This document shows positions 1-23,935 of a stretch of DNA of 23,935 bases, one piece after another (positions within the stretch are counted from its first letter, which is position 1; every line of letters starts with the position of its first letter). Below the pieces are notes generated by a model. The model saw only the letters and a list, made by a program, of their open reading frames with translations, did not search any database and was not told where the DNA came from. The position numbers and the translations under genes are program-made. The stretch is from a virus. Its lineage: Duplodnaviria; Heunggongvirae; Uroviricota; Caudoviricetes. The stretch spans positions 1 to 23,935 of IMG/VR virus record IMGVR_UViG_2563366864_000005; one strand, 5' to 3'.

Positions 1-2267
<2,267 letters not shown>

Positions 2268-2287
<20 letters not shown>

Positions 2288-3587
2288 TCTCCCGCATATT
2301 GCCAGTATGGCTTTTAATGAGCCGCTGATGCTTGAACCCGCCTATGCGCGGGTTTTCTTTTGTGCGCTTGCAGGCCAGCTTGGGATCAGCCGCCTGACGG
2401 ATGCGGTGTCCGGCGACAGCCTGACTGCCGGAGAGGCACCCGCGGCGCTGGCGTTATCCGTTGATGATGACGGACCACGACAGGCCCGCAGTTATCAGGT
2501 CATGAACGGCATCGCCGTGCTGCCGGTGTCCGGCACGCTGGTCAGTCGGACGCGGGCGCTGCAGCCGTATTCGGGGATGACCGGTTACAACGGCATTATC
2601 GCCCGTCTGCAACAGGCTGCCAGCGATCCGATGGTGGACGGCATTCTGCTCGATATGGATACGCCCGGCGGGATGGTGGCGGGGGCATTTGACTGCGCTG
2701 ACATCATCGCCCGTGTGCGTGACATAAAACCGGTATGGGCGCTGGCCAACGACATGAACTGCAGTGCAGGTCAGTTGCTTGCCAGTGCCGCCTCCCGGCG
2801 TCTGGTCACGCAGACCGCCCGGACAGGCTCCATCGGCGTCATGATGGCTCACAGTAATTACGGTGCTGCGCTGGAGAAACAGGGTGTGGAAATCACTCTG
2901 ATTTACAGCGGCAGCCATAAGGTGGATGGCAACCCCTACAGCCATCTTCCGGATGATGTCCGGGAGACACTGCAGTCCCGGATGGATGCAACCCGCCGGA
3001 TGTTTGCGCAGAAGGTGTCGGCATATACCGGCCTGTCCGTGCAGGCTGTGCTGGATACCGAGGCTGCAGTGTACAGCGGTCAGGAGGCCATTGATGCCGG
3101 ACTGGCTGATGAACTTGTTAACAGCACCGATGCGATCACCGTCATGCGTGATGCACTGGATGCACGTAAATCCCGTCTCTCAGGAGGGCGAATGACCAAA
3201 GAGACTCAATCAACAGCTGTTTCAGCCACTGCTTCGCAGGCTGACGTTACTGACGTGGTGCCAGCGACGGAGGGCGAGAACGCCAGCGCTGCGCAGCCGG
3301 ACGTGAACGCGCAGATCACCGCAGCGGTTGCGGCAGAAAACAGCCGCATTATGGGGATCCTCAACTGTGAGGAGGCTCACGGACGCGAAGAACAGGCACG
3401 CGTGCTGGCCGAAACCCCTGGTATGACCGTGGAAACGGCCCGCCGCATTCTGGCCGTTGCACCACAGAGTGCACAGGCGCGCAGTGACACTGCGCTGGAT
3501 CGTCTGATGCAGGGGGCACCGGCACCGCTGGCTGCAGGTAACCCGGCATCTGATGCCGTTAACGATTTGCTGAACACACCAGTGTAA
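2268..3587 (+). CDS. C: Prohead maturation protease / minor capsid protein C (S49, ClpP-like fold)
   Basis: ORF track opens at 2133, but the lambda-like N-terminus (V/M)TAELRNLPHIASMAFNEPLML begins at GTG 2268-2270, preceded by a gaggaggagaag Shine-Dalgarno; gives 439 aa as in lambda gpC; overlaps the 3' end of B by 20 nt. Confidence 0.88.
2982..3587 (+). CDS. nu3: Capsid scaffolding protein Nu3, in-frame internal start inside C sharing its stop
   Basis: ATG at 2982 is in frame with C (MDATRRMFAQKVSAYTGL...); 606 nt, same arrangement and size as lambda Nu3 nested in C. Confidence 0.75.
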   Translation: MDATRRMFAQKVSAYTGLSVQAVLDTEAAVYSGQEAIDAGLADELVNSTDAITVMRDALDARKSRLSGGRMTKETQSTAVSATASQADVTDVVPATEGENASAAQPDVNAQITAAVAAENSRIMGILNCEEAHGREEQARVLAETPGMTVETARRILAVAPQSAQARSDTALDRLMQGAPAPLAAGNPASDAVNDLLNTPV

Positions 3588-3596
3588 GGGATGTTT

Positions 3597-3929
3597 ATGA
3601 CGAGCAAAGAAACCTTTACCCATTACCAGCCGCTGGGCAACAGTGACCCGGCTCATACCGCAACCGCGCCCGGCGGATTGAGTGCGAAAGCGCCTGCAAT
3701 GACCCCGCTGATGCTGGACACCTCCACCCGTAAGCTGGTTGCGTGGGATGGCACCACCGACGGTGCTGCCGTTGGCATTCTTGCGGTTGCTGCTGACCAG
3801 ACCAGCACCACACTGACGTTCTACAAGTCCGGCACGTTCCGTTATGAGGATGTGCTCTGGCCGGAGGCTGCCAGCGACGAGACGAAAAAACGGACCGCGT
3901 TTGCCGGAACGGCAATCAGCATCGTTTAA
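3597..3929 (+). CDS. D: Head decoration protein D
   Basis: [42 protein letters not shown]...; 110 aa from the second ATG (3597) as in lambda gpD; first ATG at 3591 would add two residues. Confidence 0.93.
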
Positions 3930-3946
3930 CCTGACCCTTCATCACT

Positions 3947-3970
3947 AAAGGCCGCCTGTGCGGCTTTTTT
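3947..3970 (+). terminator. Intrinsic terminator-like hairpin between D and E
   Basis: gccgc(3951-3955) / ctgt loop / gcggc(3960-3964) followed by tttttt (3965-3970). Confidence 0.5.
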
Positions 3971-3983
3971 ACGGGATTTTTTT

Positions 3984-5009
3984 ATGTCGATGTACACAAC
4001 CGCCCAGCTGCTGGCGGCAAATGAGAAGAAATTTAAGTTTGATCCGCTGTTTCTGCGTCTCTTTTTCCGTGAGAGCTATCCCTTCACCACGGAGAAAGTC
4101 TATCTCTCACAAATTCCGGGACTGGTAAACATGGCGCTGTACGTTTCGCCGATTGTTTCCGGTGAGGTTATCCGCTCCCGTGGCGGCTCCACCTCCGAAT
4201 TTACGCCGGGATATGTCAAGCCGAAGCATGAGGTGAATCCGCAGATGACCCTGCGTCGCCTGCCGGATGAAGATCCACAGAATCTGGCAGACCCGGCTTA
4301 CCGCCGCCGTCGCATCATCATGCAGAACATGCGAGACGAAGAGCTGGCCATTGCTCAGGTCGAAGAGATGCAGGCCGTTTCTGCCGTGCTTAAGGGCAAA
4401 TACACCATGACCGGTGAAGCCTTCGATCCGGTTGAGGTGGATATGGGCCGCAGTGCGGCGAATAACATCACGCAGTCCGGCGGCACGGAGTGGAGCAAGC
4501 GTGACAAGTCCACGTATGACCCGACCGACGATATCGAAGCCTACGCGCTGAACGCCAGCGGCGTGGTGAATATCATCGTGTTTGATCCGAAAGGTTGGGC
4601 GCTGTTCCGTTCCTTCAAAGCCGTCAAGGAGAAGCTGGATACCCGTCGCGGCTCTAATTCCGAGCTGGAGACAGCGGTAAAAGACCTGGGCGAAGCGGTG
4701 TCCTATAAGGGGATGTATGGCGATACGGCGATCGTCGTGTATTCCGGACAGTACGTGGAAAACGACGTCAAAAAGAACTTTCTGCCGGACAACACGATGG
4801 TGCTGGGGAACACTCAGGCACGCGGTCTGCGCACCTATGGATGCATTCAGGATGCGGACGCACAGCGCGAAGGTATTAACGCCTCTGCCCGCTACCCGAA
4901 AAACTGGGTGACCACCGGCGATCCGGCGCGTGAGTTCACCATGATTCAGTCAGCACCGCTGATGCTGCTGGCTGACCCTGATGCGTTCGTGTCCGTACAA
5001 CTGGCGTAA
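3984..5009 (+). CDS. E: Major capsid protein E
   Basis: 341 aa, MSMYTTAQLLAANEKKFKFDPLFLRLFFRESYPFTTEKVYL...; lambda gpE homologue, same length. Confidence 0.97.
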   Translation: MSMYTTAQLLAANEKKFKFDPLFLRLFFRESYPFTTEKVYLSQIPGLVNMALYVSPIVSGEVIRSRGGSTSEFTPGYVKPKHEVNPQMTLRRLPDEDPQNLADPAYRRRRIIMQNMRDEELAIAQVEEMQAVSAVLKGKYTMTGEAFDPVEVDMGRSAANNITQSGGTEWSKRDKSTYDPTDDIEAYALNASGVVNIIVFDPKGWALFRSFKAVKEKLDTRRGSNSELETAVKDLGEAVSYKGMYGDTAIVVYSGQYVENDVKKNFLPDNTMVLGNTQARGLRTYGCIQDADAQREGINASARYPKNWVTTGDPAREFTMIQSAPLMLLADPDAFVSVQLA

Positions 5010-5015
5010 TCATGG

Positions 5016-5044
5016 CCCTTCGGGGCCATTGTTTCTCTGTGGAG
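5016..5044 (+). terminator. Hairpin with UUCG tetraloop plus T-rich tail, directly after E
   Basis: atggccc(5016-5022) / ttcg / gggccat(5027-5033) then tgtttctctgt; candidate partial terminator or stability element. Confidence 0.4.
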
Positions 5045-5050
5045 GAGTCC

Positions 5051-5440
5051 ATGACGAAAGATGAGCTGATTGCCCGTCTCCGCTCGCTGGGTGAACAACT
5101 GAACCGTGATGTCAGCCTGACGGGGACGAAAGAAGAACTTGCGCTCCGTGTGGCAGAGCTGGAAGAGGAGCTTGATGACACTGTCGATCAGGATACCCCT
5201 ATCAGCCCGGAAAATGCGCTGACCGGGCATGAAAATGAGGTGGTATCAGCGCAGCCGGATACCGTGATTCAGGATACTGCTGAACTGGTCACGGTCGTGG
5301 CACTGGTGACGCTGCATACCGATGCACTTCACGCCACGCGGGATGAACCTGTGGCATTTGTGCTGCCGGGAACGGCGTTTCGTGTCTCTGCCGGTGTGGC
5401 AGCCGAAATGACAGAACGTGGCCTGGCCAGAATGCAATAA
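5051..5440 (+). CDS. FI: DNA packaging protein FI
   Basis: ORF track starts at 5012, but the lambda-like N-terminus MTKDELIARLRSLGEQLNRDVSLTGTKEELALRVAEL begins at ATG 5051 with ggaggag Shine-Dalgarno 7 nt upstream. Confidence 0.9.
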   Translation: MTKDELIARLRSLGEQLNRDVSLTGTKEELALRVAELEEELDDTVDQDTPISPENALTGHENEVVSAQPDTVIQDTAELVTVVALVTLHTDALHATRDEPVAFVLPGTAFRVSAGVAAEMTERGLARMQ

Positions 5441-5451
5441 CGGGAGGCGCT

Positions 5452-5805
5452 GTGGCTGATTTCGATAACCTGTTCGATGCTGCCATTGCCCGCGCCGATG
5501 AAACGATACGCGGGTACATGGGAACGTCAGCCACCATGACATCCGGTGAGCAGTCCGGTGCTGTGATACGTGGTGTTTTTGATGACCCTGAAAATATCAG
5601 CTATGCCGGACAGGGCGTGCGCGTTGAAGGCTCCAGCCCGTCCCTGTTTGTCCGGACTGATGATGTGCGGCAGCTGCGGCGCGGCGACACGCTGACCATC
5701 GGTGAGGAAAACTTCTGGATAGACCGGATTTCGCCGGATGATGGCGGAAGCTGTCATCTCTGGCTTGGGCGTGGCGTGCCGCCTGCCGTTAACCGTCGTC
5801 GCTGA
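5452..5805 (+). CDS. FII: Head-tail joining protein FII
   Basis: 117 aa, MADFDNLFDAAIARADETIRGYMGTSATMTSGEQSGAVIRGVF...; matches lambda gpFII in length and sequence. Confidence 0.93.
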   Translation: MADFDNLFDAAIARADETIRGYMGTSATMTSGEQSGAVIRGVFDDPENISYAGQGVRVEGSSPSLFVRTDDVRQLRRGDTLTIGEENFWIDRISPDDGGSCHLWLGRGVPPAVNRRR

Positions 5806-5816
5806 AAGGGGGATGT

Positions 5817-6395
5817 ATGGCCATAAAAGGTCTTGAGCAGGCCGTTGAAAACCTCAGCCGTATCAGCAGAACGGCGGTGCCTGGTGCGTCCGCAATGGCC
5901 ATTAACCGCGTTGCTTCATCCGCGATATCGCAGTCGGCGGCACAGGTTGCCCGTGAGACAAAGGTACGCCGGAAACTGGTAAAGGAAAGGGCCAGGCTGA
6001 AAAGGGCCACGGTCAAAAATCCGCAGGCCAGAATCAAGGTTAACCGGGGGGATTTGCCCGTAATCAAGCTGGGGAATGCGCGGGTTGTCCTGTCCCGCCG
6101 CAGGCGTCGTAAAAAGGGGCAGCGTTCATCCCTGAAAGGTGGCGGTAGCGTGCTTGTGGTGGGAAACCGTCGTATTCCCGGCGCGTTTATTCAGCAACTG
6201 AAAAATGGCCGGTGGCATGTCATGCAGCGTGTGGCCGGGAAAAACCGTTACCCCATTGATGTGGTGAAAATCCCGATGGCGGTGCCGCTGACCACGGCGT
6301 TTAAACAGAATATTGAGCGGATACGGCGTGAACGTCTTCCGAAAGAGCTGGGCTATGCGCTGCAGCATCAACTGAGAATGGTAATAAAGCGATGA
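5817..6395 (+). CDS. Z: Tail completion protein Z
   Basis: 192 aa, MAIKGLEQAVENLSRISRTAVPGASAMAINRVASSAISQ...; lambda gpZ homologue. Confidence 0.93.
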   Translation: MAIKGLEQAVENLSRISRTAVPGASAMAINRVASSAISQSAAQVARETKVRRKLVKERARLKRATVKNPQARIKVNRGDLPVIKLGNARVVLSRRRRRKKGQRSSLKGGGSVLVVGNRRIPGAFIQQLKNGRWHVMQRVAGKNRYPIDVVKIPMAVPLTTAFKQNIERIRRERLPKELGYALQHQLRMVIKR

Positions 6396-6787
6396 AACAT
6401 ACTGAACTCCGTGCAGCCGTACTGGATGCACTGGAGAAGCATGACACCGGGGCGACGCTTTTTGATGGTCGCCCCGCTGTTTTTGATGAGGCGGATTTTC
6501 CGGCAGTTGCCGTTTATCTCACCGGCGCTGAATACACGGGCGAAGAGCTGGACAGCGATACCTGGCAGGCGGAGCTGCATATCGAAGTTTTCCTGCCTGC
6601 TCAGGTGCCGGATTCAGAGCTGGATGCGTGGATGGAGTCCCGGATTTATCCGGTGATGAGCGATATCCCGGCACTGTCAGATTTGATCACCAGTATGGTG
6701 GCCAGTGGCTATGACTACCGGCGCGACGATGATGCGGGCCTGTGGAGTTCAGCCGATCTGACGTATGTCATTACCTATGAAATGTGA
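6392..6787 (+). CDS. U: Tail terminator protein U
   Basis: 131 aa, [54 protein letters not shown]...; ATGA overlap with Z. Confidence 0.95.
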
Positions 6788-6794
6788 GGACGAT

Positions 6795-7535
6795 ATGCCA
6801 ACACCAAATCCTCTGGCACCGGTGAAAGGGGCCGGAACCACCCTGTGGGTTTATAAGGGGAACGGTGACCCTTATGCGAACCCGCTTTCAGACGTTGACT
6901 GGTCGCGTCTGGCAAAAGTTAAAGACCTGACGCCCGGCGAACTGACCGCAGAGTCCTATGACGACAGTTATCTCGATGATGAAGATCCGGACTGGGCCGC
7001 GACCGGGCAGGGGCAGAAATCCGCCGGAGATACCAGCTTCACGCTGGCGTGGATGCCCGGAGAGCAGGGGCAGCAGGCGCTGCTGGCGTGGTTTAATGAA
7101 GGTGATACCCGTGCCTATAAAATCCGCTTCCCGAACGGCACGGTCGATGTGTTCCGTGGCTGGGTCAGCAGTATCGGTAAGGCGGTGACAGCGAAGGAAG
7201 TGATCACCCGTACGGTGAAGGTCACCAATGTGGGACGTCCGTCGATGGCAGAAGATCGCAGCACGGTAACAGCGGCAACCGGCATGACCGTGACGCCTGC
7301 CAGCACCTCGGTGGTTAAAGGGCAGAGCACGACGCTGACCGTGGCATTCCAGCCGGAAGGCGCAACCGACAAGAGCTTCCGTGCGGTGTCTGCGGATAAA
7401 ACAAAAGCCACCGTGTCGGTCAGTGGTATGACCATCACCGTGAAAGGTGTTGCTGCAGGCAAGGTCAACATTCCGGTCGTATCCGGTAATGGTGAGTTTG
7501 CTGCGGTTGCAGAAATCAACGTCACCGCCAGTTAA
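6795..7535 (+). CDS. V: Major tail tube protein V with C-terminal Ig-like domain
   Basis: ORF track starts 6765, but lambda-like N-terminus [22 protein letters not shown] begins at ATG 6795 (gagga Shine-Dalgarno); 246 aa as lambda gpV. Confidence 0.94.
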
Positions 7536-7550
7536 TCCGGAGAATCAGCG

Positions 7551-7973
7551 ATGTTCCTGAAAACCGAATCATTTGAACATAACGGCGTGACCGTCACGCT
7601 TTCTGAACTGTCAGCCCTGCAGCGTATTGAGCATCTCGCCCTGATGAAACGACAGGCAGAACAGGCGGACTCCGACAGCAACCAACAGGTTGCTTTGGCA
7701 GACCTTATCAGAACCGGTGCTTTTGTGGTGGCGATGTCCCTGTGGCATAACCATCCGAAGAAGACGCAGATGCCGTCCATGAATGAAGCCGTTAAACAGA
7801 TTGAGCAGGAAGTGCTTACCACCTGGCCCGCGGAGGCAATTTCTCATGCTGAAAACGTGGTGTACCGGCTGTCCGGTATGTATGAGTTTGTGGTGAATGA
7901 TGCTCCTGAACAGACAGAGGACGCCGGGCCTGCAGAGCCTGTTTCTGCGGGAAAGTGTTCGACGGTGAGCTGA
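7551..7973 (+). CDS. G: Tail assembly chaperone G
   Basis: 140 aa, MFLKTESFEHNGVTVTLSELSALQRIEHLALMKRQAEQ...; lambda gpG homologue. Confidence 0.93.
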   Translation: MFLKTESFEHNGVTVTLSELSALQRIEHLALMKRQAEQADSDSNQQVALADLIRTGAFVVAMSLWHNHPKKTQMPSMNEAVKQIEQEVLTTWPAEAISHAENVVYRLSGMYEFVVNDAPEQTEDAGPAEPVSAGKCSTVS

Positions 7974-8389
7974 GTTTTGCCCTGAAACTGGCGCGAGAGA
8001 TGGGGCGACCCGACTGGCGCGCCATGCTTGCCGGGATGTCATCCACGGAGTACGCCGACTGGCACCGCTTTTACAGTACCCATTATTTTCATGATGTTCT
8101 GCTGGATATGCACTTTTCCGGGCTGACGTACACCGTACTCAGCCTGTTTTTCAGCGATCCGGATATGCATCCGCTGGATTTCAGTCTGCTGAACCGGCGC
8201 GAGGCTGACGAAGAGCCTGAAGATGATGTGCTGATGCAGAAAGCGGCAGGGCTTGCCGGAGGTGTCCGCTTTGGTCCGGACGGGAATGAAGTTATCCGCG
8301 CTTCCCCGGATGTGGCTGACATGACGGAGGATGACGTAATGCTGATGACAGTATCAGAAGGGATCGCAGGAGGAGTCCGGTATGGCTGA
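7551..8389 (+). CDS. Tail assembly protein G-T, made by programmed -1 ribosomal frameshift from G into the T frame
   Basis: Slippery heptamer G GGA AAG at 7949-7955 is in the G frame, 6 codons before the G stop; the -1 frame continues as GKVFDGELSFALKLAREMGRPDWRAMLAGMSS... to the stop at 8389, matching lambda gpT; the T frame has no credible start of its own. Confidence 0.8.
7949..7955 (+). other. Slippery heptanucleotide GGGAAAG for the G to G-T -1 frameshift
   Basis: Sequence gcgGGGAAAGtg at 7946-7957; codons GGA and AAG are in the G frame. Confidence 0.8.
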
Positions 8390-10961
8390 ACCGGTAGGCG
8401 ATCTGGTCGTTGATTTGAGTCTGGATGCGGCCAGATTTGACGAGCAGATGGCCAGAGTCAGGCGTCATTTTTCCGGTACGGAAAGTGATGCGAAAAAAAC
8501 AGCGGCAGTCGTTGAACAGTCTCTGAGCCGACAGGCGCTGGCTGCACAGAAAGCGGGGATTTCCGTCGGGCAGTATAAAGCTGCCATGCGTATGCTGCCT
8601 GCGCAGTTCACCGACGTGGCCACGCAGCTTGCAGGCGGGCAAAGTCCGTGGCTGATCCTGCTGCAACAGGGTGGTCAGGTGAAGGACTCCTTCGGCGGGA
8701 TGATCCCCATGTTCAGGGGGCTTGCCGGTGCGATCACCCTGCCGATGGTGGGGGCCACCTCGCTGGCGGTGGCGACCGGTGCGCTGGCGTATGCCTGGTA
8801 TCAGGGCAACTCAACCCTGTCCGATTTCAACAAAACGCTGGTCCTTTCCGGCAATCAGTCGGGTCTGACGGCAGATCGTATGCTGGTCCTGTCCAGAGCC
8901 GGGCAGGCGGCAGGGCTGACGTTTAACCAGACCAGCGAGTCACTCAGCGCACTGGTTAAGGCGGGAGTAAGCGGTGAGACTCAGATTGCATCCATCAGCC
9001 AGAGTGTGGCGCGTTTCTCCTCTGCATCCGGCGTGGAGGTGGACAAGGTTGCTGAAGCCTTCGGGAAGCTGACCACAGACCCGACGTCGGGGCTGACGGC
9101 GATGGCGCGCCAGTTCCATAACGTGACGGCGGAGCAGATTGCGTATGTCGCTCAGTTGCAGCGTTCCGGCGATGAAGCCGGGGCATTGCAGGCGGCGAAC
9201 GAGGCCGCAACGAAAGGGTTTGATGACCAGACCCGCCGCCTGAAAGAGAACATGGGCACGCTGGAGACCTGGGCAGACAGGACAGCACGGGCATTCAAAT
9301 CCATGTGGGATTCGGTGCTGGATATTGGTCGCCCGGACACTGCCCAGGAAATGCTGGAGAAAGCAGAAAAGGCTTTTGATGAGGCGGACAAAAAATGGCA
9401 GTGGTATCAGAGCCGGAGCCACCGGCGCGGTAAAACCTCAGCATTTCTTGCCAATCTCCGGGGAGCATGGGAGGACAGAGCGAATGCGCAACTTGGGCTT
9501 TCAGCCGCCACGTTGCAGGCCGATCTTGAAAAGGCCAGAGAGATGGCAGCAAAGGACTGGGCCGAGTCTGAGGCATCACGGCTGAAATATACCGAAGAGG
9601 CGCAGAAGGCTTACGAACGCCTGCAGACGCCGCTGGAGAAATATACCGCCCGTCAGGAAGAACTGAACAAGGCACTGAAAGACGGAAAAATCCTGCAGGC
9701 AGATTACAACACGCTGATGGCGGCGGCGAAAAAGGATTATGAAGCGACGCTGAAAAAGCCGAAACAGTCCGGCGTGAAGGTGTCTGCGGGCGATCGTCAG
9801 GAAGACAGAGCTCATGCCGCCCTGCTGACGCTTCAGGCAGAACTCCGGACGCTGGAGAAGCATGCCGGAGCGAATGAGAAAATCAGCCAGCAGCGCCGGG
9901 ATTTGTGGAAAGCGGAAAATCAGTTCGCAGTACTGGAGGAGGCGGCACAACGTCGCCAGCTGTCTGCACAGGAGAAATCCCTGCTGGCGCATAAAGATGA
10001 GACGCTGGAGTACAAACGCCAGCTGGCTGCACTTGGCGACAAGGTTACGTATCAGGAGCGCCTGAACGCGCTGGCGCAGCAGGCGGATAAATTCGCACAG
10101 CAGCAACGGGCAAAACGGGCCGCCATTGATGCGAAAAGCCGGGGGCTGACTGACCGGCAGGCAGCGCGGGAAGCCACGGAACAGCGCCTGAAGGAACAGT
10201 ATGGCGATAATCCGCTGGCGCTGAATAACGTCATGTCAGAGCAGAAAAAGACCTGGGCGGCTGAAGACCAGCTTCGCGGGAGCTGGATGGCAGGCCTGAA
10301 GTCAGGCTGGAGTGAGTGGGAAGAGAGCGCCACGGACAGTATGTCGCAGGTTAAAAGTGCAGCCACGCAGACCTTTGATGGTATTGCACAGAATATGGCG
10401 GCGATGCTGACCGGCAGTGAACAGAACTGGCGCAGCTTCACCCGTTCCGTGCTATCCATGATGACAGAAATTCTGCTTAAGCAGGCAATGGTGGGGATTG
10501 TCGGGAGTATCGGCAGCGCCATTGGCGGGGCTGTTGGTGGCGGCGCATCCGCGTCAGGCGGTACAGCCATTCAGGCCGCTGCGGCGAAATTCCATTTTGC
10601 AACCGGAGGATTTACGGGAACCGGCGGCAAATATGAGCCAGCGGGGATTGTTCACCGTGGTGAGTTTGTCTTTACGAAGGAGGCAACCAGCCGGATTGGC
10701 GTGGGGAATCTTTACCGGCTGATGCGCGGCTATGCCACCGGCGGTTATGTCGGTACACCGGGCAGCATGGCAGACAGCCGGTCGCAGGCGTCCGGGACGT
10801 TTGAGCAGAATAACCATGTGGTGATTAACAACGACGGCACGAACGGGCAGATAGGTCCGGCTGCTCTGAAGGCGGTGTATGACATGGCCCGCAAGGGTGC
10901 CCGTGATGAAATTCAGACACAGATGCGTGATGGTGGCCTGTTCTCCGGAGGTGGACGATGA
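8382..10961 (+). CDS. H: Tail tape measure protein H
   Basis: 859 aa, MAEPVGDLVVDLSLDAARFDEQMARVRRHFSG...; coiled-coil rich middle, glycine-rich C-terminal region; lambda gpH homologue (recalled as 853 aa). Confidence 0.95.
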   Translation: MAEPVGDLVVDLSLDAARFDEQMARVRRHFSGTESDAKKTAAVVEQSLSRQALAAQKAGISVGQYKAAMRMLPAQFTDVATQLAGGQSPWLILLQQGGQVKDSFGGMIPMFRGLAGAITLPMVGATSLAVATGALAYAWYQGNSTLSDFNKTLVLSGNQSGLTADRMLVLSRAGQAAGLTFNQTSESLSALVKAGVSGETQIASISQSVARFSSASGVEVDKVAEAFGKLTTDPTSGLTAMARQFHNVTAEQIAYVAQLQRSGDEAGALQAANEAATKGFDDQTRRLKENMGTLETWADRTARAFKSMWDSVLDIGRPDTAQEMLEKAEKAFDEADKKWQWYQSRSHRRGKTSAFLANLRGAWEDRANAQLGLSAATLQADLEKAREMAAKDWAESEASRLKYTEEAQKAYERLQTPLEKYTARQEELNKALKDGKILQADYNTLMAAAKKDYEATLKKPKQSGVKVSAGDRQEDRAHAALLTLQAELRTLEKHAGANEKISQQRRDLWKAENQFAVLEEAAQRRQLSAQEKSLLAHKDETLEYKRQLAALGDKVTYQERLNALAQQADKFAQQQRAKRAAIDAKSRGLTDRQAAREATEQRLKEQYGDNPLALNNVMSEQKKTWAAEDQLRGSWMAGLKSGWSEWEESATDSMSQVKSAATQTFDGIAQNMAAMLTGSEQNWRSFTRSVLSMMTEILLKQAMVGIVGSIGSAIGGAVGGGASASGGTAIQAAAAKFHFATGGFTGTGGKYEPAGIVHRGEFVFTKEATSRIGVGNLYRLMRGYATGGYVGTPGSMADSRSQASGTFEQNNHVVINNDGTNGQIGPAALKAVYDMARKGARDEIQTQMRDGGLFSGGGR

Positions 10962-11287
10962 AGACCTTCCGCTGGAAAGTGAAACCCGGTATGGATGTGG
11001 CTTCGGTCCCTTCTGTAAGAAAGGTGCGCTTTGGTGATGGCTATTCTCAGCGAGCGCCTGCCGGGCTGAATGCCAACCTGAAAACGTACAGCGTGACGCT
11101 TTCTGTCCCCCGTGAGGAGGCCACGGTACTGGAGTCGTTTCTGGAAGAGCACGGGGGCTGGAAATCCTTTCTGTGGACGCCGCCTTATGAGTGGCGGCAG
11201 ATAAAGGTGACCTGCGCAAAATGGTCGTCGCGGGTCAGTATGCTGCGTGTTGAGTTCAGCGCAGAGTTTGAACAGGTGGTGAACTGA
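10958..11287 (+). CDS. M: Minor tail protein M
   Basis: 109 aa, MKTFRWKVKPGMDVASVPSVRKVRFGDGYSQRAPAGLNANLKTYS...; ATGA overlap with H. Confidence 0.95.
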   Translation: MKTFRWKVKPGMDVASVPSVRKVRFGDGYSQRAPAGLNANLKTYSVTLSVPREEATVLESFLEEHGGWKSFLWTPPYEWRQIKVTCAKWSSRVSMLRVEFSAEFEQVVN

Positions 11288-11985
11288 TGCAGGATATCCG
11301 GCAGGAAACACTGAATGAATGCACCCGTGCGGAGCAGTCGGCCAGCGTGGTGCTCTGGGAAATCGACCTGACAGAGGTCGGTGGAGAACGTTATTTTTTC
11401 TGTAATGAGCAGAACGAAAAAGGTGAGCCGGTCACCTGGCAGGGGCGACAGTATCAGCCGTATCCCATTCAGGGGAGCGGTTTTGAACTGAATGGCAAAG
11501 GCACCAGTACGCGCCCCACGCTGACGGTTTCTAACCTGTACGGTATGGTCACCGGGATGGCGGAAGATCTGCAGAGTCTGGTCGGCGGAACGGTGGTCCG
11601 GCGTAAGGTTTACGCCCGTTTTCTGGATGCGGTGAACTTCGTCAACGGAAACAGTGACGCCGATCCGGAGCAGGAGGTAATCAGCCGCTGGCGCATCGAG
11701 CAGTGCAGCGAACTGAGCGCGGTGAGTGCCTCCTTTGTACTGTCCACGCCGACGGAAACGGATGGCGCTGTTTTTCCGGGACGTATCATGCTGGCCAACA
11801 CCTGCACCTGGACCTATCGCGGTGACGAGTGCGGTTATAGCGGTCCGGCTGTCGCGGATGAATATGACCAGCCGACGTCCGATATCACGAAGGATAAATG
11901 CAGCAAATGCCTGAGTGGCTGTAAGTTCCGCAATAACGTCGGCAACTTTGGCGGCTTCCTTTCCATTAACAAACTTTCGCAGTAA
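11287..11985 (+). CDS. L: Minor tail protein L
   Basis: 232 aa, MQDIRQETLNECTRAEQSASVVLWEIDLTEVGGERYFF...; cysteine cluster near the C-terminus (CTWTYRGDECGY...CSKCLSGC) as in lambda gpL. Confidence 0.95.
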   Translation: MQDIRQETLNECTRAEQSASVVLWEIDLTEVGGERYFFCNEQNEKGEPVTWQGRQYQPYPIQGSGFELNGKGTSTRPTLTVSNLYGMVTGMAEDLQSLVGGTVVRRKVYARFLDAVNFVNGNSDADPEQEVISRWRIEQCSELSAVSASFVLSTPTETDGAVFPGRIMLANTCTWTYRGDECGYSGPAVADEYDQPTSDITKDKCSKCLSGCKFRNNVGNFGGFLSINKLSQ

Positions 11986-11990
11986 ATCCC

Positions 11991-12734
11991 ATGACACAGA
12001 CAGAATCAGCGATTCTGGCGCACGCCCGGCGATGTGCGCCAGCGGAGTCGTGCGGCTTCGTGGTGAGAACGCCGGAGGGGGAAAGATATTTTCCCGGCGT
12101 GAATATTTCCGGTGAGCCGGAGGCGTATTTCCGTATGTCGCCGGAGGACTGGCTGCAGGCAGAAATGCAGGGTGAGATTGTGGCGCTGGTCCACAGCCAC
12201 CCCGGTGGTCTGCCCTGGCTGAGTGAGGCCGACCGGCGGCTGCAGGTGCAGAGTGATTTGCCGTGGTGGCTGGTCTGCCGGGGAGTGATTCATAAGTTCC
12301 GCTGTGTGCCGCATCTCACCGGGCGGCGCTTTGAGCACGGGGCGACGGACTGTTACACGCTGTTCCGGGATGCTTATCATCTGGCGGGGATTGAGATGCC
12401 GGATTTTCATCGCGGGGATGACTGGTGGCGTCACGGTCAGAATCTCTATCTGGATAATCTGGAGGCAACGGGGCTGTATCAGGTGCCGTTGTCATCGGCG
12501 CAGCCGGGCGATGTGCTGCTGTGCTGCTTTGGTTCATCGGTGCCGAATCATGCCGCTATTTACTGTGGTGATGGCGAGCTGCTGCACCATATTCCTGAAC
12601 AACTGAGCAAACGAGAGAGGTATACCGACAAATGGCAGCGACGCACACACTCCCTCTGGCGTCACCGGGCATGGCACGCATCTGCCTTTACGGGGATTTA
12701 CAACGATTTGGCCGCCGCATCGACCTTCGTGTGA
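11991..12734 (+). CDS. K: Tail tip assembly protein K with JAB/MPN metalloprotease-like and NlpC/P60-like regions (long form; lambda-annotated internal start would be 12135)
   Basis: Full ORF 247 aa from an ATG 6 nt after the L stop; JAMM-type motif HSHPGGLPWLSEAD at residues 68-81 with candidate upstream Glu19; Cys/His region GATDCYTLF...HHIPE; the lambda-style start MSPEDWLQ is ATG 12135; 3' end overlaps I by 103 nt. Confidence 0.88.
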   Translation: MTQTESAILAHARRCAPAESCGFVVRTPEGERYFPGVNISGEPEAYFRMSPEDWLQAEMQGEIVALVHSHPGGLPWLSEADRRLQVQSDLPWWLVCRGVIHKFRCVPHLTGRRFEHGATDCYTLFRDAYHLAGIEMPDFHRGDDWWRHGQNLYLDNLEATGLYQVPLSSAQPGDVLLCCFGSSVPNHAAIYCGDGELLHHIPEQLSKRERYTDKWQRRTHSLWRHRAWHASAFTGIYNDLAAASTFV

Positions 12735-13273
12735 AAACGGGGGCTGAAGCCATCCGGGCACTGGCCACACAGCTCCCGGCGTTTCGTCAGAAACTGAATG
12801 ACGGCTGGTATCAGGTGCGCATTGCCGGGCGTGATGCAGGAGAAAACGAATTATCTGCCCGTCTTAATGAGCCGCTGGCAAATGGTGCCGTGATCCACAT
12901 CGTACCGCGTCTGGCGGGTGCCAAAAGTGGCGGTATTTTTCAGGCAGTGCTGGGTGCGGCGCTAATTGCTACGGCAATCTGGATGCCGGGGCTTAGTATT
13001 GTTGCAAGTAATCTCATGTTCTCTCTTGGGGCAGGTATGGTTTTAGGCGGTGTTGCGCAGATGCTGGCACCGAAAGCCAAAACGCCTAAAGTGTCAGCCA
13101 CTGATAACGGTAAGCAAAATACCTATTTTTCCTCATTGGATAACATGGTTGCCCAGGGCAATGTCCTGCCTGTTCTGTACGGTGAAATGCGCGTGGGGTC
13201 ACGTGTGGCATCTCAGGAGATTAGCACGGCAGATGAAGGGGATGGTGGTCAGGTTGTGGTAATTGGGCGGTAA
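12632..13273 (+). CDS. I: Tail tip assembly protein I
   Basis: 213 aa, MAATHTLPLASPGMARICLYGDLQRFGRRIDLRVKTGAEAIRALATQLPAFRQKL...; lambda gpI homologue. Confidence 0.93.
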   Translation: MAATHTLPLASPGMARICLYGDLQRFGRRIDLRVKTGAEAIRALATQLPAFRQKLNDGWYQVRIAGRDAGENELSARLNEPLANGAVIHIVPRLAGAKSGGIFQAVLGAALIATAIWMPGLSIVASNLMFSLGAGMVLGGVAQMLAPKAKTPKVSATDNGKQNTYFSSLDNMVAQGNVLPVLYGEMRVGSRVASQEISTADEGDGGQVVVIGR

Positions 13274-13345
13274 TATTATTTACTCATGTTCTAACTGATT
13301 TAATATTTATATCGAACACTGATAATTATTCTGTTGGTTAGCTAT

Positions 13346-13684
13346 ATGAACAAAACGATTTTATTCTGCACGATTATTGCCTTAACAGGATGTAAATCTT
13401 TGGATTACGTAAAATCCGGCAAGCCTGTAATGGAAGGTAATTCATTAAAAAATATTGATGTATTGTCAGGCTGCATATCCAGACAATGGGCTGGTAATGG
13501 AACACCTATAACATCCATTCCTATTGAGAATGGGGTAAGCCTTTTAGTTCCACAGGCTATGGGTGGGTATGATGTTGTGCTTGATATCAAAAAAGCAGGA
13601 AATGGCAGTAGTTTTACTCTTTATGAACGCGTACCAGCATTAACGCCAAAAATTTTTGCTGATAGTGTTAATGCATGTAAATAA
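13346..13684 (+). CDS. Small lipoprotein of unknown function (moron between I and J)
   Basis: ORF track starts at TTG 13334; first ATG at 13346 gives MNKTILFCTIIALTGCKS..., i.e. a signal peptide with lipobox LTGC and Lys at +2; markedly AT-rich versus neighbours; absent from lambda, where I and J are about 60 bp apart. Confidence 0.7.
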   Translation: MNKTILFCTIIALTGCKSLDYVKSGKPVMEGNSLKNIDVLSGCISRQWAGNGTPITSIPIENGVSLLVPQAMGGYDVVLDIKKAGNGSSFTLYERVPALTPKIFADSVNACK

Positions 13685-13708
13685 TAGTTAATCCTGCCGT
13701 AACTCATG

Positions 13709-13737
13709 AGCCGCCTTTTGGGCGGCTTTGTTGTTTA
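13709..13737 (+). terminator. Intrinsic terminator after the lipoprotein moron
   Basis: agccgcc(13709-13715) / ttttg / ggcggct(13721-13727) followed by ttgttgttt. Confidence 0.6.
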
Positions 13738-13750
13738 TGGAGTGTGAGGA

Positions 13751-16700
13751 ATGGGTAAAGGCAGCAGTAAGGGGCATACCCCGCGCGAAGCGAAGGACAA
13801 CCTGAAATCCACGCAGTTGCTGAGTGTGATCGATGTCATCAGCGAAGGTCCGGTTGAAGGTCCGGTGGAGGGATTAAAAAGCGTGCTGCTGAACAGTACG
13901 CCGGTGCTGGACACTGAGGGGAATACCAACATATCCGGTGTCACGGTGGTGTTCCGTGCCGGTGAGCAGGAGCAGACACCGCCGGAGGGGTTTGAATCCT
14001 CCGGCTCCGAGACGGTGCTCGGTACGGAAGTGAAATACGACACGCCGATCACCCGGACCATCACGTCGGCAAACATTGACCGACTGCGTTTTACCTTCGG
14101 CGTGCAGGCACTGGTGGAAACCACCTCAAAGGGGGACAGGAATCCGTCGGAAGTCCGCCTGCTGGTTCAGATACAGCGTAACGGTGGCTGGGTGACGGAA
14201 AAAGACATCACCATTAAGGGCAAAACCACCTCGCAGTATCTGGCCTCGGTGGTGGTGGGTAACCTGCCGCCGCGCCCGTTTAATATCCGGATGCGCAGGA
14301 TGACGCCGGACAGCACCACAGACCAGCTGCTGAACAAAACGCTCTGGTCGTCATACACCGAAATCATCGATGTGAAACAGTGCTACCCGAACACGGCACT
14401 GGTCGGCGTGCAGGTGGACTCGGAACAGTTCGGCAGTCAGCAGGTGAGCCGTAATTATCATCTTCGCGGGCGCATTCTGCAGGTGCCGTCGAACTATAAC
14501 CCGCAGACGCGGCAATACAGCGGTATCTGGGACGGAACGTTAAAACCGGCATACAGCAACAACATGGCCTGGTGTCTGTGGGATATGCTGACCCATCCGC
14601 GCTACGGCATGGGGAAACGTCTTGGTGCGGCGGATGTGGATAAATGGGCGCTGTATGTCATCGGCCAGTACTGCGACCAGTCGGTGCCGGACGGCTTTGG
14701 CGGCACGGAGCCGCGCATTACCTGTAATGCGTACCTGACCACACAGCGCAAGGCGTGGGATGTGCTCAGTGATTTCTGCTCGGCGATGCGCTGTATGCCG
14801 GTATGGAACGGGCAGACGCTGACGTTCGTGCAGGACCGACCATCAGATAAGGTGTGGACCTATAACCGCAGTAATGTGGTGATGCCGGATGATGGCGCGC
14901 CGTTCCGCTACAGCTTCAGCGCCCTGAAGGACCGCCATAATGCCGTTGAGGTGAACTGGATTGACCCGGATAACGGCTGGGAGACGGCGACAGAGCTCGT
15001 GGAGGATACGCAGGCCATTGCCCGTTACGGCCGTAACGTCACGAAGATGGATGCCTTTGGCTGTACCAGCCGGGGGCAGGCACACCGCGCCGGGCTGTGG
15101 CTGATTAAAACGGAGCTGCTGGAAACGCAGACCGTGGACTTCAGCGTGGGTGCTGAAGGGCTTCGCCATGTACCGGGGGATGTCATTGAAATCTGCGATG
15201 ATGACTATGCCGGTATCAGCACCGGTGGTCGTGTGCTGGCGGTGAACAGCCAGACCCGGACGCTGACGCTCGACCGTGAAATCACGCTGCCATCCTCCGG
15301 TACCACGCTGATAAGCCTGGTTGACGGAAGTGGCAATCCGGTCAGCGTGGAGGTTCAGTCCGTCACCGACGGCGTGAAGGTGAAAGTGAGCCGTGTTCCT
15401 GACGGTGTTGCTGAATACAGCGTATGGGGGCTGAAGCTGCCGACGCTGCGCCAGCGACTGTTCCGCTGCGTGAGTATCCGTGAAAACGACGACGGCACGT
15501 ATGCCATCACCGCCGTGCAGCATGTGCCGGAAAAAGAGACCATCGTGGATAACGGGGCGCACTTTGACGGCGAACAGAGTGGCACGGTGAATGGTGTCAC
15601 GCCGCCCGCGGTGCAGCACCTGACCGCAGAAGTCACCGCAGACAGCGGGGAATATCAGGTGCTGGCGCGATGGGACACACCGAAGGTGGTGAAGGGGGTG
15701 AGCTTTATGCTTCGCCTGACCGTGGCAGCGGATGACGGCAGTGAGCGGCTGGTCAGCACGGCCAGGACGACGGAAACCACATACCGCTTCAGGCAACTGG
15801 CGCTGGGGAACTACAGGCTGACAGTCCGGGCGGTAAATGCGTGGGGGCAGCAGGGGGATCCGGCGTCGGTATCGTTCCGGATTGCCGCACCGGCAGCGCC
15901 ATCGCGGATTGAGCTGACGCCGGGCTATTTTCAGATAACCGCAACGCCGCATCTTGCCGTTTATGATCCGACGGTACAGTTTGAGTTCTGGTTCTCGGAA
16001 AAGCGGATTGCGGATATCAGGCAGGTTGAAGCCAGCGCGCGTTATCTTGGTACGGCGCTGTACTGGATAGCCGCCAGTATCAATATCAAACCGGGCCATG
16101 ATTATTATTTTTACATTCGCAGTGTGAACACCGTTGGCAAATCGGCATTTGTGGAGGCTGTTGGCCAGCCGAGTGATGATGCATCCGGCTATCTGGATTT
16201 TTTCAAAGGAGAGATAGGGAAAACCCATCTGGCTCAGGAGTTGTGGACGCAGATTGATAACGGTCAGCTTGCGCCTGACCTGGCTGAAATCAGGACGTCC
16301 ATTACGGATGTCAGCAATGAAATCACGCAGACCGTCAATAAGAAACTGGAAGACCAGAGTGCGGCGATCCAGCAGATACAGAAGGTTCAGGTTGATACAA
16401 ATAATAACCTGAACAGCATGTGGGCTGTGAAGCTGCAGCAGATGCAGGACGGACGCCTTTATATCGCGGGTATTGGTGCCGGTATTGAGAACACCCCTGA
16501 CGGCATGCAGAGTCAGGTGCTGCTGGCGGCGGACAGGATTGCGATGGTTAATCCTGCGAATGGCAACACAAAGCCGATGTTTGTTGGTCAGGGCGATCAG
16601 ATATTCATGAACGAAGTGTTCCTGAAATATCTGACGGCTCCCACCATTACCAGCGGCGGTAATCCTCCGGCATTTTCCCTGACACCGGACGGGCGGCTGA

Positions 16701-17230
16701 CGGCGAAAAATGCCGATATCAGCGGTAACGTGAATGCGAACTCCGGGACGCTCAACAACGTCACGATTAACGAGAACTGCCGGGTTCTGGGAAAACTGTC
16801 CGCGAACCAGATTGAAGGCGATCTCGTTAAAACAGTGGGCAAAGCTTTCCCCCGGGACTCCCGTGCACCGGAACGGTGGCCATCAGGGACCATTACCGTC
16901 AGGATTTATGACGATCAGCCGTTTGACCGGCAGATTGTTATTCCGGCGGTGGCATTCAGCGGCGCTAAACATGAGAGAGAGCATACTGATATTTACTCCT
17001 CATGCCGTCTGATAGTGCGGAAAAACGGTGCTGAAATTTATAACCGTACCGCGCTGGATAATACGCTGATTTACAGTGGCGTTATTGATATGCCTGCCGG
17101 TCACGGTCACATGACGCTGGAGTTTTCGGTGTCAGCATGGCTGGTAAATGACTGGTATCCCACAGCAAGTATCAGCGATTTGCTGGTTGTGGTGATGAAG
17201 AAAGCCACCGCAGGCATCAGTATCAGCTGA
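13751..17230 (+). CDS. J: Tail tip / central tail fiber host-specificity protein J
   Basis: 1159 aa, [37 protein letters not shown]...; lambda gpJ homologue (recalled as 1132 aa); fibronectin-III-like middle segment; ends ...[14 protein letters not shown]. Confidence 0.95.
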
Positions 17231-17248
17231 ATTTTATAACCCCAATAC

Positions 17249-17275
17249 GGGCGTCAGAAATGACGCCTTTTTTAT
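17249..17275 (+). terminator. Intrinsic terminator after J
   Basis: ggcgtca(17249-17255) / gaaa tetraloop / tgacgcc(17260-17266) followed by ttttttatt. Confidence 0.7.
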
Positions 17276-17297
17276 TGCAGAAAAGCGAGAGGTAATT

Positions 17298-17897
17298 ATG
17301 CGTAAATTATGTGCTGTTATTCTGTCCGCAGTAGTCTGGCTGGTTGCCGCTGGTACGCCAGCGAGCGCAGCAGAGCATCAGTCCACACTAAGCGCCGGGT
17401 ATCTTCAGACCCATACTGATATGCCAGGCAGTGATGACCTGAAGGGCATTAACGTGAAATACCGTTATGAATTTACGGACACGCTGGGGCTGGTGACGTC
17501 ATTCAGTTATGCCAATGCCAAAGATGAGCAAAAAACGCATTACAGCGATACCCGCTGGCATGAAGATTCCGTGCGTAACCGCTGGTTCAGCATGATGGCG
17601 GGGCCATCTGTACGCGTGAATGAATGGTTCAGTGCTTATGCGATGGCGGGTATGGCTTACAGCCGTGTGTCGACCTTCTCCGGGGATTATCTCCGCGTAA
17701 CTGACAACGAGGGGAAAACGCACGATGCGCTGACCGGAAGTGATGACGGTCGCCACAGCAACACGTCTCTGGCGTGGGGAGCTGGCGTGCAGTTTAATCC
17801 GACCGAATCCGTGGCCATTGATATTGCTTATGAAGGCTCCGGCAGTGGCGACTGGCGCACTGACGGTTTCATCGTGGGTGTCGGTTATAAGTTCTGA
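17298..17897 (+). CDS. lom: Outer-membrane beta-barrel protein Lom (Ail/Lom/PagC family), lysogenic-conversion moron
   Basis: 199 aa, signal peptide MRKLCAVILSAVVWLVAAGTPASA; C-terminus ...AIDIAYEGSGSGDWRTDGFIVGVGYKF matches the C-terminus of lambda Lom as I recall it; same position after J. Confidence 0.9.
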   Translation: MRKLCAVILSAVVWLVAAGTPASAAEHQSTLSAGYLQTHTDMPGSDDLKGINVKYRYEFTDTLGLVTSFSYANAKDEQKTHYSDTRWHEDSVRNRWFSMMAGPSVRVNEWFSAYAMAGMAYSRVSTFSGDYLRVTDNEGKTHDALTGSDDGRHSNTSLAWGAGVQFNPTESVAIDIAYEGSGSGDWRTDGFIVGVGYKF

Positions 17898-17923
17898 TTA
17901 GCCAGGTAACACAGTGTTATGAC

Positions 17924-17952
17924 AGCCCGCCGGTTCAGGCGGGCTTTTTTGT
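17924..17952 (+). terminator. Intrinsic terminator after lom
   Basis: agcccgcc(17924-17931) / ggttca / ggcgggct(17938-17945) followed by tttttt. Confidence 0.7.
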
Positions 17953-17961
17953 GGAGTGGAT

Positions 17962-20343
17962 ATGGCAGCAGTAAAAATCTCAGGTGTGCTGAAAGATGGT
18001 GCGGGAAAACCAATACAGAACTGCACTATTCAACTGAAGGCAAAGCGTAACAGCACCACGGTACTGGTGAACACGGTTGCCTCTGAAAATCCGGATGAAG
18101 CCGGGCGTTACAGCATGGATGTTGAGTATGGTCAGTACAGCGTTATCCTGCTTGTTGAAGGTTTTCCGCCTTCACATGCCGGGACCATTACCGTCTATGA
18201 AGGCTCCAGACCAGGTACGCTGAATGATTTTCTCGGTGCCATGACGGAAGATGATGTCATGCCGGAGGCATTGCGTCGTTTTGAGGAAATGGTGGAAGAA
18301 GCGGCACGCAACGCTGAAGCCGCCTCTCAGAGCGCAGCGGCGGCAAAGAAATCCGAAACTGCAGCGGCATCATCGAAGAATGCGGCGAAAACCTCAGAAA
18401 CGAATGCAGCTAACAGCGCACAGGCGGCAGCGGCCTCGCAGACTGCATCGGCAAACTCCGCGACAGCAGCCAAAAAATCAGAAACCAACGCGAAAAACAG
18501 CGAGACAGCCGCAAAGACGAGCGAAACCAACGCAAAGTCCAGCCAGACGGCAGCGAAAACCAGCGAAACGAATGCCAAAGCCAGTGAAACTGCGGCGAAA
18601 AACAGCCAGGATGCAGCGGCCCAAAGCGAGAGTGACGCAGCTGGTTCTGCAAGTGCGGCGGCTTCTTCTGCCACTGCATCAGCCAACAGTCAAAAAGCTG
18701 CAAAAACCAGCGAAACCAACGCAAAGTCCAGCCAGACGGCAGCGAAAACCAGCGAAACGAATGCCAAAGCCAGTGAAACTGCGGCGAAAAGCAGTCAGGA
18801 TGCAGCAGCCGAAAGCGAGAGTGCTGCAGCTGGCTCTGCAAGCGCGGCGGCTGCTTCTGCCACTGCATCAGCCAACAGTCAAAAAGCTGCAAAAACCAGT
18901 GAAACCAACGCAAAGGCGAGTGAGACTGCGGCGGCTAACTCGGCGAAAGCATCCGCTGCAAGCCAGACGGCTGCAAAAGCAAGTGAAGACGCAGCCAGAG
19001 AGTATGCAAGCCAGGCTGCGGAGCCGTATAAACAAGTATTGCAGCCGCTTCCCGATGTGTGGATACCGTTTAACGATTCACTGGATATGATTACGGGCTT
19101 TTCGCCGTCATATAAAAAGATTGTTATTGGTGATGATGAAATAACGATGCCTGGCGATAAGATTGTAAAGTTTAAACGCGCATCAAAAGCAACTTACATT
19201 AATAAATCTGGTGTGCTGACAGAGGCTGCCATTGACGAGCCACGGTTTGAATGTGATGGCCTGCTTATTGAGGGGCAAAGAACAAACTACATGCTCAATT
19301 CGGAAAACCCTGCCAGTTGGGGGCGATCGTCAAATATGGATGTGCCCGAAACAGGGACGGATAGTTTTGGTTTTACCTATGGAAAGTTTGTCTGCAACGA
19401 TTCTCTGATTGGGCAAACCTCAGCCATTAATATGGCATCAATTGCTGCAACAAAGTCAGTTGATGTCTCAGGCGATAATAAACACGTGACAACCTCATGT
19501 CGTTTTAAAACAGAACTGCAGGTAAGGTTGCGTATCCGGTTTGATAAATATGACGGTAGCGCAACAACTTTTCTTGGTGATGCGTATATTGATACACAAA
19601 CGCTTGAAATTAATATGACAGGCGGTGCTGCCTCAAGGATTACTGCGAGAGTCAGAAAGGACGAAGCTACCGGATGGATTTTTGCAGAGGCAACAATTCA
19701 GGCAATTGATGGGGAGTTAAAAATAGGTTCTCAGATACAGTATTCTCCTAAGCAGGGCGGGGCAACCGTATCTGGTGACTATATTTATCTGGCCACCCCA
19801 CAAGTAGAAAATGGGCCTTGTGTATCATCTTTTATTATATCAGGAACGACGGCGGCGACCCGCGCAAGCGATATAGTTACAGTTCCCATTAAGAATAATC
19901 TTTATAATCTTCCTTTTACGGTTCTTTGTGAGGTACATAAGAACTGGTATAAAACGCCAAATGCAGCGCCGCGTGTTTTTGATACAGGCGGTCATCAAAC
20001 CGGAGCGGCTATTATTCTTGGGTTCGGATCTTCGGCAGATGGGCCAGACGGATTTCCTTATTGCGATATTGGAGGAGCTAACAGACGGGTAAACGAAAAC
20101 GCATCGCTTGAAAAAATGGTTATGGGGATGCGTGTAAAATCAGATCAGTCTACGTGCTCAGTAAGTAACGGGCGCATATCCAGCGAAAAAAAGACTACGT
20201 GGTCCTATATTCAGAACTCTGCAACCATCCGTATTGGAGGCCAGACTACAGCAGGGTTACGTCATTTATTTGGTCATATCAGGAATTTCAGAATATGGCA
20301 CAAGGCATTGACTGATGCTCAGGTGGGGGAGTCAATCCAATGA
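17962..20343 (+). CDS. stf: Side tail fiber protein: lambda Stf-like N-terminal anchor, Ser/Ala/Thr-rich repeat shaft, divergent C-terminal receptor-binding region with concanavalin-A/LamG-like motif
   Basis: ATG 17962 with GGAG 8 nt upstream (track start is GTG 17956); N-terminus MAAVKISGVLKDGAGKPIQNCTIQLKAKRNSTTVLVNTVASENPDEAGRYSMDVEYGQYSVIL matches lambda Stf; SETNAK-type repeats in the middle; C-terminal ...LRHLFGHIRNFRIWHKALTDAQV resembles the lectin/LamG-like jelly-roll signature. Confidence 0.85.
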   Translation: MAAVKISGVLKDGAGKPIQNCTIQLKAKRNSTTVLVNTVASENPDEAGRYSMDVEYGQYSVILLVEGFPPSHAGTITVYEGSRPGTLNDFLGAMTEDDVMPEALRRFEEMVEEAARNAEAASQSAAAAKKSETAAASSKNAAKTSETNAANSAQAAAASQTASANSATAAKKSETNAKNSETAAKTSETNAKSSQTAAKTSETNAKASETAAKNSQDAAAQSESDAAGSASAAASSATASANSQKAAKTSETNAKSSQTAAKTSETNAKASETAAKSSQDAAAESESAAAGSASAAAASATASANSQKAAKTSETNAKASETAAANSAKASAASQTAAKASEDAAREYASQAAEPYKQVLQPLPDVWIPFNDSLDMITGFSPSYKKIVIGDDEITMPGDKIVKFKRASKATYINKSGVLTEAAIDEPRFECDGLLIEGQRTNYMLNSENPASWGRSSNMDVPETGTDSFGFTYGKFVCNDSLIGQTSAINMASIAATKSVDVSGDNKHVTTSCRFKTELQVRLRIRFDKYDGSATTFLGDAYIDTQTLEINMTGGAASRITARVRKDEATGWIFAEATIQAIDGELKIGSQIQYSPKQGGATVSGDYIYLATPQVENGPCVSSFIISGTTAATRASDIVTVPIKNNLYNLPFTVLCEVHKNWYKTPNAAPRVFDTGGHQTGAAIILGFGSSADGPDGFPYCDIGGANRRVNENASLEKMVMGMRVKSDQSTCSVSNGRISSEKKTTWSYIQNSATIRIGGQTTAGLRHLFGHIRNFRIWHKALTDAQVGESIQ
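18520..18897 (+). repeat. Two tandem copies of a 189-bp in-frame coding repeat (63 aa) inside stf, flanked by more degenerate copies
   Basis: agcgaaaccaacgcaaagtccagccagacggcagcgaaaaccagcgaaacgaatgccaaagccagtgaaactgcggcgaaaa... begins at 18520 and again at 18709 with a handful of substitutions. Confidence 0.85.
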
Positions 20344-20621
20344 AAGATTTAACACTCAAATTTGCAGACAGGGCCGACTTTTCGGCCTTTATGGAGAGCA
20401 CTGGCTATTATGATGACGAGTCGATGCAGGATAATATTCTTATTGACGTGATAGGTAACGTGTACAAAGAAACCGGAGAACTGACTGAAGATGGCGAACC
20501 GGTATGTGTTAAGGAAGACGGATATTTTGTAAACGTGCGCATCATTAATGATGCAAAAAAATCGTCAATATTCGATAAATACGCGGTTGTTGTTGAGCAT
20601 CAACTTCGTGGCTGGATGTGA
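20340..20621 (+). CDS. Hypothetical acidic 93-aa protein, translationally coupled to stf (possible fiber assembly factor)
   Basis: ATG overlaps the stf stop in an ATGA arrangement at 20340-20343; no recognisable motif; low-GC like the stf 3' end. Confidence 0.5.
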   Translation: MKDLTLKFADRADFSAFMESTGYYDDESMQDNILIDVIGNVYKETGELTEDGEPVCVKEDGYFVNVRIINDAKKSSIFDKYAVVVEHQLRGWM

Positions 20622-20630
20622 GGGAGACAA

Positions 20631-21335
20631 ATGGCTACATCGACAGTAATTCCAGGAGATATCACCACGCTAAAGGGAGATGTCAGTAAAACTAAGGAAG
20701 ATATTTCCTCAATTAACGGAAAAGTATCAACGCTTCAGACTGATATGACCAGTGCAAAGCAGGATATCAGCACCAGATACACAAAAACTGAAGTTGATAA
20801 TAAGCTGAAAAACAAACTGGAAGTGAACGATCTGGAAAGCGGTCGTTATGGTGGAGATTTTTACCCGCTGACTGGCCGTGAAGCGTTTTATTTATGGGAA
20901 TTGGGCACGACTACAGCGGCGGCAAATCTTTATCTTAATCCTGACCCTGCAATTTCGTCTGTACTGCGGTCAACATCGTCTATTCGCTATAAACATTCAG
21001 TAGAGACAATAGATTCAGAGCACGCCGATCTCATTTTCAGGATGCGCCCTGTGTGGTACAGGTCGCAATGCGAAAATGACAGGAGTGACTGGGGATTCTA
21101 CGGATTGATTGCCGAGGAAGTGGGAGAAATTGCTCCTCAGTTTGTACACTGGCGACCAGCTAACGAAGATGATGCTCCTGAAGCTATTTCCAGCAATGGC
21201 CTTGTTGCCGAAGGTGTAATGTACGAACGTCTGGTTGTTCCACTGATTCACCATATCCAGAAACTGACTGAAAGAGTTGATGAACTTGAGTCAGAGTTAA
21301 AGTTGTTATCCGTTTCCCGAAGCGATATCGAATAA
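20631..21335 (+). CDS. Coiled-coil protein carrying a C-terminal Peptidase_S74-type intramolecular chaperone domain (tail fiber/spike chaperone module)
   Basis: Shine-Dalgarno gagggag upstream of ATG; C-terminal SSIRYKHSVETIDSEHADLIFRMRPVWYR...WGFYGLIAEEVGEIAPQFV...NGLVAEGVMYERLVVPLIHHIQKLTERVDELESEL matches my recollection of the S74 domain consensus (SDxRLK ... lrPV.Y ... GliAqEV ... P.V ... dG ... vdY ... L ... eLe); N-terminal ~110 aa has fiber-like heptad repeats. Confidence 0.7.
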   Translation: MATSTVIPGDITTLKGDVSKTKEDISSINGKVSTLQTDMTSAKQDISTRYTKTEVDNKLKNKLEVNDLESGRYGGDFYPLTGREAFYLWELGTTTAAANLYLNPDPAISSVLRSTSSIRYKHSVETIDSEHADLIFRMRPVWYRSQCENDRSDWGFYGLIAEEVGEIAPQFVHWRPANEDDAPEAISSNGLVAEGVMYERLVVPLIHHIQKLTERVDELESELKLLSVSRSDIE

Positions 21336-21345
21336 AGGAGGCGTA

Positions 21346-21633
21346 ATGGATATAACACCTTTTCTTCATGCGCTTTGTGCTGTGGCTGCGCAGGTACTGA
21401 TTGGCCTTTTTACCGGAAACTGGGTTTACGGGGCGATAGCTGGTTGTACGTTCTTCATTGCGCGTGAACACACCCAGGCAGAATATCGCTGGATTGAAAT
21501 GTTCGGGCATGGCAAGCGTATGAATATGCCGTGGTGGGGCGGTTTTGATCCACGTGCTTGGGATGTGGCAAGCCTGATGGATTTTGCGGTGCCGGTGGTA
21601 GCGTGTCTGCTGGTCTGGCTGTTTATCCGTTAA
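21346..21633 (+). CDS. Hypothetical small membrane protein (95 aa, two predicted transmembrane helices)
   Basis: aaaggagg Shine-Dalgarno then ATG; hydrophobic segments ALCAVAAQVLIGLFTGNWVYGAIAGCTFFIA and LMDFAVPVVACLLVWLFI; function not recognisable. Confidence 0.55.
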   Translation: MDITPFLHALCAVAAQVLIGLFTGNWVYGAIAGCTFFIAREHTQAEYRWIEMFGHGKRMNMPWWGGFDPRAWDVASLMDFAVPVVACLLVWLFIR

Positions 21634-21641
21634 ACATAAAA

Positions 21642-21690
21642 AGCCGCAGCAACTTGTCATGGCAGGATACTGCGGCTGGTTTGTGAGTTT
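21642..21690. terminator. Possible bidirectional terminator between the convergent + strand fiber operon and the - strand RT operon
   Basis: 8-bp stem agccgcag(21642-21649) / ctgcggct(21670-21677) with an unusually long 20-nt loop; A-run upstream and gtttgtgagttt downstream. Confidence 0.35.
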
Positions 21691-21740
21691 AAATAGTGTG
21701 TTTATTACGGTATATTTAAAGGACTTAATGGATTACATAT

Positions 21741-23117
21741 CTATGATATTCCTGAAATATCCTCTTCAAGTTCTTTTACTGATTTCGCAATTTTAAATTT
21801 AAATTTCCTCTCTATTTCACTATTGCTAAGTTTTTTTTCCTTCTCTTTCCCTATCCACATAGAAACAAGTTCTCGTTTCTGAGATATATGTAGATTGTCA
21901 AAGTTAGGTATGTATTTAAAAGTCTCCGCTCTACCTCTGCGGAGTTCATAGAAAGTTTTAATCAAAGACTTTGGTTTTATTTCTGATAAAAGGCCGAATC
22001 GGCGGATAAGATTATTGATAGTATGATTAACAGAGCGAAGTTGAGCTGTTGAGGTTATTTGTGAGAAGTACGATACCCATCCCAATCGTTTACCTTCAAA
22101 CACACATCCCGTAATTCTGAGATTTAGTTTCCACTGACAATATGCAACAGCTCGTTCTTTATCGCGCTTACTTTTAGCTTGTAGTAGAGCGTGCCTATAT
22201 GCAGTAAAAATTTTTGCTAAGGATGACTCAAATCTAAGAATGCTCTCATGTTTTATCAATAATTCTCGATTTTCTATGTGGTATCCCAAAAAGTTAAAAC
22301 TTTCATCCAAGCTGCCTACTTTGGATTTTGAGTTCTCTTCATTTAATGGATGTGGGTTTAAATTTAATGATTGAAGCTTATCAATGATATGAGATGCTAT
22401 TTTTGTTGCTTGATATTTGGGCGTTAAAATAAGAATGTCATCAACGTATCGCATGTACCATATGCCATGCATTTTATTGATTTCATCATCGAAATTAGAT
22501 AGTGATATTTCAGCTAAAATGTTTGATATCGCTAATCCCTGAGGTACTCCTCTGGTATTATTAGGGATACCTTTGCTTCCTGTACTTCCACTTACAGTAG
22601 GTACGATTAATGATGATGTTATTAACTGTCTAATTTCTTTTTTTCTAATCTTATTTTTTATTGCATTAAATATCAATTTATGTTCAATTGAAGGATAGAA
22701 ACTTTTAAGATCTATTTTTGCATATTCAGCATATAGACTGCAGTTTAATGCTTCTTTCAATGAGTCAATTACTGTATGTGGTAGTTTTAATCTGGAATTA
22801 GGATATATTTCCGTAAGGCATTCACAGAGAGCCCTAAGAGTAATTCTGTCCCTAGCAGTTGGTATGGAAATCTGTCTGGGGGTAGAGTTAGCCCCTTTAG
22901 ATATTAATTTTTCTTTATATGCTGTAAATTTATAATTACCAGAATTAACCTTTTCAAAAATGAAAGTGATCTCATTGTTTATTGTTAAATCAAGTTTTGA
23001 TGGGCGAATCCGATCTATGCCAATCGCTCCTGATTCTTTGATTTTTTCAGTGTATACTTTTAGAAGGTTTTTTTTCGAGAATGACTTTTTAAAAATTCTA
23101 CTTGCAGTCATAGTCAA
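21741..23117 (-). CDS. Reverse transcriptase (458 aa), stand-alone RT domain of prokaryotic defence-associated type (retron-like or UG/Abi-like; class unresolved)
   Basis: RT motifs in order: PRQISIPTARDRITLRAL (motif 1), YAEYAKIDLKSFYPSI (motif 2, Asp136), GVPQGLAISNILAEI (motif B), YMRYVDDILIL (motif C, YVDD at + coords 22437-22448), FLGYHI (motif 7), then RITG in the thumb region; about 30% GC; start overlaps the upstream membrane-protein gene by 20 nt. Confidence 0.85.
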   Translation of the reverse strand: MTMTASRIFKKSFSKKNLLKVYTEKIKESGAIGIDRIRPSKLDLTINNEITFIFEKVNSGNYKFTAYKEKLISKGANSTPRQISIPTARDRITLRALCECLTEIYPNSRLKLPHTVIDSLKEALNCSLYAEYAKIDLKSFYPSIEHKLIFNAIKNKIRKKEIRQLITSSLIVPTVSGSTGSKGIPNNTRGVPQGLAISNILAEISLSNFDDEINKMHGIWYMRYVDDILILTPKYQATKIASHIIDKLQSLNLNPHPLNEENSKSKVGSLDESFNFLGYHIENRELLIKHESILRFESSLAKIFTAYRHALLQAKSKRDKERAVAYCQWKLNLRITGCVFEGKRLGWVSYFSQITSTAQLRSVNHTINNLIRRFGLLSEIKPKSLIKTFYELRRGRAETFKYIPNFDNLHISQKRELVSMWIGKEKEKKLSNSEIERKFKFKIAKSVKELEEDISGIS

Positions 23118-23640
23118 TCCAAAGATATATTAATGGTAGTATATAAAGTGCGGCAGTAATAAATATTCGAAGTAATATCCATAAATTAACAATTATTTTT
23201 TCTTTTTGTGTGGGGAGCCTCGTCGTAAGTCCAACTTGAGTTACCCTTGAAACTTTATCATCTATCTCACGATGATTCTCAACCTCATTGAGCAAATTAA
23301 AATATTTTTCTTTCTGTTCAGGAGTTAATTGTTGGCCGTTGGTAATGTCAAAATAGAGTCGCTGTAGTGCAATATAATTCCTTCTCATGGCTATTGCTCG
23401 ACCACGAAAATCTAGGTTAGATACGATCAGAGAAATACCTAGTAGAGCCACTGAAAGTATCGCTGCAACGATATCTGTATTATCTCCTAGAACTTTTGGA
23501 AATCGTAACGTTACAATTGAAAGCACCGCACTCAATATAGCATACCAAACGAGGATAAATTGAGAGTGTTTTTCAAGCCATTCTAGTCGATGGTGCGCTT
23601 GGATACGGGCTTTATATGTAAACCAAATATTGTCATGCAT
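23098..23640 (-). CDS. Small membrane protein (180 aa), N-terminal amphipathic helix plus two transmembrane helices and a C-terminal transmembrane helix; SLATT-like candidate effector partner of the RT
   Basis: MHDNIWFTYKARIQAHHRLEWLEKHSQ then hydrophobic FILVWYAILSAVLSIVTL and IVAAILSVALLGISLIVSNL, basic loop RGRAIAMRRNY, C-terminal IIVNLWILLRIFITAALYILPLIYLWI; AGGA ribosome-binding site upstream of the ATG at 23640; 3' end overlaps the RT start. Confidence 0.65.
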   Translation of the reverse strand: MHDNIWFTYKARIQAHHRLEWLEKHSQFILVWYAILSAVLSIVTLRFPKVLGDNTDIVAAILSVALLGISLIVSNLDFRGRAIAMRRNYIALQRLYFDITNGQQLTPEQKEKYFNLLNEVENHREIDDKVSRVTQVGLTTRLPTQKEKIIVNLWILLRIFITAALYILPLIYLWIDYDCK

Positions 23641-23666
23641 AAAAGATCCTTTTTTAAAAGCGGAAG

Positions 23667-23702
23667 GGGCAGGATATATTGGAACCGTTGAACATCCTGC
23701 CC
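23667..23702 (-). promoter_or_regulatory. Perfect 9-bp-stem hairpin in the 5' leader of the membrane-protein/RT operon
   Basis: gggcaggat(23667-23675) / 18-nt loop / atcctgccc(23694-23702), followed on the - strand by ttccgctttt and then the ribosome-binding site; could be an attenuator, an upstream terminator or part of a structured RNA. Confidence 0.4.
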
Positions 23703-23935
23703 GGCAGGATCAGTGAGCATAAGCTCAACAGTAAAATATTACTGTTCATTATCAGAGCCGCCCTTGCATGCGCAAGAGGAAAAACCTGCCCCATCCTTTT
23801 GAATTATTACAATTTAATGATCTTAAAGTCAATACAAGTGAATGGTGTCCAGGGATGATGAACTTAATGAACAAACCACTCGTCAGCAGACTCCCAAGTA
23901 TCTTTCAGAGTTTCCTGAACAACAGTTTTAGCTGA

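What the first reader, a model, noticed from the sequence alone, without database searches (positions are those of the whole stretch)
13274..13750. AT-rich lipoprotein moron with its own terminator inserted between tail genes I and J
In lambda, I and J are nearly adjacent; here there is a 477-bp insert of clearly lower GC encoding a roughly 112-aa protein with a lipoprotein signal peptide (MNKTILFCTIIALTGC, Lys at +2 suggesting outer-membrane sorting), followed by an intrinsic terminator at 13709-13737. Phage morons of this kind are usually expressed from the prophage and alter host surface properties, for example superinfection exclusion by receptor blocking or serum resistance. Its position inside the late tail operon, immediately before the host-specificity gene J, makes a surface or receptor-related role an attractive inference.
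Basis: partly seen in the sequence, partly recalled or inferred. Interest (0 to 1): 0.55.

Follow-up and report, generated by a model that had tools for sequence, protein, structure and literature searches.

The report
Accessory lipoprotein gene in tail operon
A lambda-like E. coli prophage carries an extra, AT-rich gene for a small outer-membrane lipoprotein between tail genes I and J; it belongs to an already catalogued but untested phage family (phiKO2 gp19 / PHROG 914) that recurs in the tail-tip gene clusters of many phages and may block entry of other phages.

Summary
CDS 13346..13684 (+) encodes a 112-aa protein with a lipoprotein signal peptide (LTGC, Cys16, Lys at +2). Its GC is 0.37 against 0.56-0.59 in the flanks, and it sits between I and J.

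One correction: the hairpin at 13708-13737 is not private to the insert. Lambda and most E. coli prophages without the gene have the homologous hairpin between I and J. The real indel is about 13274-13706.

The gene is accessory. It occupies about 349 of roughly 8,700 E. coli I-J junctions and 337 of 5,426 complete genomes. It is under purifying selection.

It has no Pfam domain and is not Cor, Llp, Bor or mEp010 Lpp010. It is a full-length member of PHROG 914 (function unknown) and a homologue of phiKO2 Gp19, annotated in that record as a putative moron.

Relatives down to about 25% identity lie in tail-tip modules of very divergent siphophages. Most lie between K and I, two overlap K's stop codon, and nearly all are followed by a hairpin plus T-run.

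No consensus promoter lies in the 72-nt upstream spacer. The same allele accompanies J proteins with very different receptor-binding ends.

Best guess, untested: an outer-membrane lipoprotein that interferes with phage entry. This is a new member of a known kind, of modest interest.

The parts
12632..13273 (+). Tail assembly gene I (longest ORF 213 aa; the RefSeq start in the homologous prophage corresponds to 12671). Left boundary of the insert; ends ...VVVIGR*, as lambda I ends ...VIGR*.
13274..13345 (+). AT-rich 72-nt spacer upstream of the lipoprotein gene. No sigma-70 consensus match at the scan threshold of 9 of 12; by eye only 8-of-12 candidates (TTTACT-16-TAATAT; TTTAAT-16-GATAAT). Weak Shine-Dalgarno sequence.
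   Evidence: 3 variable sites of 72 among 19 haplotypes
13346..13684 (+). Lipoprotein CDS, 112 aa, PHROG 914 / phiKO2 Gp19 family. The mature protein is about 97 aa with two family-invariant cysteines (C43, C111).
13346..13393 (+). Signal peptide plus lipobox L-T-G-C. The Cys16 codon is 13391-13393 and the +2 residue is Lys.
   Evidence: lipobox Cys invariant in 31 family members; none has Asp at +2
13685..13707 (+). Short spacer; right end of the sequence that is extra relative to lambda.
13708..13738 (+). G+C hairpin (GAGCCGCC-TTTT-GGGCGGCTT) with an interrupted T-run. It looks like an intrinsic terminator and is homologous to the hairpin in the lambda I-J intergenic region.
13751..17230 (+). 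Host-specificity / tip attachment gene J (1159 aa). The N-terminal ~800 aa are about 97-99% identical to lambda J; the C-terminal ~150 aa are only 41% identical and are of the VT1-Sakai / PhiR55_1 type.

Best explanation
What it is: a mobile accessory gene of the phiKO2-gp19 / PHROG 914 family, inserted between the stop codon of I and the hairpin that already stood at the I-J junction. It encodes a small lipoprotein (mature protein about 97 aa). The protein is exported by Sec, lipidated at Cys16 and sorted by Lol to the outer membrane. It folds in the periplasm into a two-layer alpha/beta domain, probably pinned by a C43-C111 disulfide.

When it is made: it lies in the Q-antiterminated late operon, so it must be transcribed with the tail genes during lytic growth (inferred from position). 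Whether a weak promoter in or upstream of the AT-rich spacer also expresses it in the lysogen is unknown.

What it most likely does (inferred, not shown): it binds the periplasmic face of an outer-membrane component and so interferes with adsorption or DNA entry of incoming phages. That would give superinfection exclusion in the lysogen, and/or would protect progeny virions from being wasted on envelope debris at lysis. T5 Llp, the Cor proteins and mEp010 Lpp010 work this way. The gene is not tied to one J receptor-binding domain, so its target is more likely a component or step common to many J-type tails, or a receptor of other phages, than the phage's own specific receptor.
For: - Lipoprotein signal with an invariant lipobox Cys, two further invariant Cys and no Asp at +2 in 31 diverse members.
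- Confident AF2 model: pLDDT 84, and 90-97 over most of the mature domain.
- Purifying selection: 10 codons with synonymous-only variation against 6 with non-synonymous variation among 19 haplotypes.
- A family of 117 clusters at 50% identity, nearly all 105-125 aa.
- Accessory status: 349 places in 337 of 5,426 E. coli genomes, against about 8,699 I-J junction places.
- Recurrent position in tail-tip modules whose proteins are only 30-40% identical. K|gene|I in phiKO2, Fraca, L070, L071, L072, L077, L082, L083 and L093, and immediately upstream of I in L062 and L084; just before the tape measure gene in L063-L068.
- A hairpin plus T-run follows nearly every phage copy examined.
- Precedents for lipoproteins encoded beside the host-range gene that block entry: Llp is periplasmic, disulfide-bonded and lies adjacent to pb5 (bioRxiv 10.1101/2022.06.28.497910); Lpp010, encoded just downstream of J in mEp010, excludes LamB-dependent phages including lambda (PMC11893012).
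Against: - There is no experimental datum for any member of the family.
- There is no homology to Cor, Llp, Lpp010 or Bor beyond the signal peptide.
- The allele is not linked to the J receptor-binding domain.
- Family members also sit in ordinary chromosomal contexts (Shimwellia CP001560 next to ecotin; L090 next to uvrB), so the domain is not intrinsically anti-phage.
- There is no PADLOC hit.
- No promoter was detected.
Confidence: 0.4

Rival explanations
1. A lysogenic-conversion lipoprotein that benefits the host for reasons unrelated to phages (serum or complement resistance, adhesion, envelope stress, virulence), as lambda Bor/Iss does and as is claimed for the fold-neighbour Flpp3 of Francisella.
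Against: No Pfam Bor or DUF3568 match. The family is found in phages of soil and environmental bacteria, where serum resistance is irrelevant. Its persistent position inside the tail-tip cluster, in two cases overlapping K's stop codon, fits late lytic expression better than prophage expression. No promoter was detected.
Confidence: 0.22
2. A helper for the phage's own lytic cycle, tied functionally to K or I. Examples would be a periplasmic immunity or modulator protein for the NlpC/P60 peptidase domain of K, or an envelope-remodelling factor that aids release.
For: The gene lies directly downstream of K (JAB + NlpC/P60) in at least 9 divergent lineages and overlaps K's stop codon in L082 and L093, the layout typical of effector-immunity pairs. 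It is necessarily expressed with the late genes.
Against: Most lambda-like tails, including lambda itself and about 96% of E. coli I-J/K-I modules, lack it and function. In this window it is separated from K by I, and in L063-L068 and L081 it lies elsewhere. K is assembled in the cytoplasm and, from my own recollection of the lambda literature, is not known to reach the periplasm of the producing cell.
Confidence: 0.1
3. A passenger with no current function in E. coli: a hitch-hiking remnant kept only by linkage to one I allele.
For: The insert is associated with one I-3'/J-5' allele class: about 385 genomes have flanks at >=95% identity, against 337 with the gene. Frameshifted copies exist (L059-L061, P0002, P0013). 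No isolated phage in the 50,697-record collection carries this allele.
Against: Most copies have an intact ORF, with more synonymous than non-synonymous variation. The Cys and lipobox pattern is conserved across 117 clusters and many genera.
Confidence: 0.08

Closest known systems
Klebsiella phage phiKO2 Gp19 (YP_006599.1), with Escherichia phages Fraca and LMessi and Serratia phage OS31; PHROG 914
   Same: True homologues. The window protein matches the PHROG 914 profile over its full length (E 1.3e-32) and Fraca's protein at 31% identity; Fraca's protein is 48.6% identical to Gp19. All share a length of about 112 aa, the lipobox, two invariant Cys, low GC relative to the flanks, a following hairpin terminator and a position inside the tail-tip cluster. 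The phiKO2 GenBank record already calls Gp19 a 'putative moron gene product'.
   Different: Those copies lie between K and I; here the gene lies between I and J. The E. coli allele is only about 30% identical to them. No member has been tested.
T5 Llp and the Cor family (phi80, N15, HK022, T1): FhuA-blocking superinfection-exclusion lipoproteins
   Same: Small phage lipoproteins that are outer-membrane anchored and periplasm-facing, have an intramolecular disulfide, and are encoded next to the receptor-binding or tail-tip genes.
   Different: No homology. Only the signal peptide aligns (PHROG 1119 Cor E 0.53; PDB 8a60_B Llp E 0.49; hhalign against Fraca Cor covers residues 1-32 only). The mature protein is about 97 aa against about 60. 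Neither appears among the fold matches listed. Cor is reported to accompany FhuA-using phages (from my own recollection), whereas this gene is not linked to one J C-terminus.
mEp010 Lpp010 and mEp021 Lpp021 (mEpimmI phages), PMC11893012
   Same: Lipoproteins encoded in the structural-gene cluster (Lpp010 lies just downstream of J). When expressed from a plasmid they exclude phages that use LamB (including lambda) or OmpA respectively.
   Different: Lpp010 is 82 aa and is unrelated beyond the signal peptide. It is on the opposite strand, downstream of J.
Lambda Bor / Iss (serum-resistance lipoprotein) and HK97 gp15 (tail-operon moron, inner-membrane exclusion protein)
   Same: Prophage accessory envelope proteins; gp15 is a moron inside the tail operon. 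The L063-L068 homologues sit immediately upstream of the tape measure gene, which from my own recollection is the slot HK97 gp15 occupies.
   Different: No Pfam Bor hit. From my own recollection, gp15 is an inner-membrane protein, not a lipoprotein.
Francisella Flpp3 (DUF3568), DUF302, BamC N-terminal domain
   Different: 5-12% identity and no Pfam match. The fold is common, so homology is not established.

Membership tests
PHROG 914 / phiKO2 Gp19 lipoprotein family | Full-length sequence match to the family profile | tested here: met
   PHROG 914 E 1.3e-32, residues 1-112 on profile positions 1-118 of 118. Profile search finds 117 clusters with E<=1e-3. Linked to phiKO2 Gp19 through Fraca.
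PHROG 914 / phiKO2 Gp19 lipoprotein family | Lipobox Cys plus two further conserved Cys; length about 105-125 aa | tested here: met
   C16, C43 and C111 are invariant in the 31-sequence alignment A3.
Bacterial outer-membrane lipoprotein | Signal peptide with lipobox [LVI][ASTVI][GAS]C | tested here: met
   MNKTILFCTIIA-LTGC.
Bacterial outer-membrane lipoprotein | No Lol-avoidance residue (Asp) at +2 | tested here: met
   Lys at +2; no Asp at +2 in the 31 members. The rule itself is established knowledge for E. coli.
Bacterial outer-membrane lipoprotein | Actual lipidation and outer-membrane location | not testable with these tools
   Needs globomycin or palmitate labelling and membrane fractionation.
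Moron (Juhala / Hendrix sense) | Extra gene between genes that are adjacent in related phages | tested here: met
   Lambda and 100+ related phages align on both sides but lack the insert. Empty-site alignment. 349 occupied places against about 8,699 junction places.
Moron (Juhala / Hendrix sense) | Nucleotide composition different from the surroundings | tested here: met
   GC 0.37 against 0.56 and 0.59; also lower than both flanks in the 10 other enterobacterial-type phage loci examined (3-16 points below the nearer flank).
Moron (Juhala / Hendrix sense) | Own promoter | tested here: inconclusive
   No + strand sigma-70 consensus site in 12500-14500; only 8-of-12 candidates by eye. Homologues lie 36-40 nt after K or overlap its stop codon.
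Moron (Juhala / Hendrix sense) | Own terminator | tested here: inconclusive
   A good hairpin follows the gene, and one follows nearly every homologue. Here, however, it is homologous to the hairpin at empty I-J sites.
Moron (Juhala / Hendrix sense) | Expressed from the repressed prophage | not testable with these tools
   Needs RNA-seq or 5'-RACE of a lysogen.
Cor superinfection-exclusion family | Sequence match to the Cor profile over the mature protein | tested here: not met
   PHROG 1119 E 0.53, residues 1-30 only; hhalign against Fraca Cor aligns only the signal-peptide region.
T5 Llp | Sequence or fold match to Llp (PDB 8a60 chain B) | tested here: not met
Bor / Iss | Pfam Bor-family match | tested here: not met
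   No Pfam family at E<=1.
DUF3568 (Flpp3) | Pfam profile match | tested here: not met
Known anti-phage defence proteins (PADLOC) | Match to any PADLOC model | tested here: not met
   0 families.

The most novel reading that the evidence does not exclude
The family is not a casual moron but a long-standing accessory partner of lambda-type tail-tip modules. It would have been inherited with K-I-J for long enough that homologues at about 25% identity still sit between K and I and are translationally coupled to K. On this reading it acts on a step common to all J-type tails, independent of the receptor-binding domain, for example by blocking the periplasmic or outer-membrane penetration stage of incoming siphophage tails, or by neutralising envelope debris for the progeny. 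That would be a new, receptor-independent class of lipoprotein exclusion.
Probability: 0.15. Interest if true: 0.7.

Novelty: new member of a known kind. Interest (0 to 1): 0.35.

Why it matters
About 6% of complete E. coli genomes carry this gene, and related genes occur in phages of Klebsiella, Enterobacter, Kluyvera and Serratia and in soil metagenomes, yet no member has a known function. If it excludes phages, it would add a fourth, structurally distinct lipoprotein family to Llp, Cor and Lpp010. It could also explain some resistance of lysogens to siphophages, which bears on phage therapy and host-range prediction. Its consistent placement beside K, I and J makes it a cheap, well-defined candidate: one small gene to clone and one phage panel to spot. 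As it stands, it is an ordinary accessory gene of an already catalogued family.

Tried and rejected
- Pfam, NCBIfam and PADLOC scans of the protein, and a Pfam scan of all 31 family members, found nothing beyond signal-peptide-level noise.
- Profile search of PDB sequences gave only signal-peptide matches.
- The hypothesis 'blocks the phage's own receptor' was tested by J C-terminus linkage and is not supported.
- The hypothesis 'structural component' is rejected: the protein carries an export and lipidation signal and is absent from most related tails.
- The hypothesis 'terminator came in with the insert' is rejected for this locus.
- Rfam found no RNA family anywhere in the window.
- Minus-strand ORFs of 43 and 61 aa inside the region have no support.
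- The search for related loci with the divergent alignments failed because no conserved 7-mer was available, and two single-protein scans found nothing.
- Five literature searches found no paper on this family; they returned only analogues.
- A possible relic of the gene's 3' end in lambda's 21-nt spacer was considered, but the spacer is too short to test.

Full report
**The observation**

The window is the late (head and tail) region of a lambda-like E. coli prophage. The whole 23.9 kb is 99.5% identical to prophages in complete E. coli genomes. In strains CB9615 and SBF22 the homologous prophage lies beside prfC.

Between I (12632..13273) and J (13751..17230) there is one sensible ORF. It starts at ATG 13346, stops at 13684 and encodes 112 aa beginning MNKTILFCTIIALTGC. 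RefSeq annotates the same 339-nt gene as 'hypothetical protein'.

GC drops to 0.33-0.40 across the segment, against 0.55-0.64 around it. The CDS is 0.37 against 0.56 and 0.59 for the 2-kb flanks.

A 9-bp hairpin with 6 G-C pairs at 13708-13728 is followed by an interrupted T-run. It folds at -16.7 kcal/mol, better than all 200 shuffles.

**Correction on the boundaries**

Lambda's own 60-nt I-J spacer contains a homologous hairpin. It reads CCGCC-loop-GGCGG, then TTTTGTCATTTATGGAGCGTGAGGAATGGG, and aligns base for base with window 13712-13755.

I built an artificial 'empty site' query: the I 3' end joined directly to the hairpin and the J 5' end. It aligns in a single piece to typical E. coli prophages, and the example I fetched has exactly the lambda arrangement.

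So the hairpin is a feature of the I-J junction with or without the gene. The extra DNA is about 13274-13706, roughly 433 bp replacing 21 nt. 'Its own terminator' is therefore not established at this locus.

**How common it is**

- The 477-bp segment occurs in 337 of 5,426 complete E. coli genomes (349 places, up to 3 per genome, one on a plasmid) at 95-100% identity.
- The empty-site query finds about 8,699 I-J junction places in 4,292 genomes, so about 4% of junctions are occupied.
- None of 50,697 deposited phage genomes carries this allele. More than 100 lambda-like phages align on both flanks but not across the insert. tblastn finds only a 31%-identical relative in phage Fraca.
- IMG/VR holds 58 near-identical copies (at least 97% protein identity) in E. 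coli prophage contigs, plus three frameshifted copies and one partial copy.
- Among 19 haplotypes of the gapless copies, 10 codons vary synonymously only and 6 vary non-synonymously. Given about three times more non-synonymous sites, this indicates purifying selection.
- A few copies are frameshifted.

**The protein**

- Pfam, NCBIfam and PADLOC give nothing.
- PHROGs gives a full-length match to PHROG 914, function unknown (E 1.3e-32). There is only a signal-peptide-level touch to Cor (E 0.53).
- A profile search of 1.84 billion representatives finds 117 clusters, almost all 105-125 aa.
- In a 31-sequence alignment the lipobox Cys and two further Cys (C43, C111) are invariant. P27, K35, W48 and G63 are nearly so, and no member has Asp at +2. 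By the established E. coli Lol rule this predicts an outer-membrane lipoprotein; the two Cys suggest a periplasmic disulfide.
- The AF2 model is confident (pLDDT 84; 90-97 over most of the mature domain). It is a helix / strand / helix / four strands / helix sandwich, with C43 in the long helix and C111 in the C-terminal helix.
- Llp, Cor, Lpp010 and Bor are not relatives; only the signal peptides align.

**Relatives and their positions**

This was the most informative result.

- Fraca's protein leads to Klebsiella phage phiKO2 Gp19 (48.6% identity), LMessi and Serratia phage OS31.
- The phiKO2 record annotates Gp19 as 'putative moron gene product', lying between the K-like and I-like genes with a putative terminator after it. 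It annotates another putative terminator between I and J.
- I compared the window's and phiKO2's tail proteins with the fetched loci. The lipoprotein gene lies between K and I in Fraca, phiKO2, L070, L071, L072 (Kluyvera), L077, L082 (forest soil), L083 and L093.
- It lies immediately upstream of I, after other inserted genes, in L062 and L084.
- It lies just upstream of the tape measure gene in L063-L068.
- It lies at the prophage end beside an integrase in L081.
- It lies between I and J only in the E. coli lineage.
- The tail proteins of these phages are only 30-40% identical to the window's, and the lipoproteins are 26-57% identical.
- In L082 and L093 the start codon overlaps K's stop codon. 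In L070, L072 and phiKO2 the gap is 36-40 nt with a strong ribosome-binding site.
- Nearly every phage copy examined is followed within about 20-50 nt by a G+C hairpin and a T-run. In the enterobacterial-type phage loci the gene's GC is below both flanks (3-16 points below the nearer flank, up to 22 below the other).
- Two members sit in ordinary chromosomal contexts: Shimwellia CP001560 between yidB-like and ecotin genes, and L090 near uvrB.

'Accessory, horizontally mobile, not structural' is well supported. 'Autonomous transcription unit' is not:
- the consensus scan finds no + strand promoter in 12500-14500;
- the hairpin is shared with empty sites;
- the family's usual tight packing behind K points to co-transcription with the late tail genes.

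In lambda-type phages, late transcription is Q-antiterminated and reads through such hairpins (established knowledge).

'Next to J, hence receptor-related' is weakened. The same allele (97-99% identical) precedes at least four or five J types whose last 150 residues are 19-62% identical to the window's, and none is lambda-like (at most 43% identical). Conversely, phages with a J C-terminus identical (PhiR55_1) or 97.6% identical (VT1-Sakai, PPompW) to the window's lack the gene.

The insert is instead linked to one I-3'/J-5' allele class. About 385 genomes have flanks at 95% identity or more, against 337 with the gene. This fits a single acquisition followed by recombination within J.

**Mechanism**

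Shown from sequence: an exported, lipidatable, Cys-constrained small domain under purifying selection.

Inferred: outer-membrane location, a disulfide, and expression with the late operon.

Hypothesised: interference with phage entry. The argument is by analogy and location. Every characterised small phage lipoprotein encoded beside the host-range genes of E. coli siphophages blocks entry at the outer membrane:
- T5 Llp (periplasmic, disulfide-bonded, binds the FhuA plug; bioRxiv 10.1101/2022.06.28.497910);
- the Cor proteins;
- mEp010 Lpp010 and mEp021 Lpp021 (exclusion of LamB- and OmpA-dependent phages; PMC11893012).

Late expression would also suit protection of progeny from receptor-bearing debris, a benefit proposed for prophage exclusion proteins (bioRxiv 10.1101/2024.03.05.583538, abstract).

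Because the gene is independent of the J receptor-binding domain, a target common to many J-type tails, or a receptor used by other phages, is more likely than the phage's own receptor. I put this at about 0.4. The rivals are:
- host-benefit conversion (about 0.22);
- a K/I-linked lytic helper or immunity function (about 0.1);
- a passenger without function (about 0.08).

**Novelty and verdict**

The family was already flagged as a putative moron in the phiKO2 record and is catalogued as PHROG 914. Lipoprotein morons in tail operons are a familiar theme, and this is a new slot (I|J) for a known, uncharacterised family: a new member of a known kind.

A specialist would not be surprised by its presence. 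The mildly unexpected points are how faithfully the family stays within the K-I-J cluster across very divergent phages, and that it is uncoupled from the receptor-binding domain. Interest is 0.35.

Noticed in passing
window 21741..23117 (-) and 23098..23640 (-): A defence-associated reverse transcriptase (PADLOC RT_UG17, E 1.4e-158) with an adjacent RT-associated SLATT protein (E 4.6e-57). This looks like a DRT-type anti-phage system carried at the right end of the prophage, downstream of the tail-fibre genes.
   Followed up: partly
L073 (lambda J02459) 15445-15504; L076 (phiKO2) 7007-7029: Lambda has a strong hairpin plus T-run (-16.5 kcal/mol) in its I-J spacer, and the phiKO2 record annotates a putative terminator at the same junction. 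Terminator-like hairpins between tail genes are therefore a backbone feature, whose role inside an antiterminated operon I did not explore.
   Followed up: partly
window 16150..17230 (J C-terminal third): J is 97-99% identical to lambda J for about 800 residues, then mosaic (36%, 75%, 49% and 21% identity per 100-residue block). The C-terminal 249 aa are of the VT1-Sakai / PPompW / PhiR55_1 type, so the receptor is probably not LamB. Prophages carrying the lipoprotein gene have at least 4-5 different J C-termini.
   Followed up: partly
L002 (phage Fraca) 5725-5994: A second small ORF (89 aa, no lipobox) sits between K and the lipoprotein homologue. In L062 and L084 about 4-4.5 kb of other genes are inserted at the same K-I slot, so this junction seems to be a hotspot for accessory cargo.
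   Followed up: no
L059, L060, L061; proteins P0002, P0007, P0013: Frameshifted or truncated copies of the lipoprotein gene occur in some E. coli prophages, so the gene is occasionally lost by decay.
   Followed up: no
L078-L080 (Shimwellia blattae CP001560 and relatives), L090: Family members at normal chromosomal GC lie in non-prophage contexts: in L078-L080 between a YidB-like gene and ecotin with copCD nearby, and in L090 near uvrB and a GspH gene. This suggests a cellular origin or a cellular role for the domain.
   Followed up: no
window 17298..17897 (+): A 199-aa Lom/Ail-family outer-membrane protein gene lies directly after J, as in lambda. It is a second envelope-directed accessory gene in the same tail region.
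   Followed up: no
phages collection as a whole: The E. coli allele is present in 6% of complete E. coli genomes but in none of 50,697 deposited phage genomes, including many induced lambdoid and Stx phages. This could be sampling, or the prophage lineage carrying it may seldom be recovered as plaque-forming phage.
   Followed up: no

Follow-up and report, generated by a model that had tools for sequence, protein, structure and literature searches.

A probable host-range cassette with a lectin-like tip in the lambda-type side tail fibre locus of an Escherichia coli prophage

The side tail fibre of Ur-lambda, Stf, begins with a collar (residues 1-91) that binds the tail tip, followed by a coiled coil (residues 102-393) (PMC12617516). 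Two further systems are relevant here. Rcc01080, the head-spike fibre of the R. capsulatus GTA (PDB 6tb9), is a single chain of 325 residues, attached to the capsid through a short peptide at its N-terminus; it binds capsular polysaccharide, with one subunit per spike (PMC7296036, PMC10218006). In the T5-like phages DT57C and DT571/2, two adjacent genes code for the fibres LtfA and LtfB. The second has an S74 chaperone, its conserved N-terminus is thought to dock on the first, and both bind O-antigens (PMC4728585).

We analysed a window of 23,935 nucleotides from a lambda-like prophage of E. coli (IMG/VR record IMGVR_UViG_2563366864_000005, positions 1 to 23,935). As in lambda, stf follows J and lom, and its product has a homologous collar and coiled-coil shaft and the presumed role of a non-essential adsorption accelerator. 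Its outer half is a swapped-in, lectin-like receptor-binding cassette common to many unrelated coliphages, an ordinary but well-defined case of tail-fibre mosaicism. That a modular host-range cassette has recombined into this locus and works in the whole way proposed below, we regard as probable. The distal module, the 93-residue protein encoded next to it (orf93) and the docking motif of the second fibre are undescribed in the literature searched, including the Eligo chimeric-STF, Gifsy-1 Stf, both BASEL, DT57C and Ur-lambda papers; no binding, structural or genetic experiments on the cassette were found there.

Table 1. Features of the stf locus and its downstream flank, in window coordinates.
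Feature	Position	Strand	Evidence
stf, side tail fibre gene	17956..20343	+	ORF list; full-length PHROG 1419 'tail protein' match
Stf N-terminal collar/anchor, lambda-like, residues 5-134	17968..18357	+	Pfam PF08400 phage_tail_N
Ala/Ser/Thr-rich repeat shaft	18358..19044	+	lambda orf-401 similarity; 21- and 42-nt periodic repeats
189-bp tandem duplication within shaft	18507..18915	+	Tandem Repeats Finder: 2.2 copies, 94% identical
Junction motif PLPDVWIPFNDSLDMI and conserved N-terminal frame, Stf residues 364-435	19045..19260	+	shared junction; GC change point 19027
Variable core 1, first jelly roll, residues about 436-635	19261..19860	+	NCBIfam NF048003; PDB 6tb9
Variable core 2, C-terminal ConA/LamG-like jelly roll, residues about 636-755	19861..20220	+	
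Conserved C-terminal frame with RHLFGHIRNFRIWHKALTD, residues 756-795	20221..20340	+	partial Laminin_G_3 match
orf93, orphan accessory protein, 93 aa	20340..20621	+	ATGA overlap with stf; PHROG 1361
orf234, putative small second fibre, 234 aa	20631..21335	+	Pfam PF13884; PDB 8hqz
orf95, small membrane protein, 95 aa	21346..21633	+	hydropathy; PHROG 1443
Inverted repeat AGCCGCAG / CTGCGGCT, 8-bp stem, 20-nt loop	21642..21677	.	read from sequence

Stf has 795 residues when started at the GTG at 17956, or 793 from the ATG at 17962, the start given by PGAP in a near-identical genome copy (99.9% identical). Its anchor is of lambda type: PF08400 matches residues 5-134 with an E-value of 6e-67 and 224 bits (cut-off 26.6). 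Nucleotide similarity to lambda (blastn) spans 17770-18314, and residues 5-355 are 57.5% identical to residues 2-352 of lambda orf-401. On this alignment, we take the shaft as the equivalent of the proximal coiled coil of lambda. The tandem duplication within it accounts for the 64-residue excess over the Stf of phage IdasGreatGrand (731 residues).

Beyond residue 355, the two fibres are unrelated: the prophage Stf lacks the hinge, the gp37-like distal part and the OmpC-binding tip of its lambda counterpart. The first-pass annotation had set a mosaic breakpoint at 19030, at a sharp change of GC. The sliding-window profile (300 nt) is indeed not uniform, with a GC content of 0.55-0.57 over 18200-19000 and of 0.43-0.46 over 19000-20400. 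Within stf, a single change point fits best at nt 19027 (0.549 on its left, 0.440 on its right, z = 5.28); in 500 codon shuffles |z| reached at most 4.45, with a mean of 2.19, so that the annotated position is accurate and the step beyond chance. The C-terminal region does not align along its length with lambda Stf, and the new module starts from PLPDVWIPFNDSLDMI (the PLPDVW motif) at residue 364, nt 19045: the homology breakpoints and the GC step agree to within 20 nt. Low GC had also been ascribed to all three downstream genes. It holds for orf93 (0.411) and orf234 (0.443) and fails for orf95 (0.517); the low-GC block thus stops near 21340, not 21633.

The same module, from the same joint, occurs in five other shaft types (P2-like, T1-like, Nonagvirus/Seuratvirus, T5-like), the motif PLPDVWIPFNDSLDMI standing at one and the same place behind lambda-, P2-, T1-, Queuovirinae- and T5-type shafts. 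Between window positions 19038 and 20695, the virulent Nonagvirus ESCO3 is 94.7% identical in nucleotides. Both results show directly the horizontal exchange suspected from composition. The T5-like phages EC104, IrisVonRoten and AKFV33 carry the cassette, as do 327 of 5,426 complete E. coli genomes, which makes it common but uncharacterised. Clustering at 50% identity divides the module family into 2,069 groups, and in the 150 listed representatives with the best scores, the module is typically found at the C-terminal end. As tail-fibre mosaicism is textbook knowledge and the cassette is abundant in databases, the finding itself is not surprising.

Within the module, conserved frames enclose two jelly-roll cores (D1 and D2) that are exchanged independently. 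The N-terminal frame remains 90-100% identical even among loci with differing cores, and the C-terminal frame, with RHLFGHIRNFRIWHKALTD, is near-invariant among 50 diverse homologs and kept in all phage families examined. Core 1 is swapped as a unit, in identity classes of 54%, 68%, 92% and at least 95%.

Core 1 is homologous to the GTA head-spike fibre domain. NCBIfam NF048003 matches residues 437-637 with 52.6 bits (cut-off 36), and PDB 6tb9 is found with E-values of 4.8e-7 by single sequence and 2.4e-42 by profile. The homology with Rcc01080 extends over about 240 residues and includes the motifs RASxATY, GLLxExxxTN, PQxE and TRAxD. Unlike Rcc01080, the prophage domain belongs to the end of a trimeric tail fibre, where a second, LamG-like domain comes after it; host and glycan are unrelated. 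This second jelly roll resembles LamG domains, pentraxins and CBM40 modules, and a profile search of the PDB gives ConA-like matches for it. Pfam PF13385 (Laminin_G_3) reaches 19.6 bits, under its gathering threshold of 27.6, and covers only model positions 99-150, while some close homologs (P0210, P0241, P0251) have a precomputed match to it. From ConA-like modules such as AbnA domain 4, CBM40, pentraxins and botulinum toxin Hc-N, the domain differs by a sequence identity of 9-17% and a Pfam score below threshold.

The predicted model of the head, built with 50 diverse representatives, has a pLDDT of 94.1 and a pTM of 0.90 and, being a monomer prediction, cannot tell independent heads from a trimer. 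It supersedes an earlier AlphaFold run based on 35 homologs of 77-98% identity, which had a pLDDT of 63, was reliable in the central domain alone and gave a weak fold search. The head belongs to the jelly-roll fold of the ConA-like lectin/LamG superfamily. The lectin-like tip first proposed is therefore retained, with the correction that there are two jelly rolls, the first homologous to the RcGTA head-spike fibre.

Another difference from lambda is that this tip, a pair of lectin-like jelly rolls, comes without Tfa. Neither blastp nor tblastn over the whole window finds a match to lambda orf-314 or to Tfa beyond noise, and orf93, orf234 and orf95 have no Tfa family match in Pfam, PHROG or NCBIfam. 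The combination of a gp37-like distal part with a downstream Tfa (Caudo_TAP) chaperone is absent, and the lack of a lambda-type Tfa, already remarked on, extends to any remnant detectable by similarity or family searches. A compact globular head and a single-chain GTA relative would explain why the fibre can do without a trimerisation chaperone, whether of Tfa type or intramolecular.

We propose that residues 1-355 supply the collar fixing the fibre to the tail tip and a trimeric coiled-coil shaft, and that, from PLPDVWIPFNDSLDMI on, a head of 430 residues with two concanavalin-A-like jelly rolls would bind a surface glycan (O-antigen, capsule or a similar polymer) reversibly. Virions would thereby accumulate at the cell ahead of the engagement of the terminal receptor by J. 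Specificity would shift by exchange of either variable core between the conserved frame segments. A polysaccharide target is suggested by homology and by the behaviour of phages with the same cassette: IrisVonRoten, which bears it, infects K-12 with restored O16 antigen (PMC8594841).

The 234-residue gene had been described as one with an S74 chaperone domain. The domain is there (PF13884 on residues 116-172, 26.7 bits, cut-off 22), and the C-terminus matches the L-shaped fibre of a T5-like phage (PDB 8hqz, E-value 1.9e-7); the product is better read as a small second fibre than as merely a chaperone-domain protein. It consists of a docking motif (residues 1-16), a coiled coil similar to the P22 needle (about 10-65), a small tip (66-115) and the S74 domain (116-234). 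Ser116 and Lys121 (SSIRYK) have a spacing that we take to be that of the canonical SDxRxK motif, and the domain should cleave itself before Ser116. The mature protein would have only about 115 residues, small for a receptor-binding fibre, which counts against the second-fibre reading.

The docking motif, M-x-T-x-T-x-IP-x-DIT-x-LK, is found in eight second-fibre alleles of 166-583 residues, one of which has no S74 domain and is followed by a Tfa-like gene instead. The gene, allelic with one of 346 residues, lies close to stf and conserved at its N-terminus across otherwise differing alleles, as in branched fibres. By its conserved N-terminal peptide, orf234 probably docks on the Stf head or on orf93. 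It would be a separate trimeric mini-fibre, folded by its S74 domain, then cut, and would add a branch and a further binding tip to the side fibre. The arrangement recalls LtfA and LtfB in its two adjacent fibre genes, the second with S74; it differs in that LtfA has an S74 domain of its own at the end where Stf has a lectin head, and no 92-residue gene is reported between the DT57C-type fibre genes. Identity of the docking motif with the N-terminus of DT57C LtfB or phiEco32 gp15 was rejected, since the DT571/2 match to the second-fibre query is confined to residues 27-70 and leaves out the first 26, which hold the motif.

Three other explanations deserve attention. Part of the GC drop in stf does stem from amino-acid composition, the shaft being rich in Ala, Ser and Thr, and the step could in principle be a mere by-product of these repeats, with no horizontally acquired module: the repeat shaft has a GC content of 0.569, above the 0.506 of the non-repeat anchor, and the contrast in GC3 (0.49 to 0.38) is less than that in total GC. 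The drop nevertheless persists at third codon positions (anchor 0.48, shaft 0.49, distal stf 0.38) and relative to the non-repeat anchor, and homology breaks at the same place. Unrelated shafts bear the same module at 92-97% amino-acid identity, and its GC content of 0.40-0.45 is the background of virulent siphophages, 0.06-0.08 under the lambdoid one. We find a purely compositional origin very improbable; the Nonagvirus nucleotide match and the common junction largely refute it. It is unlikely that the acquired head recognises a protein, for instance a porin of the outer membrane (compare lambda Stf and OmpC), or that it is a glycan-degrading enzyme in place of a passive lectin. Its structural relatives do include baseplate proteins that touch other proteins (9b45, 8env), as well as the botulinum toxin Hc-N domain and GH16-type glycanases of the same fold, and several invariant residues of the family (R71, E80, N85, Q257, E259 and R277, module numbering) could make an active or a binding site.

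The last explanation concerns orf234, which might not be a virion fibre at all: it could be what is left of a longer fibre gene in decay, or it could serve Stf as a chaperone in trans. All its 234 residues align to the last 238 of the 1,385 positions of the phrog_3299 profile, so it resembles the terminal part of a longer fibre, and only about 50 residues separate the coiled coil from the S74 domain. Decay fits poorly with purifying selection (dN/dS 0.18 over ten distinct alleles, alike in the mature and chaperone parts), with an intact gene in the isolated phage IdasGreatGrand and a relative in the T1-like tuinn, and with an N-terminal motif that is the same in seven full-size alleles at this position. 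S74 domains, moreover, act in cis, as known from work on endosialidases and the T5 fibre. We consider this account of the gene improbable and retain the reading as a second fibre.

Between the two fibre genes, orf93 overlaps stf by an ATGA, which points to translational coupling. Of 79 tabulated IMG/VR loci, 78 have it after the module, and six groups of phages contribute 181 records with it; searched by single sequence or by a 13-member profile, Pfam, NCBIfam, PADLOC and the PDB hold no relatives. Made by coupling to stf, the protein most likely helps the head to assemble or serves it as a structural adaptor. Phage-21-type loci have a 92-residue gene and no second fibre; orf93 is therefore not solely an adaptor for the latter. 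The association of orf93 type with head type over the first 85 residues and with the presence of a second fibre may reflect only two lineages, not co-adaptation.

It is possible, although we hold this with some doubt, that Stf tip, second fibre and orf93 together make up a single conserved three-part adsorption device, which travels undivided between coliphages of at least six groups (lambdoid, P2-like, T1-like, Dhillonvirus/Queuovirinae, T5-like and rV5-like). Three independent monomeric lectin heads would then crown the trimeric shaft, bridged by the orphan 92-residue protein, and the trimeric second fibre would plug in by its invariant N-terminal peptide. If true, branching would be unlike that of the DT57C and phiEco32 type, and Tfa would not be needed.

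On the practical side, the locus provides an exact natural fusion joint (PLPDVW), two independently swappable cores and a tip seemingly without need of Tfa. These are of use wherever smooth or capsulated E. coli is to be made the target of phages or of particles derived from lambda. The analysis further draws attention to a family of 92-residue proteins, as yet uncharacterised, that always goes with the tip, ties coliphage side fibres to capsule-binding GTA head spikes, and suggests that many 'chaperone of endosialidase' genes beside such fibres are second fibres.

Downstream, the inverted repeat sits between the convergent late operon and a reverse-transcriptase gene; the terminator scan does not call it, and Rfam at gathering thresholds has zero matches in the whole window. 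Promoter and terminator scans around the cassette stay at or below shuffle expectation, and a separately transcribed moron is thus without evidence for orf95. This protein is hydrophobic around residues 1-27 and 71-95 and is not part of the cassette in the virulent phages examined. A receptor-specific superinfection-exclusion role of Cor/Llp type is unlikely, because orf95 is 90-99% identical among lambdoid loci despite variable receptor-binding cores. Its neighbouring genes vary, and its dN/dS is 0.17. It may merely be the right-hand recombination flank of the cassette in lambdoid phages.

The side tail fibre gene stf opens a well-delimited mosaic tail-fibre host-range cassette, of an architecture that is already abundant. 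It is part of the late morphogenesis operon of a lambda-like Escherichia coli prophage, ahead of three genes named here by their protein lengths (orf93, orf234 and orf95). Positions 17956-21700 are present at 99.9% identity in six complete genomes, in one of which prfC adjoins the prophage; the four-gene region is at least 80% covered at one place in 327 of 5,426 complete E. coli genomes. The stf stop codon overlaps the orf93 start (ATGA, 20340-20343), the gaps before orf234 and orf95 are at most 10 nt, with a Shine-Dalgarno sequence preceding each gene, and a promoter and terminator scan between the fibre-cassette genes found no separating signal.

Gene order and coordinates of the late operon and the genes beyond it.
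Feature	Position	Strand	Match
head and tail genes	upstream of J
J	13751-17230
lom	17298-17897		Pfam Ail_Lom, E 4.5e-127
stf	17956-20343
orf93	20340-20621
orf234	20631-21335
orf95	21346-21633
reverse transcriptase	21741-23117	-	PADLOC RT_UG17, E 1.4e-158
SLATT_5 membrane protein	23098-23640	-	PADLOC RT-associated SLATT, E 4.6e-57

The ORF call begins at GTG 17956 (MDMAAVK...); PGAP in a near-identical genome begins at ATG 17962 (MAAVK...), which lines up with the start of lambda Stf, and the actual protein probably measures 793 aa. Upstream of stf, J and lom are each followed by a strong terminator-like hairpin with a T tract (17249-17268 and 17924-17945), and phage 21 has an annotated terminator-like hairpin at the equivalent place. 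Expression of the cassette is presumably dependent on antiterminated late transcription.

A mosaic breakpoint within stf, with a sharp change of GC content near 19030, had been proposed in the first-pass annotation, and base composition bears it out. GC is 0.55-0.57 over 18200-19000 and 0.43-0.46 over 19000-20400 (300-nt windows); the best single change point in the gene is nt 19027 (0.549 versus 0.440, z 5.28); shuffling the codons of stf 500 times gave a |z| of at most 4.45. The Ala/Ser/Thr richness of the shaft accounts for part of the contrast, and third-position GC is 0.49 in the shaft, 0.48 in the anchor and 0.38 in the distal part. The same low GC, ascribed to all three downstream genes, is found in orf93 (0.411) and orf234 (0.443) and not in orf95 (0.517), so that the low-GC block covers about 19030-21340.

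Alignment divides the fibre in the same region. Stf residues 5-355 align to residues 2-352 of lambda orf-401 at 57.5% identity, and no part aligns to Tfa or to lambda orf-314, which makes up the distal half of Ur-lambda Stf; the protein belongs to the lambda Stf family through its N-terminal half only, with neither the distal domain nor the Tfa of that family. In Ur-lambda Stf, residues 1-91 form a collar domain, followed by a linker and a proximal coiled coil at 102-393 (PMC12617516). The motif PLPDVWIPFNDSLDMI starts at Stf residue 364 (nt 19045). Within the coiled-coil shaft, a recent tandem duplication of 189 bp (18507-18915, 2.2 copies, 94% identical) adds 63 residues compared with phage IdasGreatGrand, which lacks it. 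Related loci encode Stf proteins of 649-857 aa, suggesting that shaft length is often altered.

The distal module was exchanged horizontally at the proposed point, for which there is direct evidence. An identical PLPDVWIPFNDSLDMI stands at the same junction, behind unrelated upstream parts, in phage 21, VogelGryff (Seuratvirus), tuinn (T1-like), EC104 and IrisVonRoten (both T5-like) and L049, an IMG/VR myophage contig with a P2-gpH-type fibre sharing 92.6% identity with the window from residue 347 on. The virulent Nonagvirus ESCO3 shares 94.7% nucleotide identity over 19038-20695, with no match upstream. Module GC is 0.40-0.45 everywhere, a value equal to the background of the virulent carriers and 0.06-0.08 under that of the lambdoid ones.

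As a single sequence, the 436-residue Stf tail matches Rcc01080, the head-spike fibre of the R. capsulatus GTA (PDB 6tb9, E 4.8e-7), and scores over the cut-off of NCBIfam NF048003; in Pfam, Laminin_G_3 gave only a below-threshold match confined to the last 50 residues. An exhaustive search returned 2,069 clusters (50% identity, E ≤0.001), and among the 150 best-scoring representatives listed by it the module typically reaches or nears the C-terminus, while the N-terminal part ahead of it varies greatly in length. When 50 diverse members were combined into a profile, this found 6tb9 at E 2.4e-42, phage tail fibre gp17 (9occ) at 2.8e-19 and two baseplate proteins of Pseudomonas phages, Pa193 gp46 and E217 gp45, at 3e-16. 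Matches of the same profile to the C-terminal 150 residues were an S-layer domain (5e-6), botulinum toxin Hc-N (8e-4), pentraxins (1e-3) and sialidase CBM40 (3e-3).

Structural matches of this head were botulinum toxin Hc-N (17.5), Pa193 gp46 (17.2), a trans-sialidase lectin domain (16.2), a cyanophage tailspike (15.9), CBM40 (15.3), pentraxins (13-14) and LamG domains (11-12), and Foldseek was concordant; a shallow-alignment structure model (pLDDT 63) was set aside. By profile, structural matches and Foldseek, the tip consists of two concanavalin-A-like jelly rolls, in support of its earlier description as lectin-like. In sequence the head is a member of the GTA head-spike fibre domain family; in structure it has the ConA-like fold. 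The NCBI name for proteins of this sort is 'phage head spike fiber domain-containing', and stf matches PHROG 1419 end to end. Hundreds of database entries are lectin heads without a shaft, beginning 2 to 18 residues into the 436-aa query (P0056, P0059, P0060 (416 aa) and P0002 (433 aa), for example); these may reflect gene calls cut short in degraded prophages, or heads that do stand alone.

The head is itself modular. Across IMG/VR loci compared with the window (80 fetched, 79 tabulated), Stf residues 364-435 and 756-795 are 85-100% identical, and the two cores between them, about 436-635 and about 636-755, are exchanged independently. The former falls into identity classes of about 54%, 68%, 92% and at least 95%; the latter descends to 49% in two loci (L074 and L083), and in IdasGreatGrand both cores differ. 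Two types of cassette are found. Type A, which includes the window, has an Stf of about 793 aa, the first 85 head residues at least 92% identical to the window, orf93 at least 86% identical and a second fibre wherever the contig extends far enough. Type B, phage 21-like, has an Stf of about 688 aa, the first 85 head residues 72-73% identical, an orf93 homolog ('92-aa protein') about 40% identical and no second fibre. One 25-kb viral contig (IMGVR_UViG_2724679539_000001) has two copies of the stf cassette, oppositely oriented and with the same gene coordinates (L075, 2119-13426; L076, 12071-23378 reversed), which may be palindromic mis-assembly and not biology.

Searches of orf93 against Pfam, NCBIfam, PADLOC and PDB, also as a profile, found no relative; it is assigned to PHROG 1361. 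A large protein database holds 228 homologs, and among the 120 listed all named sources are Escherichia. In 78 of the 79 tabulated loci the lectin-tipped fibre has a 92/93-aa homolog after it, and the position is the same wherever annotation was inspected; 181 phage records contain it (lambdoid, Drexlerviridae, Dhillonvirus, Queuovirinae, T5-like and rV5-like). Since type B retains the 92-aa gene without a second fibre, its product must act for the primary fibre itself, possibly as a chaperone or structural adaptor. Several records labelled as Campylobacter or Listeria phages carry coliphage-type orf93 and second-fibre sequences (rV5-like, T5-like and others) and are probably mislabelled or contaminated.

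The product of orf234 has a Peptidase_S74 intramolecular chaperone domain over cut-off (residues 116-172), with Ser116 and Lys121 at canonical spacing, preceded by a heptad-like coiled coil, resembling the P22 needle and a T5-like L-shaped fibre, and about 50 more residues. In phage 2G7b and about 40 IMG/VR loci, a 346-aa gene is allelic with it, the common part being the first 27-32 residues only. Second-fibre genes share the N-terminal motif M-x-T-x-T-x-IP-x-DIT-x-LK (predicted docking peptide MATSTVIPGDITTLK), which also heads genes at the same position in tuinn (166 aa, annotated), VogelGryff (388 aa), IMG/VR locus L077 (583 aa), EC104 (576 aa) and IrisVonRoten (574 aa). With dN/dS of 0.18 (0.23 in the mature part, 0.13 in the chaperone part; ten distinct alleles), orf234 is maintained and not debris. 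On the model of DT57C, whose LtfA/LtfB fibres are branched (PMC4728585, PMC10713586), we interpret it as a second, small fibre that would dock through the conserved N-terminus; a branched three-part organisation of Stf head, orf93 and second fibre is likely. Identity of the docking motif with that of DT57C was rejected by comparison with a DT57C-type sequence.

In the P2-like L049 (IMGVR_UViG_2579778606_000005, 1295-5512), the lectin head is followed by the 92-aa homolog, a motif-headed second fibre of 340 aa and a Tfa-like gene in place of the fibre's own S74 domain. Siphophages and myophages therefore share the cassette, and the second fibre can pair with a Tfa-like gene.

We infer that the heads bind a surface glycan, because their closest relative of known function is capsule-binding, with a single chain per spike (PMC7296036, PMC10218006), because their best structural matches are carbohydrate-binding modules, and because IrisVonRoten, with the same three-gene cassette and a head 63% identical, is among the few BASEL siphophages infecting K-12 with restored O16 antigen (PMC8594841), for which either of its two fibre proteins may be responsible. 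Collar and coiled coil would carry three lectin-like heads out from the tail tip; the heads would bind the glycan reversibly, for faster adsorption ahead of J, and specificity could be reset through recombination in conserved frames. Folding of the head as an independent globular unit would account for the missing Tfa. In the literature we found no paper characterising the module, orf93 or the docking motif.

The product of the last gene, orf95, is hydrophobic near residues 1-27 and 71-95. Lambdoid loci share it at 90-99% identity, and the gene is under purifying selection (dN/dS 0.17); it is not in the cassette of the virulent phages examined. A receptor-specific exclusion protein is unlikely, since orf95 stays constant while the binding cores vary.

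An inverted repeat (21642-21677; 8-bp stem, 20-nt loop), not called by the terminator scan, lies where the late operon and the reverse transcriptase gene converge, between their ends. Just beyond the cassette, the reverse transcriptase gene and the SLATT_5 gene that overlaps it (21741-23640; GC only 0.33-0.36) form a candidate two-gene anti-phage system. The same position is occupied by other cargo in phage 21 (SitABCD), 2G7b (a methyltransferase and a hydrolase) and IdasGreatGrand (an HNH endonuclease), and the place looks like a cargo hot spot.

Follow-up and report, generated by a model that had tools for sequence, protein, structure and literature searches.

The end of the side tail fibre locus in the window (the whole stretch of DNA analysed, 23,935 nucleotides of the Caudoviricetes record IMGVR_UViG_2563366864_000005) raises the question of why a Peptidase_S74 intramolecular-chaperone domain should be encoded in a small gene of its own. 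The preliminary description had left three options side by side: a protein acting in trans on the upstream Stf, a very short second fibre, or the remnant of a displaced fibre gene. The genes concerned are arranged as follows.

17956..20343, + strand: stf, the proximal side tail fibre gene, 795 aa (phage_tail_N, an Ala/Ser-rich repeat shaft and a lectin-like end)
19018-20340, + strand: predicted distal lectin-like domain of Stf, ~440 aa (aa ~355-795; NCBIfam, Foldseek)
20340..20621, + strand: gene of a 93-aa acidic protein, its start overlapping the stf stop (ATGA; PHROG 1361)
20620..20626, + strand: Shine-Dalgarno-like GAGGGAG, 4 nt 5' of the ATG of the 234-aa gene (sequence inspection)
20631..21335, + strand: the S74-bearing gene, a putative mini distal fibre gene of 234 aa (ATG start, TAA stop, ORF intact)

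Membership of the S74 family was borne out by an HMM search, in which positions 1-57 of the 58 in the Peptidase_S74 model (PF13884) aligned to residues 116-172 (Pfam, E 7e-6), with a score of 26.7 bits against the gathering cut-off of 22. An exhaustive phmmer search with the 234-aa protein returned 3567 matches at E<=1e-3, and PADLOC and NCBIfam gave no match for it. The parts of the protein referred to below are these.

20631..20675, + strand: N-terminal anchor motif MATSTVIPGDITTLK (aa 1-15), common to every protein of the gene slot
20652..20777, + strand: six 7-residue repeats (aa 8-49), x-x-D-[IVM]-S/T-x-[LIA], a predicted helical trimeric coiled-coil shaft
20778..20975, + strand: junction motif YTKTEVDNKL (aa 50-59) and tip segment (aa 63-115), conserved with long-fibre ends
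20973..20993, + strand: predicted autocleavage site between Thr115 and Ser116 with the catalytic dyad (invariance, alignment to characterised S74 domains)
20976-20978 and 20991-20993, + strand: codons of Ser116 and Lys121, the putative catalytic dyad
20976..21332, + strand: intramolecular chaperone / Peptidase_S74 domain (aa 116-234; Pfam, AF2, Foldseek)
21102-21122, + strand: GLIAEEV core of the chaperone domain (aa 158-164; motif)
21222-21329, + strand: predicted C-terminal trimerising helix of the chaperone domain (aa 198-233; AF2)

The candidate Ser/Lys pair named earlier, SSIRYK, corresponds to S116-K121, so that the S74 domain opens with the putative catalytic dyad in S-x4-K spacing, and the GLIAEEV core named with it is likewise present; S116, K121, G158, I160, A161 and E162 are invariant among 32 aligned homologues, down to 26% identity, and S116 and K121 are also invariant in a second alignment of 8 homologues. 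Against PDB sequences (phmmer), the protein matched the C-terminus of DT57C LtfA (chain 8hqz_d, E 1.9e-7) and also the MyRF ICA (7dc3), with S116/K121 aligned to the S-x4-K of LtfA and to S587/K592 of MyRF. The AF2 model, that of a monomer, has a pLDDT of about 79-92 over residues ~120-233, including a long C-terminal helix (198-233), and its chaperone part was closest in Foldseek to the MyRF ICA (7dc3; E 1.7e-5, TM 0.55-0.58 on the target), followed by the intramolecular chaperones of GA-1 (3gud) and endoNF (3gw6). Ser116/Lys121 is the predicted self-cleavage dyad, of the Ser-Lys kind defined for S74/ICA domains (PMC4690869, PMC8326128), and the predicted scissile bond, Thr115-Ser116, joins the same residue pair as that of T5 pb1 (Thr1263-Ser1264, PMC4690869). 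Cleavage there would convert the precursor of 26.3 kDa into products of 12.5 kDa (1-115) and 13.8 kDa (116-234; all masses computed). R113 is nearly invariant, at position -3 compared to about -14 for the arginine by which a neighbouring chain senses correct folding (T5 Arg1250, endoNF Arg897).

The N-terminal part had been described as 110 residues of coiled-coil-like sequence and little else, which does not hold: the first 115 residues comprise the anchor, six heptads, YTKTEVDNKL and a conserved 53-residue tip. The anchor (consensus M-[AV]-T-x-T-[VN]-I-P-x-D-I-x-x-L-K) was present in 10/10 proteins compared from the same, third position of the cassette. It agrees with the 234-aa protein at 13/15 residues in Tritos and ESCO3 (346 and 351 aa) and at 11/15 in HMD-P4 (333 aa), IrisVonRoten Gp24 (574 aa) and mar004NP2_00162, proteins that outside the anchor are unrelated or only distantly related to the 234-aa protein. 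In the AF2 monomer the anchor is a low-pLDDT coil, a helix (12-47, pLDDT 72-79) spans the heptad region, and residues 63-114 are left unmodelled. The heptads resemble those of the P22 gp26 needle, and whole heptads are gained or lost between alleles (P0003 is without DVSKTKE). Junction and tip are 49-60% identical to the C-terminal ends of long fibres, the YTKTEVD motif also occurs within the shaft of DT57C LtfA, and the tip, which ends in the conserved pre-cleavage sequence GTTTAAANLYLNPDPAISSVLRST, is also conserved with the final strand region that precedes the IrisVonRoten Gp24 cleavage site. All the characterised S74 domains considered act in cis on the adjoining upstream segment, and their cleavage is coupled to the folding of that segment (PMC4690869, PMC8326128); here the S74 domain is C-terminal and follows directly on the conserved segment 63-115, an unusually short cis substrate.

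The same module terminates fibres that are encoded in one piece. Over residues ~24-234 the protein is 49-60% identical to the C-termini of fibres of 539-1243 aa, among them two lambdoid Stf proteins, P0065 and P0067 (phage_tail_N + Phage_fiber_2 + S74), and others of the Gp34_trimer/gp37_C or P2-collar types. From residue ~37 to 234 the window protein is 57-59% identical to the C-termini of P0065 (735 aa) and P0067 (958 aa), the C-terminal helix being nearly the same, and the N-terminal phage_tail_N domain of both is also that of the window Stf. In these two the module continues a long fibre in cis and lacks the anchor motif, whereas in the window it is a gene of its own that follows an Stf whose end is of another, lectin-like type. 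By this comparison the 234-aa gene is an ordinary part of modular phage fibres and appears not to be a chaperone split from its fibre. The earlier account of a separate small S74 gene was right as to the intact 234-aa ORF, its family and the catalytic motif, and misleading in presenting the domain as not fused to a fibre, as S74 stays in cis with a minimal one.

As the module is fused to the Stf of P0065 and P0067, a recombinational origin of the gene is plausible, and the nearly identical N-terminus of these Stf proteins would fit a non-functional remnant, what remains at the 3' end of an earlier one-piece Stf gene that lost its distal part when the lectin-like end and the 93-aa gene recombined in. 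The gene nevertheless has its own start codon, ribosome-binding site and dedicated anchor motif, and its copies are maintained: 49 unique alleles of the 221-241-aa type, fetched on a protein match, were all intact, the only two broken genes in the slot both being of the 346-aa type. Purifying selection was indicated in every segment (dN/dS 0.16 overall and <0.26 throughout; 0.25 for residues 1-60, 0.16 for 61-115 and 0.12 for 116-234), and virulent T1-like phages carry full-length, ~60%-identical orthologues in the same position, with synonymous divergence saturated. Intact alleles, low dN/dS and orthologues in virulent phages leave the remnant option disfavoured and very improbable.

The upstream neighbours were considered as partners. 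Stf matched phage_tail_N over residues 5-134 (Pfam, E 6e-67; PHROG 1419 tail protein) and the NCBIfam GTA_spike_fiber domain over residues 437-637 (E 7.6e-14, above cut-off), with a weak Laminin_G_3 match at its C-terminus; its overall identity is 52% with IrisVonRoten Gp22 and 43% with the lateral tail fibre of KarlJaspers, and the allele is found at 98% identity in P0205. The AF2 model of its distal domain, from a shallow alignment, has a mean pLDDT of 43.6, and Foldseek on this low-confidence model returned phage tail-fibre chains, CBM4 and lectin-type beta-sandwiches, which is weak support for a fold. As modelled, the Stf end looks like a lectin-type beta-sandwich and not like the intertwined trimer of the kind that S74 chaperones fold. 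Stf has no S74 domain and no Tfa-type gene of its own (Pfam, PHROG), and its end, which closes on a LamG-type motif, holds no sequence resembling a pre-cleavage segment. It is the likely docking partner of the 234-aa protein, the 93-aa protein being the other candidate.

The 93-aa protein belongs to PHROG 1361 (E 2.6e-46), had no match in Pfam, NCBIfam or PDB, and is 53% identical to its KarlJaspers homologue. Its homologues lie directly 3' of a fibre gene in 181 phage records, which are lambdoid, T1-like, T5-like, 9g-like, Dhillonvirus and rV5-like, and it is a conserved companion of such fibre ends that may serve as a fibre assembly factor or connector. A read-through fusion of the 93-aa and 234-aa products (same frame, separated by TGA and 3 codons) was considered and rejected, the frame not being kept in KarlJaspers and the two genes having separate start contexts. 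The 234-aa gene is tightly coupled to its neighbours in the late operon; no promoter- or terminator-like excess was found around it, and the antisense or overlapping ORFs at 21015-21254 (-), 21184-21660 (-) and 20878-21003 (+) had no PHROG match.

The three genes recur as a mobile cassette (a fibre with a lectin-like end, a ~93-aa gene and an S74 gene, the 234-aa gene standing third) in lambdoid, T1-like, T5-like and 9g-like phages. Homologous whole cassettes occur in KarlJaspers, PeterMerian, SECphi27, swan01, ESCO3, HMD-P4, IrisVonRoten and mar004NP2; gene order and spacing are as in the window at loci L001-L007, L088, L173 and L175, and the 234-aa gene is common among complete E. coli genomes. 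Proteins of the third slot share the anchor, have swapped bodies and all end in S74, with predicted mature lengths of 98-121, 221-226 and 463 aa; between anchor and chaperone lie ~100 residues here (heptads and the 53-aa tip), where the Tritos type has ~210 and Gp24 ~450. The third gene is optional. The 93-aa homologue runs straight on to the following gene, with no S74 gene between them, in 27 phage records, phage 21 and mEp460 among them, and in 1127/5426 E. coli genomes; the Stf end at such junctions, which comes with a 92-aa gene, is a related allele 43% identical to that of the window, not the window's own, and 60% identical to that of KarlJaspers, where the S74 gene is present. A contig scan with the 93-aa protein, covering a collection with a single genome for each species, gave only 4 loci, and the cassette without its third gene was seen there.

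This optional third gene bears directly on a trans-acting chaperone, in which the S74 domain or the whole small trimer would help Stf to trimerise or fold and would not be a virion component. BASEL and other phage records suggest such a role by calling the protein 'putative lateral tail fiber chaperone' or 'chaperone of endosialidase', and an Stf that has neither its own S74 domain nor a Tfa-type gene would fit it. The names, however, derive from the Pfam title and not from experiments, and no paper on this small protein or such a trans role was found in the literature. The paper on CSP1 deals with a large fibre whose chaperone is in cis. The characterised S74 domains considered all act in cis (PMC4690869, PMC8326128), and the cis segment is present and conserved here. 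An Stf end related to that of the window, and closer still to a gene-accompanied one, does without the S74 gene in the phage records and genomes counted above, and the window Stf end is itself lectin-like, with the LamG-type motif last and nothing like a pre-cleavage sequence. Action in trans on Stf is consequently disfavoured and improbable.

Of the three options, the very short second fibre is the one that the anchor, the heptads, the fibre-tip homology and the cis S74 domain support. The preferred reading, to which a probability of roughly 0.6 is given, is that the 234-aa gene encodes a miniature self-trimerising, self-cleaving distal subunit of a two-part side tail fibre, carried on Stf. 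By analogy with T5 pb1, endoNF and MyRF, the C-terminal helix of the chaperone would nucleate three chains, the chaperone would template the short tip and the coiled coil, and the Thr115-Ser116 bond would be cut in cis to release the 13.8-kDa chaperone, leaving a trimer of ~12.5 kDa per chain. Judging from the anchor common to the slot and from the AlphaFold-Multimer models published for IrisVonRoten Gp22/Gp24, this trimer would dock through its anchor on the distal part of Stf, where it may serve as an accessory, dispensable adhesin tip beside the lectin-like domain. Lateral fibres built of two proteins, each bearing an S74 domain, are known from DT57C LtfA/LtfB (PMC4728585). The only virion proteomes found, those of swan01 and mar004NP2, in each of which only 5-8 proteins were detected, did not include the S74 protein, which neither supports nor excludes its incorporation.

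Two observations run against an adhesin: very little protein is left after the predicted cleavage, and this part is strongly conserved, unlike the variable tips that track O-antigens.

The trimer may instead be a structural cap only, assembled, cleaved and docked on Stf, where it would stabilise or complete the fibre end or fill a docking site with no receptor role; in this version the site occupied would be the one used by larger receptor-binding proteins in other phages. The mature part of 115 aa is without the receptor-binding domains of Gp24 or the Tritos-type proteins, its tip is ~60% identical between lambdoid and T1-like phages with a low dN/dS, unlike specificity determinants, and DT57C LtfA appeared unstable without LtfB (PMC4728585), all of which would suit a cap. 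The same tip, however, terminates one-piece fibres with no further distal domain and thus sits where receptor contact is expected, and the absence of such a gene from numerous phage records and genomes that carry a related Stf end indicates that a cap is not generally needed. A cap without receptor role is thought possible but unlikely. It is rather more doubtful that the mature 115-residue trimer, or the S74 domain before its release, is an intermolecular assembly device and not an adhesin, plugging the docking site of the Stf/93-aa complex, transiently or permanently, and so driving or stabilising trimerisation of the lectin-ended fibre. If true, this would be the first S74 intramolecular chaperone in an intermolecular role.

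For a distal fibre subunit, the preferred reading, the labels currently in use for this very common E. coli prophage gene ('hypothetical', 'tail fiber domain-containing protein', 'chaperone of endosialidase' and 'putative lateral tail fiber chaperone') would be better replaced by a minimal self-processing distal fibre subunit, encoded in the interchangeable third position of a side-tail-fibre cassette that has spread widely. This position presents a graded series built on one 15-residue anchor and would thus be a natural plug-in site for engineering receptor-binding modules onto lambdoid, T1-like and T5-like fibres, and its minimal version could serve as a compact model for S74 folding of a very short trimeric substrate. 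Nothing known about S74 domains is overturned by the 234-aa gene.

Compared to known systems, the chaperones of T5 pb1 and K1F endoNF have the S-x4-K dyad, the C-terminal trimerising helix and the fold of the window protein, with pb1 also sharing the Thr-Ser bond, but they fold large receptor-binding or enzymatic domains in proteins of >1000 aa, whereas the window substrate is ~100 residues. In lambda, as in the window, the side tail fibre gene is followed by one or more small accessory genes at the end of the late operon (Stf/Tfa). Tfa is a separate trans-acting assembly protein, with no S74 domain and no autoproteolysis. No Tfa homologue was found in the window (Pfam, PHROG), and the 234-aa protein, which matched no Tfa-type family (NCBIfam included), has the anatomy of a fibre, unlike Tfa.

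The adjacent fibre genes LtfA and LtfB of DT57C and DT571/2 each carry their own pfam13884 self-cleaving chaperone (Golomidova et al. 2016, PMC4728585; Ayala et al. 2023, PMC10713586), and LtfB, which contributes another specificity, is attached to LtfA by a short stretch at its N-terminus. The C-terminus of DT57C LtfA is the best PDB sequence match to the window protein. The window differs in having a ~93-aa gene between the fibre genes and an Stf that, unlike LtfA, is without its own S74. A tblastn search of DT571/2 with a gp24-type, anchor-bearing N-terminus, through which LtfB homology was assessed in place of the window protein itself, matched only from residue 27 onwards, inside ltfA. 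Judged by this search, the 234-aa protein falls outside the LtfB family, marked by the N-terminal ~45 aa of LtfB and phiEco32 gp15, though it would work like LtfB.

A close parallel is in IrisVonRoten (Bas32, Tequintavirus), where the proximal fibre Gp22 has been modelled as carrying Gp24 as its distal receptor-binding protein (Humolli et al. 2025, PMC11990801), the Gp22/Gp24 complex being itself an AlphaFold-Multimer prediction. Gp22-Gp23-Gp24 stand in the same three-gene order as in the window; Gp22 has the distal domain of the window Stf, Gp23 is a homologue of the 93-aa protein, and Gp24 has the anchor at its N-terminus (MVTKTVIPTDITKLK) and a Peptidase_S74 domain at its C-terminus. Gp24 (574 aa) bears two receptor-binding domains, Gp12-like and T5-like, within ~463 mature residues, whereas the window protein retains only the anchor, the coiled coil and the last ~30 pre-cleavage residues, and the chaperone domains of the two are only ~27% identical. 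The 234-aa protein is to be classed as a minimal member or variant of the Gp24-type distal subunits, one that does without a sizeable receptor-binding domain.

The window covers the right arm of a lambdoid prophage of E. coli, and the target, a 234-aa protein carrying a C-terminal Peptidase_S74 domain, is encoded near the end of the late operon.

Genes of the prophage right arm (window coordinates, strand, product)
13751–17230, +, J
17298–17897, +, lom
17956–20343, +, stf
20340–20621, +, 93-aa ORF
20631–21335, +, 234-aa ORF, the target
21346–21633, +, 95-aa predicted membrane protein (PHROG 1443, function unknown), last gene of the late operon
21741–23640, −, reverse transcriptase and SLATT genes, downstream of the plus-strand late genes

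The stf stop codon and the start of the 93-aa gene share nucleotides (ATGA), so that the genes are tightly coupled; GAGGGAG occurs 4 nt upstream of the target ATG. Positions 20300–21700 are 100% identical to a stretch of E. coli chromosome adjoining prfC, in which PGAP labels the target a ‘tail fiber domain-containing protein’, and at least 80% of this interval is present in ~720 of 5426 complete E. coli genomes. The gene is common and already annotated in generic terms.

The 234-aa ORF is present exactly as given in the preliminary description, and the evidence taken together confirms the observation, far beyond chance. Residues 116–172 match Pfam Peptidase_S74 above the gathering score. Both the Ser/Lys pair previously pointed out in SSIRYK (S116 and K121, the S-x4-K dyad spacing) and the GLIAEEV core (residues 158–164) are present, with S116, K121, G158, I160, A161, and E162 invariant in an alignment of 32 homologs (identity down to 26%). 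The best PDB sequence matches were the DT57C LtfA C-terminus and the MyRF ICA domain, with S116/K121 aligned to their dyads. An AF2 model of the target was confident for residues ~120–233 (pLDDT about 79–92), and a Foldseek search with this model returned MyRF ICA as the best match (E = 1.7e-5), followed by the GA-1 and endoNF chaperones.

The protein is modular in architecture. Residues 1–15 (MATSTVIPGDITTLK) constitute an anchor motif, residues 8–49 contain six 7-residue repeats predicted to form a single long helix (natural alleles differ by whole heptads), a YTKTEVDNKL motif shared with the DT57C LtfA shaft occupies residues 50–59, and residues 63–115 terminate in GTTTAAANLYLNPDPAISSVLRST, directly before Ser116. 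Predicted cleavage between Thr115 and Ser116 would match the T5 pb1 scissile bond, Thr1263-Ser1264 (PMC4690869), and split the precursor into a mature chain of 12.5 kDa and a chaperone of 13.8 kDa. In an exhaustive search, the target from residue ~24, 37, or 49 through 234 corresponded to the extreme C-terminus of 539–1243-aa fibers (49–60% identity), some with Gp34_trimer/gp37_C or P2-collar domains; also among them are P0065 and P0067 (one-piece lambdoid Stf proteins of 735 and 958 aa), which have the phage_tail_N start seen in the window Stf. The ‘normal’ fused arrangement thus exists for this very module, which is fused to a long Stf in P0065 and P0067, whereas in the window it is joined to the anchor instead. 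As the tip segment is still joined to S74 in the target, the domain keeps its own cis substrate; the S74 gene is separate from Stf, as originally proposed, but the domain does not lack a fiber segment of its own, the body being a true fiber tip. Short S74 proteins (213–297 aa) are no rarity in the top 150 cluster representatives either.

The target occupies the third place (slot 3) of a cassette with constant order, consisting of a lateral or side fiber, a ~92-aa protein, and an S74-bearing protein, which occurs in Drexlerviridae (KarlJaspers, PeterMerian, SECphi27, swan01), Nonagvirus (ESCO3), Tequintavirus (HMD-P4, IrisVonRoten, mar004NP2), and several lambdoid phages. Identities between the window and KarlJaspers were 43% for the fiber, 53% for the 93-aa protein, and ~60% for the S74 protein, and the window Stf was 52% identical overall to the IrisVonRoten fiber. 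The distal domain of Stf matched NCBIfam NF048003 GTA_spike_fiber (E = 7.6e-14; aa 437–637; window 19264–19866) with a weak Laminin_G_3 signal, and the best Foldseek matches of a low-confidence AF2 model of the distal part were phage tail-fiber chains, CBM4, and lectin-type beta-sandwiches, consistent with the published account of a ‘galectin-like’ domain in IrisVonRoten Gp22 (PMC11990801). GTA_spike_fiber (‘phage head spike fiber domain’) ties the lambdoid side-fiber end to a family that NCBI names after the GTA head-spike fiber. The Ala/Ser/Thr-rich repeat shaft of Stf (18250–19100, +; AKTSETNAKxSETAA units) yields long spurious ORFs in its alternative frames and on the opposite strand (for example, 279 aa at 18251–19090; 167 aa at 18410–18913, −). 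The acidic 93-aa protein (PHROG 1361) had no match in Pfam, NCBIfam, or PDB, and homologs follow a fiber gene in 181 phage records (lambdoid, T1-like, T5-like, 9g-like, Dhillonvirus, and rV5-like); it is an uncharacterized, very widespread fiber companion. The 93-aa and 234-aa ORFs share one frame with TGA and three codons between them (20619–20633), and a 285–291-nt start-to-start spacing recurs in most cassettes, KarlJaspers excepted; this spacing is probably inherited rather than programmed read-through.

Slot-3 proteins all begin M-[AV]-T-x-T-[VN]-I-P-x-D-I-x-x-L-K and all end in Peptidase_S74, with differing bodies of 98–121 predicted mature residues in the small class, 221–226 in Tritos, ESCO3, and HMD-P4, and 463 in IrisVonRoten Gp24, which has two receptor-binding domains and was modelled by Humolli et al. 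as a distal receptor-binding protein on a proximal fiber (PMC11990801). Fiber proteins that dock on a conserved partner characteristically keep the N-terminus constant while the body is exchanged, and slot 3 is a predicted plug-in site. Of the slot-3 genes at the fetched loci, just two are broken: in viral contigs L151 (1634–2675) and L154 (3792–4833), a frameshift splits the Tritos-type gene (346 aa) into ORFs of 90 and 309 aa.

All 80 close relatives of the target (viral contigs, fetched on protein match) were intact. Across 49 unique close alleles from viral-contig relatives and annotated lambdoid copies, dN/dS (Nei-Gojobori) was 0.16 overall (0.25 for residues 1–60, 0.16 for 61–115, and 0.12 for the chaperone), a uniform signal even though pairs are phylogenetically non-independent. 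Virulent T1-like phages carry full-length orthologs (~57–61% identity, synonymous sites saturated). The target is a real, selected gene, and the earlier suggestion of a remnant of a displaced fiber gene was abandoned, decay being excluded by the intact copies, dN/dS, prevalence, and T1-like orthologs.

The S74 gene is dispensable. A 201-nt probe across the direct junction of the 92-aa and membrane-protein genes found unbroken matches in 27 phage records (phage 21, mEp460, and Lambda_2E9 among them) and 1127 of 5426 E. coli genomes, and in rV5-like phages the 93-aa homolog follows the fiber without an anchor-bearing S74 gene behind it. The Stf end of this two-gene version is 60% identical to that of KarlJaspers, which is followed by an S74 gene, though the allele differs from that of the window (43% identical to KarlJaspers), which was not seen without an S74 gene. 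Because cassettes lacking the gene exist, that fiber end does not in general need the target in order to fold. The two-gene cassettes, albeit with another Stf allele, and the cis behavior of all studied S74 domains (PMC4690869, PMC8326128) argue against the proposal that the target acts in trans as a chaperone for Stf; ‘chaperone’ in its database names is taken from the Pfam title.

The 95-aa membrane-protein gene is kept in lambdoid phages with or without the S74 gene, and lies directly 3′ of the 92-aa gene in the two-gene version. Beyond it, the 458-aa reverse transcriptase matched PADLOC RT_UG17 (E = 1.4e-158), and its gene is overlapped by that of a 180-aa SLATT_5/‘RTasSLATT’ membrane protein (E = 4.6e-57); the two form a candidate defense-type, DRT-class pair at the prophage end (21741–23640, −). 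In the identical chromosome, the pair lies between the tail-fiber operon and a DinI-like gene adjoining prfC. In the annotated record of Lambda_2E9, the place of the window's RT–SLATT pair is taken by cargo, a sitABCD manganese/iron ABC transporter operon that follows the two-gene fiber cassette (L172, 4677–8126), and Tritos has a PinR-type site-specific recombinase gene just 3′ of the fiber cassette (L002, 7936–8526).

Among the options initially raised, a very short second fiber is the one that fits, with an anchor, a true fiber tip, and S74. The C-terminal helix of the chaperone would nucleate a trimer, the chaperone would template the short tip and coiled coil, and Ser116/Lys121 would cut at the predicted site with subsequent release of the chaperone. 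The 115-residue trimer would then attach to the distal Stf complex via residues 1–15 and form a short accessory tip alongside the Stf lectin-like domain, serving either as a receptor binder or as a mere fiber cap. The target fits a known kind of protein, the distal, self-cleaving subunit of two-part lateral fibers, in a minimal form; the gain is mainly that the ‘chaperone’ label can be corrected and that a defined plug-in slot, marked by a 15-residue anchor, is identified. The closest characterized functional analog is DT57C LtfA/LtfB. Compared via the gp24-type N-terminus, the LtfB anchor is not homologous to that of the target, so the target would, by analogy, work like LtfB while falling outside the LtfB family.

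Follow-up and report, generated by a model that had tools for sequence, protein, structure and literature searches.

Organization of the locus

The window, that is, the whole 23,935-nt stretch of virus record IMGVR_UViG_2563366864_000005 that was analysed, carries a compact cassette on its minus strand. Two overlapping genes encode a membrane protein and a reverse transcriptase (RT), and they are followed by a terminator-like hairpin. A non-coding RNA (ncRNA) gene, described below, precedes them. The protein-coding part comprises the following features:

23098..23640, minus strand: SLATT_5 membrane protein, presumed effector, 180 aa
21741..23111, minus strand: reverse transcriptase assigned to UG17 / DRT10, 456 aa from the ATG at 23111 (458 aa from the TTG at 23117)
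22448-22437, minus strand: YVDD catalytic motif of the RT, invariant in 23 sequences
21746-21744, minus strand: C-terminal Ser456 of the RT, predicted priming residue, the last residue of the protein and invariant in 23 sequences
21638..21677, minus strand: terminator-like hairpin (AGCCGCAG...CUGCGGCU) followed by UUUUU, 3' of the RT stop and between convergent genes

The initial annotation had described open reading frames of 458 and 180 aa on the minus strand with a 20-nt overlap, and these coordinates were exactly reproduced. The longer frame (21741-23117) begins with a TTG, and an ATG is found two codons further on. RefSeq and the authors of the Eco3 study use this ATG at 23111, which yields an RT of 456 aa and an overlap of 14 nt. 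The RT active site had been regarded as complete, and its motifs were indeed all found: D134 (the former D136, in 456-aa numbering), QG, YVDD and FLGY, unchanged across 23 homologs, the most distant of which has 59% identity. The LE-DI--S tail of the RT was equally invariant in the 23 homolog sequences. The AF2 model of the protein had a pLDDT of 85.6. In the 180-aa protein, for which three transmembrane segments had been proposed, hydropathy analysis located three hydrophobic segments (residues about 27-45, 55-73 and 153-171).

The hairpin 3' of the RT gene folded with -19.2 kcal/mol (z = -3.31) and may act as a terminator. It was overlooked by a consensus terminator scan because of its long loop, and was retrieved by folding.

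The cassette lies at the end of the E. coli prophage and is convergent with the tail genes. The gene order was J, lom, a tail fibre gene, a tail-fibre-domain gene, the cassette, a dinI-like gene and the chromosomal prfC, in line with the prophage cargo position suggested before. The AT-rich character attributed to the two genes (about 30% GC against 55-60%) was also borne out, with measured values of 32.8% for the RT and 36.3% for the SLATT gene versus 57.7% for bases 1-13000. Three small open reading frames of the window (13346-13684, 20340-20621 and 21346-21633) gave no PADLOC or Pfam match. In the strain matching the window, no integrase was found at the cassette end of the prophage.

The non-coding RNA and its putative promoter

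Upstream of the SLATT gene, two further features were located:

23796->23660, minus strand: DRT10 ncRNA, 137 nt, just upstream of SLATT
23803..23832, minus strand: sigma-70-type promoter-like site of the ncRNA, with -35 TTGACT at 23832-23827, an 18-nt spacer and an extended -10 TGtAATAAT at 23811-23803

The ncRNA folds into a basal stem, in which nt 1-12 pair with nt 124-135, along with four hairpins inside it (SL2-SL5) and a template loop that is single-stranded. Its minimum free energy was -57.2 kcal/mol (z = -4.58). An unguided RNAalifold run on 25 loci recovered the helices, and 16 of the 32 pairs were compensatory. Across 25 diverged loci, 97.2% of the cells were paired, whereas slid controls reached 49-57%. 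The number of pairs with changes on both sides was 17, compared with 4-9 in the same controls. A covariance model (R1), built from UG17 loci with the window and all E. coli sequences excluded, matched exactly 23796-23660 on the minus strand (113 bits, E 4.7e-27). Both the length and the position of this RNA agree with the 137-nt ncRNA upstream of SLATT that was defined by RIP-seq for Eco3.

The promoter-like site was the best in the region (10 of 12 positions plus the TG extension) and was identical across six E. coli alleles. If it is used as a promoter, transcription of the ncRNA is predicted to start at the G at about 23796. A search of Rfam 15 returned no match, neither for the locus at a permissive E-value nor for the whole window at the gathering score. 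This result is uninformative with regard to the ncRNA, because DRT10 ncRNAs are absent from Rfam.

Assignment to DRT10

Profile searches of both proteins, which the initial annotation had proposed, gave clear assignments. The RT matched the PADLOC profile RT_UG17 over its full length (positions 1-429 of 429, 526 bits, E 1.4e-158). The runner-up in PADLOC was Drt3a (125 bits, E 1e-36), and Drt2 and Drt9 scored 87 and 71.7 bits, versus 526 for RT_UG17. The membrane protein matched SLATT_5 of Pfam (99 bits, E 2e-28) and of NCBIfam (136.5 bits, cutoff 60), as well as RTasSLATT, the PADLOC profile of RT-associated SLATT proteins (190 bits, E 4.6e-57). Compared with the Eco3 system, the RT was 98.0% identical (391/399) to OKX54664.1 and the SLATT protein 95.0% identical (171/180).

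UG17 has been named DRT10, experimentally dissected and tied to telomerase evolution in 2025-26. The features by which a DRT10 system is recognized were found together in the window, namely the UG17 profile, a SLATT_5 neighbour with gene overlap, the ncRNA, an A-B-A' template, and a C-terminal serine along with YVDD. Judged from these features, the cassette is almost certainly a DRT10 (UG17) anti-phage system of three parts, which is cargo of a lambdoid prophage and allelic to Eco3 DRT10. The system has already been characterized and the copy in the window is not new. The RT had earlier been considered unplaceable in a named DRT class from sequence alone and perhaps an undescribed variant, a view that the RT_UG17 score and the Eco3 allele overturn. 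Likewise, what had been taken for a two-gene operon has three parts, since the ncRNA that supplies the template lies outside the coordinates given at that time and was overlooked.

The pairing of the two proteins was conserved as well. SLATT was found immediately upstream of the RT in each of the 26 loci whose RT was 50% identical or more; a lack of conserved partnership in other genomes had been named at the outset as evidence against the defence reading. The cassette was carried by 188 of 5426 complete E. coli genomes, at lambdoid prophage ends. A megablast search against one collection of deposited phage genomes found none with the cassette, and only the dinI-like end gave matches. For annotation, it follows that the cassette should be labelled DRT10, that a 137-nt ncRNA gene should be added at 23660-23796 and that the start of the RT should be shifted to 23111.

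Template loop and predicted repeat

The template lies in the loop that follows the last hairpin on its 3' side:

23678..23690, minus strand: A-B-A' template, ncRNA nt 107-119, CAAC-GGUUC-CAAU

Its parts are A (CAAC), B (GGUUC) and A' (CAAU), and their numbering agrees with that of the published positions U110, C116, A117 and U119. Of the 24 homologous loci listed, 19 have an A-B-A' element of the (U)CAA type, with a period of 9-11, that begins at the same loop position (the second or third loop base, which for the window is nt 106-107). In Eco3-type alleles, which were taken from complete E. coli genomes, CAAUGAUUC-CAAU is found at the same position of the ncRNA. The window differs from Eco3 by two changes in the template, U to C at nt 110 and A to G at nt 112. 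As a consequence of these changes, the predicted product becomes (GAACCGTTG)n instead of the (GAATCATTG)n of Eco3; the cDNA repeat of the window allele would be 5'-GAACCGTTG-3'. They also leave A and A' matching at three of four bases, versus four in Eco3, with a possible dG:rU wobble at the fourth. A rival register, GUUC...GUUC with an 8-nt period, is present in the window allele and would predict (CGTTGAAC)n.

Proposed mechanism

The present analysis itself established the family membership, the ncRNA with its fold, the position of the template and the conservation. The subsequent steps are proposed by analogy with the published systems. The 137-nt ncRNA would be transcribed from its own promoter directly upstream of SLATT and be bound by the 456-aa RT. 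DNA synthesis would be primed from the hydroxyl of the C-terminal serine of the RT itself (S456), and the enzyme would copy the 9-nt template, running from nt 115 back to nt 107 (CAACGGUUC), within the loop that directly follows SL5. The nascent 3' end could then pair anew with the A' repeat further downstream (CAAU, nt 116-119), and telomerase-like cycling would generate long single-stranded (GAACCGTTG)n DNA covalently linked to the RT. This repeat DNA would be made constitutively and be acted upon by the host exonuclease I (SbcB). Phage infection would alter how much of it is present or what state it is in, which in one homolog occurs via a phage SSB-like protein. The altered repeat DNA would in turn be coupled to SLATT, whose most likely effect is to open or perturb the membrane so that the infection is aborted; the whole step from cDNA to SLATT is presumed.

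In Eco3, defence against BASEL phages was abolished by YVAA, by deletion of SLATT or of the ncRNA, or by scrambled stem-loops, and 9-nt tandem repeats and priming at S456 were described, the priming role of the serine being known from Eco3 only (Tang et al., bioRxiv 10.1101/2025.10.16.682844). The loss of defence in this 98%-identical allele upon YVDD>YVAA mutation or SLATT deletion agrees with the original proposal of an anti-phage cassette that joins a SLATT membrane protein to a nucleic-acid-synthesising RT. RT-dependent tandem-repeat ssDNA has been demonstrated for Eco1-3 and E3659. In near-identical or homologous systems none of the three parts is dispensable, the A-B-A' scheme has been confirmed and an interaction with SbcB has been reported. 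Two published DRT10 studies conflict on the response to infection, the cDNA going down in one and up in the other.

Alternative explanations

A decayed or attenuated copy of DRT10 that no longer defends is very unlikely, even if some traits of the window allele could be read in that way. The SLATT protein has 180 aa, stopping three codons sooner than the 183 aa of all six other E. coli alleles compared, and private substitutions were found in the RT (N45, C124, G216 and L375) and in SLATT (P107, E125 and N152). In addition, A and A' are mismatched at the fourth base. Against this, both reading frames are intact, and all the invariant residues of the RT, including YVDD and S456, are present. 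The SLATT residues that are missing (QNF) fall beyond the last hydrophobic segment, and G216 is also found in functional-looking Pseudomonas homologs. As to the mismatch, mutants with 3-nt A/A' homology or an altered fourth base were still active in the published A-B-A' mutagenesis of Eco3 (Tang et al., bioRxiv 10.1101/2025.10.16.682844). The template allele of the window occurs in most carrier genomes, including the distinct protein alleles AR434 and ST131, and is therefore maintained. Finally, the DNA of the window was found at 100% identity in six complete genomes.

It is extremely improbable that the locus, read as DRT10 above, is instead a retron or another class of RT defence (DRT3, DRT9 or Abi) with a 2TM effector. 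Cross-matches were obtained with retron_St85_RT, Drt3a and Drt9 (71.7 bits), and SenDRT9 was among the nearest solved folds to the RT. These cross-matches are weak, as retron_St85_RT reached 60.8 bits versus a cut-off of 235 and Drt3a 111 versus 200, against 526 bits for UG17. Neither an msr/msd nor any other Rfam family was matched in the locus or in the whole window. The initial annotation had already noted a departure from the best-known retron layout, and the sub-threshold retron profile together with the absence of an Rfam retron RNA is consistent with that remark. DRT3 (UG3+UG8) requires both Drt3a and Drt3b, and the locus has a single RT gene. With respect to DRT9, the template loop of the window is not poly-U. 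Moreover, the ncRNA matches a covariance model made from UG17 loci.

A group II intron maturase or other mobile retroelement RT devoid of a defence role, a grouping that had been named at the outset as evidence against the defence reading, can practically be dismissed: among solved structures, the sequences nearest to the RT are those of group II intron RTs, yet TIGR04416 gave 142 bits versus a cut-off of 300 and GIIM only a weak match (E 0.04, 14.3 bits versus 23), Rfam detected no intron RNA in the locus or the whole window, the RT consistently shares its operon with SLATT plus an unrelated ncRNA, and the 98%-identical allele has demonstrated defence.

Relation to known systems

The closest relative of the DRT10 cassette of the window is Eco3 DRT10 (E. 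coli 703491, RT OKX54664.1). Both share the ncRNA-SLATT-RT order with overlapping genes, an ncRNA of 137 nt whose helices agree, the template at nt 107-119, the C-terminal serine and YVDD. Both are carried by a prophage with an adjoining dinI-like gene, Eco3-type alleles being found at prfC or dusA. They differ by 8 substitutions in the RT and 9 in SLATT, and by the three residues that the SLATT of the window lacks.

The UG17-A DRT10 of Escherichia sp. E3659 shares the three-part ncRNA-SLATT-RT module, and is described with tandem-repeat cDNA, control by SbcB (ExoI) and a SLATT effector; it differs in having a 143-nt ncRNA with six stem-loops and 7-nt repeats (Sanchez-Nieto et al., bioRxiv 10.64898/2026.04.29.721553). 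The published E3659 ncRNA probe sequence had no counterpart in the ncRNA of the window.

DRT9 (UG28) and DRT2 (UG2) are, like DRT10, class 2 UG/Abi RT systems with ncRNA-templated repetitive cDNA. DRT9 is also protein-primed, but from a tyrosine; it produces poly-dA from a poly-U template and forms hexamers. DRT2 differs in that rolling-circle copying of a 120-nt template builds a gene. According to the literature, DRT10 resembles telomerase (TERT plus telomerase RNA) in its repeat-addition processivity, its short template in a separate RNA, the flanking realignment sequence and a hairpin as template boundary. In contrast, telomerase is primed by chromosome ends rather than by a protein serine, has about 1100 aa versus 456 aa, and does not share the role of DRT10, which is defence with a membrane effector. 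A protein-primed telomerase-like RT with a repeat DNA product and a membrane effector partner makes DRT10 notable in itself.

Natural variation of the template

The sole notable variation among E. coli DRT10 ncRNAs was a two-base dimorphism in the 9-nt template, CAAUGAUUC versus CAACGGUUC, the window carrying the commoner of the two. Among seven sequences, only SLATT 161 and RT 300 tracked the template allele, which is explained by simple linkage and gives no signal. The dimorphism and the second realignment register (GUUC...GUUC, 8 nt) raise the improbable idea that the template might be under diversifying selection, for instance to alter the repeat DNA met by the SLATT effector or by phage-encoded ssDNA-binding proteins. 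If so, the allele of the window would yield a different or less precise product and have another phage range. In any case, a common natural template variant with a different predicted repeat offers ready material for studies of the repeat sequence.

Identification of the cassette

The low-GC pair of minus-strand genes near the end of the window is a DRT10 system, already known, and represents an allele of an experimentally tested one. UG17 was defined in 2021-22; its tight association with SLATT was noted then, as was the fact that it makes sbcB indispensable to some strains of E. coli. In 2025-26 two groups renamed it DRT10 and characterised it (Tang et al., bioRxiv 10.1101/2025.10.16.682844; Sanchez-Nieto et al., bioRxiv 10.64898/2026.04.29.721553). 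The published system has three parts, the RT, the SLATT membrane protein and, directly upstream of SLATT, an ncRNA of ~137 nt that is bound by the RT, is needed for defence and is the source of the template. All its sequence-level features are present in the window.

Features of the DRT10 cassette and its borders (all on the minus strand)
23864-23935: last 23 codons of a dinI-like gene, inside which the window ends
Ending at 23803: promoter-like site (-35 TTGACT, 18-nt spacer, extended -10 TGtAATAAT)
23796→23660: DRT10 ncRNA, 137 nt (fold, promoter, covariation, covariance model)
23678-23690: template A-B-A', ncRNA nt 107-119
23098-23640: SLATT ORF, 180 aa
21741-23117: RT ORF, 458 aa if started at TTG
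23111: ATG, corrected RT start, 456 aa
21746-21744: Ser456, last RT residue, matching the position of the published priming residue
21677-21638: terminator-like hairpin and U-run, 3' of the RT stop (z = -3.3)

In profile searches the RT matched PADLOC RT_UG17 over the whole 429-position profile (E 1.4e-158, 526 bits), the second-best PADLOC model being Drt3a with 125 bits. The small protein matched PADLOC RTasSLATT (E 4.6e-57), Pfam SLATT_5 (E 2e-28) and NCBIfam SLATT_5 (136.5 bits, cut-off 60). Eco3, the tested DRT10 of E. coli 703491 (listed in the supplement of Tang et al.), shares 391 of 399 comparable RT residues (OKX54664.1; 98.0%) and 171 of 180 SLATT residues (95.0%). The initial annotation had guessed well in proposing a defence cassette. 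It had also left the RT without a class, as a possible undescribed variant; the profile searches that it suggested assign each protein to a class that already has a name, and the full-length RT_UG17 match and the identity to the Eco3 RT refute that view.

Other readings of the RT were rejected because their scores lay well below the curated cut-offs: DRT3 (Drt3a, 111 bits against 200), a group II maturase (TIGR04416, 142 against 300) and a retron (retron_St85, 60.8 against 235). A confident AlphaFold model (pLDDT 85.6, pTM 0.78) was nearest in fold to G2L4 RT, SenDRT9 and GsI-IIC RT, and the nearest solved chains by sequence were group II intron RTs and Drt3a; the PDB copy searched held no DRT10 structure.

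The two ORFs

Both ORFs and their 20-nt overlap (with the TTG start) were recovered where first annotated, as were their low GC content (RT 32.8%, small ORF 36.3%, versus 57.7% for the structural genes in 1-13000), three hydrophobic segments in the small protein (about residues 27-45, 55-73 and 153-171, by hydropathy) and the RT active-site motifs. The latter (D134, QG, YVDD and FLGY in 456-aa numbering) were invariant in 23 homologs with identity down to 59%, and so was the C-terminal LE-DI--S motif that includes Ser456. According to Tang et al., two N-terminal residues of the annotated 458-aa RT are spurious; the RefSeq entry for an RT identical to that of the window starts at the ATG and has 456 aa. 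The hairpin and U-run after the RT stop plausibly form a terminator between convergent genes.

The SLATT gene of the window stops at a TAG (23098-23100, minus strand), giving 180 aa; six other alleles from E. coli were examined, and these continue for three codons (QNF) to 183 aa. The base changed lies at a synonymous position of the overlapping RT frame.

The ncRNA upstream of SLATT

The first description as a two-gene operon was right about both genes and overlooked the third part, the ncRNA; the present analysis contributes the annotation of this ncRNA, a correction of the RT start and the template allele. The 137-nt element folds into a basal stem around four hairpins (MFE -57.2 kcal/mol, z = -4.58); in 200 shuffles no fold was as good. 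It would be transcribed from the promoter-like site, the best in the region (10 of 12 positions matched), which ends seven bases ahead of the G at 23796.

The comparison with homologs drew on 44 genomic loci and an alignment of diverged RTs. At RT identities of at least 50%, SLATT lay directly upstream of the RT in 26/26 loci, so that the partnership raised as a check is kept in other genomes, and a conserved intergenic element preceded SLATT in the same 26/26. Unguided RNAalifold recovered the basal stem and the internal hairpins SL2, SL3 and SL5, leaving the template loop open, with compensatory changes in 16 of 32 pairs. With SL4 included, standard pairs occupied 97.2% of cells and 17 pairs changed on both sides, versus 49-57% and 4-9 in controls whose pairing partners were displaced by 1-3 columns; the covariation score was reached by 0/500 shuffles. 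A covariance model built from non-E. coli loci only, with the window left out, matched exactly 23796-23660 (minus strand) at full length (113 bits, E 4.7e-27), the runner-up anywhere in the window scoring 11.9 bits. Scanning the locus and the whole window against Rfam gave no family for this ncRNA.

In at least three complete genomes, an IS2 element separates the ncRNA promoter from the dinI-like gene (e.g. NZ_CP082087.1, locus L047, about 3250-4590; also H8 and H9). Inserted ~30 nt ahead of the -35, it leaves the promoter intact, and likewise the ncRNA, SLATT and RT.

Template alleles

Numbered from 23796, the window ncRNA reads C107-A-A-C110-G-G112-U-U-C115-C116-A117-A-U119. The published Eco3 template is CAAUGAUUC (A-B) followed by CAAU (A'), with U110, C116, A117 and U119 named, and the two registers coincide. 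Among complete genomes the E. coli DRT10 ncRNA is nearly invariant save for a template dimorphism at nt 110 and 112:
CAAUGAUUC, published Eco3 type: CFIAFB20180511 (at dusA), CE10 (at prfC)
CAACGGUUC, window type: AR434, 01G17CRGN001, an ST131 strain

The window allele is apparently the commoner among the 188 carrier genomes, as estimated from identity bands rather than counted. By the published mechanism, its product would be (GAACCGTTG)n, the cDNA 3' end GTTG re-annealing on CAAU with Watson-Crick pairs at three positions and a dG:rU wobble at the fourth; activity persisted in published mutants whose homology was three bases or whose fourth base was changed. Of the 24 homologous loci listed, 19 have an A-B-A' pattern of (U)CAA type, period 9-11, which begins at the same place in the loop, its second or third base (nt 106-107 for the window). 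The window allele also offers a second, competing register, GUUC...GUUC, of 8 nt.

Mode of action

For Eco3 or close homologs, defence depends on the RT active site, SLATT and the ncRNA. RT and ncRNA suffice for kilobase-long single-stranded tandem-repeat DNA, covalently linked to S456, and realignment is driven by A/A' homology. SL5 is needed for the repeat products, with a suggested role in setting the template boundary. DRT10 is toxic without SbcB, and one homolog depends on a phage SSB-like protein for its activation. On the reading adopted here, the window system would synthesise repeat DNA constitutively, with ExoI keeping it in check; phage proteins that bind or process ssDNA would perturb this state, and the outcome would be membrane damage via SLATT and abortive infection. 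For the presumed step from cDNA to SLATT, the two papers propose opposites: a fall in cDNA on infection that releases SLATT, versus a build-up that activates it.

Genomic setting and other features

The cassette with its ncRNA was found in 188 of 5426 complete E. coli genomes, chromosomal in every case. One genome matches the window base for base over 21600-23935; there J, lom, the tail fibre gene and a further gene with a tail-fibre domain precede the cassette, which is convergent with the tail genes and is followed by the dinI-like gene and chromosomal prfC; it therefore lies at the end of a lambdoid prophage. Across the loci examined it was placed between tail-fibre-region genes and the dinI-like gene, the prophage ends adjoining prfC, dusA or yecD/aspS. 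Within 21600-23935, matches to deposited phage genomes (Stx-converting and other lambdoid phages) are confined to the dinI-like stretch.

Tail-to-tail with the RT lies a 95-aa hydrophobic ORF (21346-21633, plus strand; phrog_1443, unknown function). At this position further E. coli carriers have an annotated hypothetical protein: in CE10 it is intact, in AR434 and MS20649 an internal stop makes it a pseudogene, and the CFIAFB20180511 pseudogene is frameshifted and partial. A low-GC ORF (13346-13684, plus strand; 112 aa; phrog_914, unknown function; 42% GC in the surrounding 500 bases), with no Pfam or PADLOC match, separates the tail assembly gene from gpJ and looks like a small moron within the tail module. 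The AT skew of 0.56 at 18501-19000 is due to A-rich tandem repeats of 21, 42 and 189 nt (18462-18915, plus strand) within the tail fibre gene (17956-20343); the repeats are of heptad type, as is usual in tail fibres.

Follow-up and report, generated by a model that had tools for sequence, protein, structure and literature searches.

A covarying RNA, probably the template RNA of a DRT10 system, between dinI and the SLATT and reverse transcriptase genes of a lambdoid prophage

What is encoded by the hairpin-rich DNA that precedes a reverse transcriptase (RT) operon at the end of a viral sequence of 23,935 nucleotides (the whole of which is here called the window)? An initial annotation, made from the letters alone, described positions 23641-23935 as about 300 bp of non-coding leader in which neither strand has an ORF and which the window edge truncates, and proposed either a structured non-coding RNA (ncRNA) for the neighbouring RT, as in retrons or some DRT systems, or an operator or attenuator. 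Our results favour an ncRNA of the DRT10 type: we estimate at roughly nine chances in ten that the locus is a three-part DRT10 anti-phage system, comprising an ncRNA, a SLATT protein and a UG17 RT, with the RNA gene at 23660-23796 on the minus strand. The prophage's defence cassette would then have three parts rather than two, and a 137-nt stretch that RefSeq leaves unannotated would be given both a name and a function. As a member of a described family, the element is already known. One study by Tang et al. (PMC12632851) described for Eco3DRT10 a 137-nt ncRNA, located just upstream of SLATT, which is bound by the RT, is needed for defence and templates protein-primed production of tandem-repeat single-stranded DNA through an A-B-A' loop placed after stem-loop 5. 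The telomerase-like mechanism of repeat addition in DRT10 systems was published in 2025-2026, and our finding opens no new question in this respect.

The cassette and its upstream border

Both protein-coding genes of the cassette lie on the minus strand. The RT gene (21741-23111; 456 aa from the annotated ATG) is assigned to UG17 (DRT10) by PADLOC (RT_UG17, 1.4e-158) and contains the Pfam domain RVT_1. Its best model is RT_UG17, at 526 bits, and all other RT models score at or below 125 bits, the value of the runner-up, Drt3a. The YVDD active site (residues Y222-V-D-D225) and the C-terminal residue, S456, are both invariant in 27 homologues. The other gene (23098-23640; 180 aa) encodes a SLATT_5 effector with two transmembrane segments (PADLOC RTasSLATT, 4.6e-57; Pfam SLATT_5, 2.1e-28), and its stop codon (23098) is overlapped by the ATG of the RT gene (23111) on the same strand. 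As the neighbours are a UG17 RT and a SLATT protein, the system is DRT10. Near-identical E. coli RT/SLATT pairs were detected by peptide searches in Table S1 of the published DRT10 dataset of Tang et al. Some databases label the RT 'retron-type'. The DRT10 system is cargo of a lambdoid prophage and sits at its end.

On its upstream side the cassette is bordered by the end of a different gene, which is separate from the RNA element. Positions 23864-23935 (minus strand), previously counted as non-coding, hold the last 23 codons and the TAA stop codon (23866-23864) of a DinI-like gene, the rest of which lies beyond the window. This gene is annotated in a genome that is 100% identical to the window over 21700-23935 (locus L001, where 6165-6413 correspond to 23864-24112 in window numbering), and its 82-aa product matches Pfam DinI (6.5e-20). 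When 21700-23935 was compared with a phage collection, only 23864-23935 found matches, to DinI genes of lambdoid and Stx phages, and the homology to these phage genomes stops at the dinI stop codon. The true intergenic interval is 23641-23863, or 223 bp. The window edge truncates the DinI-like gene and leaves the RNA intact: RNA element and promoter-like site (23660-23832) both fall wholly within the window. A DinI homologue was absent from all 44 of the non-E. coli loci described below, and the link to DinI is not a general one.

Conservation and structure of the RNA

Forty-four loci were fetched from species-representative genomes by means of an alignment of 27 RT homologues. At 26 loci, where RT identity to the window is 50-83%, about 140 nt in front of the SLATT gene align with the window and the surrounding sequence does not. 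These 26 loci come from five bacterial groups (Enterobacterales, Pseudomonas/Stutzerimonas, Stenotrophomonas, Bordetella and a MAG), and the aligned genera include Xenorhabdus, Photorhabdus and Buttiauxella. RNAalifold predicted 34 pairs in five helices from this alignment, with compensatory changes in 17 of the pairs. By direct counting, 98.1% of cells were paired, as against 49-57% when the partners were slid by one to three columns. Doubly changed cells numbered 81, compared to 23.7 in shuffled alignments, and none of 500 shuffles reached the observed value. When the window and its closest relative (L002) were withheld, a covariance model of 24 other loci recovered 23658-23800 on the minus strand (113.5 bits, E = 8.4e-26) as its sole match in the 23.9-kb window.

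The same 24-locus model produced no match in the alphaproteobacterial UG17 loci (L028-L045; 31-35% identity). Both published studies (PMC12632851; bioRxiv 10.64898/2026.04.29.721553) describe models of UG17/DRT10 RNAs as working only within a clade, a limit with which this miss is in keeping.

Folding of the minus-strand transcript, a check named in the initial annotation, gave structures better than all of 200 shuffles both for the 223-nt intergenic RNA (z = -3.24) and for the 137-nt core (z = -4.58). The single-sequence minimum free energy structure of the 137-nt RNA is the same as the consensus architecture, in which a basal stem (P1) encloses four stem-loops (SL2 to SL5) and a 20-nt single-stranded loop between SL5 and the 3' arm of P1. 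With its UG17 and SLATT context and its conserved, covarying fold, the locus bears out the earlier proposal of a structured ncRNA serving the neighbouring RT as in some DRT systems.

All parts of this structure are read from the minus strand. P1, which is seen as an inverted repeat and by RNAalifold and pair counting, joins a 5' arm, GGAUGGGGCAGG (23785-23796), to a 3' arm, CCUGCCCCUUCC (23662-23673), that is followed by GCUUUU; changes on both sides occur across the homologues in 9 of its 11 pairs. Its arms form the longest inverted repeat of the interval (12 nt, 23662-23673 and 23785-23796), which the first reading had missed. SL2, UCCUCUUGC-GCAU-GCAAGGGCGG (23758-23780), consists of eight pairs, 99% paired, of which two show compensatory changes and two are U-G pairs that are invariant in 26 of 26 sequences. 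Read from the other strand, these invariant U-G pairs would become A-C mismatches, which identifies the minus strand as that of the RNA. SL2 also holds the previously reported palindrome cttgcatgcgcaag, which is real and lies at 23763-23776, one base away from where it had been placed. The single-stranded junction between SL2 and SL3, CUCUGAUAAUG (23747-23757), contains the near-invariant columns T85, C86, T87, A89, T90, A91 and A92, and may contact the RT. SL3, AACAGUAA-UAUU-UUACUGUU (23727-23746), is 100% paired, with compensatory changes in three of six consensus pairs; it is the second hairpin of the initial annotation, which was correctly recognised and has 8-bp arms and a 4-nt loop. SL4, GAGC-UUAU-GCUC (23715-23726), has compensatory changes in two of four pairs. 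SL5, AUCCUGCC-G-GGCAGGAU (23694-23710), is likewise found as an inverted repeat, by RNAalifold and by pair counts, and sits directly 5' of the template loop. By homology SL5 would be the template boundary element; scrambling of SL5 in Eco3DRT10 abolished repeat synthesis (PMC12632851).

These patterns of change bear on whether the palindromes are instead DNA operators bound by a phage or host repressor of the RT operon. Several perfect DNA palindromes do stand upstream of a toxic-effector operon, and the neighbouring dinI has LexA boxes, though beyond the window. Across the 26 loci, however, the stems change in sequence and keep their pairing, the invariant U-G pairs and the variable G-U pairs would be mismatches in duplex DNA, and loop lengths vary freely. 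A LexA-type box is also lacking from 23641-23863, where a single near-match with one mismatch lies inside the RNA (L001, 6043-6058). What has been conserved, through compensatory changes and the invariant U-G pairs, is pairing and not DNA sequence, and we consider the operator alternative very unlikely.

A small protein is a still weaker candidate. Mechanical ORFs of 40-59 aa can be drawn at 23654-23794 (minus strand), 23679-23858 (plus strand) and 23752-23874 (minus strand), but the SL3 and SL5 loops of the homologues contain indels that are not multiples of three, substitutions take the form of paired compensatory changes and not of third-codon changes, and RefSeq annotates nothing here in 188 genomes. 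The chance that the interval encodes such a protein is negligible.

The structure also speaks to the retron option of the initial annotation, in which the element would be an msr-msd RNA giving msDNA branched from the 2'-OH of a guanosine. A structured RNA with terminal inverted repeats beside an RT that carries the 'retron-type' label might suggest this. The RT, however, belongs to the UG17 clade and scores far less on every other RT model, and the architecture and template loop match those of DRT10, whose synthesis is protein-primed. In searches of Rfam 15 at E <= 10, the interval 23641-23863 matched no family, retron msr included, beyond one chance-level lncRNA match, and 21000-23935 gave chance-level matches to eukaryotic snoRNA, miRNA and lncRNA families only, with no retron or DRT family among them. 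We regard a retron as extremely improbable and retain the DRT10 ncRNA.

One reported feature lies outside the conserved fold of this ncRNA. The perfect 9-bp inverted repeat at 23667-23675 and 23694-23702 exists, but it is not part of the conserved functional structure: its right arm is the 3' arm of SL5 and its left arm falls mostly within P1 (23667-23673), such that the 3' arms of SL5 and P1 would pair with each other. An extended SL5 similar to P1 occurs in E. coli and, in part, in Xenorhabdus; in most homologues the hairpin is short, GAUCCC-loop-GGGAUG, and lacks this alternative. The 9-bp repeat was rejected as part of the functional fold because most homologues have nothing corresponding to it and because, in the mature RNA, it is less stable than the consensus fold by 3.3 kcal/mol. 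Predicted pair probabilities in the mature 137-nt RNA are 0.98 for the consensus fold versus 0.02 for the alternative, whereas 5' extension of the transcript to the dinI stop codon is predicted to make the alternative dominant (0.94). This effect accounts for its appearance in our first fold, of 223 nt.

It is conceivable, albeit improbable, that the E. coli RNA is a conformational switch tied to the SOS response, in which RNA read through from dinI would be misfolded. Two perfect LexA boxes lie ahead of dinI, beyond the window edge, and a scan detected no terminator-like site between dinI and the RNA. If this model were true, DNA damage or prophage induction could yield a SLATT-RT mRNA with a misfolded, template-inactive leader or could otherwise retune cDNA synthesis.

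Promoter, RNA ends and the operon leader

A putative sigma-70-like promoter of the ncRNA lies at 23803-23832 on the minus strand. A promoter scan identified a -35 element, TTGACT (23832-23827), and a -10 element, TAATAA or AATAAT (23809-23803), with an upstream TG (23811-23810) and a spacer of 17-18 nt; the arrangement TTGACT-18-AATAAT matches 10 of 12 consensus positions with the TG present. The TG and -10 block stand at a fixed distance from the P1 basal stem across the 26 loci. On this sequence evidence, the RNA probably has a promoter of its own at 23832-23803, from which transcription would be expected to start near 23797-23796. Combined with the published length of 137 nt, such a start would place the 3' end near 23660, just past P1. 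As they derive from promoter geometry and a published length, both ends are approximate to about 3 nt.

Numbering from 23796 allows comparison with Eco3DRT10. The window RNA then has its U tracts at positions 13-17 and 61-64, and C107 is the first base of the template. In Eco3DRT10, mutations U15C and U62C were made in poly-U tracts, coverage dropped after U64, and C116/A117 lie directly 3' of the template (PMC12632851). The U tracts and template position of the window RNA, and S456 of the RT, agree with these published details.

The initial annotation had placed a weak promoter call further downstream. The GATAAT hexamer at 23753-23748 (minus strand) is present as described, but a promoter role is not borne out, as the hexamer is inside the RNA in the conserved single-stranded junction. 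TTGCGC-16-GATAAT (23775-23748) was rejected as the main promoter: it matches 8 of 12 positions, its -35 element is not conserved and it too lies within the RNA.

A single promoter could also serve the whole operon. The hairpins would then belong mainly to the 5' leader of the SLATT-RT mRNA, either with a role in cis as attenuator or partial terminator or with the ncRNA processed out of this leader. The end of P1 lies only some 20 nt before the SLATT start codon, and in this gap the scan revealed no further minus-strand promoter-like site; P1 is GC-rich and is followed by GCUUUU. A leader is, moreover, compatible with an ncRNA, in that the element could be both an RNA gene and a leader. Published work on relatives points the other way. 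For a UG17-A homologue, accumulation of the ncRNA did not depend on the downstream genes and was restored when the ncRNA locus was provided in trans (bioRxiv 10.64898/2026.04.29.721553), while the Eco3DRT10 RNA is a discrete, RT-bound species of 137 nt that, together with the RT, is sufficient for cDNA synthesis in vitro (PMC12632851). Within the window, the structure is not a canonical terminator, as P1 encloses a multi-branch loop of 111 nt, and no minus-strand terminator was found by the scan. The Shine-Dalgarno-like sequence AAGGAU (23646-23651, minus strand), read from the sequence 5 nt before the SLATT start codon, falls outside the conserved fold, and a GGAG-type block at this position is conserved in the 26-locus alignment. 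We consider the leader reading possible but doubtful, and prefer an RNA gene with its own promoter.

Template, product and known relatives

The template loop, GUUCAACGGUUCCAAUAUAU (23674-23693, minus strand), has an A-B-A' pattern in register with the Eco3DRT10 template. A is CAA (23690-23688), B is CGGUUC (23687-23682) and A' is CAA (23681-23679). In 24 of the 26 loci, a direct repeat of the form (U)CAA...(U)CAA, its period being 9-11 nt, has its start at loop position 3-4. By analogy with Eco3DRT10, the cDNA repeat of the window allele is predicted, with moderate confidence, to be 5'-GAACCGTTG-3' in a 9-nt register. The window loop also contains a second register, GUUC-AACG-GUUC, with an 8-nt unit (CGTTGAAC), and the repeat unit is therefore uncertain. 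Use of this second register (8 versus 9 nt) could make the product heterogeneous; in Eco1DRT10, a cryptic re-annealing site lowered the precision of the repeats (PMC12632851).

Judged by its match to published features, the window RNA is an allele of the Eco3-type RNA. At the template position, two E. coli alleles, CE10 and CFIAFB20180511, have CAAUGAUUCCAAU, identical to the published Eco3DRT10 template, and across the 223-bp interval Eco3-type E. coli alleles share about 98% identity with the window. The window differs from the Eco3 template by U110C and A112G (CAA-CGGUUC-CAA versus CAAU-GAUUC-CAAU). U110C reduces the A/A' homology from 4 to 3 nt, and the two-base change also creates the 4-nt GUUC...GUUC alternative register. 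Mutagenesis of Eco3DRT10 showed that A can be changed at its fourth base and that B can vary freely, and truncation tests showed that 3 nt of A/A' homology suffices (PMC12632851). Given this tolerance, the window allele would be expected to be active and to make (GAACCGTTG)n. The window allele was not found among the tested systems in the available portion of Tang et al. 2025; searches with the RNA, the Eco3 template and the RefSeq protein identifiers likewise gave no match in the supplement of that study, with Tables S2, S3 and S9 covered in part.

RT binding, a 137-nt size, serine priming, repeat synthesis, the A-B-A' logic and a need for all three parts in defence have been shown in close relatives, and we infer that the window allele behaves alike. 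Following these relatives, the RNA would fold into P1, SL2 to SL5 and the template loop, and the RT would bind it and prime DNA synthesis from its own C-terminal serine, S456. The RT would copy template A-B (CAACGGUUC) as far as a boundary set by SL5; the nascent DNA would then unpair and re-anneal to the downstream A' (CAA), and the cycle would repeat in a telomerase-like manner. The product would be a long single-stranded tandem-repeat DNA, predicted to be (GAACCGTTG)n. Activation of UG17-A is controlled by host ExoI (SbcB) and a phage SSB-like protein (bioRxiv 10.64898/2026.04.29.721553), and in the window system the SLATT membrane effector may be governed by the cDNA and its level, together with ExoI and a phage trigger. 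In cloning or scoring such systems, SLATT and RT genes taken without 23660-23832 should be inactive.

Of the known systems, the Eco3DRT10 ncRNA (PMC12632851) is the closest to the window RNA. The two share species, position before SLATT and a UG17 RT, the 137-nt layout with a basal stem and four stem-loops, a template loop after SL5, RT length and S456; they differ in product, which is (GAATCATTG)n with 4 nt of A/A' homology for Eco3DRT10 and is predicted to be built of GAACCGTTG with 3 nt for the window. Sanchez-Nieto et al. 2026 (bioRxiv 10.64898/2026.04.29.721553) described the UG17-A ncRNA of Escherichia sp. E3659, which has the same ncRNA-SLATT-RT module. The UG17-A RNA is about 143 nt long, is independently expressed, has an essential basal stem and programs tandem repeats from a template with a short direct repeat, ACU...ACU, on its flanks. 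It represents another sequence lineage, as its published probe and template, ACUUAUUACU, have no counterpart in the window, its repeat is 7 nt and its RT is about 445 aa.

More distant systems share individual features. DRT9 (UG28) has a class-2 UG RT, an upstream structured ncRNA and protein-primed synthesis, and the secondary structure of its RNA closely resembles that of DRT10 RNA (Tang et al., PMC12632851), but a conserved poly-U template directs synthesis of poly-dA in DRT9 whereas the window loop is without a U run. Membership among DRT9 ncRNAs was rejected on this ground and on the RT scores (71.7 bits on Drt9, 526 on UG17). DRT2 (UG2) likewise uses an upstream ncRNA to template repetitive cDNA through short repeats at the template ends; it differs in a template of about 120 nt, rolling-circle synthesis that creates the neo gene and the lack of SLATT. 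DRT2 membership was rejected, with 87 bits on the Drt2 model and a SLATT gene present in the window. Retron msr-msd RNAs are similar in being structured RNA genes beside a defence RT, closed by a terminal inverted repeat, and differ in RT clade, lack of an Rfam match here, a long msd hairpin that the window RNA does not have and priming chemistry. Telomerase RNA is alike in that repeat addition is driven by a short template together with a segment for alignment downstream (A') and a structured boundary element upstream (SL5) (PMC12632851), but the window RNA stands outside that family: it is bacterial, is primed by the RT protein and not by a chromosome end, and would serve in phage defence.

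The element is present in 188 of 5426 complete E. coli genomes and is unannotated by RefSeq in all 188. Over the 44-nt template region, 154 of these are of the window type and 34 of the Eco3 type, the window type being the commoner. This natural two-base template polymorphism among near-identical E. coli systems predicts repeats of GAACCGTTG versus GAATCATTG, and provides a ready-made test of how important the repeat sequence is for immunity.

Genomic setting of the cassette

At the prophage end, the DinI-ncRNA-SLATT-RT cassette (window 21741-23863) adjoins prfC, and in strain AR434 (L046) the same cassette adjoins a tyrosine integrase and dusA. None of the deposited phage genomes carries this cassette, dinI being the only match. 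Its differing neighbours (prfC versus integrase/dusA) and its absence from deposited phage genomes indicate that the cassette behaves like mobile cargo carried in the variable regions of prophages. The remainder of the window (1-21700) resembles a lambdoid prophage late region. It contains a long run of plus-strand ORFs, among them one of 859 aa and one of 1159 aa, and the end of this region is annotated in an identical genome as encoding an Ail/Lom family protein, a prophage tail-fibre N-terminal domain protein and a tail-fibre domain protein. At this end of the window, no minus-strand block other than the DRT10 cassette is present. Some E. coli strains (MS20649, EC130 and one other) have an IS2 element inside the RT-SLATT cassette, which is presumably inactivated by this insertion.

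The dinI end and possible read-through

Two perfect LexA boxes (CTGT-N8-ACAG) lie beyond the window edge in L001, the genome that is identical to the window over 21700-23935. These boxes, at L001 6429-6444 and 6457-6472 (window-equivalent 24128-24143 and 24156-24171), overlap a TTGACA -35 element that precedes the DinI-like gene. The interval from the dinI stop codon, at 23864, to the ncRNA promoter (23803-23832, minus strand) holds no terminator-like site; hence, SOS-induced read-through from dinI into the DRT10 cassette is conceivable. The dinI stop region also exhibits perfect 9-nt complementarity to the conserved ncRNA junction UAAUGAACA (window 23865-23873 and 23743-23751, respectively), and a second match extends over 10 nt at 90% (23854-23863 and 23744-23753). 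As a rough estimate puts the chance expectation for such matches at ~0.2, this complementarity may be without meaning.

Alternative fold and template alleles of the ncRNA

In the E. coli ncRNA, the arms of P1, the basal stem, are mimicked by those of SL5, the stem-loop directly 5' of the template (window 23667-23702 and 23785-23796), so that an alternative fold is possible. This fold is predicted to be minor in the 137-nt RNA (p = 0.02) and dominant once the transcript is extended at its 5' side as far as the stop codon of dinI (p = 0.94); other genera do not conserve it. Among complete E. coli genomes, the 44-nt template region was seen in two forms only: 154 genomes carry the window-type template, CAACGGUUC-CAA (window 23679-23690), and 34 carry CAAUGAUUC-CAAU, the type present in the experimentally studied relative Eco3DRT10.
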